Of a DNA stretch of 64,000 nt, positions 1 to 64,000 are shown piece by piece. The position numbers were made by a program, and so were the translations under genes. Origin of the DNA: Escherichia phage RB16. How positions within the stretch are numbered: the first letter of the stretch is position 1; every line of letters begins with the position of its first letter. Where the stretch lies: the sequence record NC_014467.1; one strand, 5' to 3'. A model generated the notes under the pieces. That model made no database searches and had not been told where the DNA came from. It saw nothing but the letters and a program-made list of their open reading frames with translations.

Positions 1-80
1 TTCCGGTCGGGTGTTCGTGTGGCTATAAACACATAGTCTCTCTGCGTGGCTTAGAGGCGTTTTTAAAGGTGGTTGGATAA

Positions 81-473
81 ATGGCTGTTAACCTTCGCTT
101 ACTATACAGCGATATCGATCCGAACCTTACGAAAGATTGGAATAAAGATGTTGCCGCCTCGAAAGGGGCGGCAGCAGTAAAGAACAGTCTGATCGGTATC
201 GTTACTACCCAGAAAGGCACACGTCCTTTCGATAGCAATTTTGGATGTGAGATCGGGGAACAGATATTCGAAAACATGAACCCGCTAACAGCGGAATCAG
301 TACGAACTTCGATTACCTCCGCAATACGAACCTACGAACCCCGCGTTTATAACCTTAATGTTGAAGTGATCCCGCAGTATGACGAAAACGCGATTACTGT
401 TACGATTTACTACAGCATCATTGATGAACCGGAAGAAGTAGAAAAAATCAAACTCCAGCTTTCATCCTCATAA
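81..473 (+). CDS. 25: baseplate wedge protein gp25 (gpW/gp25 family)
   Basis: 130-aa ORF; MAVNLRLLYSDIDP...KIKLQLSSS is near-colinear with T4 gp25 as I recall it; ATG at 81 with upstream GGTGG; followed by hairpin+T-run. Confidence 0.88.
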   Translation: MAVNLRLLYSDIDPNLTKDWNKDVAASKGAAAVKNSLIGIVTTQKGTRPFDSNFGCEIGEQIFENMNPLTAESVRTSITSAIRTYEPRVYNLNVEVIPQYDENAITVTIYYSIIDEPEEVEKIKLQLSSS

Positions 474-475
474 CA

Positions 476-498
476 AAAAGCCCCTTTCGGGGCTTTTC
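476..498. terminator. intrinsic terminator-like hairpin (AGCCCC-TTTC-GGGGCT + T-run), usable on both strands
   Basis: perfect 6-bp GC stem with T-run on plus strand directly after gp25 stop. Confidence 0.6.
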
Positions 499-996
499 TT
501 ATTCCATCACGATCCAGCCCATTAGCTGTTGATATCGCAATTCGAACGGGGTGATGAAAGAGCGGTTATTGATAACCTTCGTCCCGTTGTAGGACTTAAT
601 CACTTCCTCACCACGAAGCACATATTCGTATACTTCGTCCATAGTGTCGTAACGCACTTCTTCGACTTCGAAGCAGAAGTTGGAATACTCAATCATCCCA
701 ATCTTGTTCGCGTAACGGCGTTCGATACAACCCTGTTTTTCAACCAGAGTGATCGCAGTATCAATGAACTGCGCAAGTGCTTGCATGAAATTACCACATT
801 CGACTTCACGCCCCCCGCTTGAGATAGCCAGGTAAACGCGGCTCAATCCATCATTGCCGATGTAACCGATGCAATCACCACCAATGTTAACAGACCACAC
901 TTTGCCAATCGGCCCCATACCCATTCTGTTTTCACTGCGAGAAACACCTTTCAGTAACAGTGCCATGATGCCGCCGCGAACGTAATTCATTTTCAT
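499..996 (-). CDS. hypothetical protein (165 aa)
   Basis: ORF track; first gene of minus-strand array; no motif recognised. Confidence 0.5.
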   Translation of the reverse strand: MKMNYVRGGIMALLLKGVSRSENRMGMGPIGKVWSVNIGGDCIGYIGNDGLSRVYLAISSGGREVECGNFMQALAQFIDTAITLVEKQGCIERRYANKIGMIEYSNFCFEVEEVRYDTMDEVYEYVLRGEEVIKSYNGTKVINNRSFITPFELRYQQLMGWIVME

Positions 997-1006
997 GATA
1001 AGCCCC

Positions 1007-1237
1007 TTATTTTTTCAGGTTGATTAACCAAGACGGTTGGGTTTCTAAACTAACCTCTTTCCAAGCATATGCAACACTATAACCGGAATACGTCTGACAT
1101 ACAACAGCATTTTCATTTAAATATTTCACTTTGTGATCTGCCTCTTGTTCATTCAGGGCAGCACATACGATATTCTTTTCATACACTCCGCCGTTTGGCT
1201 GGATAATTGTTTCTTCAATCAGATAAACGCTGTTCAT
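1007..1237 (-). CDS. hypothetical protein (76 aa)
   Basis: ORF track; co-directional, stop/start abut neighbours. Confidence 0.4.
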   Translation of the reverse strand: MNSVYLIEETIIQPNGGVYEKNIVCAALNEQEADHKVKYLNENAVVCQTYSGYSVAYAWKEVSLETQPSWLINLKK

Positions 1238-1446
1238 GCTAATTCCTTCTCGATTGCTTCGATGATGTGGAGAACATAACCATTCAATCTTTCGGCTTGT
1301 TCAGCGGCTTCGATCATACCGTAACGAGGAACTTCTAAAACGTCGAAACCTTCGATCGGGTTGCTTTCGATATCAACGATGATATAGCTTTCACCGATTA
1401 CCGCACCTTTTCTCCAGTCTTTTACGAATTTCATTTTAGCGTTCAT
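1234..1446 (-). CDS. hypothetical protein (70 aa)
   Basis: ORF track; preceded by promoter cassette at 1485-1518 and SD. Confidence 0.45.
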   Translation of the reverse strand: MNAKMKFVKDWRKGAVIGESYIIVDIESNPIEGFDVLEVPRYGMIEAAEQAERLNGYVLHIIEAIEKELA

Positions 1447-1484
1447 TTTCTCGTTCCTTTTGTCTGTTCCGTTTCAACACCCCT

Positions 1485-1518
1485 AATATACAAAAACCCC
1501 TCGCGATATGCAAGGGGT
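1485..1518 (-). promoter_or_regulatory. terminator-hairpin/promoter cassette (-35 TTGCAT inside hairpin, 17-nt spacer, -10 TATATT)
   Basis: minus strand reads CCCCTTGCAT ATCGCGAGGGG TTTTTG TATATT; -10 rc of 1485-1490, -35 rc of 1508-1513. Confidence 0.5.
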
Positions 1519-1524
1519 TTTCGA

Positions 1525-2169
1525 TTAATTAAACTTATTGTACAGCATGAAGTTTACACCGATTGAACTTAGGGAGGTACAAGCTCGTTCCAGGTCGTCC
1601 GCTTCAATTTCGATAACGAATTTCGTTCGTATTAAAGCTGGCGCGACTTCTTCGACAGAAGGTGTAGTGACTTCTACGACAGGTTTATATACGTTCTTAT
1701 CATGATCAGGAACATCATCGAGATACTTCAACATTTGATTGATGTATCGTTTATCTGAGTATACAAACCGCTTCGCATTCGTCAGAAGAGAACGCATTTT
1801 AGAGCGGGTTGTAACTTTTGTACTTTCTTTGTATCCGCTACTTTCGGTGTTAAGAAAGTTTGGATTGCTATCCAGCATAATGATAGACGCTAGATTGTTT
1901 TTGTGGAAGTATCCCACGAGTTCATTACGAGACTGAGAGAAAACAAGCACATAAGCCTCTTCACCTACCAGATACATTTGTATATGTACTGGCGCTGTAA
2001 ACATTTTGTTTATGATTTTATGGAATCGAGTGTTTTCCGATAAACTGCGTTGTCTTGTATAACTTTTGAAAATGTTATCTTTGACAATGGTCGCCATCGT
2101 TTCGATGTGGTTTAGCGATTTCCCAAGTAACGGGTTCAGAAAAACTTCTTTTTTCGGTACATAAGCCAT
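1525..2169 (-). CDS. hypothetical protein (214 aa)
   Basis: ORF track; no motif recognised. Confidence 0.5.
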   Translation of the reverse strand: MAYVPKKEVFLNPLLGKSLNHIETMATIVKDNIFKSYTRQRSLSENTRFHKIINKMFTAPVHIQMYLVGEEAYVLVFSQSRNELVGYFHKNNLASIIMLDSNPNFLNTESSGYKESTKVTTRSKMRSLLTNAKRFVYSDKRYINQMLKYLDDVPDHDKNVYKPVVEVTTPSVEEVAPALIRTKFVIEIEADDLERACTSLSSIGVNFMLYNKFN

Positions 2170-2185
2170 ATTTCAAATTCTCTTT

Positions 2186-2476
2186 TTAGTGCATGAAAGA
2201 TTTAACGTACTTCAATATTTCTTCACGACATGTGTCAACGCTTGTGTTTTCGGCAATCATAGCATGACAAAGTATCTCACCGTCAAGCCAAAACGTCAGC
2301 ATGTATTGAATATCACGACCTTCTGTTGCTTCCTGATGATACTTGATTTTCGCGAAAGCAGTTTCGATACTTTCGGTTACTGTCAACATTTCGGAATCAC
2401 CATCTACAGCAGCCATTTCCCCAGCTTCTTCGCTGAATTCGCTTTCCAGTTCTTCCCAGTATACTATCGTTATCAT
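2186..2476 (-). CDS. hypothetical acidic protein (96 aa)
   Basis: ORF track. Confidence 0.45.
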   Translation of the reverse strand: MITIVYWEELESEFSEEAGEMAAVDGDSEMLTVTESIETAFAKIKYHQEATEGRDIQYMLTFWLDGEILCHAMIAENTSVDTCREEILKYVKSFMH

Positions 2477-2479
2477 TGA

Positions 2480-2620
2480 TTACCCCAAACATACTTTACA
2501 TTTGCATAAAGGGCATTCAGCCTCTTTGATGCGTAGACGTTTCGTTGTTGTCTTCTTCTCCGTATTGTGATCATATACATGAAGACAACGGAAGCAGATC
2601 ACCCAACGTTTATCCGTCAT
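2480..2620 (-). CDS. possible small Cys-rich protein (46 aa; CxxC...CPLCKCKVC)
   Basis: hand translation MTDKRWVICFRCLHVYDHNTEKKTTTKRLRIKEAECPLCKCKVCLG; below ORF-track size cutoff; overlaps next gene by 11 nt. Confidence 0.2.
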   Translation of the reverse strand: MTDKRWVICFRCLHVYDHNTEKKTTTKRLRIKEAECPLCKCKVCLG

Positions 2621-3077
2621 AACCGCCACCGCACTTAACCTCACCTTCAATGAACAGTTCGCGGTTGTCTCTCAAAAGATTGTATTTCTTTTCGAGTTCC
2701 GGCCCGAATGCGTCAGCGTCTTCATAATAGCTATAATTATAACAACCGCATTCATCATCCCATTCAGGTTCATCACCGCGTTCGTTGAAGTGTACGACTT
2801 TGAGATCGTCAACTCCAGACTCTTTCATTTTATCCCAGATATACCGGATGTCAACGCTATGGTAACTGAATGCTTCAAGGGTGATGTTATCACCATCGAT
2901 TTGAGGGATACCCCATTTAGGACGTTGGTCATCGGTGATGATATCAAGCAAAGATTCTACGTTTTCGTGTCCGTAAATCTTCGCGACCTCTTCCTCTTTA
3001 CCAGGACGAACAAGCCCGATCCCGATAATAAAGCTACTGCTTGAACTGTTACTTACAAAACCAGAACGGATCTTCAT
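2610..3077 (-). CDS. hypothetical protein, paralog family A (shared N-terminus MKIRSGFVSNSSSSSFI)
   Basis: first 17 aa identical to ORF 6488-7000, nucleotide differences synonymous; Cys motif ECGCYNYSYY. Confidence 0.55.
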   Translation of the reverse strand: MKIRSGFVSNSSSSSFIIGIGLVRPGKEEEVAKIYGHENVESLLDIITDDQRPKWGIPQIDGDNITLEAFSYHSVDIRYIWDKMKESGVDDLKVVHFNERGDEPEWDDECGCYNYSYYEDADAFGPELEKKYNLLRDNRELFIEGEVKCGGGYDG

Positions 3078-3265
3078 CGTCTTGCCTCATATTTCGCGTT
3101 CTCAGCGATTTTTTCTTGATAGATGTTATATGACATTACCAGAGGCGCAACCGCCACGATAAGCCCTATAAAGCACACAGAGAACTCACGTTTATTGAAA
3201 GCCAGGAACGCAATTGCGCTCCCGACCACGAACACACCCAGCGCTAATAAGAAGAATAACGTCAT
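3074..3265 (-). CDS. small membrane protein (63 aa, two hydrophobic segments)
   Basis: MTLFFLLALGVFVVGSAIAFLAF...GLIVAVAPLVM hydrophobic stretches. Confidence 0.45.
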   Translation of the reverse strand: MTLFFLLALGVFVVGSAIAFLAFNKREFSVCFIGLIVAVAPLVMSYNIYQEKIAENAKYEARR

Positions 3266-3879
3266 TTTGTGAGGGTGTCCATTTGTTTTGATTTTTCCAA
3301 CAGGGTTTTGATTACCGTATCCATCGCCTGTTCTGTATCACCATCATGATAGATGATCGCGGTTTGATGCAAACCTTTCACCAGACGATTGATAATGTAC
3401 GCCATTTCGGTCGGTAACAGTTTACCCGTTTTGTTGAATTTTTCAAACAGATTGAACAGTTCTTCGTTATTCCCTTTCTTACGGAAATTGAAGTTGTGCA
3501 TCCCAGACAGAAGACTATCCAGATACAGAACTGTTTTGTTATCAGAGCGGAGGTGTCCACCGATTTTGTAGTAGTTGCTGAAAACGTATGGTGCTTCACG
3601 AACATCATCGATGTCGAAACCAGCATCATCGATATTGCCTACGTGGGAGAAGAAATCCGCATCGTTATCGAACAGATTGATCGCGCCTTTCTTGTATGGG
3701 AATCCAGCCAGGTTAATGACTCCCTTTTCATACGCATCATCGTTATCAACGACAACGTATTCAGGAAGCATAGGGGCATATGGTTTGTTTTTGTCGTGGT
3801 TTTCGCGATACGCTAAAGGTTCAGCCAGATAGAGGATATCGCCTTGTTTGACTTCATCCCAAAAGATATTACGTGACAT
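3262..3879 (-). CDS. hypothetical protein (205 aa; start trimmed to MSRNIFWD to avoid overlap with upstream gene)
   Basis: ORF track 3262-4047 trimmed to the Met at 3879. Confidence 0.45.
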   Translation of the reverse strand: MSRNIFWDEVKQGDILYLAEPLAYRENHDKNKPYAPMLPEYVVVDNDDAYEKGVINLAGFPYKKGAINLFDNDADFFSHVGNIDDAGFDIDDVREAPYVFSNYYKIGGHLRSDNKTVLYLDSLLSGMHNFNFRKKGNNEELFNLFEKFNKTGKLLPTEMAYIINRLVKGLHQTAIIYHDGDTEQAMDTVIKTLLEKSKQMDTLTK

Positions 3880-3919
3880 ATTAAATTCCTCAACATGCCC
3901 CCTTTCGGGGGCTATATCA

Positions 3920-6139
3920 TTACAGTTTAACTTCTTTTTCTTCCAGGACGATTTCGCAATCGAATGTTGCACCTTCCCAGAACTTATGCGGGATAATGTC
4001 AGTCGCTTTAACCGATACTTTGGTTTCTTCAAAATCCATATCCGCAAACCAGGCGTGGCCTACAACGATACCGTACATTACACGGCTCAGGCGCTTGTTC
4101 AGTGCGCGTACTTCGTTGATGGTTGCCTTTGTTTCTTTATCAAGGTACTCGATTACCTTATCCTTGTCAAGCGCTGCGAGTTCAGCTTTAACAGCATCGT
4201 AAGCCCACAGGATGATCAGGTCGCCGTTGTTCAGTTTCTTCTTACCTTCGGCACGTTTCGCAACGGTTGCCGCTACAGCAGGAAGGGAGGAAACACCCTT
4301 GATTTTCAGATTCAGTTCTTTCGACATATAAACATCAGTCGAATCGGTACGGGTTACTTTCGGGGAGAATCCATAATCACGAATACCCTGTTCAGATAAC
4401 CATTCACCAGCGGCTTCACCGTATTTCTGTTTCAGACCTTCGGCATTACGTAAACCGATCGCGTCGTCACGGAAGAACTTCATCACCTTCTGGCGACCTT
4501 TCAGGATTTCCAGACGGATAGAGTCGTTTACATACTCTTTACCGGAGATCCCGCGAGTCATCGCACGGTTAACCAGAGGCAGACTTGTAAAGTCAACCAG
4601 AACCGACATACGGTCTTCACCGATTTTTGCCAGCGGCTTGATGGTCAAACCAGAAGCGCGGAGGTTTTTCAGTGTCGGAATATCAGTTTCCAGAGGCAGA
4701 ACTTTAACGTTTACGATACCGTCTTTAACGATGGTAAAGTTACGCACCTGCTTAGTTTCGATCTGTTCAGGCAGTCCCAGTTCTTTCTGTTTGCTTTCTG
4801 GGATAGTTACGTAACCTTGCAGATCCGTGTTAATGGAAATGTTAGGACGTGAACTGTTGCCGACCAGATGTTTAACCGATACTTTGGTTGTTGTCTGGGT
4901 AAATTTCGGTGTCCAGATTTCGTGCGTTACCATTTGTGCGGCTAATGCTTTGCGTTCTTCCGGTGTTTTCGCATTTGCGATCTGTTCTGACAGTTGATCC
5001 AGAGTATCATCTTCTTTCTGTACTGTCTGACGGCCTGTACGGTTGTACGCCCAGTGTTCAGAAGACAGGTCGATCACTGTGTCAGTTTCTGCCAGCAGTT
5101 CTAGAGCATCAACCAGAGTGAATGCGTTTTCGTCTGGAACCATGTTGTAATCAACACCTTCAATCAGACGTTTACCCGCATCAACTACCGCTTCCGCGAT
5201 CAGGTCTTTGGCGTTGGAATAATCCTGCTTAGTAAAGCAGTTATCGTAAGCCTTAATCAGACGAACGTCACCGACTTTTTTCAGCACTTTCCATGCCAGA
5301 TCAGGGTTCATGGTATGAAGTGCATGATACAGAACCACGTACAGAACCTGTTCACCTTCCATCGTAGCTGGATCAAATCCGTCGATATCGTTGATTGCGT
5401 TATCACCCAGCGCCCAGATGTTTTTGATATGCTCAGGAACCAGCACAACACCGTTTGCAGCGTTCAGGACATACACGCGCCCTTCGTCAATGTAGATCGC
5501 ATGGGTAGCATCACCTACTTTAACTTCAATACGCGCTGATGTTTGAGCGGTAATGATTTCAGCAAATGCTGGCTCGTATGCGTCGAAACCTTCAACGAAT
5601 TTATGCAATGCGTTGGTTGCTTCTGCCATTTTTTCCAGCAGAGGACGGTTAACATAGTAACCATATTCCAGGAACGCAATGCTGTTAAACGTCAGAGGGA
5701 GAACCGCACACGCTTTCAGGATGTCATCGGTACGCCAGCAGTTATCATAACCATCCGTCAGGAAGATCAGGCTGTTCAGGTTGCCGTTTTCGGATTGCAG
5801 GTCAGTTGCAATCTCAGCAGCCAGATTCAGAGGTTCGACGAAACCAGTACAACCAGTAGGTTTCAGATAACGGTCGATCGCGGTGCAGATATTGGTCAGA
5901 TCCGATACGTTGCTAACCTTCTCACCACGGAACACAGTACCGTAATCGCCTTTGCTGGAGAAGTACAGGATCGAAACAGTATCATCCTGTTTAACCAGGC
6001 TTGCCAGATTCGCTTTCAGGTGCTTACGAATTTTCGGCAATTCGCTGTACATTGAACCGGAAACGTCGCAAACGAAAACGTGGTTGGTCGGAGTCGGTTT
6101 AGATACTGCATTTTTGAATTCGATATTTGTAATTGACAT
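3920..6139 (-). CDS. von Willebrand factor A (vWA) domain protein, 739 aa
   Basis: N-terminal MIDAS motif VCDVSGSM (DxSxS) and downstream IFLTDGYDN; long C-terminal region of unknown fold. Confidence 0.7.
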   Translation of the reverse strand: MSITNIEFKNAVSKPTPTNHVFVCDVSGSMYSELPKIRKHLKANLASLVKQDDTVSILYFSSKGDYGTVFRGEKVSNVSDLTNICTAIDRYLKPTGCTGFVEPLNLAAEIATDLQSENGNLNSLIFLTDGYDNCWRTDDILKACAVLPLTFNSIAFLEYGYYVNRPLLEKMAEATNALHKFVEGFDAYEPAFAEIITAQTSARIEVKVGDATHAIYIDEGRVYVLNAANGVVLVPEHIKNIWALGDNAINDIDGFDPATMEGEQVLYVVLYHALHTMNPDLAWKVLKKVGDVRLIKAYDNCFTKQDYSNAKDLIAEAVVDAGKRLIEGVDYNMVPDENAFTLVDALELLAETDTVIDLSSEHWAYNRTGRQTVQKEDDTLDQLSEQIANAKTPEERKALAAQMVTHEIWTPKFTQTTTKVSVKHLVGNSSRPNISINTDLQGYVTIPESKQKELGLPEQIETKQVRNFTIVKDGIVNVKVLPLETDIPTLKNLRASGLTIKPLAKIGEDRMSVLVDFTSLPLVNRAMTRGISGKEYVNDSIRLEILKGRQKVMKFFRDDAIGLRNAEGLKQKYGEAAGEWLSEQGIRDYGFSPKVTRTDSTDVYMSKELNLKIKGVSSLPAVAATVAKRAEGKKKLNNGDLIILWAYDAVKAELAALDKDKVIEYLDKETKATINEVRALNKRLSRVMYGIVVGHAWFADMDFEETKVSVKATDIIPHKFWEGATFDCEIVLEEKEVKL

Positions 6140-6149
6140 TTAAATTTTC

Positions 6150-6488
6150 TCAGTATTTGGTTGTTTTATGTGCGTTTAAAATGCTTTGGATTTTTTCGGA
6201 AATCGTTTGCTGGTCTGGTTCACATCCCAACTTACCGCCAATCGCCTTATAAAAATCTTCAACAGAGTTTACGTTAAAATCCTGCATATTGAAACCTAAA
6301 GAGTACATGTGTGGATTTTTGAATTCGTAAACATCTACATCATACTCGTTAAGGTCGAAACGTTCAATATATTTCTTCAAAGAAAATAAATCGAACGGTA
6401 GCGGGAGGTGCTGTTCAATCGTTACAGGTTCCCCCAGCTTATGCGCTTTTAGCGTTGCCGCTTTCGTGTACATCATTTCTTCTTTCAT
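6150..6488 (-). CDS. hypothetical protein (112 aa)
   Basis: ORF track. Confidence 0.45.
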   Translation of the reverse strand: MKEEMMYTKAATLKAHKLGEPVTIEQHLPLPFDLFSLKKYIERFDLNEYDVDVYEFKNPHMYSLGFNMQDFNVNSVEDFYKAIGGKLGCEPDQQTISEKIQSILNAHKTTKY

Positions 6489-7000
6489 CAGTGGTGACTC
6501 TTTGATGTATGTTCAAGGTTGCGGAAAATGTTACCATGTTCCAGTTGGGTTCCAATCGGGCCGCACTCGTCAGAGTACGTAAACTCGTAGATAAACACGC
6601 CGTTTTGATTCCCGTACTTCGTGTTGTATTCTTCATACAGCCACATCTTGATCAGAGCGTCTTTCTCTTCGGTTTCTAAATCGTACCAATCCCGACCATC
6701 ATATGCAAGTGCAATTTGCGGATTTGAACGATAACGGGTTTCCGCGCTGTCTTCGGTTTCCCAATCATAGCGCTTATCATCGTAATACGATTCAAAACTA
6801 TTACCCATATGACCGCCTAAGTCACGGTGAACGTGTTGAACAACTTCTTCGGATGTCAGCGGGGGATTGTAGTAACCGCAATTAGGGGAACATTCACCCA
6901 TCATTTCACGAAGGTTGTTGATATCAGTCGGATCTTTCGGGAACCGGACGATGAAACTACTTGATGAACTATTGCTTACAAAACCAGAACGAATTTTCAT
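6488..7000 (-). CDS. hypothetical protein, paralog family A (shared N-terminus MKIRSGFVSNSSSSSFI)
   Basis: first 17 aa identical to ORF 2610-3077; Cys motif ECSPNCGYYN. Confidence 0.55.
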   Translation of the reverse strand: MKIRSGFVSNSSSSSFIVRFPKDPTDINNLREMMGECSPNCGYYNPPLTSEEVVQHVHRDLGGHMGNSFESYYDDKRYDWETEDSAETRYRSNPQIALAYDGRDWYDLETEEKDALIKMWLYEEYNTKYGNQNGVFIYEFTYSDECGPIGTQLEHGNIFRNLEHTSKSHH

Positions 7001-7242
7001 TTCAACGCCTCGAATTTGATTTCTTTCAGTGATTGTGTGTGATTATAACAAACCACTCCGCGATGTGTTTTCTTTCCGGTAAATCCGTCGAATATGGTGA
7101 CATAATAATGATAGCAACAATCATCAAGAGGATTGTTTCTGATATAGTCTAACACAACGTCTAACGATACGGTAGAGCATACACAGTCAGATTCATTGTC
7201 ACGACCATCATAGAAATCTTTTTCAATACTATAAATTTTCAC
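6997..7242 (-). CDS. hypothetical protein (81 aa)
   Basis: ORF track; ATGA-type overlap with neighbour. Confidence 0.4.
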   Translation of the reverse strand: MKIYSIEKDFYDGRDNESDCVCSTVSLDVVLDYIRNNPLDDCCYHYYVTIFDGFTGKKTHRGVVCYNHTQSLKEIKFEALK

Positions 7243-7481
7243 GATATTTTGCCTTTTCTTTCAGATTTGAGAACGATGTTACTGTAAGGATCCTTTGCTA
7301 CCAGTTCCCACAGGTCGCCAGGATGTTCCCCGCTACGGTAAACAGATGAACGAATGATTTCGTTAAACTTGATCAATGCTTCGTCGATGTCATCATAGCC
7401 ACGTTTCAGAGGCTTACGGTTGCGACGGATGAAGAACATTTCTTTGGTCTTCTCCCAGCGTTCAGAGTTTTTAACCTTCAT
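7239..7481 (-). CDS. hypothetical protein (80 aa)
   Basis: ORF track. Confidence 0.4.
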   Translation of the reverse strand: MKVKNSERWEKTKEMFFIRRNRKPLKRGYDDIDEALIKFNEIIRSSVYRSGEHPGDLWELVAKDPYSNIVLKSERKGKIS

Positions 7482-7770
7482 TGACCTGCCTCATGTTAGC
7501 CATGATTTCTTCAAAAGTCACGGGAATTTCTTTATACTGTTGTGATTCTTCATCCCATACATCGCGATACCCGTATGTTGAACTTTTTGCAATACGTTTT
7601 TCATTTTCCCAAACATCAATAGTAATGTTGTCACCAAGATAAGGAAAATTGTCAACTTTGTTTAAAGCGTCAATACAATTTTGTAACGATTCAGAAACAT
7701 GAACAATTTCAGTGAATTCATAATCGGCACTATAAGAAGAAACGTAAATCATAAAACCCGCACCCACCAA
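7471..7770 (-). CDS. hypothetical protein (99 aa)
   Basis: ORF track. Confidence 0.4.
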   Translation of the reverse strand: MVGAGFMIYVSSYSADYEFTEIVHVSESLQNCIDALNKVDNFPYLGDNITIDVWENEKRIAKSSTYGYRDVWDEESQQYKEIPVTFEEIMANMRQVNEG

Positions 7771-7940
7771 ATAAGGTCAGTAATTACGTCATAGATCATG
7801 AGTGGGAACACTGTAAGAATAATACCCATAACGAACACGGTTCCCCACAACCCCAAACTTTTACGAATAGATAACGCGTATCCAAAAACAACAATCATTC
7901 CTACTACTGCAATGATCAACATAATGATAGATGCAACCAT
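7749..7940 (-). CDS. small membrane protein (63 aa)
   Basis: two hydrophobic helices MVASIIMLIIAVVGMIVVFGYAL / LWGTVFVMGIILTVFPLMI. Confidence 0.4.
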   Translation of the reverse strand: MVASIIMLIIAVVGMIVVFGYALSIRKSLGLWGTVFVMGIILTVFPLMIYDVITDLIWWVRVL

Positions 7941-7955
7941 AATATAACCCTCACG

Positions 7956-7975
7956 AAAAGCCCCTTTCGGGGCTT
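7956..7975 (-). terminator. intrinsic terminator-like hairpin
   Basis: AGCCCC-GAAA-GGGGCT followed by TTTTCG on minus strand. Confidence 0.5.
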
Positions 7976-7981
7976 GATTAA

Positions 7982-8269
7982 TCAGTGTCCGAAGATGTGT
8001 TTAACAGACTCAGCGAAAGCGTAGAACACTGGATTGTTTTCTTTCAACATCGCTTCCGATTTCAGAAGGTAATCGCTTTTGAACTTAGTACCGAACAGGC
8101 AGTAAGAAAACGATTTGTCCCAGTAAAAGCAGTTATAACCACCATCAACAAATCTCACTTCAACCAACAAATAACCCACATCTTCCGGTTTGGTATTTGA
8201 ATAATCTTTCAGAAGGTTAGCACTTGCTACTTTGTATGCGTTACCAGCAACCAAATCGTTATAAGTCAT
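7982..8269 (-). CDS. hypothetical protein (95 aa)
   Basis: ORF track. Confidence 0.4.
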   Translation of the reverse strand: MTYNDLVAGNAYKVASANLLKDYSNTKPEDVGYLLVEVRFVDGGYNCFYWDKSFSYCLFGTKFKSDYLLKSEAMLKENNPVFYAFAESVKHIFGH

Positions 8270-8319
8270 GATGTGTTCCTTTTCAGTTTCGTTTCGATAA
8301 AGCTAAGGTATCACTGTTC

Positions 8320-8751
8320 TTACGAAGATGCAAACACTTTTTTGAAGAATTTTGTTTCCGGTCTTTCTTTGTATGGACGCATGGTCAATTCTTTACCATC
8401 CAACACAATTGGTTCTCCGTTCAGTTCGATCAGGATAAAGTTGCCTTTGCGATACTTCAACACACCCTGGCTTGCCGACCATTCATCATTATCCCAGTGG
8501 TTATAATGCCACTCAACAACGGTATCGATTGGTATTTCTGGTTGATTTCTCATAGCTTTCCTTCGTTCTGATGCTTCTTTCAATTGTCGTATTTGTGGGA
8601 TCAACTGTTGTGGTGGAACAGTATCTGCTTGTTTCAGTGCCTTTCGAGCTTGTTCAACAAACCATTCATATTTCGGACGGTGTTTAAGTTGTTCACGCAG
8701 TCGGGCATTCTCTTGTTCGGCAATACTTGCACGTTTTCTATAATCAGTCAT
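8320..8751 (-). CDS. hypothetical protein (about 144 aa; start trimmed to MTDYRKRAS)
   Basis: ORF track 8320-8814 trimmed to avoid overlap with 8759-9013. Confidence 0.4.
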   Translation of the reverse strand: MTDYRKRASIAEQENARLREQLKHRPKYEWFVEQARKALKQADTVPPQQLIPQIRQLKEASERRKAMRNQPEIPIDTVVEWHYNHWDNDEWSASQGVLKYRKGNFILIELNGEPIVLDGKELTMRPYKERPETKFFKKVFASS

Positions 8752-8758
8752 ATAAACC

Positions 8759-9013
8759 TCAAAAAATATGCGTAAGGTTTCCGGCGTTGTTCGGGTATTC
8801 CACGTAATCGCCACGGAATATGTTTAGATCGGAATCGAACTTAAATCCTTGACCCCTGACATCCTCATGACGGGAAATATAAGAACATCCGTACTTTTGT
8901 AGATCTTCCATGTACATTTCAGTGATGCGTTTTGCTTTGTCCATTCCCCGACCTTCAAATCGGGAACGGCGATAATGTTCCAGCAAAAACGCATATAACT
9001 TTTCGTATGTCAC
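8759..9013 (-). CDS. hypothetical protein (84 aa)
   Basis: ORF track. Confidence 0.4.
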   Translation of the reverse strand: MTYEKLYAFLLEHYRRSRFEGRGMDKAKRITEMYMEDLQKYGCSYISRHEDVRGQGFKFDSDLNIFRGDYVEYPNNAGNLTHIF

Positions 9014-9918
9014 AGAACTTTCCTTATCTGTTTGGCTATTGCCTCGATAACTGGCACGGAAACGGAGTTACCCGCTTGCTTGTATGCTTGTTTTTTACTC
9101 GATGGAATAATAAACGAATCTGGGAAGCCTTGCAAGCGAAAACATTCACGCGGGGTTAATCGTCGTGGGTTCTTCCCGTCCTGCAACACCAGACATTGAA
9201 CGCCGTCCTTGTAATATTGCGCGGTGATGGTTCCTGTGTGCGTAGAATCGGCTGTGACGGCCTGATAACCAAAGCCCTTACCGTTTGCCTTATTTCGTTC
9301 CTTACGCTCTCTAAAGCCTTTCCACGCGTTATCTGATAGAGTGTACGAATCATCAGCATCTTCGAGGATATCACCTACGCGCGTAGGGGTACGCGGGGGA
9401 ACCGGAAACGAAAAGAATACATCATCCAGGAAGCAGACAATGAACACGCGTTCACGTCGCTGGGGTAGTCCGAAATCTTTTGTATTCAGTCGCTGATAGA
9501 ATACGTTGTATCCTTCGGCCTCAAGAAGCCCGTAAATCGTTTTAAACGTCTTTCCCTTGTCATGGGTTAGCAATTCAGGCACGTTCTCAAAGAACAGCAC
9601 ACGGGGCTTTTTAGCGCGTATGATGCGGAGGATTTCAAAGAACACCGTACCGCGAGCATCATCAAATCCCAGTTTCAATCCGGCTTTACTGAATGCCTGA
9701 CACGGGAACCCAGCCAACAGGATATCGTGATCGGGTACTTTGTTTTCATCAATGGCAAACAGATCACCCTGTAGGTTATCGTCGCCCCAGTTTTCAATAT
9801 AGGTTTGCTGTGCGTGTTTGTCGATCTCAGACGTTAAAAGGCATTCGACCCCGCCGAATGCATTATCAAATCCAAATCGAACTCCACCAACGCCAGCGCA
9901 GAGGTCAATTATTTTCAT
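9010..9918 (-). CDS. DNA (cytosine-5)-methyltransferase, Dcm-like
   Basis: C5-MTase motifs in order: LCAGVGG (I), FPCQAFS (IV, catalytic Cys), ENV (VI), QRRERVF (VIII), GNSV (X). Confidence 0.85.
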   Translation of the reverse strand: MKIIDLCAGVGGVRFGFDNAFGGVECLLTSEIDKHAQQTYIENWGDDNLQGDLFAIDENKVPDHDILLAGFPCQAFSKAGLKLGFDDARGTVFFEILRIIRAKKPRVLFFENVPELLTHDKGKTFKTIYGLLEAEGYNVFYQRLNTKDFGLPQRRERVFIVCFLDDVFFSFPVPPRTPTRVGDILEDADDSYTLSDNAWKGFRERKERNKANGKGFGYQAVTADSTHTGTITAQYYKDGVQCLVLQDGKNPRRLTPRECFRLQGFPDSFIIPSSKKQAYKQAGNSVSVPVIEAIAKQIRKVL

Positions 9919-10178
9919 GCGTCGAAATCTATCTCGTCAATTTTGTAAGACTGTTCATCGATATCAGCCCACAGGGTGACTTTAACCGTTTTGCGGTCTT
10001 CGTACATGTCACGACCATCATAGCCGCCTACGTATTCGCTGTGCGTCTGTTCATCCACTTCCAAACGCAGACTATCGCGCATGATTTGGACAACAGCCTG
10101 TTCCATCGTAACAGAATCTGGGTGTTGTTCTGTGCCACCAACTCGAACATCTTTCAGGTGTAAAATAATATCAGACAT
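9915..10178 (-). CDS. hypothetical protein (87 aa)
   Basis: ORF track. Confidence 0.4.
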   Translation of the reverse strand: MSDIILHLKDVRVGGTEQHPDSVTMEQAVVQIMRDSLRLEVDEQTHSEYVGGYDGRDMYEDRKTVKVTLWADIDEQSYKIDEIDFDA

Positions 10179-10447
10179 CAGTTGCTACCCCACGTATAAA
10201 AATCAAATTTTTCGGTTTGCGCTTCTTCAACACGGATCACGTAATCACTGGTATCGTATTTGTCAGCGGTACGGAATTCAACCGAATACACACGAGCAAA
10301 CACAGCATAAAGCGCTTCGCGGATTTTCTCTGCGATCTCTTCATCGGTCTTATCGATATGCAACGTAAGCATATCGGAAACCACATCTTCAACGCGACGA
10401 ACATCACGCTTATCAATGTAACCAGTGTATAAATTTACTTCTTTCAT
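10178..10447 (-). CDS. hypothetical protein (89 aa)
   Basis: ORF track. Confidence 0.4.
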   Translation of the reverse strand: MKEVNLYTGYIDKRDVRRVEDVVSDMLTLHIDKTDEEIAEKIREALYAVFARVYSVEFRTADKYDTSDYVIRVEEAQTEKFDFYTWGSN

Positions 10448-11430
10448 TTGTAATACCTCATAACATGATCTTTGTACACGAGTTCAATGAAGTTATCCCA
10501 GAACTCGCGATCGACTTCTTTCGGATAGGTAGAGATTGCAGCCAGGCGTTCAACTTCACCCATCACTTCCTCCAGTTTTTCCTGTACTTCGGCAAACGGG
10601 ACATTACCAGCTTTAACCGATTTCAACAGGTCACTCTCAGGAAGAGGATAAACGATATCACCGTGCTTGTAAATCTGTACCAACTGCATACCGCCGCGCA
10701 ATGCGTGACTTAATGCTTTCCAATCGATCCCATTGTTGGCTTCTGCTTGTCGTGCGCGTTCGCCATATTCATCCCAGAGCTTATACACGGATTTCTTCAT
10801 TTCCGCTACGGTGATTGTGAACTGGAATTTACGACCCAGAACTTCGTAGAAATTCTGCATACCACCTTTTTCGCTATAATGCAAAATAGAACGACAGAAT
10901 TCATTGGTCGGTAGTTGGTCTTTGATGTCGCCAACTTTGGTATTAACCAACGATGAAGCGTTTTCATCGTAATGTGCATTATCGGTGTCTTGCAACACGT
11001 CATACACTTCACGCAATGCAGCCAGGCGTGAACCCTTAACGCCATATTTCGCGGCTTGCTTACGAACATAACCGAACAGACCAGTTAACTCCGTGGTGTA
11101 GAAACGCCAGCGGTTAGCGCGGATATACTGCCAGATTTCAGAGTTAGCGATCAGCTTGCTATCATCAGCATGAAGCATATCGAGCGCTACGGTATCACCA
11201 TCACACGCAAGGCTGATGAACTTAGGCAGACTATACAACTGACGGTCTACGTCATCAACGGTGTTTTTAGAGTTCTTATCGCCCGTGCTCGTGTCGATGG
11301 TCTTTGGGGCTTTACCCAGTAAGATATCGCGTGGATGCGGGAGAAAGATCCCTTTATAATCTTTGTCGCTTGTCGGGGTGTTCAGTCCGTACAAAAAACT
11401 TCCAAACACCATTTCAACTACGGTTTTCAT
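10444..11430 (-). CDS. nucleotidyltransferase-fold (Pol-beta superfamily) protein, about 328 aa
   Basis: N-terminal VEMVFGSFLYGLNTPTSDKDYKGIF fits hG[GS]x9-13DhD NTase signature; start placed at MKTVVEMVFGSF. Confidence 0.5.
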   Translation of the reverse strand: MKTVVEMVFGSFLYGLNTPTSDKDYKGIFLPHPRDILLGKAPKTIDTSTGDKNSKNTVDDVDRQLYSLPKFISLACDGDTVALDMLHADDSKLIANSEIWQYIRANRWRFYTTELTGLFGYVRKQAAKYGVKGSRLAALREVYDVLQDTDNAHYDENASSLVNTKVGDIKDQLPTNEFCRSILHYSEKGGMQNFYEVLGRKFQFTITVAEMKKSVYKLWDEYGERARQAEANNGIDWKALSHALRGGMQLVQIYKHGDIVYPLPESDLLKSVKAGNVPFAEVQEKLEEVMGEVERLAAISTYPKEVDREFWDNFIELVYKDHVMRYYK

Positions 11431-11947
11431 AAAATTCTCCAAATAATTCTTTCGCTTTCGCTTCGTATACTACACTAGCTTCTTCTGGCGTGGCAAACCT
11501 ACCCAAAAACATATCTTTGCGGTTATGTTTGATTTTAGCTATCCATTTATCACGAGCATTGTCGAAATAGACCCCCTTATAGCCAGATTTATTGGTTTTC
11601 GGAGTTTTTGCTTTCATCGTGTTCTGCTGTTGCGTTACTTCCTGTAGGTTATCTTTGCCATTACCGTTCCCGACCCCGCGTTTATGGTCAACGATAGCGG
11701 GAAGATACCCGTTAGCAACATAGAAAACAATTCGATGAACATAGTACGACTTGCCGTTATATCCTATTGCAGTGTATCCAAATGAATTCGTACTACCCGC
11801 AATACTTCCTACTGTAGCCCTACTACCCCTGTGAACTTTCCAATAACACAACCCTGTGTCAACATCAACCCGAAGAATTTCTAACAATGAATCTATTTCG
11901 CTGCGTTCATCTTCTAGCGTTCTTTTCCACCGTCCGTGGCATTTCAT
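11414..11947 (-). CDS. HNH homing endonuclease with AP2-type DNA-binding domain
   Basis: YVHRIVFYVANGYLP...VDHKRG...DNLQ (HNH_3-like) followed by SGYKGVYF...KWIAKI...LGRF...EEA (AP2-like). Confidence 0.7.
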   Translation of the reverse strand: MKCHGRWKRTLEDERSEIDSLLEILRVDVDTGLCYWKVHRGSRATVGSIAGSTNSFGYTAIGYNGKSYYVHRIVFYVANGYLPAIVDHKRGVGNGNGKDNLQEVTQQQNTMKAKTPKTNKSGYKGVYFDNARDKWIAKIKHNRKDMFLGRFATPEEASVVYEAKAKELFGEFYENRS

Positions 11948-12336
11948 TCTTCAATTCCCAAGATAGCAGCAATTGCTTTCAGGTTTTCGGTAGTGATTTC
12001 GGGAACATTCACAGTGTATGAATTACCGAACATAGGCTGAATTTTAGCACACAATTCTTTACGATACATCATTTCTTTATAATGTTCTTCACTGCGATAG
12101 ACAGTGTACCCCATCCATCCATCGGTTCGTCCAAATGTGCGGTCAATCTTTTCATTGGTGTACGATTTCGGATCGAAGGTTTCAGAAGTTGACGCATAGA
12201 TGTATTTTCTTGCTACTTTATGCACATACAGTGTGCGCGGTTTTCTGTTCTGTCTTGTATCAGAACGAATACCGCAATCATAAAGGGTATCGCCCACTTT
12301 CACATCAGATAAATTTCTCATTTCATTTTCCAACAC
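11944..12336 (-). CDS. hypothetical protein (130 aa)
   Basis: ORF track. Confidence 0.45.
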   Translation of the reverse strand: MLENEMRNLSDVKVGDTLYDCGIRSDTRQNRKPRTLYVHKVARKYIYASTSETFDPKSYTNEKIDRTFGRTDGWMGYTVYRSEEHYKEMMYRKELCAKIQPMFGNSYTVNVPEITTENLKAIAAILGIEE

Positions 12337-12569
12337 TTTTTCTTTTCACAATAAAACACAGGGAGTTTAGACAATACCGGAGTAATGACATTCTCACCAG
12401 TTTTCGTATTATGCACCAGTTCGATAGTAAGTGATTTACCCATCGCAGATTTGACAATATCCAGTTTCAGGATCTCACGATTACCCTTTGTATTGATTTC
12501 CGCAACATAATAATCATTACCGTTGATGTTAATAACATCACCCATCAAAACGCTTCTGGCATGTTTCAT
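12318..12569 (-). CDS. hypothetical protein (83 aa)
   Basis: ORF track. Confidence 0.4.
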   Translation of the reverse strand: MKHARSVLMGDVININGNDYYVAEINTKGNREILKLDIVKSAMGKSLTIELVHNTKTGENVITPVLSKLPVFYCEKKKCWKMK

Positions 12570-13141
12570 TTAAACGTCACCTTCGTATACAGCGAGGACA
12601 TCAAAGAACGGTCAACACCGTCAATAACAATCATACCCTGGTACGCGTCTTTGTCTTTGCGGGAGTACATACGACACAGCAGCGAACCATCTTTTGCGAT
12701 GTATTCAACCTGGTATGTGCGACGTTCTGTTTTCAGAATATCACCAATAGCAACCGGACGTTCTACCTTTTCCCGTTTGTTCAGTGAAAATGACAACACA
12801 TTATTTCCATCTACATCAACCGTTTTATCTTTTGCCGCACAATCACGGCTATCAATGCTATGGATGTTAACTGAATACACGCTATCAGAAAGCAGCCTAT
12901 GATCATCACCTGAACCAATTGTCGCGATGATGGTCGATCCAGTCGTGCTGCGATTGTCAGACACAAACACATACACAGTGAACGGTACACCGAGTTTAAT
13001 ATCTTTCGCAACAGATTGAACAGTGAACGGTTCTTTGAACCCGCGAGATAGTGAGTGATTAATAAAAACGCCATCACCAGGGATCAGAGCGCGACGAACA
13101 ATTTTGGTTTCTTCGGTTTTGATAAATGCAGTTTTGTTCAT
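12566..13141 (-). CDS. hypothetical protein (191 aa)
   Basis: ORF track. Confidence 0.45.
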   Translation of the reverse strand: MNKTAFIKTEETKIVRRALIPGDGVFINHSLSRGFKEPFTVQSVAKDIKLGVPFTVYVFVSDNRSTTGSTIIATIGSGDDHRLLSDSVYSVNIHSIDSRDCAAKDKTVDVDGNNVLSFSLNKREKVERPVAIGDILKTERRTYQVEYIAKDGSLLCRMYSRKDKDAYQGMIVIDGVDRSLMSSLYTKVTFK

Positions 13142-13410
13142 AATGATTTCCTCTCAAATTCTTCATCAGATTTCCAGTACACGTTAAAGTTACGGCAATC
13201 ATGATCAGAAGTCAATGTATATTTTTCACTTGTTTTTTCATCGGTGATAACCATCGTTTCATTTTCGATAGAGTCAACACCATACACAAACACTTTATCA
13301 CCGCGCGTATTCAGGAACGCGTCACCTTCTTCAATCAACTGCCAACAGTTCACTGGTAAACCGCCCGTGCTTATCGGACGGCTAACAAGACAGTAAGGGT
13401 GTTTAATCAT
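13138..13410 (-). CDS. hypothetical protein (90 aa)
   Basis: ORF track. Confidence 0.4.
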   Translation of the reverse strand: MIKHPYCLVSRPISTGGLPVNCWQLIEEGDAFLNTRGDKVFVYGVDSIENETMVITDEKTSEKYTLTSDHDCRNFNVYWKSDEEFERKSL

Positions 13411-13601
13411 TTAAATTCTTCCATTGCATAGGAAGTAAGATCTTTGAAATACCTTGCGGTGTTGCCTTCTGGGTTGTTTGTAATCTCCATCAGGATAACA
13501 GCACTATCAACTCCTGCTTTCTTAGCCATGAATGAAAGGGCTTCGGTAGCAATAATCGTTGCTTTCATAACATCAGCTTTAGAAACGTTGATTGTATTCA
13601 T
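13407..13601 (-). CDS. hypothetical protein (64 aa)
   Basis: ORF track; preceded by promoter cassette. Confidence 0.4.
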   Translation of the reverse strand: MNTINVSKADVMKATIIATEALSFMAKKAGVDSAVILMEITNNPEGNTARYFKDLTSYAMEEFK

Positions 13602-13637
13602 TTTTCTTCCTTTTCATTAATCACTTGGTATGTGTGT

Positions 13638-13675
13638 ATAATACAAAAGCCCTCACGAGAACGCAAGGGCTTTTT
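13638..13675 (-). promoter_or_regulatory. terminator-hairpin/promoter cassette (-35 TTGCGT in hairpin, 17-nt spacer, -10 TATTAT)
   Basis: minus strand AGCCCTTGCGTTCTCGTGAGGGCTTTTG TATTAT; terminates NatV transcript and can start the next. Confidence 0.5.
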
Positions 13676-13774
13676 ATTAAATTCCGTATAAATCTGGATT
13701 CACAATAACCGCACATAAAAGATCATCTATATGTGCGGCTTCTTGTTCTAAGGTTTGTTTAGATGAATGTGCTT

Positions 13775-14836
13775 TCAAGCAACCCCCGTAAAGGCGTTTA
13801 CTATCTGGAAATGATCATCGAAGAATTCCCCTTGTCGTTGTACGACCTCATGTAAGGGCATCCAGAACGCCTCTGCTGCATCGTCAGCGCCTCCCATAAT
13901 GCGGGGCAGACTTCCATCATTGTTAGGTTCTAACTTGATGTATTGCGCTACAGTCGGTTTTGAGAAGTGTACGGAACGCTTCGGATGATCAAACAACATC
14001 GAATTGCGAATTGAACCACGGATAACCTTTTCAGGAACCTTGATCCGAACCTCTTCGAGCAATTCACGGATCGCACAATCCAGGAATGTTTCGTTTGCGT
14101 TTTTGTGTCCACCTGGCAGGGCCAACGCGCCTTTACCCGGTGCAAACTTACGACGAATTACCAGAAGGTGATTGTTACACACAACCACGCTATCACCCGT
14201 ACAACAGTTTAACGCGTCGGGGTATGGGTACGCTTTGAACTTCTCCAGTTCATCTTCCCATTTCTCGAACTCGTAGTACAAGCGCCAGAACGTATCGGTC
14301 ATCATCCATCCGTTAAGAGAACCCACGACAGCAGCAGGAACATAACGGGCGATCTTCTCGTCCCATCCATTTTTATGTAAAAATATGGTTGGACGCAGGT
14401 CGGTAGCAGATAAATCTTTGCCGTCAACCTTAACCGGATCAACCGGAACATGAGTCCATCCGAACGCTTTAAGCCAGTACGAATCAGCATCTTTTTCGTA
14501 ACCGTAGATCGCGATGTTATCGCCTTTAGTTTCGTCGATTGCTGTACGAACAGAGGTTTTCCATTTTTCTTCATTGTAAAGGTAATCTGGAATCGGTTTG
14601 AATTGCACACGGGACACATCTTCATATTTGAACTCAGACAGTAACCAGCTTGTAATCATACGTTCCCGTTCGGTTGCTGTTAGCGGGTTTAAAACGTTAG
14701 GGTAAGCATAAGCGGAACCCAGGAGGATATAAACGGCCTTCGACTCTTCAAGTGCTTTACGCACCATTGCCGCATGACCATTATGGAAGGGTTGGAATCT
14801 GCCAATTACGACAGCTTTATCAAATTTGTATTTCAT
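13775..14836 (-). CDS. natV: bifunctional NMN adenylyltransferase / Nudix hydrolase (NatV-like)
   Basis: N-terminal GRFQPFHNGH (HxGH nucleotidyltransferase motif) and C-terminal Nudix box GGHKNANETFLDCAIRELLEEVRIKV; start set at MKYKFDKAVVIGRF. Confidence 0.8.
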   Translation of the reverse strand: MKYKFDKAVVIGRFQPFHNGHAAMVRKALEESKAVYILLGSAYAYPNVLNPLTATERERMITSWLLSEFKYEDVSRVQFKPIPDYLYNEEKWKTSVRTAIDETKGDNIAIYGYEKDADSYWLKAFGWTHVPVDPVKVDGKDLSATDLRPTIFLHKNGWDEKIARYVPAAVVGSLNGWMMTDTFWRLYYEFEKWEDELEKFKAYPYPDALNCCTGDSVVVCNNHLLVIRRKFAPGKGALALPGGHKNANETFLDCAIRELLEEVRIKVPEKVIRGSIRNSMLFDHPKRSVHFSKPTVAQYIKLEPNNDGSLPRIMGGADDAAEAFWMPLHEVVQRQGEFFDDHFQIVNAFTGVA

Positions 14837-14861
14837 AACGTGCTCCACGTTTAAAGGGTAA

Positions 14862-14960
14862 TCATAAAACAGACGCAATAATCAATACACCAAGCAAACC
14901 GCCAATAAAGCCGAAGAATAGCGAAATGAAGATAGATAAGATGATCTGTTTTATGTTCAT
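14862..14960 (-). CDS. possible single-pass membrane micropeptide (32 aa)
   Basis: hand translation MNIKQIILSIFISLFFGFIGGLLGVLIIASVL; lies between SPFH gene and natV. Confidence 0.25.
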   Translation of the reverse strand: MNIKQIILSIFISLFFGFIGGLLGVLIIASVL

Positions 14961-14985
14961 TATAGTATTCTCGTTTTAAGAATCA

Positions 14986-15006
14986 AGCCCCCAAGGAAAG
15001 GGGGCT
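14986..15006 (-). terminator. stem-loop after SPFH gene
   Basis: AGCCCCC-TTTCCTT-GGGGGCT. Confidence 0.4.
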
Positions 15007-15014
15007 TTAAAATC

Positions 15015-15941
15015 TTATTTACGAGAATCGAAAATCACTTTACCAGCGTAATCTGAACCCATGACAGTCTGAGGCACATCACCTTTATAACGGGTAGAGT
15101 AGTTCATCTGTACATCCAGTTCTTTCCAGCGGATCATTTCTGGTGTGATGGTACGTTGCAACACGGCGTTCGCTTCTGCTTCTTTCTTCGCTGCATACAG
15201 TTTAGCGTCTGCATCACGTTCGTTGGCGATCGCATCGTTTTCACGCGCCTGACGATTTGCTTCCGCTTGTTTTACCTGTTGCTGTGAAGTCTGTTCGACT
15301 TTTGCCAGTTCCGCACGAGCGGCGTTAACCTGTTCTTCACGAATTTTCGTGTTAGTTACCTGTTCCATGATAACATCCGGCAGGGTGATATCCTGCAAGA
15401 ATACCTGTTTCACGGTGTAACCGTAAGGACGCGCATACTCTTCGACTTCCTGTTGAATTGCGGTCTGCAACTGGTTCTGGATCTTAGCATCAAACAGATC
15501 CTGTGCTTTTGGAACCGATTTGCCGAACTCGCGAACGGTTGACAGCAGTTTTTCGGTTACATACTTATCCAGTGCCTGTTCCTGGTCTCCCGCGTTGATG
15601 CGGTTGATAGGCGCTTTGTTACCGTCAAATTGCAGCATAACGGTCATATCAACAGTGGATTTAAACTTATCCTGTGAAGGAACCTGCAATTTATCGAACT
15701 TCTTCGCAATGTCTTTCGTGCTGAAAGTATCGAAATCAGCCAGCGGGTTTACGATATGGAAACCAGGCAGTACAGGTTTCGGAGAAACCTTACCCATGAA
15801 GGTCTGAGTTTTGACCGTGCCGTCCTGTACTACTGTAAAGGAGTTCGGAACCAGCCACAGTGCGGCTACTACGCCCAGAGCGATCAGAGTGGTTTTCTTC
15901 GGGTTGTTCAGGATAGTATTCATATTCATAGTATGTCTCAT
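15015..15941 (-). CDS. SPFH/band-7 (stomatin/prohibitin-like) membrane protein
   Basis: N-terminal TM helix TLIALGVVAALWLV followed by PHB-like region and C-terminal Ala/Gln/Glu-rich coiled coil typical of band-7 proteins. Confidence 0.6.
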   Translation of the reverse strand: MRHTMNMNTILNNPKKTTLIALGVVAALWLVPNSFTVVQDGTVKTQTFMGKVSPKPVLPGFHIVNPLADFDTFSTKDIAKKFDKLQVPSQDKFKSTVDMTVMLQFDGNKAPINRINAGDQEQALDKYVTEKLLSTVREFGKSVPKAQDLFDAKIQNQLQTAIQQEVEEYARPYGYTVKQVFLQDITLPDVIMEQVTNTKIREEQVNAARAELAKVEQTSQQQVKQAEANRQARENDAIANERDADAKLYAAKKEAEANAVLQRTITPEMIRWKELDVQMNYSTRYKGDVPQTVMGSDYAGKVIFDSRK

Positions 15942-16003
15942 TTAAGTTTATGTTTCAATTCGATAGTTATTCTATCATCACCATTCAGCTTGTCAAATAC
16001 TTT

Positions 16004-16387
16004 TTAAGAAAGTTTTGTCAGCTTGTAAATCGTTTGATAGCACAAGCCTTTTATCTCGTCCATGATGTTCTTCAATGAACTATCAACTGCGTCGTAGATT
16101 TCTTCGGCTTCGGTGGCTATTTTACGGAGATACGCTACCGTGTCAAGCACATTTTCAACTTTTAATACGGGTTTGTACCTTCCGGTAATGCCTATATGGA
16201 TTTCGGTGAACTTATCGACCAGATCCTGCATATCTTCGTAAAACCCTTCATATGCTTTATGCTGTGAGTATGAACCAGTCGCGAAGTGTGCGCTGTGCAT
16301 ATACGTAACAGACATTAGGCAAGTGCCGATAAAGGCATCGATCTTACTTGTGGTATCGCGTTCTGTAATTTCGTTAAACGTCTGCAT
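16004..16387 (-). CDS. hypothetical protein (127 aa)
   Basis: ORF track. Confidence 0.45.
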   Translation of the reverse strand: MQTFNEITERDTTSKIDAFIGTCLMSVTYMHSAHFATGSYSQHKAYEGFYEDMQDLVDKFTEIHIGITGRYKPVLKVENVLDTVAYLRKIATEAEEIYDAVDSSLKNIMDEIKGLCYQTIYKLTKLS

Positions 16388-16397
16388 CTTTCATCCC

Positions 16398-16679
16398 TTA
16401 TGAACGATGAATAGAAGCGAATTCAGTTGCTACCCTAAGCCCTAAGCGTTTGCATTCAGGTTCAGATTTACACTGTTTCTGCTGCCATTTTCGTTCCATA
16501 TAATTATAGAAAAGTTCACTTGTATTTACGCTGGGAGGGATGGTGTCTAGATACACCTGTAGCGCTGCATTGATGTAGTAGTCGAATTCTTTCGGTACGA
16601 CTGAATCATCTGCGTGTGATGCTGGAGACAAGATTAACAAACCAAACATCAGCGCTTTGGATATGCGTTTAATGTTCAT
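16398..16679 (-). CDS. secreted/periplasmic small protein (signal peptide MNIKRISKALMFGLLILSPASHA)
   Basis: predicted cleavable signal peptide; start trimmed to Met preceding the hydrophobic core. Confidence 0.45.
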   Translation of the reverse strand: MNIKRISKALMFGLLILSPASHADDSVVPKEFDYYINAALQVYLDTIPPSVNTSELFYNYMERKWQQKQCKSEPECKRLGLRVATEFASIHRS

Positions 16680-16786
16680 AAGCAATTTCTCTACGTGCTT
16701 ACGGATCACCAATAGACCCGTTCCTGTATATATTTATAGCAAAAAAGGGGCAATAAACCCCTTATGTTAAATCAGTATAAAAATAA

Positions 16787-17179
16787 TCAGGTTATGTCAT
16801 ACCAGCATAAGCTACGCTCATATGCGCGGATCTTGTTGGCGTTTTCGATGTTTTCATCCCACCCAATTACACCAGCTTTCATCCGGCGCAATTCCTGACG
16901 CATCTTTTCACGAACTTTTGAATCTATGCGCTTCTTTGCAATTTCGAGCATAACGGAAATGTCACCATGTGCTTTGTTACCGTCGCGGTTCACGTTCTTA
17001 TCAAACCGGATATATGCGCAACCTGATTTGTGTTTCCAATTGGTTGTATACCAACGTAAACCATCAGGGCTTTCCCCGTGTTGTGCATAATACTGTGAAA
17101 ATGTTTTTGTCTCTTCGATCTGTTCGATAGAGGACTTATCACGGGCTGGAACATATTTGTTACGGTAAGTACGGCTCAT
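16787..17179 (-). CDS. hypothetical protein (130 aa)
   Basis: ORF track. Confidence 0.45.
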   Translation of the reverse strand: MSRTYRNKYVPARDKSSIEQIEETKTFSQYYAQHGESPDGLRWYTTNWKHKSGCAYIRFDKNVNRDGNKAHGDISVMLEIAKKRIDSKVREKMRQELRRMKAGVIGWDENIENANKIRAYERSLCWYDIT

Positions 17180-17209
17180 AATGACTCTCCTTTGTTGTCT
17201 GATTACACC

Positions 17210-17794
17210 TTAACAGTTCACACCGACTTTATCAAGCACTTTTTCATGATAATGTTTCCGGCATAACGAAACATATTTGTCTTCGGCTCCGATTTCGACT
17301 TGCGCCCCTTCTGTTACGAAGTTGCATTGTGCGTCGATACGGGCGACCGTAGTTGCTTTACGTCCACAGTGACACATTCCCCGCAGTTCGCGGATCTCGT
17401 CAGCCCATGCAAGCAACCAGTAAGAACCCTCGAACAGATTCAACTGAAAGTCGGTACGCAACCCGTAGCACATCACAGGAATTTCGAGTTCATCGACAAC
17501 ACGACACAGATCGAAAACGTTTTTCTTCGAGAGGAATTGCGCTTCATCAACGAAGATGCAAGAGATATTATTCTGGCGCTGGATATCCCAGAACAGATCC
17601 ATACTTGGTGCAATCAGTTCGCAATTTGCATTTAGCCCTACACGAGAAGAAACGGTGTGCGACGTGCGAGTGTCAAGCATAGGCTTGTAGATCACAACGT
17701 TCATACCGCGTTCTTTGTAGTTGTATGCGTCTGTTAACAGTCGCGCACTTTTACCAGCGTTCATTGATGCGTAGTGATAATACAGTTTAGCCAT
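17210..17794 (-). CDS. tk: thymidine kinase
   Basis: Walker A NAGKSARL, FVDEAQF, zinc-binding C-terminus CHCGRKA...SLCRKH; near-colinear with T4 Tk as I recall it. Confidence 0.9.
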   Translation of the reverse strand: MAKLYYHYASMNAGKSARLLTDAYNYKERGMNVVIYKPMLDTRTSHTVSSRVGLNANCELIAPSMDLFWDIQRQNNISCIFVDEAQFLSKKNVFDLCRVVDELEIPVMCYGLRTDFQLNLFEGSYWLLAWADEIRELRGMCHCGRKATTVARIDAQCNFVTEGAQVEIGAEDKYVSLCRKHYHEKVLDKVGVNC

Positions 17795-17999
17795 GTTTAG
17801 CCCGTTCCTCTGCTACCGCATCAAACACCGCGTCTTCAACTTCTTTTTCGACGAATGAAATGATTTCATCAACCATGCGATCGATGTATAATTGATTGAC
17901 ATTGCGCGAATCTGGATCATCTTCTGCTGCATAATCCTGGTAAAGTTCTCCCAGTTCTTTCAGCTTGTGCTTTAACACTTTTTCTTCTTGAACTCTCAT
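17787..17999 (-). CDS. hypothetical acidic protein (70 aa)
   Basis: ORF track. Confidence 0.4.
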   Translation of the reverse strand: MRVQEEKVLKHKLKELGELYQDYAAEDDPDSRNVNQLYIDRMVDEIISFVEKEVEDAVFDAVAEERAKHG

Positions 18000-18052
18000 T
18001 CTTTATTACCCATTTTATAGCCGATCCCAATGACCAGCCCCATCAAAATAAC

Positions 18053-18071
18053 CGCGCTTATCAAAAGCGCG
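18053..18071 (-). terminator. stem-loop CGCGCTT-ATCA-AAGCGCG
   Basis: 7-bp inverted repeat in intergenic gap. Confidence 0.35.
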
Positions 18072-18230
18072 AATTGTAGACCTATGCTCATTTAAATTGA
18101 TCGTCCCATAGTTGCCACGCTTCCAGTTCATCATTGTATTCAGGGAGTGAACGTTCCCCTGGTTTCTTGACGTAATACCAGATAATGATAGCAACGGCGA
18201 TAACAGTACCGTAAAAGATAATTAATCCCA

Positions 18231-18557
18231 TTAGTATAATCCTATTCCGGCGTTATATTCATCCACCAGATAGGTACGCAGTTTTTCGCAGCGTTCCTTA
18301 TTCGGTGCGCGGGTACAGAGTTTCATCATTGGTTCAGACTGCAAAAACTCACGCTGTTTAACCAGCTTCTGACGCTTATACAGGTGCGCATTTTCTTCGC
18401 CCCACACATAAGCCGCGTCGAGTTGTTCCGCGATCACCTGGTAACATACCGCAGTATCTTTAATGTCTCGATGGTCGCAGAGTTCAGACAGACGGTTGTC
18501 ATCAACAGCGAACACGGAACCAGAAACCAAAGTCAGCAACAGCGCAAGTTTTTTCAT
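18231..18557 (-). CDS. secreted small protein with 4 Cys (signal peptide MKKLALLLTLVSGSVFA)
   Basis: predicted signal peptide; periplasmic, possible superinfection-exclusion-type protein. Confidence 0.45.
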   Translation of the reverse strand: MKKLALLLTLVSGSVFAVDDNRLSELCDHRDIKDTAVCYQVIAEQLDAAYVWGEENAHLYKRQKLVKQREFLQSEPMMKLCTRAPNKERCEKLRTYLVDEYNAGIGLY

Positions 18558-18559
18558 TA

Positions 18560-18961
18560 TTACTCTCCCAGTACGTAAACAAAGCGGTCTTCGATTGAAT
18601 CGTTAACACATTCGTAAATTCCCCCAGCGCGTACAGCTTTACGAATGCCGGATTTTACGATTTCCATGATCTCTTTGTTGCTTCCCCATACATTCAAATT
18701 GAAGTATAGCGCACATTCGATTGGATAGTCTTCTACGTTGCGATACACATCATCACTTTCACATACAAACAGTATGCGCTTTTCTTCTCCATATTCGAAG
18801 TAAATGCTAAACGCGTTCATACTGTTTTTATCAACAGTGATTTGAGTGATTTTAACGTTCGGTTTGCTTTTGAGTTCAGCAAGAACACTCTGAATAATAG
18901 ATAACGCATTCAGTTTAATAAGTCCGCATTTTCCTACAATAACACGATGTGATGTACTCAT
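18560..18961 (-). CDS. hypothetical protein (133 aa)
   Basis: ORF track; preceded by promoter cassette. Confidence 0.45.
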   Translation of the reverse strand: MSTSHRVIVGKCGLIKLNALSIIQSVLAELKSKPNVKITQITVDKNSMNAFSIYFEYGEEKRILFVCESDDVYRNVEDYPIECALYFNLNVWGSNKEIMEIVKSGIRKAVRAGGIYECVNDSIEDRFVYVLGE

Positions 18962-18989
18962 AATTCAATCCTCAATAGTTGGTACACAC

Positions 18990-19024
18990 ATAATAAAAAA
19001 GCCCCTGCAAAAATGCAAGGGCTT
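18990..19024 (-). promoter_or_regulatory. terminator-hairpin/promoter cassette (-35 TTGCAT, 17-nt spacer, -10 TATTAT)
   Basis: minus strand GCCCTTGCATTTTTGCAGGGGC TTTTTT ATTATG. Confidence 0.45.
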
Positions 19025-19028
19025 TCGA

Positions 19029-19677
19029 TTAAATAATTTGCTTTTCTTCTAACAGTTTCGCGGTATGGTTAACCATGCGAGCATAATCACGGGCTTCTTT
19101 CTTCGTATACTTGAAGCCCGCGTTATAGCTTGCCAGCGCCTTTTTCAAGTCGCCTTTGTGGTAATCAAGCCAGTATTCCAGTTCATGAATGGCAAACTTA
19201 GAACCTCCCCGAAGGGATTCGAGCTTATTGATTACTACGCGTTTGGAATATGATTTATCCATCCGTGCGGAAGCACTGTTTACAGTGACTTGCCAACAGC
19301 CATAAGCATGATGACCTTTTTTGCCCTTTCCGGTGTTCTCACATGCGCGAGATTCGATCCAGGCGATAGCCGCTAAATGATATCCCAAACGTTTCGATTT
19401 TTCTTTTTTCAGCAGGTTTTGCAGTCGTTAGATCATAGTCGTTGCCAACTCTGAAAGCATACTCCAAAACCTTTTTCTGCTTTGGTGTAATTTCGTCCAA
19501 TTCCTTGACATATGCAGGGGCATTGGCTGGTGCTTTCTTGATCACTGTTGCCTGTTGAAGCGGAAGTGTTGACTGAACAGCAGGAAGTTTTTCGATGAAT
19601 TCTCCTAGCGGATCTGTCTTTGCGTGACCAGAAAAAGAGCATAAGAAAATGAAAGGTAGTATCCATTTGAATCTCAT
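19029..19677 (-). CDS. soluble lytic transglycosylase (SLT domain) split over two overlapping frames; frameshift or pseudogene
   Basis: ORF 19339-19677 gives signal peptide MRFKWILPFIFLCSFSGHA; ORF 19029-19388 gives catalytic LAAIAWIESR...AYNAG; overlap contains an A6/T6 run at 19404-19409. Confidence 0.5.
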
Positions 19678-20234
19678 GGGCTTTCCTTATTATAAAAAGT
19701 TCCAAAATTTAACAACGCTGATTTTTTATAAGCGTTGCTTGCTTCTTCAGGATCATCAAAAGATCCCAAGTAGGTTGCTTTACCATTAATGGTTATTTGA
19801 GCAATCCACTTTTCATTTATAGTATTCCAAGTAACACCGATAAAACCAGAAGTATTAGTTTTCATCATACTTTTCTTTTGCTGATTTTGAGTATTAGTCA
19901 CTTCTTGCAAGTTGTCAATACCATCACCAAAAGAAACACCTTTCTTATGATCAATCATAACAGGAAGAGTACCTGTAGATACATAATACACGATGCGGTG
20001 TCTTCTAAACTGCTTTCCTTTGAAGTTTATAACGGTATATCCATCTTTCCGCAAGGTTCCTGCAAAAGAACCAACTTTAATTTTTCGGTTAGTTGATTTT
20101 ATCCATACACACGTACCGGAAACAACGTCAACGCTGATATATTCAAGTAATTCATCAATCAGTTGTTTTTCTTCTGATAGTGTACGCTCTCCCCATCCAT
20201 AAGATTTAGTCATGTTTAATACCTTTTGTAACAA
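19674..20234 (-). CDS. HNH homing endonuclease with AP2-type domain (paralog of 11414-11947)
   Basis: FRRHRIVYYVSTGTLP...IDHKKG...DNLQ and SGFIGVTW...KWIAQI...LGSF...EEA. Confidence 0.7.
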   Translation of the reverse strand: MLQKVLNMTKSYGWGERTLSEEKQLIDELLEYISVDVVSGTCVWIKSTNRKIKVGSFAGTLRKDGYTVINFKGKQFRRHRIVYYVSTGTLPVMIDHKKGVSFGDGIDNLQEVTNTQNQQKKSMMKTNTSGFIGVTWNTINEKWIAQITINGKATYLGSFDDPEEASNAYKKSALLNFGTFYNKESP

Positions 20235-20272
20235 GAGAGGGCAATGATACCTTCACCTTATTATTTACGCAA

Positions 20273-20833
20273 CTAAAATTCTGGTTCTTCCGACTCACCC
20301 AGTTTATTGATGATGAATTCAGCAACGTTATAGTTTGAAATCGACTTATTGGGATCGTACAGGGAAACGAGTTCTTCGAAAGATACTTGTACGACTTTCT
20401 TAAAGTGGACACCCCAGTTAGTAAAAAAGATCTCACTATTATCGAAACAACAAACAGGACTGAATAAAGCGCGATACTTATATCCGCTATAACATTCCAG
20501 TCGGCTACTATGGTGTGCGTTACTGGTGATAAGGAAACGCCCCTGATGTGTTTCAACAACATAAAAGAAACCCAGACGTTCTTTATCATCAAATATACTG
20601 ACAAATTTACGATGTGATTCCTCGCGTTCAACACGGGTTTCAATGGCTTTCCATGTTGGTTCGTATTCAGGCCAATCGTGTTCGACAACAACAGCCTTTA
20701 ACGGTTCTTTACCATCACGGGAACGTTGACGTTCAACCCGTCGCGCAATAGCACGTAAACTCAGTTGATCTTCATATTTCAATTTGTCGAAATCAGACAT
20801 TTTGATCACAATATACTTTTGTTCGCGTTCCAT
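20273..20833 (-). CDS. hypothetical protein (186 aa)
   Basis: ORF track. Confidence 0.45.
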   Translation of the reverse strand: MEREQKYIVIKMSDFDKLKYEDQLSLRAIARRVERQRSRDGKEPLKAVVVEHDWPEYEPTWKAIETRVEREESHRKFVSIFDDKERLGFFYVVETHQGRFLITSNAHHSSRLECYSGYKYRALFSPVCCFDNSEIFFTNWGVHFKKVVQVSFEELVSLYDPNKSISNYNVAEFIINKLGESEEPEF

Positions 20834-21009
20834 TATTTCACCACGATTTTATTATGACAGATAGGACAGGTGATCATTCTGTAGGTATCACGACCACCAG
20901 TGTAATCAGTATGCGTTTCTTCGCGAACGTCAGTTGCCACGTAAGAAAGACGCGAATCACATTTACGACAATTTACTTCTTTCGGTTTCATTTCAACAAC
21001 TTGTACCAT
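20833..21009 (-). CDS. small zinc-ribbon protein (58 aa)
   Basis: hand translation MVQVVEMKPKEVNCRKCDSRLSYVATDVREETHTDYTGGRDTYRMITCPICHNKIVVK; CxxC...CxxC; stop overlaps next start (TAATG). Confidence 0.35.
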   Translation of the reverse strand: MVQVVEMKPKEVNCRKCDSRLSYVATDVREETHTDYTGGRDTYRMITCPICHNKIVVK

Positions 21010-21016
21010 AATAACC

Positions 21017-21214
21017 TCAGTTCAGATTTAAGTTGACTTTACTACCGCACTTAGGGCAGGTAATGAACTTCTTCACGATGTAGTCAGCAGGACTATAAAA
21101 CCCGTTGTAAATGGTTACTGTCTTGCTTTGAATGTCTTCCAGTTCGTATTCTAACCCAGTACGACAGGATTCGCAAACAGTAATTAATTTTGGCGAAACG
21201 ATAATTTTGATCAT
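21017..21214 (-). CDS. small zinc-ribbon protein (65 aa)
   Basis: MIKIIVSPKLITVCESC...ITCPKCGSKV; start trimmed from ORF 21017-21289. Confidence 0.4.
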   Translation of the reverse strand: MIKIIVSPKLITVCESCRTGLEYELEDIQSKTVTIYNGFYSPADYIVKKFITCPKCGSKVNLNLN

Positions 21215-21231
21215 GTATACCTCACGAAAAA

Positions 21232-21247
21232 AGGGGCCGAAGCCCCT
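21232..21247 (-). terminator. intrinsic terminator after phoH
   Basis: AGGGGC-TTCG-GCCCCT + TTTTTCG on minus strand. Confidence 0.55.
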
Positions 21248-21251
21248 TTGA

Positions 21252-22601
21252 TTAAAAGTTGTCTTCGACGAATGCTGCCAGGCGTCCACGATACACAGTA
21301 TTCAGGATTATGTGACTAGCATGGTCATATTCTTTAAGTTTTTCAACAGCATAGACAAAACCGTTGTTTACAGCAGTGTTTCGCGGGTTGTCAATCTGCT
21401 TAATATTCCCGCATAGTATCAGAAGTGTGTTCTCTCCGCAACGGGAAATAATGGATTTTATTTCATGGTTGCTCAAGTTTTGACATTCGTCAACAATCAG
21501 CACTGAACCTTTACCAGGATCTGGGTGTCCGATAGAACGCCCACGGAAGTAATACAGGCTGGGGAACTGTACAACACCTTTCTCTAACAGCCCTTCGACG
21601 TACTTATCAACTTCCGGTTGATCCTTAAACAGAATGTTCAGGCTTGTAATACATGGTTCAATAGACGGTCGTAATTTTTCGCCCAGTGTACCAGGTAAGA
21701 ACCCGATTTCTCCCGACAGCGGGCTATCCGATTTTACATACATCACATTGGCAAAATGACCCGCACTTACCAGGTGCATAGCACCAGCAACCGCCAGCAT
21801 TGTTTTACCGGAACCAGCCGCGCCCATAATGGTCACTGCATCAATGTTTTTATCCAGAATGGAATCAACGAAAGACGCTTGCAACGCATCGCGAGGTTGA
21901 ATGGTTTTCATCAGCTTGCGTTTCATCAGGTGTTCGTGTTTCAACGGCAACACTTCAAGCTGAAACTCTCCAGCATCCACCACACGCCCGACAACCTCAC
22001 CACCAGACAGAATGTATTGGTTAGGGTAGAAATCTACCTTATAGTCGGCAAACGACGCATAGCTAATCAATGCAATGTCACCATTGTACCCGACAACATC
22101 AACGATGTTCCAGAAGTCGGTCAGTTCAATATAACCGGAATACAGAACATCACTATCTTTCAGTGTGTCATCGCCCGTGTACTGTTCAACAGGGCAACCC
22201 TTAGACATTGCGATCAGCAGCATATTGATATCGCGGGTTACTAAGGTCGCTTTCTCCTGCAAACAGGTAGCGATAATGCGAGCATCTTGCTTATCAAGCG
22301 GGAACTCTTCACCACCGACATAATCGACGATACGCAGAGTAACGCTATCGGGTAAAGCTGGGTTTGTTTGACCCAACGAAACCCCAGTTTGGGTAATTGC
22401 TTCATACTTCTGTCCCAGGACAATTTTAGACAGAAGTCGGATCACTAAACGTGCTTCGCGGGAAGTGTGTTCCTTTGATTTCAGGTGATCCAGTTCTTCC
22501 ATTGTTGCAGCGGTAATGATGATCTCAGTACCAGGGGCAACATAAGAATAGATTGAATATGGGTTCGAGATTAAAACGTTGGTATCTAGAACATATTTCA
22601 T
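21252..22601 (-). CDS. phoH: PhoH-like ATPase with N-terminal PIN domain
   Basis: N-terminal VLDTNVLIS (PIN-like) and Walker A GAAGSGKT, Walker B LIVDECQN; start set at MKYVLDTNV. Confidence 0.8.
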   Translation of the reverse strand: MKYVLDTNVLISNPYSIYSYVAPGTEIIITAATMEELDHLKSKEHTSREARLVIRLLSKIVLGQKYEAITQTGVSLGQTNPALPDSVTLRIVDYVGGEEFPLDKQDARIIATCLQEKATLVTRDINMLLIAMSKGCPVEQYTGDDTLKDSDVLYSGYIELTDFWNIVDVVGYNGDIALISYASFADYKVDFYPNQYILSGGEVVGRVVDAGEFQLEVLPLKHEHLMKRKLMKTIQPRDALQASFVDSILDKNIDAVTIMGAAGSGKTMLAVAGAMHLVSAGHFANVMYVKSDSPLSGEIGFLPGTLGEKLRPSIEPCITSLNILFKDQPEVDKYVEGLLEKGVVQFPSLYYFRGRSIGHPDPGKGSVLIVDECQNLSNHEIKSIISRCGENTLLILCGNIKQIDNPRNTAVNNGFVYAVEKLKEYDHASHIILNTVYRGRLAAFVEDNF

Positions 22602-22655
22602 AGAAGTTTTCCTGTTAATTGCGAGGTACGCGGATTCGCACCCCGCGTAATGCAA

Positions 22656-23114
22656 TTACATACCCAAACGGATAATGTGAATGTATGGGAAAGGATGCAG
22701 GTTACTATTTCTCATGCAGATCATGAGTGTTTGAACCAGTTCCCAACGGTCATCAAATTTTGTGTTGCATTCATCAAAAATCAGGTTGATAGCCTGATGC
22801 TCGATACGTCTACCACGAAAGATTGTGGTTAAATCCTGTCTGCTAGACAGCAGCATCAGATTTTCACAGTCGGCTTCAAATCGTTGGGCTTCACCTACTG
22901 CAAGTTGCTTTGTCGGGGCAACATAGATGTTCAGTGTACCTTTCGACTGTCTGATAATTTCAAACGCCGCTTTCGTTTTACCAGATCGACGGCCCATATC
23001 AAGCGCCGTTTCAAACACTGCAACGCCCGTTGTATCTGCTTGTCCTTCCATTACGCGCATCAGGTGCATATTGCGCGATTGCTTAACAGCATCAACGTAA
23101 AATTTTGAAAACAT
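22656..23114 (-). CDS. small P-loop NTPase-like protein (152 aa)
   Basis: Walker A MGRRSGKT and Walker B-like LIFDEC. Confidence 0.45.
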   Translation of the reverse strand: MFSKFYVDAVKQSRNMHLMRVMEGQADTTGVAVFETALDMGRRSGKTKAAFEIIRQSKGTLNIYVAPTKQLAVGEAQRFEADCENLMLLSSRQDLTTIFRGRRIEHQAINLIFDECNTKFDDRWELVQTLMICMRNSNLHPFPYIHIIRLGM

Positions 23115-23123
23115 GTTATCGCC

Positions 23124-23519
23124 TTACGCAAGTTCAATATGCGGCGCGTCGATGAACTTAGTTTCAATAGGAAGACGCGGATCATTCTTCCAGTTGATAC
23201 CGAAACGCAGTTTCACGCCCAGTTCATCACCAGCTTTTTTCATTGCGTCAAGGACAGGCAACCACACTTTCGGGTTTTTCTGCCAACCTTCCGGCAGTAC
23301 ACTAGGATACAGATCCACAGCATCGCCAGTGATGTGCTTTGATGCCATTGTCTGAGATACACCCTGGCGCACGTATTCGCGCTGTTGCTCTACGGTACGC
23401 AGACCTTCACGTACACCGAAATCAACGGTTGAGAGTTCAAGAGCACGGGTTACAACCTTAACCAGTTCAGGCTTAACGCCTTTCAGGTTGTTCAGGCTTT
23501 TCTGACTAAATTTAAACAT
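23124..23519 (-). CDS. peptidase M15-type L-alanyl-D-glutamate endopeptidase (candidate endolysin)
   Basis: zinc-ligand signature SKHITGDAVD (SxHxxGxAxD) and C-terminal DAPHIE. Confidence 0.65.
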   Translation of the reverse strand: MFKFSQKSLNNLKGVKPELVKVVTRALELSTVDFGVREGLRTVEQQREYVRQGVSQTMASKHITGDAVDLYPSVLPEGWQKNPKVWLPVLDAMKKAGDELGVKLRFGINWKNDPRLPIETKFIDAPHIELA

Positions 23520-23585
23520 ACATACCTCTTTATGAAAATACCCTATGGGCTACACAGGGTATTTACGGTTTAAGAGGCGCAACAG

Positions 23586-24008
23586 TTACATTTCCCAGAG
23601 AGCATCATCCGCTCTACGGATGGTCCATTCTCTGTGCATTTTACGACTTTCTTCTCTGATTTCGAGAGGCAGATTATCGTTGTTGATTTGGTCAACATAT
23701 TCCCGTGCATCTTTTTCGCTAAGGAAAAAAGCATGGAAATTATAATGATTGCGCCCCAATACATTTCGATCCATCAATGAACATCGACTATGATTTTCCC
23801 AGTCATTGTAAATGGTAATACACTTAACAAACAACCCGATTCCACGATGATTATACGGGAATCCAGTGATGATATGTTTACGACCCATTTCTGCTTTAAC
23901 ACCAGTGATGCTAAACACTTCATACAGAATAGCACCAGGTTTAATGTCTTTCAGTTGAGCACGTTTTTCAAAAGCATTCATAATATACACCTCACAATTA
24001 GTTTTCAT
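23586..24008 (-). CDS. hypothetical protein (140 aa)
   Basis: ORF track. Confidence 0.45.
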   Translation of the reverse strand: MKTNCEVYIMNAFEKRAQLKDIKPGAILYEVFSITGVKAEMGRKHIITGFPYNHRGIGLFVKCITIYNDWENHSRCSLMDRNVLGRNHYNFHAFFLSEKDAREYVDQINNDNLPLEIREESRKMHREWTIRRADDALWEM

Positions 24009-24036
24009 ATACAGATTACCATAGTCAGGTTATCTG

Positions 24037-24357
24037 TCAACAGGGATTATCGTTTTTTGATGGAAAAGTTAACTGGAACAAACGGTCATGCAACGCGTCG
24101 ATACGTTCACACGCTTGCTTGAGTATCACTTTATCCCCCGCGCTGGTTGTCTCAATGCAGCCCAGTTCGTCCGCATCAATCGCGATCACATCATCAATCA
24201 GGGAAGCAAAAACGTTAACGTCAGGATGCGTCAGTTCCTTTATCTCCGCTTCCATTCCGTCATGCTGGGATAACAGTTCGATGATATCTCTTTGCAGATC
24301 TCCCTGGTACGGGAAACCTGTTTGAAGATGGTTGATTATTCTTTCTGCTTTGGTCAT
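24037..24357 (-). CDS. hypothetical protein (106 aa)
   Basis: ORF track. Confidence 0.4.
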   Translation of the reverse strand: MTKAERIINHLQTGFPYQGDLQRDIIELLSQHDGMEAEIKELTHPDVNVFASLIDDVIAIDADELGCIETTSAGDKVILKQACERIDALHDRLFQLTFPSKNDNPC

Positions 24358-24370
24358 ATTTCACCTACAA

Positions 24371-24390
24371 AAAAGCCCCTTTCGGGGCTT
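24371..24390 (-). terminator. intrinsic terminator
   Basis: AGCCCC-GAAA-GGGGCT + TTTTTTG on minus strand. Confidence 0.55.
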
Positions 24391-24395
24391 CTGGA

Positions 24396-24659
24396 TTAAA
24401 GTTCACAGCAACGGCACACACCGTAATTGCTGAAAGGTTCTTCGCCGCTCAAATAAGCCCAGAAGTCGCAAGCCTGTTCAGCGGTTTCGAAGATTGCAGC
24501 CTCGTAGAAACCACGTTCTTCATTACCTGCTTCGTTGATATAAACCGGAGTCCAGAGGCTCGGTTTGAAGCAGTCAGAAACAACTACCCAACCATCTTTC
24601 GCTTTCATTGCTTCTTTATTCGCTTCAACCATTTCCAGAATTTCGTTCAGTAAGCTCAT
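24396..24659 (-). CDS. hypothetical protein (87 aa)
   Basis: ORF track; preceded by sigma70-like promoter. Confidence 0.45.
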   Translation of the reverse strand: MSLLNEILEMVEANKEAMKAKDGWVVVSDCFKPSLWTPVYINEAGNEERGFYEAAIFETAEQACDFWAYLSGEEPFSNYGVCRCCEL

Positions 24660-24699
24660 TTTGAATCCCCTTTAATCCGTTTCGTTGTCTACGAGAGAG

Positions 24700-24727
24700 A
24701 TATTATCATACTGGGGATTCATGTCAA
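24700..24727 (-). promoter_or_regulatory. sigma70-like promoter (TTGACA, 16-nt spacer, TAATAT)
   Basis: minus strand TTGACATGAATCCCCAGTATGATAATAT about 40 nt upstream of ATG at 24659. Confidence 0.5.
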
Positions 24728-24730
24728 CAC

Positions 24731-24994
24731 TTATTCGAAACGAATCGTGCTATTTTTGAAAAACATTCCAGAGCACACAGCACCAGCGATCGGTTTACCG
24801 TTTACGCCCGTAGCCGTAAATCCGGTTGCGTATGTATCCTTTTCAGAACAGGAAAACCAGCTATATCCTGTGAACTGAATATTCGAATACCCTTGCGCTT
24901 CCAGGATACGCTGTGCTTCTCGTTCGTCGGTACAGCTTGATTGCAATAGAACGAGAACCACAACCAGTAAGACACATCCAATAACTTTAAACAT
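24731..24994 (-). CDS. small lipoprotein-like/secreted protein (87 aa)
   Basis: hydrophobic N-terminus MFKVIGCVLLVVVLVLLQSSC with Cys after it. Confidence 0.4.
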   Translation of the reverse strand: MFKVIGCVLLVVVLVLLQSSCTDEREAQRILEAQGYSNIQFTGYSWFSCSEKDTYATGFTATGVNGKPIAGAVCSGMFFKNSTIRFE

Positions 24995-24996
24995 AA

Positions 24997-25473
24997 TTAC
25001 ACTCTTTTTAAGTTGGTTTTACTTGCTTGAACCCAGCTAACACCTAAAGAACCACAACGGAAACCGCTGATAGCACCGAGACATACAGTTGTATGACTGA
25101 AAGTGTTAGGTAAATCGACCTGGTTATCAGGAGAGATACCCAAATCATGTACGCTTACATCAGTTGCATACAGATAACCACCAGACACATACAGGGAATT
25201 GATCGAACCGAACGCGTCATTAGGCCATTTAAAACGGTATTTGTCGCCCCATAGCTCAACTTCATACACCTGATATTCATCGAACAGAGGATCGTTACCC
25301 TTCGTTGCTGTATAAAGAGCACTACGCCATTCATACAGCTTTGCTTCAATGTCACTAACATTGATTTCTTTACCAGCGCTTAAATCATCAAGCACTTGCT
25401 CAAGTTTGCGGATTGCTCCGCTTAATTCACAAGAAAGATTCATACAATACCCTCTTCTTTGAGCACTTCCCAA
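24997..25473 (-). CDS. hypothetical protein (158 aa)
   Basis: ORF track. Confidence 0.45.
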   Translation of the reverse strand: MGSAQRRGYCMNLSCELSGAIRKLEQVLDDLSAGKEINVSDIEAKLYEWRSALYTATKGNDPLFDEYQVYEVELWGDKYRFKWPNDAFGSINSLYVSGGYLYATDVSVHDLGISPDNQVDLPNTFSHTTVCLGAISGFRCGSLGVSWVQASKTNLKRV

Positions 25474-25799
25474 ATAAGTTTATCCAGGTGCATTAGGTTC
25501 CACATAACAGAGTCATACGAACCCAGCGAGCGGGAGTAAATTACACCCCATGAACGATATGCTTTTTGAAACTCTTCCGCGCTGTTTGTATCGCACGGCA
25601 TATCATCACCAGAAGCGATCAGCAGTTTAAACACCATCAGGCTGTTGAGCAGTTTTGAACTTGCGTCCTGTTCTCTCAGCTTAGACCAATACCGTTCGAT
25701 AATCGCTTTTGCTTTCGGTTCAGTAATACGCCCATTACTACAACGTTCACGATACACATACATCAGTTCATCGAGTATTTCTGTCATAACACACCCCAT
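25440..25799 (-). CDS. hypothetical protein (119 aa)
   Basis: ORF track. Confidence 0.4.
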   Translation of the reverse strand: MGCVMTEILDELMYVYRERCSNGRITEPKAKAIIERYWSKLREQDASSKLLNSLMVFKLLIASGDDMPCDTNSAEEFQKAYRSWGVIYSRSLGSYDSVMWNLMHLDKLIWEVLKEEGIV

Positions 25800-26110
25800 T
25801 TACTTTTGATTCTGTTGCATTCTTCCGCACACTCTTTTTCCGCAAGGATTTTACGAACAACCGCGTTTCTGATTTTCCAGAGATAATCAATCATCTGCAT
25901 ATCTTCGGGAGTGTGATAACCTTTCATATCGCATTCAAATACGATAGCATCGCGTTCTGACATTGCCATTATCGCGGTAGCCGAACAAATGGTCATCCCA
26001 CTATATTTTTCAATCAACGATTCCAGTGTACGCGTTTCTGCCGGAATGTCAATAGTTATCGGAACAGGACGGATTCTTGTAGTCGAATCGTCGAAGGATT
26101 GATAAATCAT
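25784..26110 (-). CDS. hypothetical protein (108 aa)
   Basis: ORF track. Confidence 0.4.
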   Translation of the reverse strand: MIYQSFDDSTTRIRPVPITIDIPAETRTLESLIEKYSGMTICSATAIMAMSERDAIVFECDMKGYHTPEDMQMIDYLWKIRNAVVRKILAEKECAEECNRIKSKWGVL

Positions 26111-26406
26111 ATCATCTTACCATATTTGAGAGTATTCATATAACCGATGATGTATTCAACAACAGCATCGCGTTCTTCTTCACATTCATATCCAGCCCAC
26201 GTTATCGACTGATTATGTGCTAAATGAAACTTAATCGCAGGTTTCCATGTTTTGTTAAGACAAGGAATTTTAGCATCAGTCTCAATCCATGAAACGTGCT
26301 CTACGTTAACAGGATAGTTAATACATTCCACCTCTGCATTACTATTGTATACAAAATGGTCTGCATATAAACGTTTATACGATTTAATTTCTGGTACAAT
26401 AATCAT
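26107..26406 (-). CDS. hypothetical protein (99 aa)
   Basis: ORF track. Confidence 0.4.
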   Translation of the reverse strand: MIIVPEIKSYKRLYADHFVYNSNAEVECINYPVNVEHVSWIETDAKIPCLNKTWKPAIKFHLAHNQSITWAGYECEEERDAVVEYIIGYMNTLKYGKMI

Positions 26407-27557
26407 TTTAACTCCACTGCATAAACATCGGTTTCAGTGGCTTTGTGTACGCGCATATCTTTACCGCATACTGCATAAGCCGGACAGTTACGACAACCGT
26501 TATGATCCTTATTACCGATCAGTTCATTACGGAACTGTTTGGTTTTCGGATGTTCCCAGATATCCTTAATGAAATCGTTCGCTTCCAGGACGTTCAAGCC
26601 TTCTTCCCAACCACCTTCAACCCAGCGTTCGGTAAACGAACAAGGGAAGAACTCGCCTTTCTCGTTGATGTACGAGCTAAACATGGTTGCTTCACAATCT
26701 TCGGCATACTGTTTGTACTGTTCGAAGTTTGGGTGTCCTTCCATCGCTTCAACGAAAGCGGGGGCTGAACAGCTATCGAAACCAAATCCTACACCAGAAT
26801 CAAGGCAATATTCAACAAGTTTTTTGTATTGTTCGCGGGTAACAGTATCCCAGTTCTTACCGCGTCCCTTTTGTTTCAGCCCCAGGAACACAATCGCATT
26901 GACTTGTTTCAGTCGCGGATCATTGCGCACAGCATCAACAACGTTAAACGCATCATCATAGGTTTTAGAGCTAACCATGAAGTGAAGGTTAATTTGCTGT
27001 TGTCCTGCTTCTGCCAGGTTCGCTACCGAGTCGAAAGCGACATCGAAGCCAGCATGTTTATAAACCGATACCGCAACAGCCCCAGCAACAGCCGCTAAAC
27101 GCGCTGCAACGTCTTTTGATACATCGGCAATGGTAAGGTTCGGCACAATGCCTTTAGAACGCGCATAGGCCATCATATCGAACATATCAGGGTTTGTTTG
27201 TCCCTGTGCATCAGCACCGAGGGCGCATTGAGTCAACCAGGGCATTTTATCAATGATAGATTTGAATGATTCCAGATCCATATTGTAGCCGTTAGGGTTG
27301 TTGGACTTGTAACAGAAACCGCACAGCTTACCAGCGGGGCCATTACATTTCGTGGTGATCTCGATATCGAGAATTTCAGGGAAAGGCGCGTATGTCGGAT
27401 CGCTTGCAAAGGTTGTACCCCAACGAGAGAATTCGCCAGTGTCAACATTGAAATTGTAGTTGTACCACTTAGAGCGAGCAAAGCGCATATTACCCTGCTG
27501 GTAAATCATCAGCGAAGGGGCTTTCATTACAGTTTGTGCGCGGTCAATAATATCCAT
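26403..27557 (-). CDS. putative Fe-S / radical-SAM-like enzyme with atypical Cys cluster (about 384 aa)
   Basis: LDIEITTKCNGPAGKLCGFCY (Cx7Cx2C preceded by TxxCN as in radical SAM cores) plus C-terminal CRNCPAYAVCG cluster; start set at MDIIDRAQ. Confidence 0.4.
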   Translation of the reverse strand: MDIIDRAQTVMKAPSLMIYQQGNMRFARSKWYNYNFNVDTGEFSRWGTTFASDPTYAPFPEILDIEITTKCNGPAGKLCGFCYKSNNPNGYNMDLESFKSIIDKMPWLTQCALGADAQGQTNPDMFDMMAYARSKGIVPNLTIADVSKDVAARLAAVAGAVAVSVYKHAGFDVAFDSVANLAEAGQQQINLHFMVSSKTYDDAFNVVDAVRNDPRLKQVNAIVFLGLKQKGRGKNWDTVTREQYKKLVEYCLDSGVGFGFDSCSAPAFVEAMEGHPNFEQYKQYAEDCEATMFSSYINEKGEFFPCSFTERWVEGGWEEGLNVLEANDFIKDIWEHPKTKQFRNELIGNKDHNGCRNCPAYAVCGKDMRVHKATETDVYAVELK

Positions 27558-27567
27558 GATATAGTTC

Positions 27568-27774
27568 TCAAAATTTAACGTGGGATTGGAAAACAGCACG
27601 AGCAAGGTTTTCGCTATCGAACGGGATTGATGTTCCCTGGTCTTTGCTGTCAATGTTAACGCGCCAGAACTCACTAGACCCGTTTTTGGTGGAGTAATGC
27701 ATCAGCGTTACCGTCTTATTCTTTTCCAGGAAGATGCGTTTATCAATCTCTGTTTTTATTTCGTGCTGCATCAT
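27568..27774 (-). CDS. hypothetical protein (68 aa)
   Basis: ORF track. Confidence 0.4.
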   Translation of the reverse strand: MMQHEIKTEIDKRIFLEKNKTVTLMHYSTKNGSSEFWRVNIDSKDQGTSIPFDSENLARAVFQSHVKF

Positions 27775-28049
27775 TTTACACTCCGTTTCAGTTTACGTTC
27801 GTCAGCCAGTTCTTTTTTGTACAGTTTAATGTACTTCCCGTTAAGGATGCGAAGCTGTTGGAAAACTTTGTTGCATAAAGCACGTTTCGCTTTGTATTCC
27901 GGCGTATTGCGGATTGATTCGATCGTCATACCCATTTCATTTTTAGGGTAAGCGCTCAATTCCCTGCCGATCTCCCTGTGCCAGTTGCTTAACTGGTCAC
28001 GCTTTGCTTTGTACTCTTCAAAAGTTAACATAACAATCTCCGGTTTCAT
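27771..28049 (-). CDS. hypothetical basic protein (92 aa)
   Basis: ORF track. Confidence 0.4.
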   Translation of the reverse strand: MKPEIVMLTFEEYKAKRDQLSNWHREIGRELSAYPKNEMGMTIESIRNTPEYKAKRALCNKVFQQLRILNGKYIKLYKKELADERKLKRSVK

Positions 28050-28096
28050 TTCTATGGGTGTAAGATAACATCATCCCACACCCAGCGCAAGCGATT

Positions 28097-28297
28097 TTAT
28101 TTTCCGTAAAGAACACAATATTCTTTATATTTTTCACGGGCTTTTTCTTCATTACTAAAGGAAACTCCCATTCCAAAATCAGAACCTTCGAACGTAACAT
28201 CCCACGATTCACACCCATCTTCCGAATAATAGGAAAGTGTTATTTTACGATCTTCAAGAACAAGTTGTTCAACAACAATATCAATTTCAGTAGTCAT
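28097..28297 (-). CDS. hypothetical protein (66 aa)
   Basis: ORF track. Confidence 0.4.
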   Translation of the reverse strand: MTTEIDIVVEQLVLEDRKITLSYYSEDGCESWDVTFEGSDFGMGVSFSNEEKAREKYKEYCVLYGK

Positions 28298-28440
28298 AGT
28301 TCATTTCCATAATCTTTTGCTGCATCTTCGGGGGTTGCGTCCAGTCGATAAAGCTCAACGGCTAACGGACTGGGTTTAATTTCGCGGTTCAGGATCTCAC
28401 TGATACCGCGAAGGAATTCGATATAAGGACGGAATCTCAT
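28294..28440 (-). CDS. possible small protein (48 aa)
   Basis: hand translation MRFRPYIEFLRGISEILNREIKPSPLAVELYRLDATPEDAAKDYGNEL; ATGA coupling to next gene. Confidence 0.25.
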   Translation of the reverse strand: MRFRPYIEFLRGISEILNREIKPSPLAVELYRLDATPEDAAKDYGNEL

Positions 28441-28688
28441 TTGATACGTACCGCGTTAAAAGCCTGGTTGCGCAGTTCATAAGCCTGTTCAAGCTGTTCA
28501 GTAGTGAACAGAGGACTATCGGTGTTAGTGGTGAAACTGCAAATGGTTTTGTTGTCGGCGTTTACTTCTTCAACAACGATTTCGTAACCCCAGATCCCGC
28601 TATACTCACATTTCACGTTCCGGTACTTGATGTAAACTGCTGCAACATCTTCTTTTTTGTAGTTCCGGCTTTTGTAGATGATTTCCAT
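28437..28688 (-). CDS. hypothetical protein (83 aa)
   Basis: ORF track; conserved leader motif upstream. Confidence 0.45.
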   Translation of the reverse strand: MEIIYKSRNYKKEDVAAVYIKYRNVKCEYSGIWGYEIVVEEVNADNKTICSFTTNTDSPLFTTEQLEQAYELRNQAFNAVRIK

Positions 28689-28742
28689 GATATCCTCCTT
28701 CGTTTCGATGTGTGTACAATAACAGATCAGGGTTATCGAGTT

Positions 28743-28916
28743 TTAGCAATTCGTGCTAATTACAGAAGCATTTCCATTTTTAAGCGAACGTTCCAGGGAT
28801 TCGGCGGTAACAGTGAATTCAGGGAACCACTGACCGATATTGTTTGACCACCACCAGACATTTACGCCGTCAGTTTTGAATTTGATGTTCAGGTAGTTAC
28901 TGAAAATGTGTTTCAT
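28743..28916 (-). CDS. hypothetical protein (57 aa; start trimmed)
   Basis: ORF 28743-29012 trimmed at MKHIFSNY to avoid overlap. Confidence 0.35.
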   Translation of the reverse strand: MKHIFSNYLNIKFKTDGVNVWWWSNNIGQWFPEFTVTAESLERSLKNGNASVISTNC

Positions 28917-28926
28917 GTTATTCCCC

Positions 28927-29205
28927 TTATGCCATTTTCTTAGCGATTTTCCACGCGGCTTTGAACTCAGGAACATCTTCAATCTCAACCCAGAAACCAG
29001 ATCCGAAACCATCGTTGTAGCAAGGACAACCGTCGCAGTAGTTTTCCCAGGTCATCACTTCACCACCAACAGAAGCACCAGTTTCCATCGCACGTAATGC
29101 ATCTTCAACCTTTTCCAGTTTTTCGGCGTTGTCGTCGTAAATGATGAAATACCATTTGCCGTTGTATTCGTTACCCAGTTTGATTGCTTCGCGAACAAGT
29201 TTCAT
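28927..29205 (-). CDS. hypothetical Cys-containing protein (92 aa)
   Basis: CDGCPCYNDG motif; start set at MKLVREAIK. Confidence 0.4.
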   Translation of the reverse strand: MKLVREAIKLGNEYNGKWYFIIYDDNAEKLEKVEDALRAMETGASVGGEVMTWENYCDGCPCYNDGFGSGFWVEIEDVPEFKAAWKIAKKMA

Positions 29206-29243
29206 GATGATTTCCTTTTTGTCTGTTTCGTTTCGATGTGTGT

Positions 29244-29272
29244 AATATAACAAAACCACTCACCATAGGCAA
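29244..29272 (-). promoter_or_regulatory. promoter cassette (-35 TTGCCT, 17-nt spacer, -10 TATATT) plus conserved leader
   Basis: minus strand TTGCCTATGGTGAGTGGTTTTGT TATATT ACACACATCGAAACGAAAC. Confidence 0.45.
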
Positions 29273-29298
29273 GGGGTTTCTTTAACAAAAAGTGCTAT

Positions 29299-29901
29299 TT
29301 AATAGTATCCCGGATCTTTGAAGTGTGCTTTCACATATCGCAGAATTTCATGAAGCATCTGAGTTTGCTCATGTCCACGTTGTGAAGCCATATCGATCAT
29401 GACGCGAGTCATTTCGACGTTCTCCAGGCTCGCTATACGCTGTTTTAAGGCTTCGTTTTCCTTTTCCAACTCAACCATACGGTTGTATGCGTTGACTCGC
29501 TCCAGAGGCATATCAGGGCGCTCTTTGAGGACACGGGCGCGGGAAACTTCACATTCATGGTTTGCTTTCCAGTGATCACGTTCACCAGCAAGTTTATCGT
29601 TCTCCTGATGTAGACGCACAATCTCTTTAAGGAGGCGTTCAGTGGTATCAGGATCAAACGAAACCATATACTGCATCAACGATTCCAGCCACATATTCTC
29701 TTGAACTGACTGCACCGCTTTAGGCCCGATAATGGTAAACGCGCGTTTCTTCATGTTGCTACCGCAACCGTAGTTAACGTTACCCGTAATCGAACCTGGT
29801 TGATTCGTACCATCCCACTTGTCACCGATAACAGGTTTTACTTGCTGAATAGCACGATTCAGCATTTCGAATTCTTCATCTAAAATCATTTCATATCCCA
29901 T
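29299..29901 (-). CDS. hypothetical coiled-coil protein (200 aa)
   Basis: long heptad-rich stretch ...LKEIVRLHQENDKLAGERDHWKANHE...LEKENEALKQRIASLE. Confidence 0.45.
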   Translation of the reverse strand: MGYEMILDEEFEMLNRAIQQVKPVIGDKWDGTNQPGSITGNVNYGCGSNMKKRAFTIIGPKAVQSVQENMWLESLMQYMVSFDPDTTERLLKEIVRLHQENDKLAGERDHWKANHECEVSRARVLKERPDMPLERVNAYNRMVELEKENEALKQRIASLENVEMTRVMIDMASQRGHEQTQMLHEILRYVKAHFKDPGYY

Positions 29902-30290
29902 AATTCATATTGTGAGCGAAGGATAGCGTAAAGGCTACCGATATGGATTGTGTCTACCGGACACTGGAAAAGATCCCCGCGCATCATGTTAAACTCGATA
30001 TCGTTACGTTCAACATAGTTACCGATCATTGATGTCCAACCCATCACCAGGTTGTAACCATCTTCTGATAACCCATAAGCCAGCCTAACCATGATACAAC
30101 GCTTATCAGCCAGTTCTACGCGCATATGGGTACTGGTATGAGTGACCTTGTTCGGGAATCTGCGAAACATTTTAGTAAGGAGTTTGGCGGTTTCAATATT
30201 GAACGCCAGTTCTTGATCCTTACTGGTCTGGTTATCATGACGACGATCCAGATATTTCTTCATTTTCGGATTCAGATTCACATGTTGCAT
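29886..30290 (-). CDS. hypothetical protein (134 aa)
   Basis: ORF track. Confidence 0.45.
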   Translation of the reverse strand: MQHVNLNPKMKKYLDRRHDNQTSKDQELAFNIETAKLLTKMFRRFPNKVTHTSTHMRVELADKRCIMVRLAYGLSEDGYNLVMGWTSMIGNYVERNDIEFNMMRGDLFQCPVDTIHIGSLYAILRSQYELWDMK

Positions 30291-30472
30291 AATATATCCC
30301 TCACAGGTTTATAACGTTCTTTTCCAGTGCCGTTGCATGAACTGCATTTTGGCGATCCGTAGTTATCATATCGCCCAGACCCATTACATGCAACACATTT
30401 CCGTAATTTACAGCCATACACGAACCGATTATTACATGCGGTTCGTGCTGCCTTGCGCTCATGGAAGTTCAT
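30278..30472 (-). CDS. small zinc-finger protein (CxxCxGxG repeats)
   Basis: CVACNGSG and CSSCNGTG repeats; ATGA overlap with next gene. Confidence 0.4.
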   Translation of the reverse strand: MNFHERKAARTACNNRFVYGCKLRKCVACNGSGRYDNYGSPKCSSCNGTGKERYKPVRDILCNM

Positions 30473-30672
30473 ACTTTGTTGTACACCTGAACAACCCACA
30501 TTTCGATATTTGGTGAGTAAGTAACGTTCACCATCGGCATAGTGCGGTATTTGTAAGCGGCTTTGTACGCGTCAAGTTCAGTCGGAACACAGAAAGAGAA
30601 ACCGTCGTCATAACGTTCTGCGTTAGAAACTTCACAACCAACTACAGCAGCAATATTTTTGTTCATGTTCAT
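30469..30672 (-). CDS. hypothetical protein (67 aa)
   Basis: ORF track; preceded by promoter cassette. Confidence 0.45.
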   Translation of the reverse strand: MNMNKNIAAVVGCEVSNAERYDDGFSFCVPTELDAYKAAYKYRTMPMVNVTYSPNIEMWVVQVYNKV

Positions 30673-30708
30673 GATGTTTTCCTTTCTGTGTTTCGTTTCG
30701 ATGTGTGT

Positions 30709-30745
30709 AATATAACAAAGCCCTTACAGTAATACAAGGGCTTTT
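30709..30745 (-). promoter_or_regulatory. terminator-hairpin/promoter cassette (-35 TTGTAT, 17-nt spacer, -10 TATATT)
   Basis: minus strand AAAAAGCCCTTGTATTACTGTAAGGGCTTTG TTATATT ACACACATCGAAACGAAAC. Confidence 0.5.
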
Positions 30746-30750
30746 TCAAT

Positions 30751-31059
30751 TTATTCGAATTTTTTTGGCAACTGGTCTACAAGTGTTTGAGTTTGATGAA
30801 GTTCTTCACTCAATTTATCACGATATTGAACCAGTTCGCGGGTTCGTGATGCGGAATAGCTAATGATTTTATCCGCGTTAGCCATGTAACCGTAACCAGC
30901 ACACGCGATTTCCAGTTTTGCGTTATCGCCGTTAGGTACGCGGATATGAGCATACGCCAGCAAGTTTTTAACCGCTTGTAACAGTTCATGATCTTCTTTA
31001 CCGATGATAAACTGGTTTGGTTCTACTGAATCAACATTCAGTTCTTCGTCTTTGTTCAT
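30751..31059 (-). CDS. hypothetical protein (102 aa)
   Basis: ORF track. Confidence 0.45.
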   Translation of the reverse strand: MNKDEELNVDSVEPNQFIIGKEDHELLQAVKNLLAYAHIRVPNGDNAKLEIACAGYGYMANADKIISYSASRTRELVQYRDKLSEELHQTQTLVDQLPKKFE

Positions 31060-31589
31060 TTTGCAGCCTTATACATTTCAATTACGCGTTTCATGTGCTC
31101 TTGTGATTGAGGCACACCAGCGAAATTCAATTTAATGAAGAATTCAAGACGATCCTTTTTATTACATTCATCCAACCCCAGGGCAGGTAATGACAGGTTT
31201 TCAAAGGCGCGTTGTTCGTGTCGCTGCATATCGTCCCAGAACAGACGGGAACCATCCGACATAGGAATCCCTATCTCACCTTCATAAACTTTGATAATCG
31301 TCGTCAGGCGTTGCTTGCCGTCGATTACTTCGACCCAGTGAGATTCGTTAAACTCGCTATCAACAGCGATCGCGATAATACCGCAAGGGAAACCCGTGAT
31401 CAACGTGGTCAGGAATTCATCTTGTTCTTTCTGCGTCCACACATAGGGGCGCTGATATGATGGATTCAGATCCAGATCCTTATTTTTCCACCAGTGGATA
31501 TAACTTCCAACCATGATCGCATGTTCACGACTTCTGAAAGTTATCCGTTCACGAATTCGGTTACGGGCTGGGATATCATCTTTAGACAT
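31056..31589 (-). CDS. DUF262 / ParB-like nuclease-domain protein
   Basis: PSYQRPYVW...VIDGKQRLTT matches the YQRxxxW / DGQQR signature of the ParB/Srx-fold DUF262 domain. Confidence 0.5.
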   Translation of the reverse strand: MSKDDIPARNRIRERITFRSREHAIMVGSYIHWWKNKDLDLNPSYQRPYVWTQKEQDEFLTTLITGFPCGIIAIAVDSEFNESHWVEVIDGKQRLTTIIKVYEGEIGIPMSDGSRLFWDDMQRHEQRAFENLSLPALGLDECNKKDRLEFFIKLNFAGVPQSQEHMKRVIEMYKAAK

Positions 31590-31911
31590 TATGGATCACC
31601 CACAGCAATAAACAAGAATTGATAACCGCGAAAGTGGTACAAATTGCAGCAAAAACACGCGCATTATGAACATCAGTTTTCAGTTCTGCGATCTCTTGAT
31701 CCTTTTCGCTTTCGAATTCGTCGCGGGTTCCGTAATAGCCAGGATCAGCAGGGGTAGAGATACGCACCGCATCTTTTTCTACAATAGTCGCATAACCATT
31801 GTTTACATTTGTTGCACCGTACCAATCACCACGGTCATTGTTAATGATCAGGTGTTGCCCCTTTTCATTGTGCTTTGCTTCACCAGTGACAACTACACGT
31901 TTACCGTTCAT
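31582..31911 (-). CDS. hypothetical protein with C-terminal TM helix (109 aa)
   Basis: C-terminal VFAAICTTFAVINSCLLLWVI. Confidence 0.4.
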   Translation of the reverse strand: MNGKRVVVTGEAKHNEKGQHLIINNDRGDWYGATNVNNGYATIVEKDAVRISTPADPGYYGTRDEFESEKDQEIAELKTDVHNARVFAAICTTFAVINSCLLLWVIHNV

Positions 31912-31914
31912 AAT

Positions 31915-32175
31915 TTATTCCTTCACATGTTGTAACAGGAAGTCTAACAGATTTCCTTCCGCTTGCATAGCATAAACTTTATTAAGTTTTGCGATGTTTT
32001 GAAAATCAGAGGTTTCTGGGTATTCCCAATTACCATCATCAGAAACAATAGCACCCACTGATAAACCAGTTTCGGGGTTGCGAGTCAACGCCAGCCCCAG
32101 CGGGTGCAATATTTCTTTGTTGATTTTCCAGATCAGCCCCATATCGGACAGGGTGTTGAAATCAACAATTTTCAT
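31915..32175 (-). CDS. hypothetical protein (about 86 aa)
   Basis: ORF 31915-32262 trimmed to MKIVDFNT. Confidence 0.4.
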   Translation of the reverse strand: MKIVDFNTLSDMGLIWKINKEILHPLGLALTRNPETGLSVGAIVSDDGNWEYPETSDFQNIAKLNKVYAMQAEGNLLDFLLQHVKE

Positions 32176-32176
32176 G

Positions 32177-32563
32177 TTATGCCTTTGGGACAACACCGAA
32201 TGCCAGAAGACCCATACGATGATCGTTATCTGCCTCTTCACGGAAGAAATAGTATTGTTCATCGGAAATATCGATTACGGTGATACCCTCTTTCAGATAC
32301 GGCAACAGATATAACGGGATCAGCATCAAATCAGATTCACTGCTCCATTTACGGAAACCCAGATTTTCCATTTCTTCCCGCGTCAAATCATTAGGATCTA
32401 CCGGAAAGAAATTAGGCGATTTCATCAGGCGACCAGGAAGGTCACGAATATTGCTGATTGCGAATTCCGTTCCCCATGAAGTGTATTCAATAGGTTCGGC
32501 GGCACGGGTTGCGGTAGCAACGAGAATCATTTGGCACAGTTGAAAAGTATTTGGATTGCTCAT
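32177..32563 (-). CDS. hypothetical protein (128 aa)
   Basis: ORF track. Confidence 0.45.
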   Translation of the reverse strand: MSNPNTFQLCQMILVATATRAAEPIEYTSWGTEFAISNIRDLPGRLMKSPNFFPVDPNDLTREEMENLGFRKWSSESDLMLIPLYLLPYLKEGITVIDISDEQYYFFREEADNDHRMGLLAFGVVPKA

Positions 32564-32973
32564 GATATAGATCCCACAAGTTTAGTCAGAAGGTGTCCCA
32601 TAGTCTTACGCGCATGATCGCGGATCTGGCTATACGGAACATATTTGAAGTCATCCATTTCAGTAATGGTTCGACCGTTTTTAACGAAGGTTGAAGCGCA
32701 AACACATTTTTCTGCTTCGGGGTAATTATTACCCACATATACGAATAACACAAGCTCTTTTTTACTCGTATAATCAATCAGACCCAGGCTCAACAGTTCG
32801 TGTTGTTCAACTACAACGCCCGTTTCCTCGAAGCATTCACGGATAGCAGCATTGATCGGGGATTCGCCTTTTTCGATATGCCCCTTTGGGATGTCCCAAT
32901 GAGGCGTTTCGGTTGCGTGACCCATTAAAACGCTGCCGTTATTCAGAAAGAGAATACCAGCAGACCGTTCCAT
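32560..32973 (-). CDS. nudE: Nudix hydrolase (NudE-like)
   Basis: Nudix box GHIEKGESPINAAIRECFEETGV (Gx5Ex7REUxEExGU). Confidence 0.8.
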   Translation of the reverse strand: MERSAGILFLNNGSVLMGHATETPHWDIPKGHIEKGESPINAAIRECFEETGVVVEQHELLSLGLIDYTSKKELVLFVYVGNNYPEAEKCVCASTFVKNGRTITEMDDFKYVPYSQIRDHARKTMGHLLTKLVGSIS

Positions 32974-33212
32974 TACTGTGCTCCGAACTTGCGATCGTAT
33001 GCTGCCAGCGCTTTATCTGCTGCATCAACAGCCTGTGTGTGCTTGTTGTTTGAACGCTCAGTAAACACTTCGCGGTAAATCGCAGTCCAGAGATTGCGGC
33101 GGGTATGTTCACTTTCTTCGTTGACACGAGAAGCCGCAAAAGCATTATGCTCTTTGATTAGTTGCGCCAGTTGCACATCATGATTGTTTTGTTGAATAGC
33201 TGTAGAAGTCAT
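32973..33212 (-). CDS. hypothetical protein (79 aa)
   Basis: ORF track. Confidence 0.4.
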   Translation of the reverse strand: MTSTAIQQNNHDVQLAQLIKEHNAFAASRVNEESEHTRRNLWTAIYREVFTERSNNKHTQAVDAADKALAAYDRKFGAQ

Positions 33213-33475
33213 AATTCACCTATTTCTTTCAGTTCAGTTTTCAGTTTTTCGAGAGTTGATTGGTACTGAATGCCGTTTTCTGGGTTTGGCAGACGGGCAT
33301 AATACAGCGTACCAGTTTTGTTTATGTCGGACAACACCTCTTGATCGAGGGTAGCCGGATCAATACCGAAAGCCATTTTAAACATGGTTTCCGCGTCTGG
33401 GGCGAATCCGTGAGAGAATGCAAACCCCAGCTTTTTATCAAACTGCATCAGGGATACTTTATTCACTTTTTCCAT
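33209..33475 (-). CDS. hypothetical protein (start uncertain)
   Basis: ORF 33209-33595 trimmed; several candidate starts. Confidence 0.35.
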   Translation of the reverse strand: MEKVNKVSLMQFDKKLGFAFSHGFAPDAETMFKMAFGIDPATLDQEVLSDINKTGTLYYARLPNPENGIQYQSTLEKLKTELKEIGEL

Positions 33476-33761
33476 AATGTTCTTCGTAGTCATCGCATTC
33501 AGGGAGATAAGTTTCGCAGAACATGCACAGCGTGAAGAAAGTAGGCTGGCGAATCCCGATATTATCAGGTAAGTACATCCAGAACGTGTTAGCAAACACG
33601 ATGAACGTTTTCAGGTTTTCAACGGTTACGGTACTGACACCATCATAACCGGATTGAGCAATTGCGCGTTCCAGGGGAACGGGGTATTGTTCGCAGTAAT
33701 CGACGTAATGATCGCTTGTTACAAGCGCATTAGCCGCCTTTACGAGATCGATAATTTTCAT
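33459..33761 (-). CDS. hypothetical protein (100 aa)
   Basis: ORF track. Confidence 0.4.
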   Translation of the reverse strand: MKIIDLVKAANALVTSDHYVDYCEQYPVPLERAIAQSGYDGVSTVTVENLKTFIVFANTFWMYLPDNIGIRQPTFFTLCMFCETYLPECDDYEEHYGKSE

Positions 33762-34096
33762 GCTTTTACATATTCCACTTTAACAGGTTTGGCGATAAGG
33801 TGATCTTTGGTGTAACCTTGTCCGTCGCAAACATCACAAACGATTTTGAAATCTTCCATTTGGTCGACCCATCCAGAATCAGGCAATCCAGAAGGGTACG
33901 TGTTGAAGGTTTTAACACTGTATCCTTTCCCATCACACTTAGGGCATTTATACGGGTATTTCGATTTGATCGCACTATACAATTGACCCAGTGTGGTCGA
34001 ATGATCAAAGTGTATAACAAATGCTTCAATGTCAGCAATACGCAGTTCGTTTGGCTTGATCACAGTAAACACATTTGAAGGTATGTTTGAGCGCAT
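33758..34096 (-). CDS. small zinc-finger protein (CPKCDGKGY ... CDVCDGQGY)
   Basis: two CxxCxGxG motifs; start trimmed to MRSNIPSN. Confidence 0.4.
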   Translation of the reverse strand: MRSNIPSNVFTVIKPNELRIADIEAFVIHFDHSTTLGQLYSAIKSKYPYKCPKCDGKGYSVKTFNTYPSGLPDSGWVDQMEDFKIVCDVCDGQGYTKDHLIAKPVKVEYVKA

Positions 34097-34106
34097 AATA
34101 TATTTC

Positions 34107-34247
34107 TCACTTAAAGAATTTTTTGATGAAAGAGAGGAACAATCCACCACCGAACATGATCCAGTATCCCGCGCCGTCACCGTGAAACAGGACGTAAACC
34201 GCGACACCATAACAAAAGATTTCTGCAATATTCAGTAAGTTTCTCAT
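34107..34247 (-). CDS. possible small membrane protein (46 aa)
   Basis: hand translation MRNLLNIAEIFCYGVAVYVLFHGDGAGYWIMFGGGLFLSFIKKFFK. Confidence 0.25.
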   Translation of the reverse strand: MRNLLNIAEIFCYGVAVYVLFHGDGAGYWIMFGGGLFLSFIKKFFK

Positions 34248-34336
34248 AACTCCCTCCTTTGTCTACACCAGGTATTTTACCAGAAAATAGACTACTGTCA
34301 ACAACAAAGTTTTATCAACCCACTTATCACCAGTCA

Positions 34337-34477
34337 TCAGTAGTCACCCATAGGTTGAGAAGAAGCAACGCTCAATACGCGGAAAGAACATTTGTTCCAT
34401 TCACAATATGCTTTCGCACAGTGAACACTACCTTTCATCACAAACCCGTTTGAGAACACCAACCAGTAAAGTTTCAT
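34337..34477 (-). CDS. small Cys-containing protein (46 aa)
   Basis: MKLYWLVFSNGFVMKGSVHCAKAYCEWNKC...; start follows promoter cassette and SD AGGAGG. Confidence 0.35.
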   Translation of the reverse strand: MKLYWLVFSNGFVMKGSVHCAKAYCEWNKCSFRVLSVASSQPMGDY

Positions 34478-34504
34478 GATTACCTCCTTTGTTTCGACAC
34501 CCCT

Positions 34505-34545
34505 AATATAACAAAAGCCCTTGCACGAATGCAAGGGCTTTTTCA
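34505..34545 (-). promoter_or_regulatory. terminator-hairpin/promoter cassette (-35 TTGCAT in 9-bp stem, 18-nt spacer, -10 TATATT)
   Basis: minus strand AAAAAGCCCTTGCATTCGTGCAAGGGCTTTTGT TATATT. Confidence 0.5.
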
Positions 34546-34712
34546 AATATTTTTCAACATGCGTAGTTGAGGTGGACAATCTGGAGAAGCAATCAAACAA
34601 TCCAGGCGAGACATAACGCGACGGTATCCGTCATACTCAAACTTGATTTTAGGCGGTACGTAGTTCACGTTAATTGCGTTGCGCGTGTTAATGTTCGCTT
34701 CGTACTCAGGGA

Positions 34713-35234
34713 TCACGAACTCTCGCCGCGATGTTCGATGTGCTCCGTGATATCCTCAACAGTCTTATCAAGGTCCAGAGATTCAGCATCTTCCTTGATA
34801 ATAGTCAAATCTACAGGCAGTGTCAACAGTCTTTTCACTCCGCTGATATCTTCGATACGAGAATCATACGCAAGGGTAACATGCGGTTTGTAGTTGTCAA
34901 AATCGTAAGTCGCTCCGGCATCCATCGCATCATTGAAACGGCTATGCAGATAATCAGACTCCAGAACACCGACGATAGTGTTACCGTATTTTGTGTCCCA
35001 CTTCTCTACGTCAACCAGTCGGGCAGGTTCAGAGATACCAGAGGCAGGGAACAAATCAACCGTCTTACGGCTATACACAATCGTTGTATGAAGTTTTTCA
35101 GCAGACACCGGATTCTCTACACCCAGAAGTTTTTGCACTTGTGCAAGCGCTTCACAGGAAGCCTGATCGAACTTCGCACACATATAGATCCCCGAATCAA
35201 CTACGGGTTTCGCAACTTCAATAAAACTTTTCAT
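34713..35234 (-). CDS. acb1: 2H phosphoesterase, Acb1/57B-like (anti-CBASS cyclic-oligonucleotide phosphodiesterase candidate)
   Basis: two HxT motifs (KLHTTIVYS and KPHVTLAYD) about 80 aa apart; sits in the T4 57B position next to 57A-1-3. Confidence 0.65.
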   Translation of the reverse strand: MKSFIEVAKPVVDSGIYMCAKFDQASCEALAQVQKLLGVENPVSAEKLHTTIVYSRKTVDLFPASGISEPARLVDVEKWDTKYGNTIVGVLESDYLHSRFNDAMDAGATYDFDNYKPHVTLAYDSRIEDISGVKRLLTLPVDLTIIKEDAESLDLDKTVEDITEHIEHRGESS

Positions 35235-35252
35235 GTGTACTCCAAATGAAAA

Positions 35253-35268
35253 AGGGGCCGAAGCCCCT
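35253..35268 (-). terminator. intrinsic terminator
   Basis: AGGGGC-TTCG-GCCCCT + TTTTT on minus strand. Confidence 0.5.
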
Positions 35269-35288
35269 AGTGGTTAAACGCCTAAGCG

Positions 35289-35549
35289 TTAAGCATCTTT
35301 TGTTTCTGCGTCATCGGTTTCATCGGCTTCCGGCAGAAGTGCTTTGATAGCACCCAGCAGAGCATCAGGGGTTACACCCTGGGAACCGTCGATTTCCAGC
35401 AGACCGCAAATTTGACCGACGAGTTGGCGATGGCTTTGCAGTTCCTGATCTTTACCCTGAATGATTTCATTCAGATCGAATACACGGGCTTTCAGGATCA
35501 GTACATCGTTTTGCAGTTGCTGGGTTTGGTTTTGGGTTTGTTCAGTCAT
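35289..35549 (-). CDS. 57A: tail fibre assembly chaperone gp57A
   Basis: 86-aa coiled-coil protein with acidic C-terminus, resembling T4 gp57A as I recall it; synteny. Confidence 0.7.
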   Translation of the reverse strand: MTEQTQNQTQQLQNDVLILKARVFDLNEIIQGKDQELQSHRQLVGQICGLLEIDGSQGVTPDALLGAIKALLPEADETDDAETKDA

Positions 35550-35560
35550 TGTTTACACTC

Positions 35561-36220
35561 TTAAAAGTTAAATACATTCAGTACGTTAGTTTTCAATTCA
35601 CCAAGCGTACCATTATTTAGGATGATAATATCAGTGGGTTGCGGTTTCAAGCCTTTCTCAGTTGAATGACTATCATCTTCCCCCGTATCACGTTCGATGA
35701 ATACAAATTTAGTCCCGAACTTGCTCAGGTATTTATATTCATGTTTTTGTCGAACGTCTGTAATGATAAAGTGATCTTTATCGGATTTCAAGATTTTCTT
35801 CAATACAATGTCAGTCCATACAGAATCGTTCTCATTGCAAACGATGTCAGTACCGAAAACCTGCATCAAACGGCGTATTGTCCAGGGATGTTTGTTTGTT
35901 TGGCAAATTTCATACGCGATGATATCAGCATTATTAAGCCAGTACCCGCGTTTAGTCAACGATTCAATGCCATTAGCAAACACCATACGCGCACATTCGT
36001 TAGACATCAACAGGGGTGCTTCCCGATCCCCTGAATAGAATGGGTTTGTTTTAGAGAGTTCTCGCAGATAGCGATTCCCTGATGCAGACATTCCATTTCT
36101 CAGGATACTCTTTATTTCATCAGCAAGCGCGATTGCTTCAACGTTCTGATAGTTATCCAAAACGAATTGAGAAACGGTGTCTTTACCTGTTCTCTTTTTT
36201 CCGCAAATACCATAAATCAT
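35561..36220 (-). CDS. 1: deoxynucleoside monophosphate kinase gp1
   Basis: P-loop GKKRTGKDT at N-terminus; T4 gene 1 synteny. Confidence 0.85.
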   Translation of the reverse strand: MIYGICGKKRTGKDTVSQFVLDNYQNVEAIALADEIKSILRNGMSASGNRYLRELSKTNPFYSGDREAPLLMSNECARMVFANGIESLTKRGYWLNNADIIAYEICQTNKHPWTIRRLMQVFGTDIVCNENDSVWTDIVLKKILKSDKDHFIITDVRQKHEYKYLSKFGTKFVFIERDTGEDDSHSTEKGLKPQPTDIIILNNGTLGELKTNVLNVFNF

Positions 36221-36756
36221 GATTCTTTTTTCCGTGGAGTCGGCACGAGTACCTTTCCGTCTATCTCAATTTCCATATGTGCGAAGTTGAACATAGCCAT
36301 ACAGGAAACGGCTTCATCCGAGTCATTAGTGTACATAAGCTCAAGCTCTCCCAGGTTGGAGGGCCAAGCACCATAAAAGCGAAATGTCGCCACAGTTTTT
36401 GATTGCGAGTTATCCAGGATGTGTAAAGCCATTGCCTGTTGTGGTTCACTCCATCGAATTGAATCGAAGGTGTTAAAATCACAGGTTCCAAGCATCCACA
36501 GGTAAACACCCAGATACGAACGCAATTCTTCATCAACAGCAAAACGGATAGTCAACGGATCGAACTCCATTGCAGATCCAGGGATTTTCCCACGGATCAT
36601 AGGGTTCAATGGTACTTCCGTAATTGGAATGTTGACAGAAGGTAGTGTAACACCCTGAATTTGTAGTTTCAACCCTTTCATATAATCATTATCAGGAATA
36701 TCTAACATAAAGTTAGTTGGTGAAATCTGGTTCAGGATCATAGCAGTAGTGTTCAT
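36217..36756 (-). CDS. 3: tail completion / sheath stabiliser protein gp3
   Basis: 179 aa, position and size match T4 gp3; late-promoter-like box upstream. Confidence 0.7.
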   Translation of the reverse strand: MNTTAMILNQISPTNFMLDIPDNDYMKGLKLQIQGVTLPSVNIPITEVPLNPMIRGKIPGSAMEFDPLTIRFAVDEELRSYLGVYLWMLGTCDFNTFDSIRWSEPQQAMALHILDNSQSKTVATFRFYGAWPSNLGELELMYTNDSDEAVSCMAMFNFAHMEIEIDGKVLVPTPRKKES

Positions 36757-36777
36757 TAATGATCTCCATTTTGTAGA

Positions 36778-36785
36778 TATTTATG
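36778..36785 (-). promoter_or_regulatory. late-promoter-like box CATAAATA
   Basis: minus strand CATAAATA 22 nt upstream of gp3 ATG (T4 late consensus TATAAATA). Confidence 0.4.
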
Positions 36786-36790
36786 TAGAC

Positions 36791-36958
36791 CGTGAGCGAA
36801 GCGAACACACGAACGAAGTGAGTGTTTTTTAACTCAACTACATAATTATATATTTATATTTTATATATAGAGAAAAATGTAGTTTTTGGTATAGTTTTTA
36901 ACCAACTGTAAACTATCCGTCTTCGCTTCGCTTGACGGAACTCGCTTCGCTCGTGATC
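36791..36958. repeat. inverted repeat (GAGCGAAGCGA / TCGCTTCGCTC) flanking an approximately 100-nt AT-rich core
   Basis: 11-bp arms at 36794-36804 and 36941-36951 plus additional CGAAG/CTTCG matches; central A+T tract TATATATTTATATTTTATATATAG. Confidence 0.6.
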
Positions 36959-36970
36959 TTGAAAAACTAT

Positions 36971-36999
36971 TTGACCCTTTCAATAAATAGGTATATCAT
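36971..36999 (+). promoter_or_regulatory. possible early (TTGACC...TATCAT) and late-like (AATAAATA) promoter elements upstream of the CTS-protein gene
   Basis: TTGACC at 36971-36976; AATAAATA at 36982-36989; ATG at 37028. Confidence 0.35.
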
Positions 37000-37027
37000 A
37001 CCTATACTTTCAAAAGAGATTGAAAAC

Positions 37028-37813
37028 ATGAAATCATTCAAAGAACTACTGTCTGAATCTGTTCAGACCAAAAAATTTGCTAAAACTGTTGATCTGGTTG
37101 ACCGTGGTAATGCTTCAAAAGGTCAGATCGGTTTCCTGCACTTTGCACACGGTGCTGATTACGATGTGTATGCGCCGGACTCTCACGATCTCGCCTACTT
37201 CGGTAAAGGTGTTGTTCGCCTGAAAGGTAAAACCACTGGTAAAACTCAGGCTGCATATGTTGACTGGGCGAAAGGTACGGTTTCTTTCTATAGCGGCGAT
37301 CCGGCAGATGACCTGAAATTCGACAAGCCAGCGAAATTCAAAGGCGCTTCCCTGTACAAAGAAGCCGAAGAAAATCTGGATCTGTATAATCAGTTAGCGG
37401 AAGACTTCGAAATTGATGTACCGATGGATGAAGCACTGGTGAAAGGTAAGGTGTACAAGCTCCCAAGCAACGATATGCGCTTGCTGTATACCGGACGTAC
37501 CAAAAACAAGCCTACAGGTGAATACGCTGTGTTTACGGTTGTAGATGCCTCCGGTAAGCCTCGTCTGGTATCGGGTAAACGATTTACCCAGGAATACAAA
37601 GGCGATATGCTGTCTAAACTGGTTCTCGCTGAATCGGAAGATCTGAACGAGGCCGCTAAAGGCATTCGCGAAAAAGTTATTGCGGTGTTGGTGAAGCGCG
37701 GGTTTAACGAAAAAGATGCAGAAAAGATGGTTGATAAAAACCTAAAAGATGCGATGAAAGTTCGCCCTGGTGCAACTCCAGGAAAACTAGCGGAAATCGT
37801 GAGCACCTTGTAA
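37028..37813 (+). CDS. internal head protein-like, with T4-type capsid targeting sequence
   Basis: N-terminus MKSFKELLSE parallels T4 IP CTS MKTYQEFIAE with LxE protease site; Lys-rich 261-aa protein; start reset from ORF-track 36932. Confidence 0.55.
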   Translation: MKSFKELLSESVQTKKFAKTVDLVDRGNASKGQIGFLHFAHGADYDVYAPDSHDLAYFGKGVVRLKGKTTGKTQAAYVDWAKGTVSFYSGDPADDLKFDKPAKFKGASLYKEAEENLDLYNQLAEDFEIDVPMDEALVKGKVYKLPSNDMRLLYTGRTKNKPTGEYAVFTVVDASGKPRLVSGKRFTQEYKGDMLSKLVLAESEDLNEAAKGIREKVIAVLVKRGFNEKDAEKMVDKNLKDAMKVRPGATPGKLAEIVSTL

Positions 37814-37818
37814 AAATA

Positions 37819-37849
37819 AAGCCCCTTCCTTTCGGTTGGGGCTTTTTTT
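37819..37849. terminator. bidirectional intrinsic terminator
   Basis: AGCCCC-TTCCTTTCGGTT-GGGGCT + T7; between convergent genes. Confidence 0.65.
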
Positions 37850-38702
37850 AATATCGGTTCCAAACTTTTTTCGCGCTGTATGGTTTTCCTTTCGACTGGA
37901 AAGCCTGTGTAGGCAACCAAACTGCTTTCGCCCAGTCTTTTGGGGCTATCTCTGCAAGAGGTGATCGCAGGTGCGCAGGTAAGTATGCTTTGATCATTTG
38001 ATCTGCACCGCGCATCCCTTTCACGTTGTTCCAGTTGATTTTCAATCTGGTTTTGTTTGAAAGGCGATCTGTTGATCCGTATCCACGTTTCAAAAGTTCT
38101 TCTAAAAACTCTTGACGGGCTTTAGGTGGCGCATAGTGCAAGTTCAAACCGTACAGAACTAAATTACCCGCTTTAGAACGTCCTGAACCCAGGAAGATGA
38201 TTAGCGGGAACCGATCCCAGTATGGTAGGGTATCTTTGTATTTCGCGTCATACACGAACGTATACAATCGCCCTGTTGCTGGTTTCGCTACCCTGTGCGT
38301 TTTGATGCTGGTTTTGATGAAGTCACCAAACCAATCGGTTGAATCCTTTTGACGTTTCGCAGCAGAAACACCCACTGTAATTTTCCGTAAACTATTTCGG
38401 AAGTCGTTGATGATGTCAACTGTATGTTTTTTGCGATAGTCATTGCGTTTTCGTCGGGCTTCGGTTTCTGCTGTACGTCGCGAGATTTCATCATCAATCT
38501 GCTGTTTATAGCGGTGCATAGACTTTGTGAACGTTGCGTATGCAATCCCGTTTTCGTCCGCGAATTTTTTGGCTGTCATGCCTTTTAATTTTGCGCGTCT
38601 GAATTTAACACCCAGTTCAACCCATTCACCAAGTTTTCGCTTCGGTGGCGGTTTCGGCTTATCTTCTTCTGCGATGATCTCAAACTCAAATATAAAACTC
38701 AT
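37848..38702 (-). CDS. 2: DNA end protector protein gp2
   Basis: 284 aa basic protein in T4 gene 2 position between 3 and 4. Confidence 0.7.
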   Translation of the reverse strand: MSFIFEFEIIAEEDKPKPPPKRKLGEWVELGVKFRRAKLKGMTAKKFADENGIAYATFTKSMHRYKQQIDDEISRRTAETEARRKRNDYRKKHTVDIINDFRNSLRKITVGVSAAKRQKDSTDWFGDFIKTSIKTHRVAKPATGRLYTFVYDAKYKDTLPYWDRFPLIIFLGSGRSKAGNLVLYGLNLHYAPPKARQEFLEELLKRGYGSTDRLSNKTRLKINWNNVKGMRGADQMIKAYLPAHLRSPLAEIAPKDWAKAVWLPTQAFQSKGKPYSAKKVWNRY

Positions 38703-39388
38703 AATTCCCTCCGTTTACACTTATCACCATGCCAACGTTTAAACATACCCGGCCTGAAACTATTACCGCAGTATTGGCATTCCATTTTCTCTATATTTGA
38801 AACTGCTTCCCTTATGCGTATCTTTTGTTCTTCTGTTCGGGGTTTCCCCTTTCTAGCATCTGCTGATTTTTTTACTGCATCAGGGGGCATAGTTTTTCCT
38901 GAACATGAGATAGAAATTTTTTGTTTATGTTCTTCTGATAGAGATCTCCCTACCTTAGCGTTTCTCATCTTTTCTATAGACTGTTCGTTGAATAGCCCTG
39001 GTCGAGTTTTACCTTTCAATGGATTGACCCACCCATCTTTCATTTTGCGAGATTTACCTATTTTTGCTTTACTCATTTTCTCTCGCGTTTCGCTGGATGC
39101 TGTTGTGTATGATACCCCACCCTCCCCACCAATTTTTAAATTGTATGTGTGTTCCGATAGCACGAACTCGCGATTGACAAGTTCCTTTTCTTTATCATAC
39201 ATTTCAGAAGGGGTGTCAAACACATACAATATACTTTTTGTGAAGTTGTGTATGCCATATTTGGTTTGTGCTTTCAATAAAAGTTTACCAGACCCCATAT
39301 ACGAATCATTCACATCTGTGGTTGCATGTGCGCCGATATAAATTTTATCGTTGATATTGTTTTTAATCTGATAGACTAAATATTTCAT
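38699..39388 (-). CDS. GIY-YIG homing endonuclease (Seg-like)
   Basis: MKYLVYQIKNNINDKIYIGAH (GIY...YIG), conserved R/E/N downstream, NUMOD3-like EKMSKAKIGK / EKMRNAKVGR repeats; inserted between genes 2 and 4. Confidence 0.75.
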   Translation of the reverse strand: MKYLVYQIKNNINDKIYIGAHATTDVNDSYMGSGKLLLKAQTKYGIHNFTKSILYVFDTPSEMYDKEKELVNREFVLSEHTYNLKIGGEGGVSYTTASSETREKMSKAKIGKSRKMKDGWVNPLKGKTRPGLFNEQSIEKMRNAKVGRSLSEEHKQKISISCSGKTMPPDAVKKSADARKGKPRTEEQKIRIREAVSNIEKMECQYCGNSFRPGMFKRWHGDKCKRREL

Positions 39389-39858
39389 TTCTCGTACCCT
39401 TTCCATCCAAAAACACGTTTGAGGGTGTCTTCGGTTATGATCTTGAACTCCCATCCTTTTGCTTTACATGCAGCATTGGCGGCTTTCCATTTGTCTATAT
39501 TTATGGAGTAAACATAGAGAGCATCAACAAATTTCTTTTTGTTGTGAACGTTGTTGTTCGCTGGCTTAGGTGGGGGCAATGTTTCTTTCATCGGTTTGAC
39601 TTCCCATAGGTAGGTCACACCGTTATCCATCTCAACATAAAAATCCATGAAGTAACGCCGTCTTTTACCGTCTGCGTTGCTGAAATAAGGTATCACAACC
39701 TCTTCACTGTTCCAGCGTTTCACATGCGGATTCCTGTCAAGCCAGTTCATTATATATTTTTCCCAGCTTGACCGATACGTTATCTTTCGAGGATCGCCTT
39801 TATATTTTGTTATGTTCTGGGGCATAAAAGACCCCTTGTACGTCTGTCTTCCAGCCAT
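39385..39858 (-). CDS. 4: head completion protein gp4
   Basis: 157 aa, T4 gene 4 position. Confidence 0.7.
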   Translation of the reverse strand: MAGRQTYKGSFMPQNITKYKGDPRKITYRSSWEKYIMNWLDRNPHVKRWNSEEVVIPYFSNADGKRRRYFMDFYVEMDNGVTYLWEVKPMKETLPPPKPANNNVHNKKKFVDALYVYSINIDKWKAANAACKAKGWEFKIITEDTLKRVFGWKGYEK

Positions 39859-39902
39859 TATAGATCCTAAATATAGTAAACATTAGATAGGGGAAATTAC
39901 AA

Positions 39903-40457
39903 ATGTTATTCTCGTTCTTTCCACCAGTTGATTACAAAGGCACACCGACTACTGATATTTTTCGGGATTATCGTTTTTACTTTAATCGCGTTATCAGAAA
40001 TTATAAGCCACGTACTTATCAACTGACCGGATCACTAAGACCCGAACAATTAGCTGAAACGCTATACGGAAACCAACAATATTATTGGGTTATCCTGATG
40101 CTCAATGATAACTATGACCCGTTTTACGGATGGATTACAGATCAGGAAACCGCTTATCAATGCGCGGTGCAGCGTTATTCAAAAGTAGGTGGTGAACAGG
40201 TTCTTTATCATATGGATGGGAAAAACAACCGATATTACAATCTGGTTGAAGATCCTAACAACCCTGGTCATTGGTATGACAAAGGTGATAAAGATATGCG
40301 GTATTTGCAATATCAAGGAACATTAGTCCCTATTGATATTTATGAAGATGCAGTGTTGAAAAATGAATCAATGCGAACCATCAAAATTATTAACCCTTCG
40401 GATATTCAATCGTTTGTAAGCGATTATATCAAGGAAATGGAAAAGGCGAATCTATGA
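39903..40457 (+). CDS. 53: baseplate wedge protein gp53
   Basis: MLFSFFPPVDY...NDNYDPFYGWIT...WYDKGDK near-colinear with T4 gp53 as I recall it. Confidence 0.9.
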   Translation: MLFSFFPPVDYKGTPTTDIFRDYRFYFNRVIRNYKPRTYQLTGSLRPEQLAETLYGNQQYYWVILMLNDNYDPFYGWITDQETAYQCAVQRYSKVGGEQVLYHMDGKNNRYYNLVEDPNNPGHWYDKGDKDMRYLQYQGTLVPIDIYEDAVLKNESMRTIKIINPSDIQSFVSDYIKEMEKANL

Positions 40458-42220
40458 AATTCGGTGGAAATATGCATTCCCCTTTCTTTGAGGGGGTGGT
40501 CGAAAACGTTGATGATCCTCGTCTACTGGGGCGTGTTCAGGTGCGTGTATTTGGTGAGCATCCGGCACAGAAACAAAAATCTGAAACTATCGGTATTCCG
40601 GTTGAGGAATTGCCGTGGATGATGCCTATTCAGGATATTCGCAGCGCCGCTATTTCCGGTGTTGGTTTTTCTCCGACTGGTATTACGCGCGGTAGTTTCG
40701 TTATCGGTTACTGGCGCGATAAATGGCACCAGGACGGCGTTATACTGGGAACCTTTGCTGGTGAGTACCGAGAGAAACCGGACACCCAGAAAGGCTTCTG
40801 TGACCCGTTTGGTGAGTATCCTCGTTATGTAGGTAACGATGTCAACGTACTGGCTCGCGGTGGTGCAGAAGGACGCGGTTCTTCAAGCGTGATTATTCGT
40901 GATGCTAACAGTTCGTTAGCTGTCAATCCAGATGATCGCCCACTTGATGAGATTCCAGAAGATAACCGACCTGATACTGGTGGGTTTACGATAGAAAAAA
41001 TGATCCGTGGTGATGAAGGTATTAGATTGACGTGGTATTATGATGTTAAAGGTTATACCATCGGGATCGGACACTTTTTCTTAACCGCACCACAAGGAAC
41101 AGACCCAGCAGTTGTTAACGCGGCGTTATCTAGACAAATTGGCAGAACGGTTACTGGTGTTCCTGGATCAATCACTGCTGATGAAGCGAGTGTTTTATTT
41201 CAGCAGGATTTAGCTAAAGTTCATAACGATATTCAGAATAATAGCAAAGTTCGGGAAGTGTATGTGACGTTAAACCGTCCTCGTCAAATGGCTATTGAAA
41301 ATATGTGCTTCCAAATGGGCGTTGGCGGTGTCGCCAAATTTACTAATGCTCTGGCTGCTATGAAGCGTCAGGACTGGAAAACCGCTTACAACGAACTGCG
41401 AAACTCTACATGGGCTAACCAGACGCCAGGACGTTCTTCACGCGTATCTAAAATCGTGCTGACGGGCAACCTTGAATCATACGGTGTTCAGGTTCCAGAT
41501 CCAGAAGGACGTTCATTGAGTGCTGCTTATAATGCGGTGGTTCTGCAAACAAGCAACCCAGAAGATCCTTTTGTTCCTGGTGATACCCGCGTAATGTTCG
41601 AGGAACCTAAATCGGCATACGCTGCTGAATATCCATACAACATGGTATTCGAATCCCGTTCTGGACACATTCAGGAATTCGACGACACCCCAGGCTTTGA
41701 GCGTTACAACCGCGTTCACCCAGCAGGATCATACGAAGAAATTCGTCCTGATGGAACCCGTGTTGTTAAAATCGTTGGTGATGATTATCTGATTGTTCAA
41801 CAGGGAAGAAAGGTAAACATCAAAGGTAATTTACAAGTAGTGATCGAAGGTGATGCGTTCATTTACAATATGGGTAACGTTCAACAGACTGTCGATGGAA
41901 ACGTAACTGAGTTCGTGCGCGGTAACGTAAACCAGACTGTCGAGGGTGAATATGTTGGGCGTATCAAAGGTAACGCAGAATTAACCGTCGAAAAAGATGC
42001 TACTGTAAACGTGGATCAGAATTTAATGGCTAACGTTAAACAGAATGCAACTGTTAACGTAACCGAAGATGCAACTGTTACCGCAAAAAATGCGATGATG
42101 GATATTGAACAAGACTTCGATTTAAACGCGAACAATATCACAATGGTTGCCCGACAAAATACACTAATCGATTCCGGTTCTCTGACTAAGATTACTGGCG
42201 GGACAGTCCAGGTAGGTTAA
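40454..42220 (+). CDS. 5: baseplate hub / tail-associated lysozyme gp5
   Basis: OB-fold N-terminus, lysozyme domain GYTIGIGHFF, C-terminal beta-helix VxGxxxxxV repeats; high similarity to T4 gp5 as I recall it. Confidence 0.95.
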   Translation: MKFGGNMHSPFFEGVVENVDDPRLLGRVQVRVFGEHPAQKQKSETIGIPVEELPWMMPIQDIRSAAISGVGFSPTGITRGSFVIGYWRDKWHQDGVILGTFAGEYREKPDTQKGFCDPFGEYPRYVGNDVNVLARGGAEGRGSSSVIIRDANSSLAVNPDDRPLDEIPEDNRPDTGGFTIEKMIRGDEGIRLTWYYDVKGYTIGIGHFFLTAPQGTDPAVVNAALSRQIGRTVTGVPGSITADEASVLFQQDLAKVHNDIQNNSKVREVYVTLNRPRQMAIENMCFQMGVGGVAKFTNALAAMKRQDWKTAYNELRNSTWANQTPGRSSRVSKIVLTGNLESYGVQVPDPEGRSLSAAYNAVVLQTSNPEDPFVPGDTRVMFEEPKSAYAAEYPYNMVFESRSGHIQEFDDTPGFERYNRVHPAGSYEEIRPDGTRVVKIVGDDYLIVQQGRKVNIKGNLQVVIEGDAFIYNMGNVQQTVDGNVTEFVRGNVNQTVEGEYVGRIKGNAELTVEKDATVNVDQNLMANVKQNATVNVTEDATVTAKNAMMDIEQDFDLNANNITMVARQNTLIDSGSLTKITGGTVQVG

Positions 42221-42222
42221 TC

Positions 42223-44295
42223 ATGATCATGGATTATGAATCCATCATTGATGGAATTATGCAAGATTTTCAGCATCCATGTGATGCTGAAATACCTGCT
42301 GGATCGTACAGACGTATTATCTGGCAGGGACATACAGAAGACTACCCCGCTGTCGGGGTAGAATGGGATACTGAAATAATTCCGATCGGGGCGCATCTTT
42401 ACACACAATCCCCTTTCGGACAGAAAAGCGATCCGCTTCCGGTAGTTAACTCCCCTGGAACCGATCCAGGAACTGGGGAAGCAACTGGGATTCTTGTAGA
42501 AAAGATAGGTTATTATTTCGCCACACAACAGGAGATTGATGACTATATCACTTCTATCGGGGCAACAAAACTAACTGGTAATGATTGGTACGGCGCGGAT
42601 CTGACAAAAGCAAACCTGTATAAAAACCCTGGGGAACTCGCGATGTATAAGGTCGAGAACTCTGGAGGTTATTTGCTTACTTCTGGCCCACGTTGCGATC
42701 AACGCATCAGACAGGCATATAATGAGGACACAGGCGCGTTTACAAGCATTGATTACTATTGGAATGGTAATCGTATTGCCTACATGAAACACGACGACAC
42801 AGGGGCGCACAATTGCAAATACGTGGGTATGGTGGTTAACACCAACGCCGACACAAGCATTCCCCCTGTACCTCCGGCTATGCCGTCAATTTACGGGGCA
42901 TTGCCTAGCGAAATTTCAATGATGCGCTCCGGTTTGGGTTGTCTTCCTGCAACGGTAGGTTTTGCGTACACGAATATCAGTGATGCAATGCTATCCGCAT
43001 GGAACGAAACGCGCAAGTCGTTTAAGCTCGTGTTTGATATGCTTACGGGTATCACTAAAACGGGTTCCGGTGGTATCTCCACGATGTACGATGGTTTGTC
43101 TATCGCAATGGAGGAAATCACAGCAGGTGCTCTTGCGTTGTCACAGCAAGCATGGCAAGCCGCAATTAAGGTGTTCAAAGATATTATGTCTTCTGCGTTA
43201 AACATCGTAGGTGGTGCGTGGAACATGATAAAGAGTTTTTTACCGACTGTTACGATTCTGGGTGTTTCAATAAACATCTATGATTTGATTTTTGGTGATA
43301 ACTCAGTACAGACACTGAAAGATTCATTCCAAGCGATCATTGATGCTGGTACAGAAACCTATGAGAACGTCATAAACGCAATATACAGCGCTATAGGCAG
43401 TGCATACAATTATACCGTTGAATATGTCAAGGCTGGCGCTCGCGACCTCGTGGATGCTTGCAGTACGCTTTTTGACTGGTGTATTACCATGTTTCAGAAT
43501 GGTTGTGTTGCTCTGGTGGATCTGTACGGACGAATAATGCAAATCTGGGCTATGCCTCCAACGGTTCCAAACCCTTTATGGGCTGCTGTTCTGGCTATCC
43601 GTAACATTATGATGCAAATCAAACCGCTTGATGTGATCCTGGGTGGAAACTTCCCTGGGTTTACGGCAATGGATTTGTACCAAATGGCACAGGAGAAGGT
43701 GAAAGAGTTTATCGATCAGTCGTATGCGCAAATACGCGTGTATTATGATCAGGTTAAGGATCTGTATAACACACTGACTACACAGACACAAGAAAGGGAT
43801 GCGATTAAACGCAAGTTCGATCAATACCTAAACTGGATGTGGGAACCTGTAAAGGAAGCAACGACTGCTGCTTATCAGGCTGCACTTGATGCCGCTAACG
43901 CTGCTGTGAATGCGACTAAGGCCGCATATGAGGGAATCAAAGCACAGATTGCTAATCTGCAAAATGGGATGAAAGACACCTACAGCATGGCAATGGCTGA
44001 ACTCAAGAAACTGCCTGTAATGGCTCAGATTAACCAGTTCTTAGGTTACTGTGGGGTTGCATTCGATGACCTGTTAAAAACGTATGAGAACGCGCTGACG
44101 GGCGCACAATCGCTATATAAAAACTTTGTTGACAGTTCCCGCTCGTTTAAGGACACATGCAAGGTGATTTATAACCAGATTTGTACGCTTGCTCTAAGTA
44201 AGGTAACTCAATACGTAAACAAATTATTGTCATTAATCGGACTCGCGATCACATTCGGTTCAATTAGTGTTTGCGTCCCTATGGTTCAATACTAA
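42223..44295 (+). CDS. large hypothetical protein (690 aa) in the gp5-gp6 interval
   Basis: uninterrupted 2073-nt ORF starting 2 nt after gp5 stop; Pro-rich linker PPVPPAMPS; long Ala/Ile/Leu-rich C-terminal region; hydrophobic C-terminus. Confidence 0.7.
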   Translation: MIMDYESIIDGIMQDFQHPCDAEIPAGSYRRIIWQGHTEDYPAVGVEWDTEIIPIGAHLYTQSPFGQKSDPLPVVNSPGTDPGTGEATGILVEKIGYYFATQQEIDDYITSIGATKLTGNDWYGADLTKANLYKNPGELAMYKVENSGGYLLTSGPRCDQRIRQAYNEDTGAFTSIDYYWNGNRIAYMKHDDTGAHNCKYVGMVVNTNADTSIPPVPPAMPSIYGALPSEISMMRSGLGCLPATVGFAYTNISDAMLSAWNETRKSFKLVFDMLTGITKTGSGGISTMYDGLSIAMEEITAGALALSQQAWQAAIKVFKDIMSSALNIVGGAWNMIKSFLPTVTILGVSINIYDLIFGDNSVQTLKDSFQAIIDAGTETYENVINAIYSAIGSAYNYTVEYVKAGARDLVDACSTLFDWCITMFQNGCVALVDLYGRIMQIWAMPPTVPNPLWAAVLAIRNIMMQIKPLDVILGGNFPGFTAMDLYQMAQEKVKEFIDQSYAQIRVYYDQVKDLYNTLTTQTQERDAIKRKFDQYLNWMWEPVKEATTAAYQAALDAANAAVNATKAAYEGIKAQIANLQNGMKDTYSMAMAELKKLPVMAQINQFLGYCGVAFDDLLKTYENALTGAQSLYKNFVDSSRSFKDTCKVIYNQICTLALSKVTQYVNKLLSLIGLAITFGSISVCVPMVQY

Positions 44296-44318
44296 ATACC
44301 CGATAACGAGGGGTAATA

Positions 44319-44996
44319 ATGAATTACGATAGGATATATAAAGCTCTTATAGATAAGCGGAGGAAAACTCCGCTTAAAGACGGATATAAGGAACATCATC
44401 ACATCATTCCTAAATCTATGGGCGGTAGTGATGATTTTGATAATATGGTGTATTTGACAGCGAGAGAACATTTCGTTGCGCATCTTTTACTCGCTCGTAT
44501 ACATGGTGGTAAGATGTGGTTTGCTGTTGCTATGATGTGTGGGCGTGGATCAAGTAGCGCGAAAGGCGTTGTCCCTACTTCTCGAATATATGAGTTAGCC
44601 AAAAAACGGGTAGCCAATGAAAGAAGTATATTGTTTTCTGGGAAATTACATCCATTATACGGAAAGCCTTGTACAGAACAACGAAGAAAACGCATAGCTG
44701 AAGGACGTAAAGGGAAAACGCATACTCAGGAAACGAAACAGAAAATGTCTGAATCGAAGAAAGGATATAAACATACTCAGGAGACGAAACAGAAAATGTC
44801 TGAGTCACGGAAGAGACAAACACCTCCTACTCTGGGTAAAAAGTTACCTTCTCCATCAATCGAAAAAAGAAAGAAACTTAGTGAGGCTATTAAAAATCAG
44901 CCAATCATCAAATGTCCATATTGCGGGTTAGAAAGTAACAGCAAAGGAAATATGGTGAGGTTTCATTTCGACAACTGCAAATATAGGAAACCATGA
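44319..44996 (+). CDS. HNH homing endonuclease (Mob-like)
   Basis: HNH core EHHHIIPKSMGGSDDFDNMVYLTAREHFVAH; internal duplicated HTQETKQKMSES motif. Confidence 0.8.
   Translation: MNYDRIYKALIDKRRKTPLKDGYKEHHHIIPKSMGGSDDFDNMVYLTAREHFVAHLLLARIHGGKMWFAVAMMCGRGSSSAKGVVPTSRIYELAKKRVANERSILFSGKLHPLYGKPCTEQRRKRIAEGRKGKTHTQETKQKMSESKKGYKHTQETKQKMSESRKRQTPPTLGKKLPSPSIEKRKKLSEAIKNQPIIKCPYCGLESNSKGNMVRFHFDNCKYRKP
44721..44807 (+). repeat. 35-nt near-perfect tandem duplication inside HNH gene
   Basis: CATACTCAGGA(A/G)ACGAAACAGAAAATGTCTGA(A/G)TC at 44721-44755 and 44773-44807. Confidence 0.8.
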
Positions 44997-46909
44997 TGGC
45001 TACAACTCGTAAGCAAATTAATCAGATCCCCGATATCTTTGTCGGGGCTACTTTTGACGAAATCAAATCTGACTTAATCAACTGGCTCCGAGGTCAGGAC
45101 GAATTCAAGGATTATGATTTCTCCGGCTCGCGCATGAACGTACTTGTGGATCTGTTATCATACTGTACACTGTACATTCAGCAAATGAGTAACACCGCAC
45201 TGTTCGAATCGTTTATTCGTACCGCTGCATTGCGTAGTTCTGTTGTCCAACAGGCTCAGGATTTGGGCTATATGCCGGACTCCCGTACCGCTGCAAATAC
45301 TGCGATCCTGATCACTGCGAAGAACCCACTGAACCCGACATCGATCCGTATTCCACGCGGTACGAAATTCATTGGTACAGTGAAAGAAACAAACAGTTTC
45401 CCGTTCGTCGTATCCGATGACGTGGTGATTGTTCGTGATAAAGACAATAACTATGTTTCGATGTTGAACATCGTACAGGGGCGTTTAGTCCGTACCGAAG
45501 TCATCTTTGATGGTTCTACGATCCTGATTCGAGATCCTAACATCGACCGTAGTCAGGTTCGCGTTACTGTCAACGGCGCTCAATGGGATGACTGGACAAA
45601 CGAAAGTATCGTAAACGCAACGGGCGCATCAACAATTTTCTACATGCGTGAAACTGTGGATGGACATACCGAAGTTTACTTTGGTGAAGGTGAAACCAGC
45701 CAACAGGTCGCAGGTGGTGCTCTGACTGCGGATTACATCGGTGGCTTGAAACCTGCAAACGGTTCAACCGTTGTTATTGAATATATTTCAACCAACGGCG
45801 AAGAAGCAAACGGTGCTGAAAACTTTGTCTACGTGGATACGTTGACAAACATTAGCATTACGAATATTGTTGAGAACCCGACTGATTCAGCGGACTATGT
45901 AGGCGCTGATGGTGGTGGTGAACCGGAAGATATCGAACGTATTCGTGAACTCGCGCCTATTATGCGTGAGACACAGCGCCGTTGTGTTACTGCATCGGAT
46001 TATGAATCGTTCCTGTCTCACCGTTTCGGTTCTGTTATTCAGGCGGTTCAGTGCTTTACTGATAAAGAAAAACCTGGCTATGCGTTCATCGCTGTTAAAC
46101 CGAAATCAGGGTTGCGCTTAACCTCTGTTCAAAAAGAGGACATGCAAAACTATCTGGCGAAGTATAACCTGGCGACTATTACGCCGTCTATCCTTGACCC
46201 GAACTACCTGTATATTGTACAAAGCGTTAAAGTAACGTATGATATCAGTAAGTTGATCGAGTCTGAGGAATGGTTGCGTGGTCAAGTAATCAATGAAATT
46301 GACAGATACTACACAGATAACGTTGAAATTTTCAACAAATCTTTCAGTAAATCCAAGATGTTGACTTATGTTGATAACGCGGACGTGTCGATCATTGGTT
46401 CTTCTGCGACTATTCAGCTATTGCGTGAACTGGATAACTATTACAGCGCCCCGATGTCTGGTATTCACTTCTTAAACCAGGTGAAATCACGTTCTGTTGT
46501 TTCGAATGGGTTCAAGTACACAAATGCTGCTGGTGATTCGTATGATGTGCGCTATGCGTCAACAGATATGAACACCACGACCGGACTCGCGAAAATGGTT
46601 ATCGGGCCATTCAAAAACGGTGATATCGGTATCGCAGCCTATACAGGAAACGATTTTGATAAATATCCTGGAGTAACCGATCGTGATAAATATTACGAAG
46701 TCGGCTATGTGGAACATTTTAATGATTTCATTAGTTTCGATCTTGGTGTCCTGAACGTTCCATCCGAGCGATTCAGCGCTGCTTACATCGAACTGACTGG
46801 TACACCTCTGGAAGAGAACATTTTCACCCGTGATGGTTCTCTGATTGTATTTGAAAACGATCTACGTCCTCAATATACAACGTTGACGATGAATCCAATC
46901 AGTCAATAA
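44993..46909 (+). CDS. 6: baseplate wedge protein gp6
   Basis: near-colinear with T4 gp6 as I recall it (IFVGATFDEIK...TRDGSLIVFENDLRPQY...PISQ). Confidence 0.95.
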   Translation: MMATTRKQINQIPDIFVGATFDEIKSDLINWLRGQDEFKDYDFSGSRMNVLVDLLSYCTLYIQQMSNTALFESFIRTAALRSSVVQQAQDLGYMPDSRTAANTAILITAKNPLNPTSIRIPRGTKFIGTVKETNSFPFVVSDDVVIVRDKDNNYVSMLNIVQGRLVRTEVIFDGSTILIRDPNIDRSQVRVTVNGAQWDDWTNESIVNATGASTIFYMRETVDGHTEVYFGEGETSQQVAGGALTADYIGGLKPANGSTVVIEYISTNGEEANGAENFVYVDTLTNISITNIVENPTDSADYVGADGGGEPEDIERIRELAPIMRETQRRCVTASDYESFLSHRFGSVIQAVQCFTDKEKPGYAFIAVKPKSGLRLTSVQKEDMQNYLAKYNLATITPSILDPNYLYIVQSVKVTYDISKLIESEEWLRGQVINEIDRYYTDNVEIFNKSFSKSKMLTYVDNADVSIIGSSATIQLLRELDNYYSAPMSGIHFLNQVKSRSVVSNGFKYTNAAGDSYDVRYASTDMNTTTGLAKMVIGPFKNGDIGIAAYTGNDFDKYPGVTDRDKYYEVGYVEHFNDFISFDLGVLNVPSERFSAAYIELTGTPLEENIFTRDGSLIVFENDLRPQYTTLTMNPISQ

Positions 46910-46916
46910 TTTACAA

Positions 46917-46942
46917 CCCCTGTCATTTGGCAGGGGTTTTTT
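46917..46942 (+). terminator. intrinsic terminator between genes 6 and 7
   Basis: CCCCTG-TCATTTGG-CAGGGG + T6. Confidence 0.6.
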
Positions 46943-46989
46943 GTTTGCTAAATATGGGATATAAGTAAAACGCAAATTTGGAGAAACAT

Positions 46990-49900
46990 ATGATTAAAGC
47001 GCCGTCAATTACCAGTTTGCGCGTTGATAAACTGGCTGCTAACTTCGTTTATTTGAAGTGGGATAGCGTCGGCATGGATTTTTACTATGTCGTGGAAATG
47101 GCTGAAACTCGCGGTGCGGGTGGTGCTGTGATTCCAGATGCGGATCTAACATGGTTCCAGTTGGGCTATGCGTATGTGAACGAATGGTTCTCTACTGCTG
47201 TGCAACCGGATAGCTTTTACAAATTCCGTATTAAGGTTACACATCAGGGATTTGAACCGTCTGATTGGGTTTACAGTGATGAACTCTGGACATTCACCCT
47301 TAACGCCTACGCATATTCAACCATGCGCGAATTTACACCAAGTGACGCATTTATAAACGAAAAATTCGCAAAGAACAATCAGAATTACGTGAATTTTAAT
47401 ACAGATGTGGTAATGGCAGCGTTGATGAAAGAAGACTTTGTGTTTTCTCCACTGTACACTGACGTATCCCAGATTAGTGATAAGATTCTTACACAGGAAA
47501 ACTATCACGAGATCCAGGATCACATTGAACACGTTTGTAATGACATTAACAGAACTTTTCTGGTAGCGTCAAACGGTTTGTTATATCTGTTTGAACGTTT
47601 TCAGAACATGGCTAAGGTATCCAATGACAAGGGGCAAACATGGCATTACTACAAGGCGTTTAACGACCGCGTAGGAAACCCCGTATCGCGTTCTGTCGCG
47701 TACCAAAGCACAAACACAACATATGTACTGGGTTACGACCGGATCTTCTACGGGCGCACCTCAACGGATATTCGCTGGTCTGCTGACGATGTGCGATTCT
47801 CTGCTGACGATATCATCTTTGCAAAACTGGGGAACCAGACAGGGTTAGATTTTGATGTTGACTCATACAATACCTTTGCAAAACTTCCTGGTGATGTATC
47901 GAAATATGCAGAAGCAATGGCATGTTCCGACGATTGGCTTTATGTTGCAGCGAAAAACATAGTTCGTCGTATTGCTCTGAAACAAACACCGATCGACACC
48001 GATCCGAGTTCTCCAACTTTTGGGGAAAAGATTTTCGACGAAACAAGCTATACCATTGTTCCAGGCAATGATAAAATTGTTGTTAAGAAAATGGATGTGA
48101 TGGACAGCAAACTTTACGTGCTCGTTACAGGCGAAGTTAAAGTTGCTCTGCAAGATCCAACAAAACCGGAAAACGTAGTTCCTTCTGTTGATTCTGGTGT
48201 GTATCAGTGGCAAGAAGACACTAAAACCTTTGTGCGCCTGTATGGGAACACTGAGGAAGAACGTTTCTTCATTGAACATGAATACACCAATATGTCAACA
48301 AACGGAAAAGAAATTTATATTTCTGTTGCCAACTACAAATACCCAGGAACTTTGCCAGATCCTGAACTGCTGATAACTAATCCTGAATTGGTTGCTGCTG
48401 TTAAGTATGATTTGCGTCCTGGCTATACTGCTAGTCTGTCTATCAACTTTGCTACTATTCGAGCAAATATTGATGATCCGACCGTGTGGAAATTCGGCGC
48501 ACAGGAATACTACAACGAGGCAAATTATAGCTGGTTCTTCCGTGATTCTGTTCGTACATGGATCACGAATGATAACCGTCCGTTGGTTGTGTATCCGAAA
48601 ATTGTATATGAAATGGTAACTGATACCGCTGGACCTTCTTCTACGTTGCGCGTCAACAAAGAGGTGTGGGATCGTGGACATGTTACAATTTACATTAACA
48701 ACATTAAATTTACCGGATTTACCAAATACACTAACGGTGTGTTGTTGTATAAAAGTTCTGGTGAAATTATCGGGTTCTTTGAACTGAGTTACCGCGCTCG
48801 TGATAGCCTTACGATTTTCTGGAAACCAGATAACACATTACTGATTGCGGATCTTATTCAGCAGGAAAGGGAACAACCTTATGTACCGGATTTGTCGCCC
48901 GGTTTGATTGATCCTGATTTAAGCCATATGATTACTCGCTTTGCACCACAAAGCTATCTGGATCAGGAATATTTCGAGAAGTTTGGTGAATATTATTTGC
49001 AGTTCGTTTCGTTGGGTGAAAACACCTACTATAACAAATTGCTGAACCTTATCAGGAACAAATATCCACGCGAGAAGAACTGTGTTGAATATTTGTGGTC
49101 GGAAGTAAACCGACGCAATATCTATCTGGATAAAACGAAGCGTGATCAAGTTGTGCGATTCTTTGAATCCCGTGCGAGTGATTTTTACTCCACGAAAGGT
49201 ATCGAGGCAAGTTATAAATTCCTGTTCAAACTGCTGTACAACGAAGACGTATCCGTAGAAATCGAGAGTTCAAACACTCTGGAATATGATATACTGGTTT
49301 CTTCGACTAACATCAGTCAGGACATTGTAGGGCGCACGATTTATACACCAACAGCAAGAGCAAACGTGACATATATCGAACGTGATTATGAAGACGGGCA
49401 ATTGCGATGGTCTATGACTCTGCATAACGTGATCGGTAACTTCCTTGAAGGACAGGTTGTTAAGTCAGAAAAGACTAATTTCACGGGTAGTATTCTGCGT
49501 GGTGTTCGTGGTAAGCAAATGGCGAACAACTCGATCGACTATTTCAACCGTGGGCGTTCATACTACGTGATGAAAATCCGTTCAAACCTTCCGGCTTCTC
49601 GTTATAAAGATGACGTGTTGCGGTTTGTGCATCCGGTAGGTTTTGGCTTTATCGGGATCACTATGCTGACGGTGTTCATTAACTCCGGTTTGTCGATGAC
49701 CCATAGTGAAACAATCATTGATATCCTCCGAAACTATCGCTTTGATAGCGGATATCCTAAGTATTGGCCCGATCGTGTTGCACGTCTTGACGGTAACGGA
49801 AACCAGACATTTGACCTTGTAACAGGTGAAGCATTATATGAACCACACCCTAAAGCGGGGCAACCGTTCGATGTTCCACCACAATATGACATTGATGAAC

Positions 49901-50073
49901 AACCGTTAAACGGTGTTTTGCCGTCTGCGCGTCGATTCGATCAAAGTCCTCTGTTCGATAGTTCAGCGGTTAAATACTCTCAGTTCCGTAACTTAGTGGA
50001 AAAACGATTGAAAGACGATGCGGGTAATCCTCGTGATCCGAATCCACCGACTCAGAGAAAGGTAGGAAAATAA
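46990..50073 (+). CDS. 7: baseplate wedge protein gp7
   Basis: 1027 aa (T4 gp7 1032 aa), synteny; ATG at 46990 with GGAGA SD. Confidence 0.9.
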   Translation: MIKAPSITSLRVDKLAANFVYLKWDSVGMDFYYVVEMAETRGAGGAVIPDADLTWFQLGYAYVNEWFSTAVQPDSFYKFRIKVTHQGFEPSDWVYSDELWTFTLNAYAYSTMREFTPSDAFINEKFAKNNQNYVNFNTDVVMAALMKEDFVFSPLYTDVSQISDKILTQENYHEIQDHIEHVCNDINRTFLVASNGLLYLFERFQNMAKVSNDKGQTWHYYKAFNDRVGNPVSRSVAYQSTNTTYVLGYDRIFYGRTSTDIRWSADDVRFSADDIIFAKLGNQTGLDFDVDSYNTFAKLPGDVSKYAEAMACSDDWLYVAAKNIVRRIALKQTPIDTDPSSPTFGEKIFDETSYTIVPGNDKIVVKKMDVMDSKLYVLVTGEVKVALQDPTKPENVVPSVDSGVYQWQEDTKTFVRLYGNTEEERFFIEHEYTNMSTNGKEIYISVANYKYPGTLPDPELLITNPELVAAVKYDLRPGYTASLSINFATIRANIDDPTVWKFGAQEYYNEANYSWFFRDSVRTWITNDNRPLVVYPKIVYEMVTDTAGPSSTLRVNKEVWDRGHVTIYINNIKFTGFTKYTNGVLLYKSSGEIIGFFELSYRARDSLTIFWKPDNTLLIADLIQQEREQPYVPDLSPGLIDPDLSHMITRFAPQSYLDQEYFEKFGEYYLQFVSLGENTYYNKLLNLIRNKYPREKNCVEYLWSEVNRRNIYLDKTKRDQVVRFFESRASDFYSTKGIEASYKFLFKLLYNEDVSVEIESSNTLEYDILVSSTNISQDIVGRTIYTPTARANVTYIERDYEDGQLRWSMTLHNVIGNFLEGQVVKSEKTNFTGSILRGVRGKQMANNSIDYFNRGRSYYVMKIRSNLPASRYKDDVLRFVHPVGFGFIGITMLTVFINSGLSMTHSETIIDILRNYRFDSGYPKYWPDRVARLDGNGNQTFDLVTGEALYEPHPKAGQPFDVPPQYDIDEQPLNGVLPSARRFDQSPLFDSSAVKYSQFRNLVEKRLKDDAGNPRDPNPPTQRKVGK

Positions 50074-51065
50074 TGGCTCAACAAAACATCTACCGTGCGG
50101 TTGTAACAGGAAAATTCCGCACGGAAAACATGATGAACTTTCGTGATATGATCGGGGATGACCCCGATCACAACTCGATTTATATGTCAATAGGGAGAAC
50201 TGAACAATGGGCTGATAACGAATCAGATCCTGAATTCGCTCCCCCGTATCCAAACGATGATACAGATGGTATTGTTGATATGTGGACGCATATGATCGGG
50301 GCGACAAAAGTTCCTGGCGAAATGATTGATGCAATCGTTCCGCGTAAAGATTGGGGCGACACTCGCTATCCAAACCCTAAAATATTCTATGTGAATGATA
50401 TCGTGGTTGTCAACTCCGCACCTTACAACCGTACTGACTACGGGAAAGGATGGATGATTTACCGCGTTGTAGACGTTCCTGATATTGGTTCTTGTTCTAT
50501 TTCCAGTATCACAGGTAAAGTCGAATGTGTGCGCATTGGTGGTATCTGGACACCGACCCATGAATCTGTTGAACCTCCACGCGGAGAAGCAAACGGAATT
50601 GATATGGGCGACGGGTACAAGTGGGAATATCTTTATACGATCCCGCCTGATGTCGTTATCAACCGATGCACAAACGAACATATCGTTGTTCCGTTCCCTG
50701 ATGAACTGGAAGAAGATCCGGTACGCTGGGGTTATGACAACGTGATCAAATGGTATCCAGATATGTATGATCTGGTGTTCCGTATGAAAGTTCATTCAAT
50801 GCGATTCCGTGCGTATATGGATTCTCTATTTTTCCCACAAGCCTCGCTACCTGGCAACCGTGGATTCCGTCAAATCAGCGTGATTGTTAACCCGCTGTTG
50901 AAAAAGGCGCAACCAACAGACCCAGAAGTGAAAGCAACCGGACAATTCTATACAAAGGATCAATTCGAACTGGATTCTGGACAGATGATCTATATGGAAA
51001 ACAGACAACCGATTATTCGATCCCCAGATCAGACCGAAGAAGTCAGTATTATTTTCGAATTCTAA
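50073..51065 (+). CDS. 8: baseplate wedge protein gp8
   Basis: 330 aa; start overlaps gp7 stop (TAATG); T4 synteny. Confidence 0.85.
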   Translation: MAQQNIYRAVVTGKFRTENMMNFRDMIGDDPDHNSIYMSIGRTEQWADNESDPEFAPPYPNDDTDGIVDMWTHMIGATKVPGEMIDAIVPRKDWGDTRYPNPKIFYVNDIVVVNSAPYNRTDYGKGWMIYRVVDVPDIGSCSISSITGKVECVRIGGIWTPTHESVEPPRGEANGIDMGDGYKWEYLYTIPPDVVINRCTNEHIVVPFPDELEEDPVRWGYDNVIKWYPDMYDLVFRMKVHSMRFRAYMDSLFFPQASLPGNRGFRQISVIVNPLLKKAQPTDPEVKATGQFYTKDQFELDSGQMIYMENRQPIIRSPDQTEEVSIIFEF

Positions 51066-51075
51066 GGAAACCATA

Positions 51076-51939
51076 ATGGCATATCAAACAGGTAAAAAAT
51101 TAATTGACGTGGGGCAGATCGGCAACCCGTCAACTGGTGACCCGCTGTATGACGGCGGTGTTAAACTTAACGAAATCATCACCAACGTGTATAATGCGTT
51201 CGGTGATGTGCGTTTGCTGACTGCAAATGATGGTGTTGGTACAATGCTGCTTCATGCAACTGGATATTTCCAGAAGTTGCCAAGAACGTATTATTCAGCA
51301 AACCCGATCGAACTGGGTTCATTGCATGATATGGATACAGCAACAGGGCCAATTACGGTTGTTCTTCCGTCTGGTAAGGCTGGCGAAGGGTGCTATTTCA
51401 TAAATAGTAACGGTAGTATTTCTGTTGATCGTCCTGTTGTATTTCGTCCTCAAGTTGGCGATAACATCAAAGGGGTTCAGGATCAGCTTTATATCACTTC
51501 TCCTTACACCCAGATTAAATTATGGTGTGTGAAGAAAGAAGGTTCAGTAACCACATGGGATTATTCAGTCGAATCTATGTTCGGATCTAAAACAATGCCC
51601 GTGGATACTACCAAACTAATTTTGAAAGCATCACCGACCGCAATTCCTTTATTCGGTTACAGTGAATTCAGCGGGGCTAAGTTGCTCGTATATGCTGAAA
51701 ATATGACAGGTACAGTCAACAAAATGGCTGAACTTCTCCTGTCTGTGGATCGTATCGCAAGGGGCGTATATTCTACGGAATATGCTGTACTGAAAAATAG
51801 CGATGATGACATGTATTCACTTACTTTCACTGTCGGTGCTGGTGACATTGTATATGCAAACGTCCAATCGGTACTCGAAGATCGAATTAAGTTCTCGATT
51901 AAAGCGGTTGACACCATTAAATCAGGGATCGCAGCATGA
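51076..51939 (+). CDS. 9: baseplate wedge / long tail fibre attachment protein gp9
   Basis: 287 aa; T4 synteny. Confidence 0.85.
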   Translation: MAYQTGKKLIDVGQIGNPSTGDPLYDGGVKLNEIITNVYNAFGDVRLLTANDGVGTMLLHATGYFQKLPRTYYSANPIELGSLHDMDTATGPITVVLPSGKAGEGCYFINSNGSISVDRPVVFRPQVGDNIKGVQDQLYITSPYTQIKLWCVKKEGSVTTWDYSVESMFGSKTMPVDTTKLILKASPTAIPLFGYSEFSGAKLLVYAENMTGTVNKMAELLLSVDRIARGVYSTEYAVLKNSDDDMYSLTFTVGAGDIVYANVQSVLEDRIKFSIKAVDTIKSGIAA

Positions 51940-53753
51940 AACAAGAAATTATTATTGGTAACGTGGTTGATGATGGCGCTGGCGATTACTTACGCCGTGG
52001 TGGTCAGAAAACAAACGCTAACTTTACCGAACTATACGAAAAGCTGGGTGATGGGGAGATCCCACACCCAGCGGGTGCATGGAAAACACATTCAGCACCG
52101 ACTCTGAACCCGATTTTCGGTGATTCATGGGCGCTGAATACCAGCAACAACCGTATTACTGTAAACCTCCCTAAAGGCGGCGTAGGCGATTATAACAAGG
52201 TTATTCGTCTGCGTGACGTATGGAGTAAATGGGCTGTAAACAACGTCCGTATTGTTCCTGCAACTGGTGATACCATCAAAGGATCACCAACTTACAAAGA
52301 ACTGTACAAAGATTTCATGGATGTTGAGTTAGTTTATTGTGCGCCTGGTCGTTGGGAATATGTCGAAAACAAACAGGTTGACAAAATCACAACTTCCGAT
52401 CTGGCTACTGTAGCAAAAGAAACATATATTGCTACACAAGGACAGACAGATTTCCCGAATGTGTTTGGCCCTGGTAACTCGTACAACGTCCGTGCTCTGG
52501 AAGTTTACTATCGTGGTAACTTGCTGTACATCGACGACAAAAACGGATTTGTTGAAGCAAACAGCGATTATGGTTCACCTGGTACAAACCCTGGAGAATT
52601 GATTGACCTTGATGGTACTAACATACGCCTTAAACGTCCGTGTAACGCTGGAGACACGCTTCAATTCGTAACCTATATGGATGGTATAGCGACATGGCGA
52701 TCGACGTATGAGGCGCATACTATGCGCGTATACAACACGGGTGATACTGAACTGGTAAGCGTACCTGGTGAAATCTGGGTTGGCAACCTTGCAACCAAAA
52801 AAGAATTTACCACTGCTGAATTCGGGATCAGTTCTCGTGTATTGATTAATCCGAACTCTTTCGAACTGCTGTTGAACGGTCGCCAACTTGTTAAAGCAGG
52901 TGACGCGGATCTTCCTACATTCGTGTGTGAAGGGGCAGAAGGTTATGATGAAGATAGCTGTTTAGCTAACTCCGGTGCGTGGGTTCCTTCTGGACAGGAC
53001 TACAGTTTGATCTTTGTTGATTCCATTGTAACAGGTATCAAATTCAGTCAACCTCTTGAAAGTCGCGATGTTGTTACGATCCGTTGGTTCAATAACGATA
53101 TCGGAACTGTAATGGAATGGGAAGGTGTTGGCGGTATTAAAGAGCATACCGATAAAATCTATCTGAACAACGAAGAAGAGTTAACCCTAGTTGGACGGAT
53201 TGAATATACCGACTATAACAACCCGTCGCAGAAAACGATGCGTAAAATTACGGAACCTTTCAGCGGTCGATTGCTGGATCTGCAAGCGTTTTTTGATGTG
53301 ATTCATCCGATCGGGACGATCTACGAAAACGCGCATAACGACGCAAACCCAGGCGAATACATGGGCTTCGGTATCTGGAAACGGTACGCAGAAGGTCAAT
53401 TTATCGCTGGTTGGACAACTGATGCAGCAGATAGCGATTTTGGTTTAAACAACAACGATTTGGATGGTTCTGGACAGCCTACACACACAGCAGGTGGTTC
53501 TGGTGGTGAACGTGGTTATGAAATTCATCCGATCAACGTTCCACAAATTGAATCAACCGATAAAGTTCTGATTAAGGACGACAACGGGATCATTATCATT
53601 GGTGGCTGTCAGGTTGACCCAGATGCAACAGGGCCAGGATACACTAAATACCGTGAGGATGTATTGAAAGTAAATCAGGGTAACACTACCCCAGATAAAC
53701 TTAAAACGCTCCCTCCGTATATTACTGCACATCGCTGGATAAGGGTAGCATAA
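51936..53753 (+). CDS. 10: baseplate wedge protein gp10
   Basis: 605 aa; T4 synteny. Confidence 0.85.
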   Translation: MKQEIIIGNVVDDGAGDYLRRGGQKTNANFTELYEKLGDGEIPHPAGAWKTHSAPTLNPIFGDSWALNTSNNRITVNLPKGGVGDYNKVIRLRDVWSKWAVNNVRIVPATGDTIKGSPTYKELYKDFMDVELVYCAPGRWEYVENKQVDKITTSDLATVAKETYIATQGQTDFPNVFGPGNSYNVRALEVYYRGNLLYIDDKNGFVEANSDYGSPGTNPGELIDLDGTNIRLKRPCNAGDTLQFVTYMDGIATWRSTYEAHTMRVYNTGDTELVSVPGEIWVGNLATKKEFTTAEFGISSRVLINPNSFELLLNGRQLVKAGDADLPTFVCEGAEGYDEDSCLANSGAWVPSGQDYSLIFVDSIVTGIKFSQPLESRDVVTIRWFNNDIGTVMEWEGVGGIKEHTDKIYLNNEEELTLVGRIEYTDYNNPSQKTMRKITEPFSGRLLDLQAFFDVIHPIGTIYENAHNDANPGEYMGFGIWKRYAEGQFIAGWTTDAADSDFGLNNNDLDGSGQPTHTAGGSGGERGYEIHPINVPQIESTDKVLIKDDNGIIIIGGCQVDPDATGPGYTKYREDVLKVNQGNTTPDKLKTLPPYITAHRWIRVA

Positions 53754-54415
53754 TGACACAATTTATTTCAAAGACAAGGGAGGGGGCGAAAGTCCCTTCC
53801 CGTGAAGCAGACTTTTTGCAATATGAAATGGGTACTAAAGACCCTCTTATCGGTGGTAAACGTACTATCGGTGGTGCAAACGTCGATCAGCTTCGTAAAG
53901 GGGTAGATTATCCCAACGTGCAATCAGCAATCGATGACCTGTATACTCTGTCTCAACAGATCCCGATCAACGGGGTTATCATGATGACAGAAGACAGTCC
54001 TCCGACCGCTGTTCAGCAGGTAGAGACTATAACTTTTGATGGTACTGTACAAAACACAGATCCAGACCAGACAAAAGCAACAATTCATGTTTATGGATTC
54101 CCGTTCGTGTTCGATAACACAACGAACGCATCAACCGTATGCGAAACAGTCTACAACAAGTTTACTGAATTTGTCAATGACGAAAAATATTTCGATCTGG
54201 TAACTCGCAAGGGCTTGAACGGTGAAATTCTGGAAGTTCGGTTTATTGATTGTGTTCCGCATCCGGTAACAAATACTACTGAAAACGGAATATCTATGGT
54301 AGGAACAATCGATGTACAGGCACGATCTGGTTACGGTACGTGGTCGAAACTGGGTGAGGTGGATCTTGCTGTAACTCCGGCAGTTCCAATTTTCTACTTT
54401 AAACGTATTGCGTAA
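53753..54415 (+). CDS. 11: baseplate wedge / short tail fibre attachment protein gp11
   Basis: 220 aa; T4 synteny. Confidence 0.85.
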   Translation: MTQFISKTREGAKVPSREADFLQYEMGTKDPLIGGKRTIGGANVDQLRKGVDYPNVQSAIDDLYTLSQQIPINGVIMMTEDSPPTAVQQVETITFDGTVQNTDPDQTKATIHVYGFPFVFDNTTNASTVCETVYNKFTEFVNDEKYFDLVTRKGLNGEILEVRFIDCVPHPVTNTTENGISMVGTIDVQARSGYGTWSKLGEVDLAVTPAVPIFYFKRIA

Positions 54416-54424
54416 GGATAACCA

Positions 54425-55816
54425 ATGAGTAACAACACAATTAACCACGTAAGCGATGCGTCCGTTTACGTGACTTTTGATCCGGCAGGTACGCAATGGC
54501 CCTCGACTTTCGTCAACGTACAGCAAGCATTAGCCTCTATAGGCCCGTGGGCGCGTACTGATGTTGGTTTGCCTAACGCGGCTCCTGGTATGCGTGGTAT
54601 TGCTGCTATTGCTACCGAGGCGATGATTGACGCAGGGACAGACAACGAAACGATCGTTACTCCTGCATTGCTGGCATATCGTTTACAAAATCCTCATGCG
54701 TCACAAACCGTTTGGGGATATACCAAATACGCAACTGATGCGGAAGCGGTTGATGTCGCAAACGATCTGGTTTCATTAACTCCGCGTTCGATCAATGTGG
54801 TTTTCAATACCAGACACGCATCAGAAACCGTGTGGGGTTCTTCTAAACTGTCAACGACAGCACAGGCAACAGCGGGTACTGATGATACAACCTCAATGAC
54901 ACCATTGAAGGTAAAACAAGCAATCTCTGCTCTGGTTCCGGTACAATCCAACGCAACAGAAAGCGCGTTCGGTTTGGTTCAGTTGGCTACGGTTTCAGAA
55001 GTCCGCGCGGGTACTATTCGCGACGGTTTCGCAATTTCACCGTATACGTTTATTCGTCTGAATGCAACAGAAAGCGATCTGGGTATTGTTCGCCTAGCAA
55101 GTCAGGCAGAAGTAAACGCAGGAACTGATGATACCAAAGCCGTTACCCCGTTAAAACTGGCTAACCTTAAAGGCTCCGGTGGTTCTTTCGGTTTGGTTAA
55201 ATTATCAACAGAAGTAAACGCAGGGCTGGCTAACACTGCTCTTTCTGCGGGTGCTAACGTAGTACCGAGCAACCGTGACAGCGCTATCACTGGTGGTGCA
55301 TTGTATCAGGGTTCAGTTGCTGCTGCTAATAAATACCAGACACATAGCGATATCGAAGCATCGTTACCGATTGGCTGTATGATGATGGCTGCATTTAACT
55401 CCGATTACGGAAACCTGTGTATTGCCAACGGTCGCGGGATGTATACATACGAATACCCAGAACTGTTTGCACGTATAGGCTATACGTATGGCGGTAGTGG
55501 TAACATCTTTAATCTTCCTGATATGCGCGGCGTAGTTGCTCGCGGATTTGATGCGGGACGTGGTTTAGACCCAGGTCGTGGATTTGGTACATACCAGCAT
55601 CACGAAGTACAGTCTCATGAGCATCCATTGCAGATGATCTATCAGTCTGGTGGTAACTTACCATCATGGCAGTGTGTTTATGAACTGCGTACTGCTGAGA
55701 AGAATGACCAGAAATTATACTGGCCTGATCCATCACTCAGTAAAGCAATGGCTGTAGGCGGTAACGAAACGCGAATGAAGAACCTTGCGGTCAACTATGT
55801 AATTCGAGTACGATAA
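54425..55816 (+). CDS. 12: short tail fibre protein gp12
   Basis: N-terminus MSNNTINHVSDASVYVTFDP... parallels T4 gp12; repeated TDDT..MTPLK motifs. Confidence 0.9.
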   Translation: MSNNTINHVSDASVYVTFDPAGTQWPSTFVNVQQALASIGPWARTDVGLPNAAPGMRGIAAIATEAMIDAGTDNETIVTPALLAYRLQNPHASQTVWGYTKYATDAEAVDVANDLVSLTPRSINVVFNTRHASETVWGSSKLSTTAQATAGTDDTTSMTPLKVKQAISALVPVQSNATESAFGLVQLATVSEVRAGTIRDGFAISPYTFIRLNATESDLGIVRLASQAEVNAGTDDTKAVTPLKLANLKGSGGSFGLVKLSTEVNAGLANTALSAGANVVPSNRDSAITGGALYQGSVAAANKYQTHSDIEASLPIGCMMMAAFNSDYGNLCIANGRGMYTYEYPELFARIGYTYGGSGNIFNLPDMRGVVARGFDAGRGLDPGRGFGTYQHHEVQSHEHPLQMIYQSGGNLPSWQCVYELRTAEKNDQKLYWPDPSLSKAMAVGGNETRMKNLAVNYVIRVR

Positions 55817-55828
55817 AGGGGTTAATCC

Positions 55829-58117
55829 ATGATTTCAAAACTTAACCCGTTACCAAAGATCCCGTTTGTTGATGGTGTCCCTTCGGACACCACACAAACC
55901 CCGATCAACTGGATAATTAACGGCGAAACTCTCGATGGTGCTAAAACCAAAGTCACTAACGAGGGTTCTTTAAACAGGTGCGGTGTTCTGGTACAAAAGA
56001 ACGCGGTGCAATTAGAAACCAACACCATTACACAGACTGCAAAAATCAACGAAGTTATCGATCAGGTTAACCTCATTAGTGAAAACCTCGCGGCTATTTC
56101 TGATGAAAGCGTGATTGACAAACTGGATCAGGTTGTTGCTGATGTAGAAGTGTTGAAAGTTGATATGACTGCGGTTCAAGGTTCTACTGCAAGCAATACC
56201 CTGAAAATCCAGGATCTCGATAAAGAGATCGGGACGTGGGACGCTTCAACAGATCCTAAACACCGTACCATTCGAAAAGATATTATTTTCCTGAAAGGGG
56301 AAATGGGTGCGTACCCTGGGTTTAACGAAAACGGCGACGTAGATCCGACATCAACGGGTTCCGGCATGAAATACAAAATCATGACGAACGCGCAAGCGAT
56401 TTCGATTCATGAAGGACGTATTACGCGCCTTGAAGATGATTGGGCTAACTCAGACGTAGGTCATTTAACTGATGAAGTAACCGATCTGCGTAACGAAATG
56501 GGGCCAAAACATTTAGCGACGTTTGAATCTGTATATGTTCGTCTAAACATTATCGGTACTGAGATCACTGGTATCAATTCCGAACTAACCAGCATCAACC
56601 AATATATCGGTCGTACTGGCACGGGTGGAACTGGTAGTATTTCTGCGCGTATGACTACAGCAGAATCGAATATCGCAACCCTGCAAACACAGATGAATGA
56701 TTCTGCTACTGGTGTATTACCTCGCGTAATTTCTTTGGAAAATGCTGTCGGTAACTCTCAGATCCCTGGTAGTATTCGTTACGACATCAGCGCAATCAAA
56801 CGTGACATCGGTGATATCAACATGATCGTCGGTGAATCAAGCGATGATGGTCTTCGTGGGGAAATGGCTCAGGTTATGACCGATATCGGTACTGATTCAC
56901 AGCCTACGAGCATCAAAGGCCGTTTGCTGAACGTTGAGAACACCCAACGTGACGATCACCAGAAACTGATTGACGTTGAATCTGTTGTTGGTAATACTTC
57001 AAGTGGACTCGTTGCGGCTAATATCGCGATGGGTAAAGCTGTTTACGGTGATGCAACGAGTTCTGATCCATTCCTGAAAGACGGTATTCAGAAAACAGCG
57101 CGTGACAGTAAAGCGGCTATCGGTGTAAACACAACCGGATCGGAAACAGGGATCTATAAACTGATTTCAGATTTGACTGCTCGTGTTGCTGCACTTGAAA
57201 GCGGTACTGGTGGCGAACTTGAACAACGTGTTTCTGATTTGGAAACCAATAAAGCATCGCATCAGGACGTTGCAAACGCATTGGTTCCGTATATTACCGA
57301 AGCGGAAGCAGATGTTAAGTACGAACCGAAGAAAATTCCGTTATCGTTTACGCAAAACCTTGTTAGGCGTGGCGATTATATCGAAGGTGATGACATTTCT
57401 TTCATGGTTACGGTAACAGGTGGTAAACTGCCTTATGTCTACCAGTGGAAGAAAGGAACCGCTGATGTAGGTACTAACGCATCGAGCATTCTGATCCAAA
57501 GCATTACCTCTGCCGACGCTGGCGTGTATAAAGTTGTTGTTACCGATGCAGACAACACCGTAATTACTTCTGACGAAGTGACGGTTGCTGTTTATCCGGT
57601 TCCTCAGTTTGATACTAACCTGGCTGACAAATCGGTGGTTGACGGTGATCCTCTGACTCTGGAAGTTGTATACAGCGGTGGTAAACCTCCGTACACTTAC
57701 GAATGGTTCAAAGATAACTCTGTTATCTCTGGGGAAACATCAGCAACATTTACCAAATCTGCTGTTACAAGCGCTGATGCTGGTGAATACTATGTTTCTG
57801 TAACTGACGCAATGAACAACCAAAACGATTCAGTGAAAGCAACCGTGACTGTAACACCTCGTCCGGCTCTTGCATTCACTACGGATCTGAGTGCTACTAA
57901 ATCATACAGCACAGGTGCTAACATGGATCTTGCTGTTGTCGTGACTGGTGGTAAAACACCATATACGTATAAATGGTTTAAAGACACTGCGGAAATTTCC
58001 GGTCAGACAGGCGCAAGCCTTACCACTGTAGCAGAAGATGGGGTGTATAAAGTCGAAGTGACGGATGCACTAACGACTAAAATAACATCAACTGAATGCA
58101 CGGTAACTGTGGCATAA
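55829..58117 (+). CDS. wac: fibritin (whisker/neck fibre, wac) with three C-terminal Ig-like repeats
   Basis: N-terminal LPKIPFVDGVP and coiled-coil segments as in T4 fibritin; C-terminus has three about 90-aa repeats. Confidence 0.85.
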   Translation: MISKLNPLPKIPFVDGVPSDTTQTPINWIINGETLDGAKTKVTNEGSLNRCGVLVQKNAVQLETNTITQTAKINEVIDQVNLISENLAAISDESVIDKLDQVVADVEVLKVDMTAVQGSTASNTLKIQDLDKEIGTWDASTDPKHRTIRKDIIFLKGEMGAYPGFNENGDVDPTSTGSGMKYKIMTNAQAISIHEGRITRLEDDWANSDVGHLTDEVTDLRNEMGPKHLATFESVYVRLNIIGTEITGINSELTSINQYIGRTGTGGTGSISARMTTAESNIATLQTQMNDSATGVLPRVISLENAVGNSQIPGSIRYDISAIKRDIGDINMIVGESSDDGLRGEMAQVMTDIGTDSQPTSIKGRLLNVENTQRDDHQKLIDVESVVGNTSSGLVAANIAMGKAVYGDATSSDPFLKDGIQKTARDSKAAIGVNTTGSETGIYKLISDLTARVAALESGTGGELEQRVSDLETNKASHQDVANALVPYITEAEADVKYEPKKIPLSFTQNLVRRGDYIEGDDISFMVTVTGGKLPYVYQWKKGTADVGTNASSILIQSITSADAGVYKVVVTDADNTVITSDEVTVAVYPVPQFDTNLADKSVVDGDPLTLEVVYSGGKPPYTYEWFKDNSVISGETSATFTKSAVTSADAGEYYVSVTDAMNNQNDSVKATVTVTPRPALAFTTDLSATKSYSTGANMDLAVVVTGGKTPYTYKWFKDTAEISGQTGASLTTVAEDGVYKVEVTDALTTKITSTECTVTVA

Positions 58118-58123
58118 TTTAAC

Positions 58124-58143
58124 AAGGGGCGCAAGCCCCTTTT
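58124..58143 (+). terminator. intrinsic terminator after wac
   Basis: AGGGGC-GCAA-GCCCCT + TTT. Confidence 0.6.
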
Positions 58144-58152
58144 GAGGATCAT

Positions 58153-59076
58153 ATGATTACGAACAATCCTGAACAATTGAAGGATGAAATTCTTCGTCGT
58201 CTGGGCGCACCAATCATCAAAATCGAAATCACACAAGACCAGATTTACGATTGCATTCAACGCGCACTGGATCTGTATGCGGAATATCACTACAACGGAA
58301 CAAACAAAAGTTACATTATCCTTACGTTAGGCGAAGACAACCCGCGAAACGTATTTGATTTGAGTAAAGAACATATTTTCGCGGTTACAAAAGTATTGCG
58401 TACAAATATCGGTTCATTGGTTTCTATGGACGGTACAGCGGTTTATCCGTGGTTTACTGATTTCCTGATGGGGCTTACTGGTGGTTCTCTGGGCGGTCGC
58501 TGTGCATCAAGCGTGTACGGTATGAATGCATATGGCGCGGATCTGGGGTATTTTACACAGATGATGTCATATCAACGTTCAATGCAAGAGTTGCTGGCTC
58601 CATTACCTGATTACTGGTACAACGACGACACTGGTCAGTTTTGTGTATGGGGTAAAGTCAACAACGGTGATATTATTGTCATTGAAGTGATGGTAAGATC
58701 CTTTGTCGATGTTCCTAGTGCCGTAGGAAGCGTTGCAGGATACGCTACAGCGGGTTCTAACGCAGTAGAAGACCAATCCATAGCCGACATCTACGATAAC
58801 CCGTATAACGCGGTTGTGGGCGGTGTACGAGCGGGACAGGGTACAACTGTTACTGGTGGAACCTCTGCATATAACAACCGTTGGGTAAAAGACTACTCAA
58901 CCGCGCTGGTAAAAGAAATCAACGGGCAAATTCTGGCTAAGTTTCAGGGTATGCAATTGCCTGGTGGTGTTGCTCCAGATGGAACACGACTGATTCAGGA
59001 AGCGGAAACCAAATTACAAGGATTGCGCGACGAACTGATTTCTATGTCTGACGCAGTTCCTATTATTATGGTGTAG
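58153..59076 (+). CDS. 13: neck protein gp13
   Basis: 307 aa; T4 synteny. Confidence 0.85.
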   Translation: MITNNPEQLKDEILRRLGAPIIKIEITQDQIYDCIQRALDLYAEYHYNGTNKSYIILTLGEDNPRNVFDLSKEHIFAVTKVLRTNIGSLVSMDGTAVYPWFTDFLMGLTGGSLGGRCASSVYGMNAYGADLGYFTQMMSYQRSMQELLAPLPDYWYNDDTGQFCVWGKVNNGDIIVIEVMVRSFVDVPSAVGSVAGYATAGSNAVEDQSIADIYDNPYNAVVGGVRAGQGTTVTGGTSAYNNRWVKDYSTALVKEINGQILAKFQGMQLPGGVAPDGTRLIQEAETKLQGLRDELISMSDAVPIIMV

Positions 59077-59084
59077 GGGGAATA

Positions 59085-59831
59085 ATGCAAAACTGGGATG
59101 AAAGTTTATTCGCTCAGTTGTCAACGGGGGAGGGAGTCGATCGCAACTTAAAGGATCAAGTCACTAACCCGTATGTAAACTGGTACAAATATAACCCAAC
59201 ACAACAGCTACATGATTCACTTACAGCAGAATCAATCCAGATGAAATCACCTGATATGTATTATGTCAGACGTGAATTTGTGAATATAGATAAAATTCTG
59301 GGTGAAGACCGAGAGTCTAAATTCACGAAATCGTGGAAGATCGCTGCATATATTGAATCATATGCTAACTATGAAGGACAGCGGGACTTCTTTAGAAAAT
59401 TCGGGTTGAGTTCTAACGACGAAATGACGCTGGTACTAAATCCGCGTTTATTTGCACATCAAACTGATGGTGGTATTCCGGTGCTGGGGGATTTGGTTTA
59501 TTTCCCAATGGATAACAGCTTGTTTGAAATTACATGGGTGGAAGCAGATCCGTTCTATCAGTTCGGTGATCGTCCTCAACGTAAAATCAACCTGGCTAAA
59601 TTCATCTACACGGGCGAAGAATTGGCTCCTGAATTGCAGCGAAACGAAGGAATCCATATCGAACCTGATGCAGAACTGGATCTTGAACCTATTCGAAATC
59701 TTGACGGGCTGGCAGATATTAACATTGAACAGTACGAAGAAGACAAAGAATTTGAAAGAGAAGGTGACGAGTTTATCGAATCTTTTGATGTTGTCAACGG
59801 TCGCGGTTCTCCGTTTGCAAGTCTACCATAA
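59085..59831 (+). CDS. 14: neck protein gp14
   Basis: 248 aa; T4 synteny. Confidence 0.85.
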   Translation: MQNWDESLFAQLSTGEGVDRNLKDQVTNPYVNWYKYNPTQQLHDSLTAESIQMKSPDMYYVRREFVNIDKILGEDRESKFTKSWKIAAYIESYANYEGQRDFFRKFGLSSNDEMTLVLNPRLFAHQTDGGIPVLGDLVYFPMDNSLFEITWVEADPFYQFGDRPQRKINLAKFIYTGEELAPELQRNEGIHIEPDAELDLEPIRNLDGLADINIEQYEEDKEFEREGDEFIESFDVVNGRGSPFASLP

Positions 59832-59835
59832 ATAA
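59828..59835 (+). promoter_or_regulatory. late-promoter-like box CATAAATAA
   Basis: ATAAATAA overlapping gp14 stop, upstream of hairpin pair. Confidence 0.35.
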
Positions 59836-59842
59836 GTTAAAT

Positions 59843-59880
59843 GGGTATAGGCGGAAGTCTATACCCTCTTCAAAGAGGGG
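59843..59880 (+). promoter_or_regulatory. two alternative hairpins, the second sequestering the SD of the downstream T5orf172-like gene
   Basis: GGGTATAG-GCGGAAGT-CTATACCC (59843-59866) and CCCTCTT-CAA-AGAGGG (59864-59880); SD AGAGGGG lies in the 3' arm. Confidence 0.5.
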
Positions 59881-59888
59881 TTTATGAT

Positions 59889-60614
59889 ATGGTTGCAAAA
59901 ATCTCTATAGAACAACGAGAACATCAATTAAAAGAACGTTGTGCGGAATTAGAACTATCTTTTGATGGATGGGTAGACCAATCAGCGATCACAAAATATT
60001 CAAAGTTTTATGTTGTTTGCAGTAAAGGACATAGAACAGAAAAACAGATCAAACCATTTGTCAACAAAAGTCGTCCAAACGGATGTTATTTGTGTTCTCC
60101 TAAGATGAAAATATCAAAGGAAAACAGAATCGAGGAAATCAAAACTCTTGCAGATTCAATTGGATATACATTCATAGATTTCGTTGGGGTGTATAAAGAT
60201 GCTCACACAAAAATATCAATGGTTTGCGATAAAGGCCATAATTGGGATGTAAGTATAGTTGCTTTTCTCAATCAAGGTCATCGCTGTAAAAAATGCGCAA
60301 CGTCTGGGTTCAATACGAACAAACCAGCATACGTATACGTACAATCACTATCTGGAAAATTTCTGAAATTTGGGATAACCAACAGAACACCAAAGAAAAG
60401 AATGTGTGCGCAATCAAATAAATCCGTTTATAAACACGAACTGGTTTATCAAAAATTATTCGATAAAGGTATTGATGCAATGAGTATTGAACAGAAGATC
60501 AAACAATCTCTTGTTTGTGGCGTAGTTGATAAATCAGATATGATGGATGGATATACAGAAACAACAGATATATCCAATTACGATAAACTGTTGAATATTA
60601 TAGAAGGAGTATAA
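59889..60614 (+). CDS. T5orf172/GIY-YIG-like domain protein with duplicated zinc-finger modules (free-standing homing-endonuclease-like)
   Basis: two CxKGH...CxxC modules then YVYVQSLSGKFLKFGITNRTPKKR (T5orf172-type GxxKxGxT...R); inserted between genes 14 and 15. Confidence 0.5.
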   Translation: MVAKISIEQREHQLKERCAELELSFDGWVDQSAITKYSKFYVVCSKGHRTEKQIKPFVNKSRPNGCYLCSPKMKISKENRIEEIKTLADSIGYTFIDFVGVYKDAHTKISMVCDKGHNWDVSIVAFLNQGHRCKKCATSGFNTNKPAYVYVQSLSGKFLKFGITNRTPKKRMCAQSNKSVYKHELVYQKLFDKGIDAMSIEQKIKQSLVCGVVDKSDMMDGYTETTDISNYDKLLNIIEGV

Positions 60615-60616
60615 AA

Positions 60617-61434
60617 TTGTTTGGATACTGGTATAATAGTTCGCTGCGTAACTACATTGTTCTTATGGGACAATTGTTTAACCATGTTCAGGTTAAAAGA
60701 GTACGCGGCGATCAAGAAAAATTTATTAAGGTTCCAATTACCTACGCATCGAAAGAGAAATTTCTTGCTTCCATGAATAAACTCAACTATGCGTATAGTC
60801 AGGAAAACGTAGCAAAGACGGAAACCATTTTACCGCGAATGAACCTATCACTGGTCGATCTGCAATATAACGCAATTCGTAAAACCAGCATAGCGGTCAA
60901 CCAAAAAATGACGCAATTGCAATCACCCCGCAAGACGATCACACAGTTTAACCCTGTGCCTTATCGTTTAATTTTTGAACTGGGTGTGTATACGCGATAT
61001 GAAGACGACATGTTTCAGATCGCAGAACAGATTTTACCGTATTTTCAACCACATTTCAACTGCAAGATTACCGAACTGCATAAGAACGAAATCACAGTTG
61101 ACCGAGACATCAAAATCAGTCTCCAGTCGGTTGCACCAGATACAACGTTTGAGGGCGAAGCATCACAGCGCCGACATGTTGAATGGTCTTTCATGTTCGA
61201 ATTGCAGGGTTATCTGTACCCGCCTGTTACTGACGTTAAGGGCGAAATCAGAACAGTATACACGGATTTCTTTGCCAATATGAACCCATTGGATAAAGAT
61301 AACTTTGAATCCGTTGATAGTCAAGCCGATCCGGTAGATCTGCCTTTGCAGGATTACACGGGCGAAGAATATATTCAGACGTATTCGCACGATAAGCCGA
61401 TCCCGTCTGGTGATGAACCTCCTAAGCCGAGGGA

Positions 61435-61438
<4 letters not shown>
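60617..61438 (+). CDS. 15: tail sheath stabiliser / connector protein gp15
   Basis: MFGYWYNSSLRNY... parallels T4 gp15 MFGYFYNSSFRRY...; apparent TTG start at 60617 after AGGAGT. Confidence 0.9.
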
Positions 61439-63781
<2,343 letters not shown>

Positions 63782-63796
63782 AGAGGAAATTCTATA

Positions 63797-64000
63797 ATGG
63801 CTTTACAATCTCCAGGTATTGAAACAAAAGAAACATCGGTACAATCTACCGTTGTTCGAAATTCAACTGGTCGCGCTGCCATTGTTGGTAAATTTTCATG
63901 GGGGCCAGCTTATCAGATCCGTCAGATTTCTAACGAAGTCGAACTGGTAAACTATTTTGGTTCCCCAGACAACCTAACCGCTGATTATTTCATGAGTGCT
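63797..64000 (+). CDS. 18: tail sheath protein gp18 (5' partial, runs off window)
   Basis: MALQSPGIETKETSVQSTVV... parallels T4 gp18 N-terminus. Confidence 0.9.
   Translation, partial: MALQSPGIETKETSVQSTVVRNSTGRAAIVGKFSWGPAYQIRQISNEVELVNYFGSPDNLTADYFMSA

What the first reader, a model, noticed from the sequence alone, without database searches (positions are those of the whole stretch)
28701..30710. Conserved leader element (GTTTCGTTTCGATGTGTGTAA on plus strand) shared by three early transcripts
The 20-21-nt sequence appears almost identically at 28701-28716, 29225-29245 and 30690-30710, immediately downstream (in transcript sense) of the predicted -10 box and upstream of the SD. On the minus strand it reads (TTA)CACACATCGAAACGAAAC. 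Conservation beyond what -10 function needs suggests a translational operator or RNA-binding protein site (T4 RegA/RegB-type regulation is a precedent) or an RNA processing signal.
Basis: seen in the sequence. Interest (0 to 1): 0.45.

Follow-up and report, generated by a model that had tools for sequence, protein, structure and literature searches.

The report
Shared start sequence of phage early transcripts
The repeated 20-base motif is real: it holds the predicted transcription start and first 12 transcribed bases of compact terminator-promoter cassettes, a start sequence shared by unrelated enterobacterial phages, tied to the promoter rather than the ribosome site, and two copies also carry what looks like a binding site for the host stress activators MarA/SoxS/Rob.

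Summary
The window comes from a T4-like phage (Pseudotevenvirus, about 94% identical to GAP161). Read on the minus strand, the motif is discriminator + predicted start site + TCGAAACGAAAC.

At least 7 cassettes in the window carry it, not 3. The box always begins exactly 7 nt after a -10 hexamer. Its distance to the start codon varies from 20 to 31 nt. Leaders are predicted to be unstructured, and the downstream proteins are unrelated.

The same box in the same register occurs in:
- GAP161 (13 copies), Slopekvirus and RB49-like phages;
- T1-like phages and a Certrevirus;
- the PL promoter of phi80-type lambdoid phages, where it is followed by nut/put leaders and no nearby ribosome site.

T7 A1 and A3 transcripts start AUCGAGAGG and AUGAAACGACAG. 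A RegA/RegB-type operator is therefore not supported.

My best reading (confidence 0.5) is that this is the consensus initial transcribed sequence of a mobile, PeSL-type strong-promoter cassette, favouring promoter escape and a U-poor, open 5' end.

A side finding may matter more. Two cassettes carry an upstream box, ATAGCAC-N3-TTG-N-TAAA, that matches the MarA/SoxS/Rob marbox perfectly. It sits 20 nt from the -10 hexamer, the same gap as in E. coli micF. In T1-like phages this box replaces the -35 element.

The parts
29225..29236 (-). Leader box TCGAAACGAAAC, predicted +2..+13 of the mRNA for the 92-aa Frd.1-like gene (ATG at 29205). Predicted start site is the A at 29237.
   Evidence: Exact copy. 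It lies 7 nt after the -10 hexamer. The start site is inferred from the pyrimidine(-1)/purine(+1) rule and from annotated T7 and phi80 promoters.
30690..30701 (-). Leader box TCGAAACGAAAC for the 67-aa gene (ATG at 30672). Predicted start site 30702.
28697..28708 (-). Leader box variant TCGAAACGAAGG, running straight into the SD GGAGG, for the 83-aa gene (ATG at 28688). Predicted start site 28709.
28043..28054 (-). Degenerate leader box TAGAAATGAAAC behind TTGCGC-17-TATCTT, for the 86-aa gene (ATG at 28031).
   Evidence: (family D4).
34486..34497 (-). Leader box variant TCGAAACAAAGG with discriminator AGGGGTG (ATG at 34477).
   Evidence: (D1).
8286..8297 (-). Leader box TCGAAACGAAAC behind GTTTGCAT...TACCTT (ATG at 8269).
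   Evidence: (D15).
1466..1477 (-). Leader box variant TTGAAACGGAAC (ATG at 1446).
   Evidence: (D1).
29244..29249 (-). -10 hexamer TATATT preceded by TGt (extended -10). The -35 TTGCCT lies at 29267-29272, inside the hairpin.
30709..30714 (-). -10 hexamer TATATT preceded by TGt. TTGTAT lies 17 nt upstream, inside the hairpin.
28716..28721 (-). -10 hexamer TATTGT preceded by TGt. There is no -35 hexamer; the marbox-like box occupies that position.
30717..30744 (-). GC-rich stem-loop plus T-run (terminator-like) that abuts and overlaps the promoter.
   Evidence: Fold -14 kcal/mol, z -4.4. Picked up by the terminator scan.
29252..29280 (-). Stem-loop plus T-run between the upstream box and the -10 hexamer; it contains the -35.
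   Evidence: Fold of the 55-nt stretch that also includes the small upstream-box hairpin: -12.8 kcal/mol, z -2.3. Terminator scan.
34513..34542 (-). Stem-loop plus T-run of the 34497 cassette.
   Evidence: -20.5 kcal/mol, z -5.3.
1492..1522 (-). Stem-loop plus T-run of the 1477 cassette.
   Evidence: -19.9 kcal/mol, z -5.7.
29279..29298 (-). Upstream box ATAGCACTTTTTGTTAAAGA. It matches the marbox perfectly (AYnGCACnnWnnRYYAAA; GCAnnWWnTGnnAAA), in forward orientation, 31 nt from the -10 hexamer and 8 nt from the -35.
   Evidence: Consensus from PMC3709825 and PMC12052159.
28740..28759 (-). Upstream box TTAGCACGAATTGCTAAAAC. It matches the 15-nt marbox perfectly, in forward orientation, 20 nt from the -10 hexamer, which is the same gap as in E. 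coli micF.
28763..28926 (-). 164-bp insertion relative to GAP161, holding an extra small ORF. It is wedged between the stop codon of the Frd.1-like gene and the upstream box.
   Evidence: Alignment breakpoints 28762/28927.

Best explanation
The motif is the promoter-proximal end of a modular terminator-promoter-leader cassette of the PeSL type. Read on the coding (minus) strand, a cassette runs: [optional marbox-like box] - [GC hairpin + T-run ending the upstream unit] - [TGn-extended -10, usually TATATT] - [6-nt C-rich discriminator] - A(+1) - UCGAAACGAAAC - [A-rich spacer] - SD - AUG. The conserved 20-mer is the discriminator, the start site and the first 12-13 transcribed bases. I propose that it acts in cis as an initial transcribed sequence. 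On promoters that hold host sigma-70 RNA polymerase very tightly, a purine-rich start with no TG or TA step would speed promoter escape. It would also give the mRNA an unstructured, nearly U-free 5' end. Copies stay alike because of this selection and because whole cassettes move by recombination, within a genome and between phage families. Shown: the anatomy, the fixed register to the -10 hexamer, the cross-family distribution and the lack of structure. Inferred: the exact start site, and the effect on escape and expression.
For: Register: the box starts exactly 7 nt after TAnnnT in 7 of 7 window copies and in 13 GAP161 promoter copies, on both strands, next to different -35, -10 and hairpin sequences. 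In 98 unique IMG/VR contexts, positions -1/+1 are CA in 83 and pyrimidine-purine in 90. Not tied to translation: box-to-ATG distance is 20-31 nt here and 24-100 nt elsewhere. At phi80-type PL promoters (54 contexts) the box heads a long nut/put leader, and the annotated phi80 -10 lies 7 nt upstream. Breadth: the box is found in Pseudotevenvirus, Slopekvirus (annotated 'promoter'), Krischvirus, Drexlerviridae and Certrevirus. At the promoter positions annotated in the T7 record, A1 begins ATCGAGAGGG and A3 begins ATGAAACGACAG. Unbiased consensus: 97 non-redundant promoters selected only by the upstream box and the -10 hexamer give ..cc.CA tcgaAAc.AAaca, which is the box. Selection: between T4-like and T1-like copies of the same gene the ORF is 72% identical (third codon positions 52%), while the box plus flank is 19/20 identical and the hairpin, -10 and discriminator differ. 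Physical plausibility: in a massively parallel escape assay TG and TA near +5/+6 slow escape and GA/GG favour it, and purine content correlates with productive yield (PMC5961368). The box has GA at +4/+5 and no TG or TA. Leaders fold with minimum free energy 0. Cassette context: stable hairpin plus T-run directly upstream, which fits the PeSL description (PMC2839356, PMC4122927).
Against: No start site has been mapped for this phage. An effect on escape normally needs only composition, not an exact 12-mer, so this degree of identity may point to a sequence-specific partner or to recent horizontal spread. In my promoter scan only 4 of 19 candidates in the window carry the box; counting the three copies the scan missed, that is about 7 of roughly 12-15 believable early promoters. 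Strong box-less promoters exist, for example at 24705 and 34279, so the box is not required for early transcription. CG steps (+3/+4, +8/+9) were mildly unfavourable for escape in two of three promoter contexts. The IMG/VR census demanded the exact 12-mer and was cut at 120 loci, so counts are biased and partly redundant.
Confidence: 0.5

Rival explanations
1. RNA-level 5' tag: the first 13 nt, pppAUCGAAACGAAAC, are recognised sequence-specifically by a host factor. This could be an RNA-binding protein, or an enzyme acting on 5' ends such as RppH or the 5' sensor of RNase E. The tag would stabilise or mark early phage transcripts.
For: The 12-mer is exact across unrelated phage families, which is more than composition alone would need. 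It always sits at the extreme 5' end. It is single-stranded and has only one U. In lambdoid leaders it is always followed by AUCGA(C/U), which could close a 5'-terminal hairpin AUCGA/UCGAU. A role in 5'-end protection follows only from my general knowledge of 5' stem-loops.
Against: No candidate factor was found. Variants at many positions occur in otherwise identical cassettes (TTGAAACGGAAC, TCGAAACAAAGG, TAGAAACGAAAC). In T1-like promoters the ACGAAAC core slides by 1-2 nt relative to the start. There is no Rfam family and no complementarity to rRNA.
Confidence: 0.2
2. Recombination patch: the box and its flanks (up to 26 nt, CATCGAAACGAAACAGACAAAAGGAAC) are kept mainly as portable homology. 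They would let promoter-plus-ORFan cassettes be swapped within and between co-infecting phages (PeSL-mediated shuffling), with no particular role in expression.
For: An identical 26-nt leader precedes unrelated genes in GAP161 and in the Certrevirus POP15. The same cassette plus a homologous gene occurs in T1-like and T4-like phages. Window-versus-GAP161 homology breaks at cassettes at 1539, 8256, 13675 and 28762. The PeSL literature supports the idea.
Against: Breakpoint enrichment at cassettes is modest: about 4-5 of about 42 breakpoints against about 1.5 expected. This reading does not explain the strict 7-nt register to the -10 hexamer, the pyrimidine-purine start-site context, the presence at lambdoid PL and the T7 A1/A3 starts, or why the box is the consensus start sequence of promoters chosen without regard to it.
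Confidence: 0.15
3. DNA operator: +2..+13, a tandem (GAAAC)2, is bound by a host or phage DNA-binding protein that shuts early promoters off or otherwise modulates them.
For: The position just downstream of the start site is typical for repressors. The sequence is conserved and contains a tandem pentamer.
Against: No matching protein is known to me. The box is shared by phages with no common regulators, including lambdoids whose PL already has CI operators. Graded variants behave like a consensus element rather than an operator.
Confidence: 0.07
4. One reading: a translational operator or processing site of the T4 RegA/RegB type.
For: GAP161 encodes RegA. Two of the seven window leaders have GGAG in the SD directly after the box.
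Against: The spacing is fixed to the promoter, not to the AUG. The box occurs in phages that, to my knowledge, lack regA/regB, and ahead of long untranslated leaders. The box itself has no GGAG and is not AU-rich. No regB is annotated in GAP161.
Confidence: 0.05

Closest known systems
PeSLs (promoter-early stem-loops) of T4-type phages (Arbiol, Comeau, Krisch 2010; Comeau 2014)
   Same: Composite intergenic cassettes: stop codon, stem-loop terminator overlapping or abutting a strong sigma-70 early promoter, SD and ATG. They sit upstream of small ORFans in hyperplastic regions and are associated with indels. RB49-like KFS-EC carries the same leader box.
   Different: The text passages I read, including figure legends, describe the promoter, the stem-loop and the SD. 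They mention neither a conserved transcribed box nor an upstream ATAGCAC..TAAA box. Here the -10 is TGn-extended and fused to the terminator T-run. Mini-circle formation was not tested.
Initial transcribed sequences of strong coliphage early promoters (T7 A1/A3; the downstream region of T5 N25)
   Same: Sequence from +1 to about +15 that modulates escape. T7 A1 starts ATCGAGAGG and A3 starts ATGAAACGACAG. Purine-rich, GA-containing starts favour escape.
   Different: Those are single promoters. Here a near-identical 12-mer recurs at many promoters and across phage families. No functional data exist for it.
21-nt direct repeat aaATAGCACnnnTTGnTAAAA of T1-like phage TLS (PMC11447400)
   Same: Identical to the upstream box of two window cassettes and of about 100 T1-like promoters collected here. 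It is oriented with transcription and lies about 76 nt before start codons.
   Different: The TLS paper left its function open (stoperator, enhancer site or UP element) and reported it only in T1-like phages. Here it is also in T4-like phages, and it is identified as a marbox at the micF spacing.
Class II MarA/SoxS/Rob (marbox) promoters such as E. coli micF
   Same: A forward marbox with 10 of 10 specified positions of GCAnnWWnTGnnAAA. The gap to the -10 hexamer is 20 nt in micF and in 36 of 44 phage promoters. There is no -35 hexamer. The box is 14/15 identical to the marRAB marbox.
   Different: Binding by MarA, SoxS, Rob or RamA is untested. The box is nearly palindromic (TAGCA-N5-TGCTA), which could suit a different, dimeric protein. 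The 30-31-nt variant is only close to the zwf spacing of 32 nt.
T4 RegA operators and RegB cleavage sites
   Same: They lie in 5' leaders of early mRNAs.
   Different: Those sites are positioned at the SD/AUG and are AU-rich or GGAG. The box is positioned by the promoter and occurs in phages that, to my knowledge, lack these proteins.

Membership tests
PeSL cassette (T4-type phages) | Strong sigma-70-type early promoter in an intergenic space | tested here: met
   TTGCCT-17-TGtTATATT and relatives score 11.6-15.1 bits in my scan. One is also found by the consensus scan.
PeSL cassette (T4-type phages) | Stable stem-loop adjacent to or overlapping the promoter, able to terminate upstream transcription | tested here: met
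   Hairpins of -14 to -20.5 kcal/mol with z -4.4 to -5.7, each followed by a T-run; the 29236 hairpin was folded together with the small upstream-box hairpin (-12.8 kcal/mol, z -2.3). The 28708 cassette has only a weak 6-bp hairpin.
PeSL cassette (T4-type phages) | Located in hyperplastic regions upstream of small ORFans, with SD and ATG at the 3' end | tested here: met
   Downstream genes encode 46-95 aa proteins; where mapped to GAP161, the orthologues are annotated as hypothetical.
PeSL cassette (T4-type phages) | Association with insertion, deletion or replacement breakpoints between close relatives | tested here: inconclusive
   Breakpoints at 1539, 8256, 13675 and 28762 fall at cassettes. 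The enrichment is only about 3-fold, from one pairwise comparison.
PeSL cassette (T4-type phages) | Recombination between cassettes that yields mini-circles | not testable with these tools
   Needs inverse PCR on infected cells.
RegA translational operator | Site overlaps or abuts the start codon at a fixed relation to it | tested here: not met
   Box-to-ATG distance is 20-31 nt in the window and 24-100 nt elsewhere, and the box is absent from the AUG region.
RegA translational operator | Confined to phages that encode RegA | tested here: not met
   The box occurs in T1-like, Certrevirus and lambdoid phages. That these phages lack RegA rests on my own knowledge and was not checked here.
RegB cleavage site | GGAG tetranucleotide as target (from my knowledge of T4) | tested here: not met
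   There is no GGAG in the box. GGAG occurs only in the SD of 2 of 7 window leaders.
Class II marbox promoter (upstream box only) | Match to AYnGCACnnWnnRYYAAAY / GCAnnWWnTGnnAAA | tested here: met
   Perfect 15-mer at 28742-28756 and 29281-29295. GAP161 has 14 perfect 15-mers against 3.5 expected. Consensus.
Class II marbox promoter (upstream box only) | Forward orientation overlapping the -35 position, at the micF distance from the -10 hexamer | tested here: met
   The gap is 20 nt in micF, in the 28708 cassette and in 36 of 44 phage promoters. The other gaps are 21, 30 and 31 nt, with nothing else between 8 and 60 nt.
Class II marbox promoter (upstream box only) | Binding and activation by MarA, SoxS, Rob or RamA | not testable with these tools
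   Needs gel shifts, in vitro transcription and host mutants.
Rfam RNA families | Match to any curated covariance model | tested here: not met
   No family reaches its gathering score anywhere in the window.

The most novel reading that the evidence does not exclude
The cassettes are a horizontally mobile expression module that depends on a host activator. A perfect class II marbox, the binding site of the host antibiotic- and oxidative-stress activators Rob, MarA, SoxS and RamA, replaces or assists the -35 element. The 12-nt leader box would then be a sequence-specific partner of this design rather than a generic escape sequence. Virulent T1-like and T4-like phages of Enterobacteriaceae would thus wire part of their early programme to the host's stress and drug-resistance state.
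Probability: 0.3. Interest if true: 0.8.

Novelty: new variant of a known kind. Interest (0 to 1): 0.55.

Why it matters
If the leader box works as proposed, it is a compact, portable start-of-transcript module that many unrelated enterobacterial phages have converged on or exchanged. That would be useful for predicting early promoters and start sites in phage genomes, and for building strong expression cassettes. It also offers a clean natural test of how the initial transcribed sequence controls promoter escape.

The upstream box matters more. It would explain a repeat whose function the TLS phage paper left open, in a genome where only three sigma-70 promoters could be found. It would also mean that phages considered for therapy against Klebsiella, Enterobacter and E. 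coli read out the same regulators (MarA, SoxS, Rob, RamA) that drive multidrug resistance. That makes phage-antibiotic interactions directly testable.

Tried and rejected
- **Rfam.** The window has no match at gathering score, and the lambdoid leaders only returned neighbouring host sRNAs.
- **Complementarity to E. coli 16S, 23S and 5S rRNA** (an epsilon-type enhancer idea). None was found. The box pairs with 16S less well than all 300 shuffles of itself.
- **RNA structure in the leaders.** Minimum free energy is 0, so there is no hairpin operator.
- **Duplicated coding segment.** The downstream proteins are unrelated.
- **Literature search for the box and upstream-box sequences as strings, and for marbox plus phage promoters.** Nothing relevant turned up. 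The RB49 5'-end mapping paper is not in the held library.
- **Scan of bacterial genomes for the box.** It is dominated by chance matches in a 596-Gb collection. The Enterobacterales hits are phi80-type prophages. The Shewanella hits are a different thing, an operator-like inverted repeat around a chromosomal promoter.
- **Upstream box as an RNA hairpin or terminator.** It forms only 5-6 weak pairs, and its quantised distance to the -10 hexamer argues for a DNA site. As an UP element it does not align with the UP consensus as I remember it.
- **HK022 PL.** It carries putL but not the box, so the box is not part of put.
Full report
**What the window is.** The region is about 94% identical to Cronobacter phage GAP161. 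It matches 173 T4-like phages of Klebsiella, Enterobacter, Cronobacter, Citrobacter and E. coli, of the RB43/RB16/Lw1/GAP161 group (genus Pseudotevenvirus). Genes between about 26 and 35 kb all lie on the minus strand. They are small hypothetical ORFs, a typical hyperplastic early region.

**Check of the observation.** The 21-mer is exact at 29225-29245 and 30690-30710. It has 3 mismatches at 28697-28717, and a degenerate fourth copy lies at 28043-28063. No match is expected by chance. The exact shared core is 18 nt. On the coding strand the copies read TGtTATATT-ACACACA-TCGAAACGAAAC-(A-rich)-SD-ATG.

Repeat finding and a simple scan show that the transcribed half recurs at 34497, 8297 and 1477 (coordinates of its first base on the minus strand). 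There the discriminators and hairpins differ. The window therefore holds at least seven such cassettes. In every one the box starts exactly 7 nt after a TAnnnT hexamer, while the distance to the ATG is 20, 20, 23, 28, 29, 31 or 31 nt. The downstream proteins are unrelated.

**Anatomy.** Directly upstream of four cassettes lies a stable GC hairpin followed by a T-run. Three fold at -14 to -20.5 kcal/mol (z -4.4 to -5.7); the fourth, folded together with the small upstream-box hairpin, gives -12.8 kcal/mol (z -2.3). The T-run merges into a TGn-extended -10. Where a -35 exists, it lies inside the hairpin.

The leaders from the predicted +1 to the AUG have no predicted structure (minimum free energy 0) and contain almost no U. 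This is the composite terminator/promoter/SD architecture that Krisch and colleagues described as PeSLs in RB49/phi1, T4/PST and KVP40/nt-1. The passages of those papers I read do not mention a conserved transcribed box. According to its figure legend, the RB43 early-promoter logo of Nolan et al. is numbered to the putative start site.

**Genome-wide and cross-phage distribution.**
- In the complete GAP161 genome there are 99 T[CT]GAAAC heptamers. Thirteen sit in promoter context, all exactly 7 nt after a -10 hexamer. They lie on both strands, are scattered from 8.8 to 175 kb, and have different -35, -10 and hairpin sequences.
- A 41-nt query finds the element in 789 phage records. Inspected examples with the same register are Slopekvirus KP27 (annotated 'promoter'), Krischvirus KFS-EC (TTGACA-17-CATAAT-ACACCCA-TCGAAACGAAAC), the T1-like phages tonn and HazelMika, and the Certrevirus POP15.
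- An exact-pattern scan of IMG/VR gave 98 unique contexts. CA occupies -1/+1 in 83 of them, and a pyrimidine-purine pair in 90.
- Fifty-four of these contexts are the PL promoter of phi80-type lambdoid (pro)phages. Operators and -10 hexamers differ between immunity types there, but the transcript always starts with the box followed by ATCGA(C/T). It continues into a leader of several hundred nt that carries nutL in phi80 or a putL-like antiterminator RNA in HK639. In the phi80 record the annotated -10 lies 7 nt upstream of the box. HK022 itself has putL but not the box.
- The T7 record places the A1 start at ATCGAGAGGG and the A3 start at ATGAAACGACAG.

**Evidence for constraint.** The gene behind the 29236 cassette is Frd.1-like (MKLVRE...). 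It has homologues in T1-like phages behind the same cassette. The ORFs are 72% identical, with third codon positions at 52%. The upstream box is 20/20 identical and TCGAAACGAAnCAGACAAAA is 19/20 identical. The hairpin, the -10 hexamer and the discriminator differ. T4-type genomes have the same gene behind a T4-style promoter with a related start, TACTAT-agcccta-TCAAAACAAAGGAG.

I also collected 97 non-redundant promoters using only the upstream box and a -10 hexamer, so they were not selected for the leader box. Their consensus after the start site is A tcgaAAc.AAaca. The box is therefore the consensus of a graded element, not an all-or-none site. Variants include TTGAAGCGAAAC, TCAACAACGAAC, CACCAAACAAC and AACGAAACGAAAGG.

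Within the window my promoter scan listed 19 candidates, 4 with the box. Several of the box-less candidates lie among late structural genes and are probably chance matches. Counting the three copies the scan missed, about 7 of roughly 12-15 believable early promoters carry it.

**Interpretation.** Three facts place the function at transcription initiation or at the RNA 5' end, not at translation: the fixed register to the -10 hexamer, the pyrimidine-purine start context, and the presence ahead of long untranslated leaders and in T7 A1/A3. The phages that share the box have little in common beyond their use of the host's RNA polymerase and other host machinery. The promoters concerned bind polymerase tightly (extended -10, consensus -35, or an activator site), which is the situation where escape limits output.

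In a massively parallel assay, TG and TA near +5/+6 slowed escape, GA and GG favoured it, and purine content correlated with productive yield (PMC5961368). The box is purine-rich, has GA at +4/+5 and has no TG or TA. I therefore favour an initial-transcribed-sequence role, combined with an open, U-poor 5' end (confidence 0.5).

The exactness of the 12-mer keeps two rivals alive. One is a sequence-specific 5' RNA tag (0.2). The other is a homology patch for cassette shuffling (0.15), which is supported by identical 26-nt leaders in front of unrelated genes and by breakpoints at cassettes. A DNA operator (0.07) and the RegA/RegB reading (0.05) are unlikely.

**The upstream box.**
- It fits both published marbox definitions, AYnGCACnnWnnRYYAAAY and gcannwwntgnnaaa, at every specified position of the 15-mer.
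- It is 14/15 identical to the marRAB marbox given in the supplement of PMC12052159.
- It always points in the direction of transcription.
- Among box-bearing promoters, the gap from its 15-mer to the -10 hexamer is 20 nt (36 cases), 21 (1), 30 (1) or 31 (6, five of them copies of one orthologous promoter). Nothing else occurs between 8 and 60 nt.
- E. coli micF, the model class II MarA/SoxS/Rob promoter, has GCACTGAATGTCAAA-20 nt-TAGAAT. The zwf promoter has a gap of 32 nt.
- The 20-nt promoters have no -35 hexamer. That is expected if an activator occupies this position, as Rob does at micF (PMC9178005).

GAP161 has 14 perfect 15-mers against 3.5 expected. The same 21-nt repeat was reported in phage TLS as an element of unknown function, in a genome where only three sigma-70 promoters could be found (PMC11447400). 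I found no paper linking it to the marbox. Binding is untested, and the near-palindrome TAGCA-N5-TGCTA could instead serve another protein.

**Limits.** No start site or expression data exist for these cassettes. The collection scans were capped at 120 loci and required exact patterns. Many contigs are related, so counts are not independent events. Shuffle controls were first-order only.

**Verdict.** It belongs to a known kind of cassette (PeSL) but adds two features: a leader box I found described nowhere in the held literature, and an upstream box that is known in T1-like phages as a repeat of unknown function. The second may be a host-activator site.

Noticed in passing
window 28740-28759 and 29279-29298 (minus strand); GAP161 8887, 9335, 55230, 92575, 92947, 140105: The upstream box ATAGCAC-N3-TTG-N-TAAA matches the MarA/SoxS/Rob marbox perfectly. 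It is in forward orientation and lies 20 nt (the micF gap) or 30-31 nt from the -10 hexamer. It is the same as the unexplained 21-nt repeat of phage TLS.
   Followed up: partly
IMG/VR loci L010, L026, L061, L097, L102, L111, L291, L372, L377 (T1-like contigs): These contigs hold arrays of promoters made of the marbox-like box plus a -10 hexamer with no -35. In many of them an inverted repeat flanks the -10 hexamer and its arms covary (GGGAT/ATCCC, GGCC/GGCC, GGGGTT/AACCCC, GGGGCT/AGCCCC). That places the -10 hexamer in a hairpin loop that ends at the start site.
   Followed up: partly
L017 1553-1840; L148 (phi80 PL); HK639; HK225: phi80-type lambdoid (pro)phages with different immunity regions share a leader that begins with the box, and the query's first 45 nt match HK225 and two Enterobacter phages exactly. 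It continues into nutL in phi80 or a putL-like RNA in HK639. AUCGA...UCGA(U/C) could form a 5'-terminal hairpin. There is no Rfam family.
   Followed up: partly
window 28927-29205 (minus strand); L006, L140-L147; L137-L139, L143: The Frd.1-like 92-aa gene, together with its cassette, is shared between T4-like (Pseudoteven-, Slopekvirus) and T1-like phages at 70-72% amino-acid identity. T4-type genomes have the same gene behind a T4-style promoter with the start TCAAAACAAAGGAG.
   Followed up: partly
window 28763-28926: A 164-bp insertion relative to GAP161 carries an extra small ORF with its own SD. It has no promoter of its own and abuts the upstream box.
   Followed up: partly
window 24705 and 34279 (minus strand, first base of the -10 hexamer): These strong box-less promoters (TTGACA-16-TGnTAATAT and TTGACA-16-TGnTAAAAT) share a different start sequence, GTAGACAA. 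The AGACAAAAGGAA stretch before the SD also recurs after the box in many cassettes.
   Followed up: no
window 44709-44810: A tandem 51-nt direct repeat (80% identical), with a weaker third copy at 61997, lies in the late-gene part of the window.
   Followed up: no
window 473-495, 7953-7975, 24368-24390; 21228-21247, 35249-35268: These are families of near-identical short GC hairpins (AAAAGCCCCTTTCGGGGCTT; AAAAAGGGGCCGAAGCCCCT), presumably terminators. The copy at 7949-7993 is an island of homology to GAP161 between non-homologous flanks.
   Followed up: no
L174, L179, L210 (Shewanella chromosomes): TATAAT-N7-TCGAAACGAAAC sits upstream of a conserved chromosomal gene, with an inverted copy (GTTTCGTTT) upstream of the -10 hexamer. 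It looks like a palindromic operator unrelated to the phage element.
   Followed up: no
leader box versus E. coli rrsB (L386): The box pairs with 16S rRNA less well than all 300 shuffles of itself (-5.9 against a mean of -9.8 kcal/mol). This may reflect avoidance of rRNA pairing, or it may be chance.
   Followed up: no

Follow-up and report, generated by a model that had tools for sequence, protein, structure and literature searches.

A stand-alone minimal DUF262 protein in Escherichia phage RB16, a candidate NTP-dependent switch or enzyme

DUF262 is an NTPase sensor module common to at least six anti-phage systems (GmrSD, BrxU, SspE/DndI, Menshen, Dazbog and PD-T4-2), and the link that it makes between nucleotide hydrolysis and recognition is a matter of current work, all of it on large multidomain proteins. 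A gene of Escherichia phage RB16 encodes this module by itself, which raises the question of what a phage does with it. A sequence-only reading of the locus had assigned the product to DUF262, called for HMM confirmation and suggested that it could be a decoy or dominant-negative inhibitor of host defence, or a nucleotide-dependent nuclease. Our literature searches found no experimental work on solo DUF262 proteins of phages. Here we analyse the gene computationally within a window of 64,000 nucleotides of RB16 (NC_014467.1), the whole stretch of DNA under study. The window is 88-93% identical in nucleotide sequence to Pseudotevenvirus genomes and is itself Pseudotevenvirus (Lw1/RB43-like) DNA, which bears out the phage-encoded origin that had been claimed for the gene.

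The gene and its DUF262 domain

The gene and the motifs of its product lie at the following positions of the window:

31056..31589, minus strand: CDS of a stand-alone minimal DUF262 (ParB/Srx-fold) protein of 177 aa, orthologue of Lw1_gp173
31437..31454, minus strand: motif I, QRPYVW, residues 46-51 (QRxxxW of DUF262), aligning with QREFVW of BrxU
31401..31418, minus strand: EFLTTL, residues 58-63, positional equivalent of BrxU RLFDS by profile alignment to 7p9k
31308..31322, minus strand: motif II, DGKQR, residues 90-94 (DGxQR), predicted gamma-phosphate-positioning loop
31116..31139, minus strand: motif III, FIKLNFAG, residues 151-158 (FxxxN), with the clade extension LNFAGVPQSxEH

The open reading frame runs from ATG to stop and spans exactly these coordinates, and Lw1_gp173 is 97.7% identical to its product. 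This is a real gene, because its dN/dS is 0.025-0.084 (against the Lw1 orthologue and that of Klebsiella phage phi1_146015) and because orthologues are present in 266 GenBank phage records. Its only Pfam domain is PF03235 (GmrSD_N/DUF262), matched over residues 40-160 (profile positions 12-187 of 199) with 73.7 bits and an E value of 2.8e-20, against a gathering cutoff of 33.2 bits. The HMM search thus confirms the assignment to the ParB/Srx-like, GmrS-type DUF262, and the two peptides on which that assignment had been built are present as quoted, PSYQRPYVW spanning residues 43-51 and VIDGKQRLTT residues 88-97. The Pfam search of the 177-aa protein found neither PF02195 nor an HTH, and no NCBIfam model matched it. 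Elsewhere in the window, neither tblastn nor the family HMM found a second DUF262 copy; another ORF of exactly 177 aa (11414-11947), considered as a possible paralogue, is unrelated.

All three DUF262 motifs described in PMC12065111 (QRxxxW, DGxQR and FxxxN) are present and conserved across the family, including the third, which the sequence-only reading did not mention. In motif I, alignment A1 shows Q46 and R47 to be invariant and V50 and W51 to be conserved to at least 90%, and the QR pair is kept in 172 of 180 family proteins. In motif II, D90, G91, K92, Q93 and R94 are all invariant in the same alignment and L95 nearly so; DGxQR occurs in 174 of the 180 proteins, 160 of which have DGKQR. 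Motif III, present in 163/180, has F151, N155 and G158 at least 90% conserved (alignment A1), and the C-terminus follows its start by a median of 28 residues (27 in RB16). By comparison, EFLTTL retains only an F-L-x-(S/T)-L core of the BrxU nucleotide-binding/dimer-switch motif RLFDS, for which the roles of R38 and S42 have been described (PMC8565348). Conservation of the pocket would also be expected if NTP binding served only a dominant-negative interaction.

Motif II aligns with DGQQR of BrxU, DndI and SspE. The NTPase activity of DUF262 and the roles of the DGQQR residues have been studied in BrxU and SspE (PMC8565348, PMC10952713), and BrxU carrying Q101A or R102A binds NTP and does not hydrolyse it (PMC8565348). 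From the residues equivalent to BrxU D98/Q100/Q101/R102, we infer that the 177-aa protein would likewise bind and hydrolyse NTP. A single-sequence search against solved structures gave no direct match, a family profile being required; the family-built profile matches BrxU (E 2e-7), DndI and SspE in the PDB motif by motif. The AF2 model, a single domain with a pLDDT of 88.6 and a pTM of 0.83, is confidently predicted to have the ParB/Srx alpha+beta fold, nearest to pNOB8 ParB-N, BrxU and SspE, and 22 of its 23 top Foldseek matches are ParB/Srx proteins. With a pI of 6.2 and a net charge of about -2, the protein is close to neutral, and no DNA-binding domain can be recognised in it; there is thus no evident sign that the 177-aa form binds DNA directly.

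A phage family of single-domain proteins

The protein matches phrog_1583, a phage family with no assigned function, over residues 5-176 (E 2e-59, 202 bits). The family forms a large phage-restricted clade found in the 266 GenBank phage records mentioned above and in 412 IMG/VR contigs, with 252 clusters at 50% identity (E<1e-10). Its members end just past the DUF262 core, always without the helical DNA-binding (ParBDB) and DUF1524 nuclease domains, and fall into two length classes, a short one of 150-200 aa and one of 250-350 aa with an N-terminal extension. The extended members account for the 417 positions of the phrog_1583 profile, of which the RB16 protein covers 4-178. A split or truncated gene was considered and rejected, since every member of the clade stops directly behind motif III, and the ORF downstream is unrelated and variable. 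On the N-terminal extensions of the long relatives Pfam reported only PF03235, while structure prediction pointed to a small beta-barrel of Tudor/SH3/KOW type, with moderate similarities (Z no higher than 5.4). This barrel, fused in about half of the clade and absent from the RB16 protein, is the sole fusion partner seen.

The carriers are diverse, including P22-like phages, Vequintavirinae, Sphingomonas phage PAU and Bacteroides phages. A P22-type member lies in the early-left region next to abc1/abc2, and distant members adjoin genes for DnaB, PolA, an exonuclease, NrdD, gp2 and a TnsA-like protein. The RB16 protein shares only 10-17% identity with solved defence DUF262 domains. The clade is deep and phage-specific, and with at most about 17% identity to those domains it does not represent a recent capture of a host gene. 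The best PADLOC matches of the RB16 protein are NsnA (4.3e-16 over residues 19-171, restricted to NsnA profile positions 45-200 of 385) and PD-T4-2_A (2.6e-12).

The T4-like genera that carry the gene have no hmC genes (PMC12115623); the hmC status of the carriers is not explicit in PMC8056088. In Lw1, synteny shows the beta-gt/gene 42 block to be missing between uvsX and gene 43, and a T4 gp42 query matched only Td in a local tblastn that covered about 114 kb of the 176-kb Lw1 genome together with the window. Lacking hmC genes, the carrier phages are not substrates of glc-hmC-specific GmrSD, and an anti-GmrSD role is therefore unlikely.

Genomic setting

Around the gene, the following elements were recognised:

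34503..34542, minus strand: upstream PeSL-like cassette, a hairpin with a 13-bp stem followed by TGTTATATTA (extended -10-like), at the start of the block
34274..34301, minus strand: sigma-70-like promoter, TTGACA-16-TAAAAT with TG, 11/12 matches, a consensus match only
30751..31059, minus strand: downstream ORF of 102 aa (phrog_15764), its start overlapping the DUF262 stop (ATGA)
30705..30744, minus strand: downstream PeSL-like cassette, a hairpin with a 12-bp stem and TGTTATATTA, at the end of the block

By its layout, the accessory block that holds the DUF262 gene is of early type, and a PeSL-like hairpin/promoter cassette marks each end of it (for the PeSL concept, see PMC4122927). The cassette core GCCCTT-N10-AAGGGC occurs twice in the window against an expectation of 0; the upstream hairpin is a terminator-like match, and the downstream cassette lies 7 nt past the ORF that follows the DUF262 gene. 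The sigma-70-like promoter is inside the block, upstream of the gene, and promoter-like sites are in total no more numerous than in shuffled controls. The arrangement is of early type in that the block lies on the minus strand, its start and stop codons overlap, and it has strong sigma-70-like promoters as well as the PeSL-like cassettes; from this we infer that the gene would be expressed early. The same block carries NudE, and an NMN adenylyltransferase/Nudix gene is found elsewhere in the window.

No partner gene could be recognised. The 102-aa ORF is unrelated to the genes downstream of DUF262 in RB49, Hena1 and UPF_BP1, and Lw1 has in its place a 319-aa protein of which only the C-terminal part is common. 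Pairwise BLASTP found the upstream and downstream genes to be unrelated in four distant phages, and when the neighbours at 72 viral loci from 18 lineages were clustered, no family was common to more than two lineages; a conserved partner was thus rejected. The loci of RB49 and Hena1 prompted us to consider an association with DNA methyltransferases. These enzymes, which come from three unrelated families, occur within 4 kb in only 4 of the 18 lineages, and the Lw1 methyltransferase is about 22 kb away, so that the association is at about chance level. None of the ten flanking ORFs tested has a Pfam nuclease domain, and the DH[IVLM]xP signature of DUF1524 is missing from all window ORFs of 80 aa or more; together with the single Pfam domain of the protein, this upholds the earlier description of it as stand-alone, without a DUF1524/HNH partner.

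Proposed role and comparison with known systems

Our preferred reading, held with moderate confidence, is that the protein would be an active NTP-binding and probably hydrolysing minimal DUF262 switch or enzyme of ParB/Srx fold, used early in infection for host takeover or phage-host conflict, and not a passive decoy. A non-hmC T4-like phage would express it early, from an accessory block open to shuffling, and it would hold an NTP in a pocket formed by QR (46-47), DGKQR (90-94) and F151/N155, on the model of BrxU and SspE, whose corresponding residues position the gamma-phosphate. Binding and hydrolysis may then gate an interaction, in which the protein would associate with itself or engage nucleic acid or a host protein. 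The target would most likely be DNA-related, since the sole fusion partner in the clade is a Tudor/SH3/KOW-type barrel and relatives sit among replication, recombination and anti-nuclease genes. That the pocket residues Q46, R47, D90, G91, K92, Q93 and R94 are the most conserved argues for an active NTP switch or enzyme rather than a passive decoy. A more specific version, which we consider unlikely, places the protein in a so far unrecognised counter-defence or host-takeover class of phage enzymes, as an autonomous minimal DUF262 NTPase, an immune sensor module taken by phages and used actively. It could act by NTP-dependent capping of DNA features or partners needed by Menshen, Dazbog, BrxU-like or Ssp/Dnd sensors, or alternatively by hydrolysing a nucleotide on which DUF262 immune systems depend, and the long form would add the small beta-barrel for nucleic-acid targeting.

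The inhibitor suggested by the sequence-only reading would bind host GmrSD/BrxU, SspE, Dazbog, Menshen NsnA or PD-T4-2 and poison their oligomeric, NTP-driven cycle. It fits the resemblance to the defence sensors NsnA and PD-T4-2_A, the existence of heteromeric DUF262 assemblies (ECOR17 requires a nuclease-less GmrS1 together with GmrSD2; PMC12373910), a dimer-monomer cycle of BrxU that runs through the NTP pocket (PMC8565348) and an accessory early block of the kind that typically houses counter-defence genes; moreover, the phage encodes DNA methyltransferases and could thus be a target of methylation-sensing DUF262 systems such as Dazbog. However, the strongest constraint falls on the catalytic pocket and not on the surface, the linker and helix through which BrxU dimerises are missing, and the clade is deep, phage-specific and far in sequence from the solved defence domains. 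Glc-hmC-specific GmrSD is irrelevant to carriers without hmC genes, and a family spread over such dissimilar phages and hosts speaks against a single specific target in the host. The decoy is thus not supported, and we consider it unlikely. The nuclease, as an NTP-regulated nickase or DNase whose ParB/Srx pocket cuts host, competitor or own DNA in replication or recombination, is in our judgement quite unlikely. Metal-dependent, sequence-nonspecific DNase or nicking activities of ParB/Srx proteins have precedents (Osa and a Bacillus cereus ParB-methylase), NTP-regulated DNases have been predicted among phage solo ParB domains (PMC5512222 for both), and the replication, recombination and anti-RecBCD neighbours in other phages and the nucleic-acid-binding-type barrel on about half of the clade would suit such an activity. 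Yet in all characterised DUF262 systems cutting falls to another domain, a nuclease (DUF1524, OLD or other), with DUF262 as the NTPase sensor; the 177-aa form is near-neutral and without a DNA-binding domain, and its sequence reveals no metal-binding site of a nuclease apart from the NTP pocket.

It is very unlikely that the protein is a phage-borne exclusion or defence sensor, which would detect the DNA of co- or superinfecting phages or mobile elements and signal to an effector encoded elsewhere, in the phage or the host. GmrSD, SspE, Menshen and Dazbog do use DUF262 as their sensor module, an automated pipeline labelled the orthologue of Klebsiella phage phi1_146015 'DefenseFinder protein', and temperate P22-like phages carry the gene in their moron-rich early-left region, but a linked effector was seen in none of 18 lineages, the window is without a DUF1524 signature, the ParBDB domain that is the DNA binder of the sensors is absent, and the carriers are mostly strictly lytic. 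A sulfiredoxin- or serine-kinase-like phosphotransferase, or a hydrolase of pool or signal nucleotides, would spend NTP on modifying proteins or small molecules, or would simply degrade a nucleotide that host immunity requires, and would need no nucleic-acid-binding domain; nucleotide-metabolism genes lie in the block and elsewhere in the window, and nucleotide degradation by ParB-superfamily proteins in conflicts has been proposed (PMC10853773). Against this role, the catalytic cysteine of sulfiredoxin is absent, the motif corresponding to FGGCHR being DGKQR, and the similarity to kinases is far weaker than that to DUF262 defence domains. In addition, the characterised ParB-family NTPases are slow switches, not bulk hydrolases, and we consider this role highly improbable.

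The phage clade amounts to DUF262 alone, in about 170 aa with the catalytic motifs intact, in hundreds of phage genomes, and would offer the smallest natural model for the biochemistry and structure of the domain. It is also a candidate for a new phage strategy that uses a host sensor fold, whether for counter-defence, manipulation of host DNA or control of nucleotide pools and signals; if the protein were merely an auxiliary NTPase with no role in conflict, its value would be that of an ordinary annotation.

GmrSD and BrxU have a DUF1524 His-Me nuclease, inter-domain linkers and a helical region, and the phage protein is without all three; it also lacks the insert of about 100 residues or longer that separates motifs II and III in BrxU (PDB 7p9k) and Eco94GmrSD, and in 160 of 180 clade members Lys stands in place of the first Gln of the GmrSD-type DGQQR. 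In BrxU, dimers form by the entwining of inter-domain linkers and by a helix that acts as a plug in the NTP pocket of the other subunit (PMC8565348), elements absent from the phage protein. GmrSD and BrxU are host-encoded in defence islands and restrict modified DNA (hmC, glc-hmC, 5mC), whereas the clade gene is carried by phages, RB16 being one without hmC. SspE and DndI (PDB 6jiv, 7drs, 9jfl; 560-820 aa) carry, besides DUF262, a DNA-binding domain in the middle and a DUF1524 nickase, both missing here, and work with Ssp or Dnd modification genes, none of which is among the DUF262 neighbours. NsnA of Menshen, protein A of PD-T4-2 and DzbA of Dazbog resemble the phage protein in having DUF262 without DUF1524. 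In NsnA, however, a ParBDB DNA-binding domain always follows at the C-terminus, and NsnA acts together with NsnB and NsnC (PMC12065111); the phage protein ends about 20 residues past motif III and has no room for this second domain, and its gene has no neighbours with the inPIN and nuclease domains of NsnB and NsnC.

The CTPase switches ParB, Noc, KorB and PadC have a GERRxR box, an HTH, a C-terminal dimerisation domain and a ParA partner, none of which the phage protein has, and its motifs are of the DUF262 type, unlike those of canonical ParB-family CTPases. Phage ParB/Srx domains, sometimes solo, were predicted by Iyer et al. 2017 (PMC5512222) to be early NTP-sensing or NTP-hydrolysing enzymes or NTP-regulated DNases. 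The DdrB-like solo ParB/Srx proteins form another clade, typically encoded in the company of late or virion genes or forming part of polyvalent injected proteins, whereas the RB16 protein, with no link to the virion, belongs to the DUF262 clade and is encoded in an early accessory block.

The DUF262 gene and its nucleotide pocket

The sequence-only reading had recognized a DUF262 domain from the peptides PSYQRPYVW and VIDGKQRLTT, and both were found (residues 43-51 and 88-97) in an ORF of the length that it had noted:

31056..31589, minus strand: ATG-initiated CDS of 177 aa, the DUF262 gene

The domain assignment was upheld by profile search, the test on which it had been said to stand or fall. 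PF03235 (GmrSD_N, formerly DUF262) was the single Pfam match (73.7 bits, gathering cutoff 33.2; E 2.8e-20; residues 40-160), and PHROGs placed the protein in phrog_1583 (function unknown; E 2e-59); it is a bona fide member of both families. No NCBIfam model matched it, and its top PADLOC matches were DUF262-containing defence sensors (NsnA, 4.3e-16; PD-T4-2_A, 2.6e-12). The gene is clearly functional as a gene, with a dN/dS of 0.025-0.084 at a dS of 0.38-0.74 when compared with its orthologues from Lw1 (an Escherichia phage) and phi1_146015 (a Klebsiella phage).

DUF262 is defined by three motifs, QRxxxW, DGxQR and FxxxN (PMC12065111), which are located here as follows:

Residues 46-51: QRPYVW, motif I
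Residues 90-94: DGKQR, motif II
Residues 151-158: FIKLNFAG, motif III

In an alignment of 28 homologues, Q46, R47, D90, G91, K92, Q93 and R94 were invariant, and V50, W51, L95, F151, N155 and G158 were at least 90% conserved. A profile built from this alignment matched BrxU (E 2e-7), DndI (5e-5) and SspE (1e-3) among PDB sequences, the motifs aligning residue by residue, with DGQQR as the counterpart of DGKQR and SspE R100 as that of R94; motifs II and III are 100-200 residues further apart in the defence proteins, an insertion that the phage protein lacks. In BrxU, the gamma-phosphate is positioned by D98/Q100/Q101/R102, and the Q101A and R102A mutants bind NTP without hydrolysing it (PMC8565348). 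The AlphaFold2 model was confident (pLDDT 88.6, pTM 0.83), and 22 of its 23 top Foldseek matches were ParB/Srx proteins. On the strength of the motifs, profile matches, model and Foldseek hits, the domain and fold assignments are solid, and the nucleotide pocket, as read from residue conservation, is intact and strongly constrained.

A phage-restricted clade in accessory or early regions

An exhaustive representative search returned 3,270 related 50%-identity clusters at E<=1e-3 and 252 at E<=1e-10. Among the 180 family proteins retrieved, DGxQR was kept in 174 (160 of them DGKQR), QR in 172 and motif III in 163; by its sequence distribution, the lysine of DGKQR is a signature of the clade, as against DGQQR in GmrSD. 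The C-terminus lies a median of 28 residues past the start of motif III, and neither the ParBDB helical DNA-binding domain nor DUF1524 was present in any family member examined. The architecture shown for this protein is autonomous and minimal. All genomic contexts examined were viral. The 266 GenBank phage records with the gene include Pseudotevenvirus, KP15/KP27-like Klebsiella phages and RB49/JSE-like Krischvirus, as well as Erwinia phage Hena1 (Vequintavirinae), P22-like Lederbergvirus, Sphingomonas phage PAU and Bacteroides phages; relatives are also encoded on 412 IMG/VR contigs, and on metagenomic contigs the neighbours are DnaB, PolA, exonuclease, NrdD, gp2 and PhoH. The family is thus shown to be phage-restricted and patchy in its distribution, and the gene lies in accessory or early regions.

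The window comes from a T4-like myovirus, a Pseudotevenvirus by genus. Across the 5 kb around the gene, identity is 92.6% with Lw1 and 88% with Cronobacter phage GAP161; in Lw1, the orthologue, Lw1_gp173, bears the label "hypothetical protein". About eleven small genes, which often overlap, form a minus-strand block with the gene 1/3/57B cluster on one side and the frd.1/radical-SAM region on the other, and the DUF262 gene is the last but one of them. A nearly identical element marks each block boundary:

34542-34503, minus strand: composite PeSL-like element, one boundary
30744-30705, minus strand: composite PeSL-like element, other boundary

Each consists of a GC-rich hairpin (TTGAAAAAGCCCTTG...CAAGGGCTTT; left arm also written AAAGCCCTTG, as in AAAGCCCTTG...CAAGGGCTTT), with the extended -10-like sequence TGTTATATTA immediately after it and an RBS and ATG beyond. 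The two elements contain the only copies in 64 kb of the core GCCCTT-N10-AAGGGC, for which the expected number is 0. By their layout, the elements look like PeSL cassettes, the terminator/early-promoter units of T4-like phages, those of RB49 type among them. Such cassettes mark hyperplastic regions of shufflable adaptive accessory genes (PMC4122927) and mediate modular shuffling (PMC2839356, PMC4122927). Two sigma-70-like promoters (11/12 matches) lie upstream; together with the cassette layout, they suggest early expression.

Other products of the block are as follows:

30278-30499, minus strand: 73-aa protein with a CxxCxGxG zinc-finger-like repeat; weak DnaJ central-domain and Anti-TRAP matches, below cutoffs
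31915-32262, minus strand: DUF7415 protein (PF24187, 48.5 bits)
32560-32973, minus strand: NudE Nudix hydrolase, by correspondence with the Lw1 annotation

Neighbouring genes and the search for a partner

The protein had been described as stand-alone, lacking a DUF1524 HNH partner, and this description holds. The DUF1524-type DHIxP signature is absent from the window's ORFs of 80 aa or more, no second family copy was found there, and no neighbour family within 4 kb was common to more than two lineages (72 viral loci; 18 lineages grouped at >=60% DUF262-protein identity; BLASTP E<1e-5). The adjacent genes are unrelated among the window, RB49, Hena1 and UPF_BP1. The stand-alone status is thereby confirmed, and it can be extended to a large phage-only clade.

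Directly downstream, 30751-31059 (minus strand) encodes 102 aa (phrog_15764), and Lw1_gp172, in the same position (6531-7490 of the Lw1 sequence), encodes 319 aa (phrog_10932); no Pfam domain was found in either. Only their C-terminal portions, of roughly 85-90 residues, are shared, which indicates that an N-terminal domain was gained or lost among phages otherwise about 93% identical.

RB49 and Hena1 brought up a DNA methyltransferase as a possible partner. Four loci have such a gene no more than 4 kb from the DUF262 gene:

RB49: 1951-2667
Hena1: 1406-2089
L023 and L062: two further family loci

They represent only 4 of the 18 lineages and three unrelated families, about what chance would give. 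ParB-methylase fusions are known, and on that account a functional link retains a slight probability.

Elsewhere in the window, correspondence with the Lw1 annotation, or inspection by eye in the last case, identified the following:

9010-9918, minus strand: type II-like DNA methyltransferase
13775-14878, minus strand: bifunctional NMN adenylyltransferase/Nudix protein that may serve NAD+ salvage or counter-defence
26403-27674, minus strand: radical SAM protein
11414-11947, minus strand: unrelated ORF, also of exactly 177 aa, with an HNH-type motif (YVHRIV...DHK...N) and then an AP2-like segment (SGYKGVY...W.AKI...GRF...EA); a likely homing endonuclease from these motifs, with a shorter gene (132 aa) annotated at the equivalent position in Lw1

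Proposed mode of action and relation to known systems

By analogy with the DUF262 domains of BrxU and SspE (PMC8565348, PMC10952713), the protein may bind, and probably hydrolyse, NTP, and this cycle would gate an interaction with its target. We regard this reading as evenly poised. Its probable target is nucleic acid or else a protein of DNA transactions or immunity, because half of the clade carries a beta-barrel fusion and because the neighbourhoods in other phages contain replication, recombination and anti-nuclease genes. The near-neutral charge (pI 6.2) of the short, 177-aa form and its lack of a DNA-binding domain are genuine weaknesses of the step "acts on DNA".

The sequence-only reading had proposed, as one option, a decoy or dominant-negative inhibitor. 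Heteromeric DUF262 assemblies do exist, as the ECOR17 system requires GmrS1 and GmrSD2, and the phage, which probably methylates its own DNA given its methyltransferase genes, could be attacked by DUF262 systems that sense methylation, Dazbog for example. However, the evidence leans against this proposal: the most conserved part of the protein is its catalytic residues rather than a surface, the elements mediating BrxU dimerization are missing, solved defence domains share only 10-17% identity with it, and the clade is old and spread across very different phages and hosts. For GmrSD specifically, hmC genes are reportedly missing from the T4-like genera that carry the family (PMC12115623). Genes uvsX and 43 of Lw1 are adjacent, without the segA/beta-gt/42/imm block that separates them in T4, and across about 114 kb of Lw1 plus the window, T4 gp42 matched thymidylate synthase only and beta-gt matched nothing. 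The hmC phages on which GmrSD acts appear to be without the family, as only 52 of its records are "Escherichia" phages and no T-even phage occurred among 40 evenly sampled records.

Some orthologues are already labelled "DUF262 domain-containing protein", "chromosome partitioning protein" or "DefenseFinder protein" in GenBank; thus, the domain match itself is not new. Our literature searches turned up neither a description nor an experimental study of a solo DUF262 clade encoded by phages. Small, well folded, abundant and open to clear point mutants, the protein is a good and cheap experimental target rather than in itself a surprising discovery. It differs from GmrSD and BrxU in lacking DUF1524 and in not being host-encoded, from SspE and DndI in lacking the middle or nuclease domains, from Menshen NsnA in lacking ParBDB and NsnB/NsnC, from canonical ParB in lacking GERRxR, HTH and ParA, and from sulfiredoxin in lacking the catalytic Cys. 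Conceptually, it comes closest to phage-encoded solo ParB/Srx domains of the DdrB-like type, for which a role as NTP-regulated enzymes was predicted (PMC5512222); these belong to another clade and occur in late or virion contexts. The catalytic module is the known one; what differs is its minimal architecture and its use by the virus instead of the host.

What the first reader, a model, noticed from the sequence alone, without database searches (positions are those of the whole stretch)
34713..35234. Acb1/57B-like 2H phosphoesterase in conserved T4 position
Two HxT motifs (KLHTTIVYS, KPHVTLAYD) with 2H-family spacing, located exactly where T4 carries 57B next to 57A-1-3. T4 57B (Acb1) degrades cyclic oligonucleotide signals of CBASS.
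Basis: partly seen in the sequence, partly recalled or inferred. Interest (0 to 1): 0.45.

Follow-up and report, generated by a model that had tools for sequence, protein, structure and literature searches.

The report
Phage Acb1 anti-CBASS nuclease gene
This gene is an ordinary, already catalogued copy of Acb1, the T4-type phage enzyme that destroys the cyclic-nucleotide alarm signals of the bacterial CBASS defence; its one unusual feature is that a 0.48-kb deletion has removed a small tail domain that nearly all its closest relatives carry.

Summary
Window 34713..35234 (-) is a 173-aa ORF with two HxT motifs (H49-T-T51 and H118-V-T120). The two histidines are 69 residues apart, as in T4.

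- The protein matches Pfam Acb1 (PF23474) at E=3e-48, 163.5 bits against a cut-off of 27.
- It is 41% identical to T4 57B/Acb1.
- It matches the FBB1 Acb1 crystal-structure sequence (7T26) at E=4e-25.
- Its AlphaFold model finds 7T27/7T26 as the best solved folds.
- It sits in the T4 gene order gp3, gp1, 57A, 57B.
- The catalytic tetrad, three base-stacking aromatic residues and the adenine-contacting Glu are kept. The lid Trp (T4 W147) is Lys here, as in about 11% of family representatives.

The gene is nucleotide-identical to gp186 of Escherichia phage Lw1 (Pseudotevenvirus), so nothing about it is new.

In the window and in Lw1, a deletion of about 475-490 bp removed the mini-domain and two-thirds of the downstream gene. 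What remains is an intact catalytic core and a 57-aa remnant ORF.

Enzyme activity is inferred, not shown.

The parts
34713..35234 (-). acb1 (T4 gene 57B homologue), 173 aa, stop codon included
   Evidence: ORF list. Pfam PF23474 Acb1 at E=3.3e-48, aa 15-158 covering 2-142 of 144 profile positions. 41% identical to T4 57B. Nucleotide-identical to Lw1 gp186.
35082..35090 (-). First catalytic HxT motif (H49-T50-T51, equivalent to T4 H44/T46)
   Evidence: Alignment with T4 and FBB1 Acb1. H and T are invariant in 70/70 family representatives. The catalytic role comes from Hobbs et al. 2022, PMC9117128.
34875..34883 (-). Second catalytic HxT motif (H118-V119-T120, equivalent to T4 H113/T115)
   Evidence: Alignment. 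H is present in 70/70 and T in 65/70 representatives.
35240..35243 (-). GGAG ribosome-binding site, 5 nt before the ATG
   Evidence: Read directly from the sequence. Miro annotates a ribosome-binding site at the equivalent place.
35253..35268 (-). GC-rich UUCG-loop hairpin followed by a T-run, between 57A and acb1 (terminator-like or RNA-stabilising)
   Evidence: Terminator scan. The equivalent hairpin is annotated as a terminator in Klebsiella phage Miro.
34717..34724 (-). Deletion junction. The acb1 reading frame leaves the ancestral sequence after ...EHIEHRG and ends in the new residues ESS plus stop.
   Evidence: DNA alignments with Taquito, Logan contig L008 and CfP1. Between 475 and 487 nt of the relatives are missing. 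Six nt (GAGTTC) are not matched cleanly by any reference.
34543..34716 (-). 57-aa remnant ORF (GTG start overlapping the acb1 stop), equal to the last third of the 179-aa gene that follows acb1 in relatives
   Evidence: phrog_7718 positions 126-180 of 180. The full-length Taquito protein hits phrog_7718 over 7-180. Translations are compared.
34513..34542 (-). Strong intrinsic-terminator-like hairpin (13 bp stem) that closes the acb1 plus remnant unit
   Evidence: Terminator scan. Annotated as a terminator at the same place in Miro and CfP1.
35289..35549 (-). 57A tail-fibre chaperone homologue (synteny anchor)
   Evidence: phrog_1002, E=3e-26.
35561..36220 (-). gp1 dNMP kinase (synteny anchor)
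   Evidence: PF21448, E=5.1e-49.
36217..36756 (-). gp3 tail-tube terminator / head-proximal tip (synteny anchor)
   Evidence: phrog_45, E=4.6e-41. Lw1 annotates it as gp3.

Best explanation
The ORF encodes a phage Acb1 enzyme, a small metal-independent 2H phosphoesterase. By homology with T4 and FBB1 Acb1, the protein closes around a cyclic di- or trinucleotide made by a host CBASS cyclase (3'3'-cGAMP, cUA, cAA, cAAA, cAAG). Aromatic side chains (here Y17, W79, F112) stack on the bases and a Glu (E151) contacts adenine N6. The two histidines of the HxT/HxT tetrad (H49/T51 and H118/T120) drive attack of the 2'-OH on the 3'-5' bond 3' of adenosine, through a 2',3'-cyclic phosphate intermediate, and give a linear 3'-phosphate product. 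The signal therefore never reaches the CBASS effector, and abortive infection is prevented.

Shown here: family membership, the predicted fold, the residues, the synteny and purifying selection on the core.

Inferred: catalytic activity, substrate range and timing of expression.

This particular allele (identical to Lw1 gp186) has lost, through a deletion of about 0.48 kb, a C-terminal mini-domain of about 35 aa (three strands and a helix) that almost all close relatives carry. I consider it most likely still active, because the whole Acb1 domain is intact and the tested T4-type enzymes have no such mini-domain.
For: - **Family profile:** Pfam Acb1 PF23474, E=3.3e-48, 163.5 bits against a cut-off of 27, covering 2-142 of 144 profile positions.
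- **Solved structure, by sequence:** PDB 7T26 (FBB1 Acb1), E=4e-25.
- **T4 57B:** 41% identity over 143 aa, E=1e-34.
- **Residues:** Y12, H44, T46, W74, F107, H113, T115 and E141 of T4 are all conserved in the window protein. H49, T51 and H118 are invariant in 70 representatives clustered at 50% identity.
- **Predicted fold:** the AF2 model has pLDDT 84.5, with the core (residues 11-150) at 86-98. The Foldseek PDB top hits are 7T27 and 7T26 (E about 1e-13), then the BCSR5 phage phosphodiesterase, then LigT-type 2H enzymes.
- **Synteny:** the order gp3-gp1-57A-57B is the same as in T4 and FBB1.
- **Selection:** dN/dS for codons 1-170 is 0.027/0.489 against Taquito and 0.014/0.352 against L008.
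- **Natural short forms:** forms of 157-177 aa without the mini-domain exist in the same clade: P0003, P0007, P0009 and P0011-P0017.
- **Biochemistry of the family:** Hobbs et al. 2022, PMC9117128.
- **Existing annotation:** a close relative (Citrobacter phage Citrof4) is already annotated 'anti-CBASS protein'.
Against: - No biochemical or genetic test of this protein, or of any Pseudotevenvirus homologue, was found.
- The lid Trp (T4 W147), one of the four stacking aromatic residues in the FBB1 complex, is Lys (K157) here. Only 8 of 70 family representatives share this state, while 43 of 70 have Trp.
- The deletion removed a mini-domain that is confidently predicted to fold (pLDDT 81-91). About 171 phage records carry a closely similar copy of it (at least 60% identical), against about 174 records with a closely related Acb1. 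The remaining tail, residues 159-173, is predicted to be disordered.
- The window and Lw1 are nucleotide-identical across the gene, so selection since the deletion cannot be measured.
- A terminator-like hairpin lies directly upstream and no dedicated promoter was identified, so expression is assumed.
Confidence: 0.85

Rival explanations
1. It is a damaged allele. The deletion that removed the C-terminal mini-domain, in a lineage that also lacks the lid Trp, has inactivated or crippled the enzyme, so the ORF is an Acb1 relic. Loss of acb1 function is known to be selected when hosts carry Panoptes guard systems.
For: - The deletion is seen only in Lw1 and the window among the 55 phage records that match this 251-nt stretch. 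The next-best records match it as two pieces about 475 nt apart.
- The mini-domain is otherwise near-universal among close relatives and is confidently predicted to fold.
- The same event destroyed the downstream gene.
- Natural and laboratory acb1 disruptions that escape Panoptes are documented (PMC13577387).
Against: - The complete Pfam Acb1 domain and every catalytic and core ligand residue are intact.
- The reading frame ends cleanly only 3 codons after the junction.
- Active T4-type Acb1 enzymes have no mini-domain.
- Several clade members naturally end near the same point.
- The Panoptes escapers described carry nonsense or point mutations predicted to deactivate the gene, not tail truncations.
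Confidence: 0.1
2. It is a generic 2H enzyme (a LigT-like 2'-5' RNA ligase or cyclic phosphodiesterase, as the 'RNA ligase' label in Lw1 and PHROG 755 suggests) that acts on RNA ends or tRNA-repair intermediates rather than on immune signals.
For: - The RefSeq and PHROG label is 'RNA ligase'.
- Weak hits to 2_5_RNA_ligase2 (E=0.023) and LigT-type folds at Foldseek E about 1e-4.
Against: - The LigT-type profile scores 15.2 bits against a cut-off of 27, whereas Acb1 scores 163.5 bits.
- The Acb1 structures are better fold matches by about nine orders of magnitude.
- The 'RNA ligase' label predates the 2022 characterisation of T4 57B and is also attached to T4 57B itself.
- T4 57B was shown to be the cGAMP-degrading activity.
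Confidence: 0.03
3. It is an active Acb1 with a shifted substrate range. Because the lid Trp is replaced by Lys and the tail is shortened, it might be more specific (so evading decoy-based guards) or might accept other signals.
For: - The lid differs from the T4/FBB1 type.
- The lid closes over the ligand and W147 stacks on a base in the FBB1 complex.
- The Panoptes paper argues that narrower specificity would be an escape route.
Against: - There is no direct evidence.
- All nine additional homologues tested by Hobbs et al. cleaved both cGAMP and cAAA.
- The adenine-contacting Glu and the other three stacking positions are canonical.
Confidence: 0.15

Closest known systems
T4 gene 57B product, Acb1 (NP_049750.1; Hobbs et al. 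2022, PMC9117128)
   Same: 41% identity over the whole domain. It has the same HxT/HxT tetrad with the same 69-residue spacing and the same Y/W/F stacking residues and Glu. The gene is in the same position after 57A, gp1 and gp3 on the same strand.
   Different: - The window protein has 5 extra N-terminal residues and a 5-residue insertion before the last strand.
- It has Lys instead of the lid Trp W147.
- It has a 16-residue acidic tail that is the stump of a deleted mini-domain.
- In T4 the next gene is ipI. Here it is a remnant of an unrelated 179-aa gene.
Erwinia phage FBB1 Acb1 (PDB 7T26/7T27)
   Same: Best solved-structure match by sequence (E=4e-25) and by predicted fold (Foldseek E=5e-14, TM 0.79 on the target). 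The synteny is the same.
   Different: 37.7% identity by tblastn and 40% in the three-sequence alignment. FBB1 has the W147-type lid and ends at residue 152 with no extension.
Lw1 gp186 and the 207-aa Acb1 of Pseudotevenvirus/Slopekvirus phages (Taquito, CfP1, Miro, leB and others)
   Same: Lw1 gp186 is identical at the nucleotide level. The others are 79-97% identical over residues 1-170, have the same LDLDK lid variant and the same synteny.
   Different: The 207-aa forms continue with the mini-domain RGDKWVxLNxDRTKELGEYDSKxAAEKRLRQIEYFK and are followed by an intact 179-aa gene. The window and Lw1 have lost both.
Burkholderia phage BCSR5 phosphodiesterase (PDB 9q2g/9q2y, deposited as anti-CBASS protein Acb1)
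   Same: A 2H fold with a mobile lid. It is the third-best structural match (E about 1e-9).
   Different: Only about 20% identity. The sequence match is marginal (E=0.15).
LigT / 2'-5' RNA ligase-type 2H phosphoesterases (e.g. E. coli LigT, PDB 5LDI)
   Same: The same superfamily fold and the same two HxT/S motifs.
   Different: Below the Pfam threshold (15.2 bits against 27). Identity is 12-16%. The substrates are different (RNA ends, 2',3'-cyclic phosphates).

Membership tests
Acb1 (Pfam PF23474; Hobbs et al. 2022) | Whole-domain sequence match above the curated family threshold | tested here: met
   163.5 bits against a gathering cut-off of 27, E=3.3e-48, covering profile positions 2-142 of 144.
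Acb1 (Pfam PF23474; Hobbs et al. 2022) | HxT/HxT catalytic tetrad (T4 H44, T46, H113, T115) | tested here: met
   H49, T51, H118 and T120 align to the tetrad. H, T and H are invariant in 70/70 representatives and the second T is present in 65/70.
Acb1 (Pfam PF23474; Hobbs et al. 2022) | Compact 2H phosphoesterase fold | tested here: met
   AF2 model with pLDDT 84.5. The best Foldseek PDB matches are 7T27 and 7T26 at E about 1e-13. This is a prediction, not a solved structure.
Acb1 (Pfam PF23474; Hobbs et al. 2022) | Base-stacking aromatic residues in the pocket (T4 Y12, W74, F107) | tested here: met
   Y17, W79 and F112 are present. Across the family these positions are Y/F, W/F and F/Y/H.
Acb1 (Pfam PF23474; Hobbs et al. 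2022) | Adenine-N6-contacting Glu (T4 E141) | tested here: met
   E151 aligns to it. Glu is present in 54/70 representatives.
Acb1 (Pfam PF23474; Hobbs et al. 2022) | C-terminal lid with a stacking Trp (T4 W147) | tested here: not met
   The position is K157. However, Trp is present in only 43/70 representatives, and Lys in 8/70. It is therefore a feature of the T4/FBB1 subgroup and does not define the family. The lid segment itself (ESLDLDKxxxDIT) is retained.
Acb1 (Pfam PF23474; Hobbs et al. 2022) | Position in T4-like genomes immediately after 57A, gp1 and gp3 | tested here: met
   the window; Lw1; T4; FBB1.
Acb1 (Pfam PF23474; Hobbs et al. 2022) | Metal-independent cleavage of 3'3'-cGAMP, cAAA and other adenine-containing CBASS signals, and rescue of the phage from CBASS | not testable with these tools
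   This needs enzyme assays and phage challenge. No published test of a Pseudotevenvirus homologue was found.
LigT / 2'-5' RNA ligase (Pfam PF13563, PF02834) | Sequence match above the curated family threshold | tested here: not met
   PF13563 scores 15.2 bits against a cut-off of 27 (E=0.023). PF02834 gives no hit for the window protein.

The most novel reading that the evidence does not exclude
The C-terminal mini-domain of about 35 aa (three strands and a helix) that this allele has lost may be a mobile interaction module. It also occurs as a stand-alone 65-aa protein in Ackermannviridae and at the N-terminus of a 470-aa head-associated protein in Shuimuvirus-type siphophages. It could, for example, target its carrier to the prohead or virion, or tether Acb1 to a partner. 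Its loss in the Lw1 lineage would then change when or where Acb1 acts, or would let the phage escape a host system that senses it. None of this is tested here, and the window itself contains only the scar.
Probability: 0.07. Interest if true: 0.5.

Novelty: already known. Interest (0 to 1): 0.15.

Why it matters
Acb1 is one of the main phage counter-measures against cyclic-oligonucleotide immunity (CBASS), and it is also the trigger that Panoptes guard systems detect. Knowing that a phage carries an intact copy therefore helps predict its host range on CBASS-positive and Panoptes-positive strains. For this window the value is correct annotation only. The gene is labelled 'RNA ligase' or 'hypothetical protein' in the Lw1 records and should read 'anti-CBASS nuclease Acb1, C-terminally truncated form'. 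The natural pair of 173-aa and 207-aa alleles offers a ready-made test of what the unexplained C-terminal mini-domain does.

Tried and rejected
- NCBIfam gave no hit for either the 173-aa or the 207-aa form.
- The text and supplements of Hobbs et al. 2022 were searched for Lw1, RB43, Cronobacter and Klebsiella, to see whether a homologue from this clade had been assayed. Nothing was found. The names of the nine tested homologues appear only in figures that are not held.
- Literature searches for Acb1 with BCSR5, and for Acb1 with Pseudotevenvirus, RB43, Lw1 or Slopekvirus, returned no paper that links them.
- The mini-domain was searched against Pfam (only DUF7336, E=0.088), the PDB (only a designed maquette, E=2.9) and PHROGs (phrog_3684, function unknown). 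No function could be assigned.
- Pfam on the neighbouring small ORFs and on the 179-aa gene of relatives gave no hits, so an 'anti-defence island' reading of the neighbourhood could not be supported.
- A clean microhomology at the deletion junction was looked for using three references (Taquito, L008, CfP1). Six nt (GAGTTC) at the junction match none of them cleanly, so the mechanism of the deletion is left open.
- The junction was searched in complete E. coli genomes, to test for a prophage origin. There was no match.
- Selection after the deletion could not be measured, because the window and Lw1 are identical across the gene.
- There is no tRNA cluster anywhere in the window, unlike downstream of T4 57B.

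Full report
**1. The observation**

Window 34713..35234 on the minus strand is a 173-aa ORF. It starts at ATG, a GGAG lies 5 nt upstream, and the coordinates include the stop codon. The two histidines are H49 and H118, 69 residues apart. That is exactly the spacing of H44 and H113 in T4 57B.

The upstream genes on the same strand are:
- a 57A-type tail-fibre chaperone at 35289..35549 (phrog_1002, E=3e-26);
- gp1 dNMP kinase at 35561..36220 (PF21448, E=5e-49);
- gp3 at 36217..36756 (phrog_45, E=5e-41).

T4 itself has the order 3, 1, 57A, 57B on one strand, and so does Erwinia phage FBB1.

**2. What it is**

- **Family profile.** The protein matches the Pfam family Acb1 (PF23474) at E=3.3e-48, 163.5 bits against a curated cut-off of 27, over 2-142 of 144 profile positions.
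- **T4.** It is 41% identical to T4 57B over 143 residues (E=1e-34).
- **Solved structure.** It matches the sequence of the FBB1 Acb1 crystal structure 7T26 at E=4e-25.
- **Predicted fold.** An AlphaFold2 model built on 24 homologues has mean pLDDT 84.5, with the core (residues 11-150) at 86-98. Its best matches among solved structures are 7T27 and 7T26 (Foldseek E about 1e-13). Next come the lid-bearing phosphodiesterase of Burkholderia phage BCSR5, and only then LigT-type 2H enzymes at E about 1e-4.
- **Generic 2H profile.** The 2'-5' RNA ligase profile scores 15 bits, below its threshold. The 'RNA ligase' label attached to this gene in RefSeq and PHROGs (and also on T4 57B itself) is a superfamily-level legacy name.

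**3. Residue-level check against the published mechanism**

Hobbs et al. 2022 (PMC9117128) describe several features of Acb1:
- an HxT/HxT tetrad (H44, T46, H113, T115);
- stacking aromatic residues Y12, W74, F107 and W147;
- a Glu (E141) that contacts adenine N6;
- a C-terminal lid (residues 145-152) that closes on the ligand;
- metal-independent cleavage 3' of adenosine through a cyclic phosphate intermediate.

In the window protein the equivalents are H49, T51, H118, T120, Y17, W79, F112 and E151, all conserved. The exception is the lid Trp, which is K157 here.

I aligned 70 representatives of the family, clustered at 50% identity. They came from a library search that found 1080 representatives at E<=0.001 and 111 at E<=1e-10. 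In that alignment:
- H49, T51 and H118 are invariant;
- T120 is present in 65/70;
- the pocket aromatic residues are always aromatic or nearly so;
- Glu at the E151 column is present in 54/70;
- the lid position is Trp in 43/70 and Lys in 8/70.

The missing Trp is thus a recurrent minority state of the family and does not exclude membership.

**4. Provenance and novelty**

The ORF is nucleotide-identical (0 differences in 522 nt) to gp186 of Escherichia phage Lw1, a Pseudotevenvirus of the RB43 group. The surrounding 6 kb is 95.8% identical to Lw1, with mosaic divergent blocks.

About 1467 phage records encode a detectable homologue. At least one close relative (Citrobacter phage Citrof4) is already annotated 'anti-CBASS protein'.

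The core is under strong purifying selection. dN/dS for codons 1-170 is 0.027/0.489 against Taquito and 0.014/0.352 against a metagenomic relative.

The gene is therefore an already known member of an already known family.

**5.

The closest full-length relatives encode 207-208 aa. These include P0001 at 97% identity (standing for 134 member sequences), Enterobacter phage Taquito, Citrobacter phage CfP1 and Klebsiella phage Miro. After ...DITEHIEHRG they continue with DKWVILNxDRTKELGEYDSKEAAEKRLRQIEYFK... A separate 179-aa gene of unknown function (phrog_7718) and a terminator follow.

DNA alignments show that the window and Lw1 lack 475-487 nt, depending on the reference. The missing stretch spans the last 37 codons of acb1, the short spacer and the first 120 or so codons of the downstream gene.

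The consequences in the window are as follows.
- The acb1 frame runs into three new codons (ESS) and a stop.
- A 57-aa ORF remains at 34543..34716, with a GTG start overlapping the acb1 stop. It corresponds to positions 126-180 of phrog_7718.
- Six nt at the junction (GAGTTC) match none of the three references cleanly, so I could not define a microhomology.

The junction region (251 nt) was searched against the phage collection and matched 55 records. Only Lw1 has it as one contiguous piece. The next-best phages match it in two pieces about 475 nt apart.

About 174 phage records have an Acb1 at least 60% identical to this one. About 171 records carry a closely similar mini-domain, at least 60% identical. 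The truncation is therefore close to unique to the Lw1 lineage.

**6. The lost mini-domain**

In an AF2 model of the 207-aa relative, the extension folds with pLDDT 81-91 into three short strands (165-169, 172-176, 183-187) and a helix (190-206). In the window protein, residues 159-173 are predicted to be disordered (pLDDT 34-40).

The same module occurs elsewhere:
- as a stand-alone 65-aa protein in Ackermannviridae (Cba120 orf223);
- at the extreme N-terminus of a 470-aa protein annotated 'coat protein' (or 'prohead core protein protease' in a related record) in Shuimuvirus-type siphophages (IME207 gp41);
- in one T4-type Acb1 (P0019).

In all, 493 phage records hold it. It has no Pfam, PDB or functional PHROG assignment. 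Its function is unknown, and it is absent from the window.

**7. How the gene most likely works here**

I consider it most likely (about 0.85) that the 173-aa protein is an active Acb1. It would linearise adenine-containing cyclic di- and trinucleotides by two-histidine acid-base catalysis and so silence CBASS effectors. Three points support activity:
- The complete catalytic domain is present.
- The assayed T4-type enzymes have no mini-domain.
- Several members of the same clade naturally end within a few residues of the same point.

Activity, substrate range and expression are all inferred.

On expression, a UUCG-loop hairpin with a T-run sits between 57A and acb1 (35253..35268). The equivalent hairpin is annotated as a terminator in Miro. 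A T4-late-type TATAAATA lies inside gene 1 at 35730..35737. Transcription by read-through is plausible but untested.

**8. Rivals**

- **Crippled relic.** The deletion was sloppy enough to destroy the neighbouring gene, and loss of acb1 function is a documented escape route from Panoptes guard systems (PMC13577387). Against this, the documented escapes are mutations predicted to deactivate the gene, whereas here the catalytic domain is untouched. Confidence is about 0.1.
- **Generic RNA-end 2H enzyme.** This is contradicted by the profile scores and the fold ranking. Confidence is about 0.03.
- **Altered substrate range.** A shift caused by the Lys lid and the shortened tail cannot be excluded and is compatible with the main explanation.

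**9. Verdict**

The finding is ordinary: a known anti-CBASS nuclease gene in its known place, identical to a GenBank entry. The one feature worth a line in an annotation is that it is a C-terminally truncated allele created by a deletion of about 0.48 kb. That same deletion left a 57-aa gene fragment downstream.

Noticed in passing
window 34543..34716 (-), junction at about 34717..34724: The 57-aa ORF directly after acb1 is not an independent small gene. It is the C-terminal third of a 179-aa gene (phrog_7718) that is intact in relatives. A deletion of 475-487 bp, shared only with phage Lw1, fused it to the truncated acb1. It differs from Lw1 by one nucleotide (R40C).
   Followed up: yes
relatives only: L004:3011-3124, L006:1441-1638, L007:2486-2610: The mini-domain of about 35 aa, GDKWVxLxxDxTKxLGxYDSKxxAExRLxxIEYFK, is predicted to form three strands and a helix. 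It is a mobile module. It is found on the C-terminus of Acb1 in Pseudotevenvirus and Slopekvirus, stand-alone in Ackermannviridae (Cba120 orf223), and at the N-terminus of a 470-aa head-associated protein in Shuimuvirus phages. In all, 493 phage records hold it, and no family annotation exists.
   Followed up: partly
PDB 8hds_A residues 484-591; representatives P0078, P0126, P0157, P0159, P0169: Acb1-like domains with both HxT/S motifs also occur inside much larger proteins. One example is the Pam3 phage portal protein (E=4e-4). Several representatives of 700-800 aa show the same. This suggests that some phages carry the nuclease as part of a virion protein.
   Followed up: no
window 34798..34826 (-): A near-consensus sigma-70-type promoter (TTGACA, 17 nt, TATTAT; 11 of 12 matches) lies inside the 3' part of acb1 and points at the downstream small genes. 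It may be a chance match within the coding sequence (codons LLTLPVDLTII).
   Followed up: no
window 37028..37813 (+): A 261-aa gene of unknown function lies on the opposite strand between gp3 and gp2. T4 has only a short intergenic gap at this position. It matches phrog_7322 at E=4e-171 and has no Pfam hit. It is conserved in Lw1 and Taquito.
   Followed up: partly
window about 32585..33775 and beyond about 38574: These are mosaic blocks. The window is identical or nearly identical to Lw1 over acb1 and the tail genes. It diverges sharply (24-95 differences per 200 columns) in the block of small ORFs between nudE and the DnaJ-type zinc-finger gene, and again past 38.6 kb. The window is therefore a recombinant relative of Lw1, not Lw1 itself.
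   Followed up: partly
window 1..64000: ARAGORN finds no tRNA genes anywhere in the window. In T4 a tRNA cluster lies a few genes downstream of 57B, and FBB1 also has tRNA genes downstream of acb1.
   Followed up: yes
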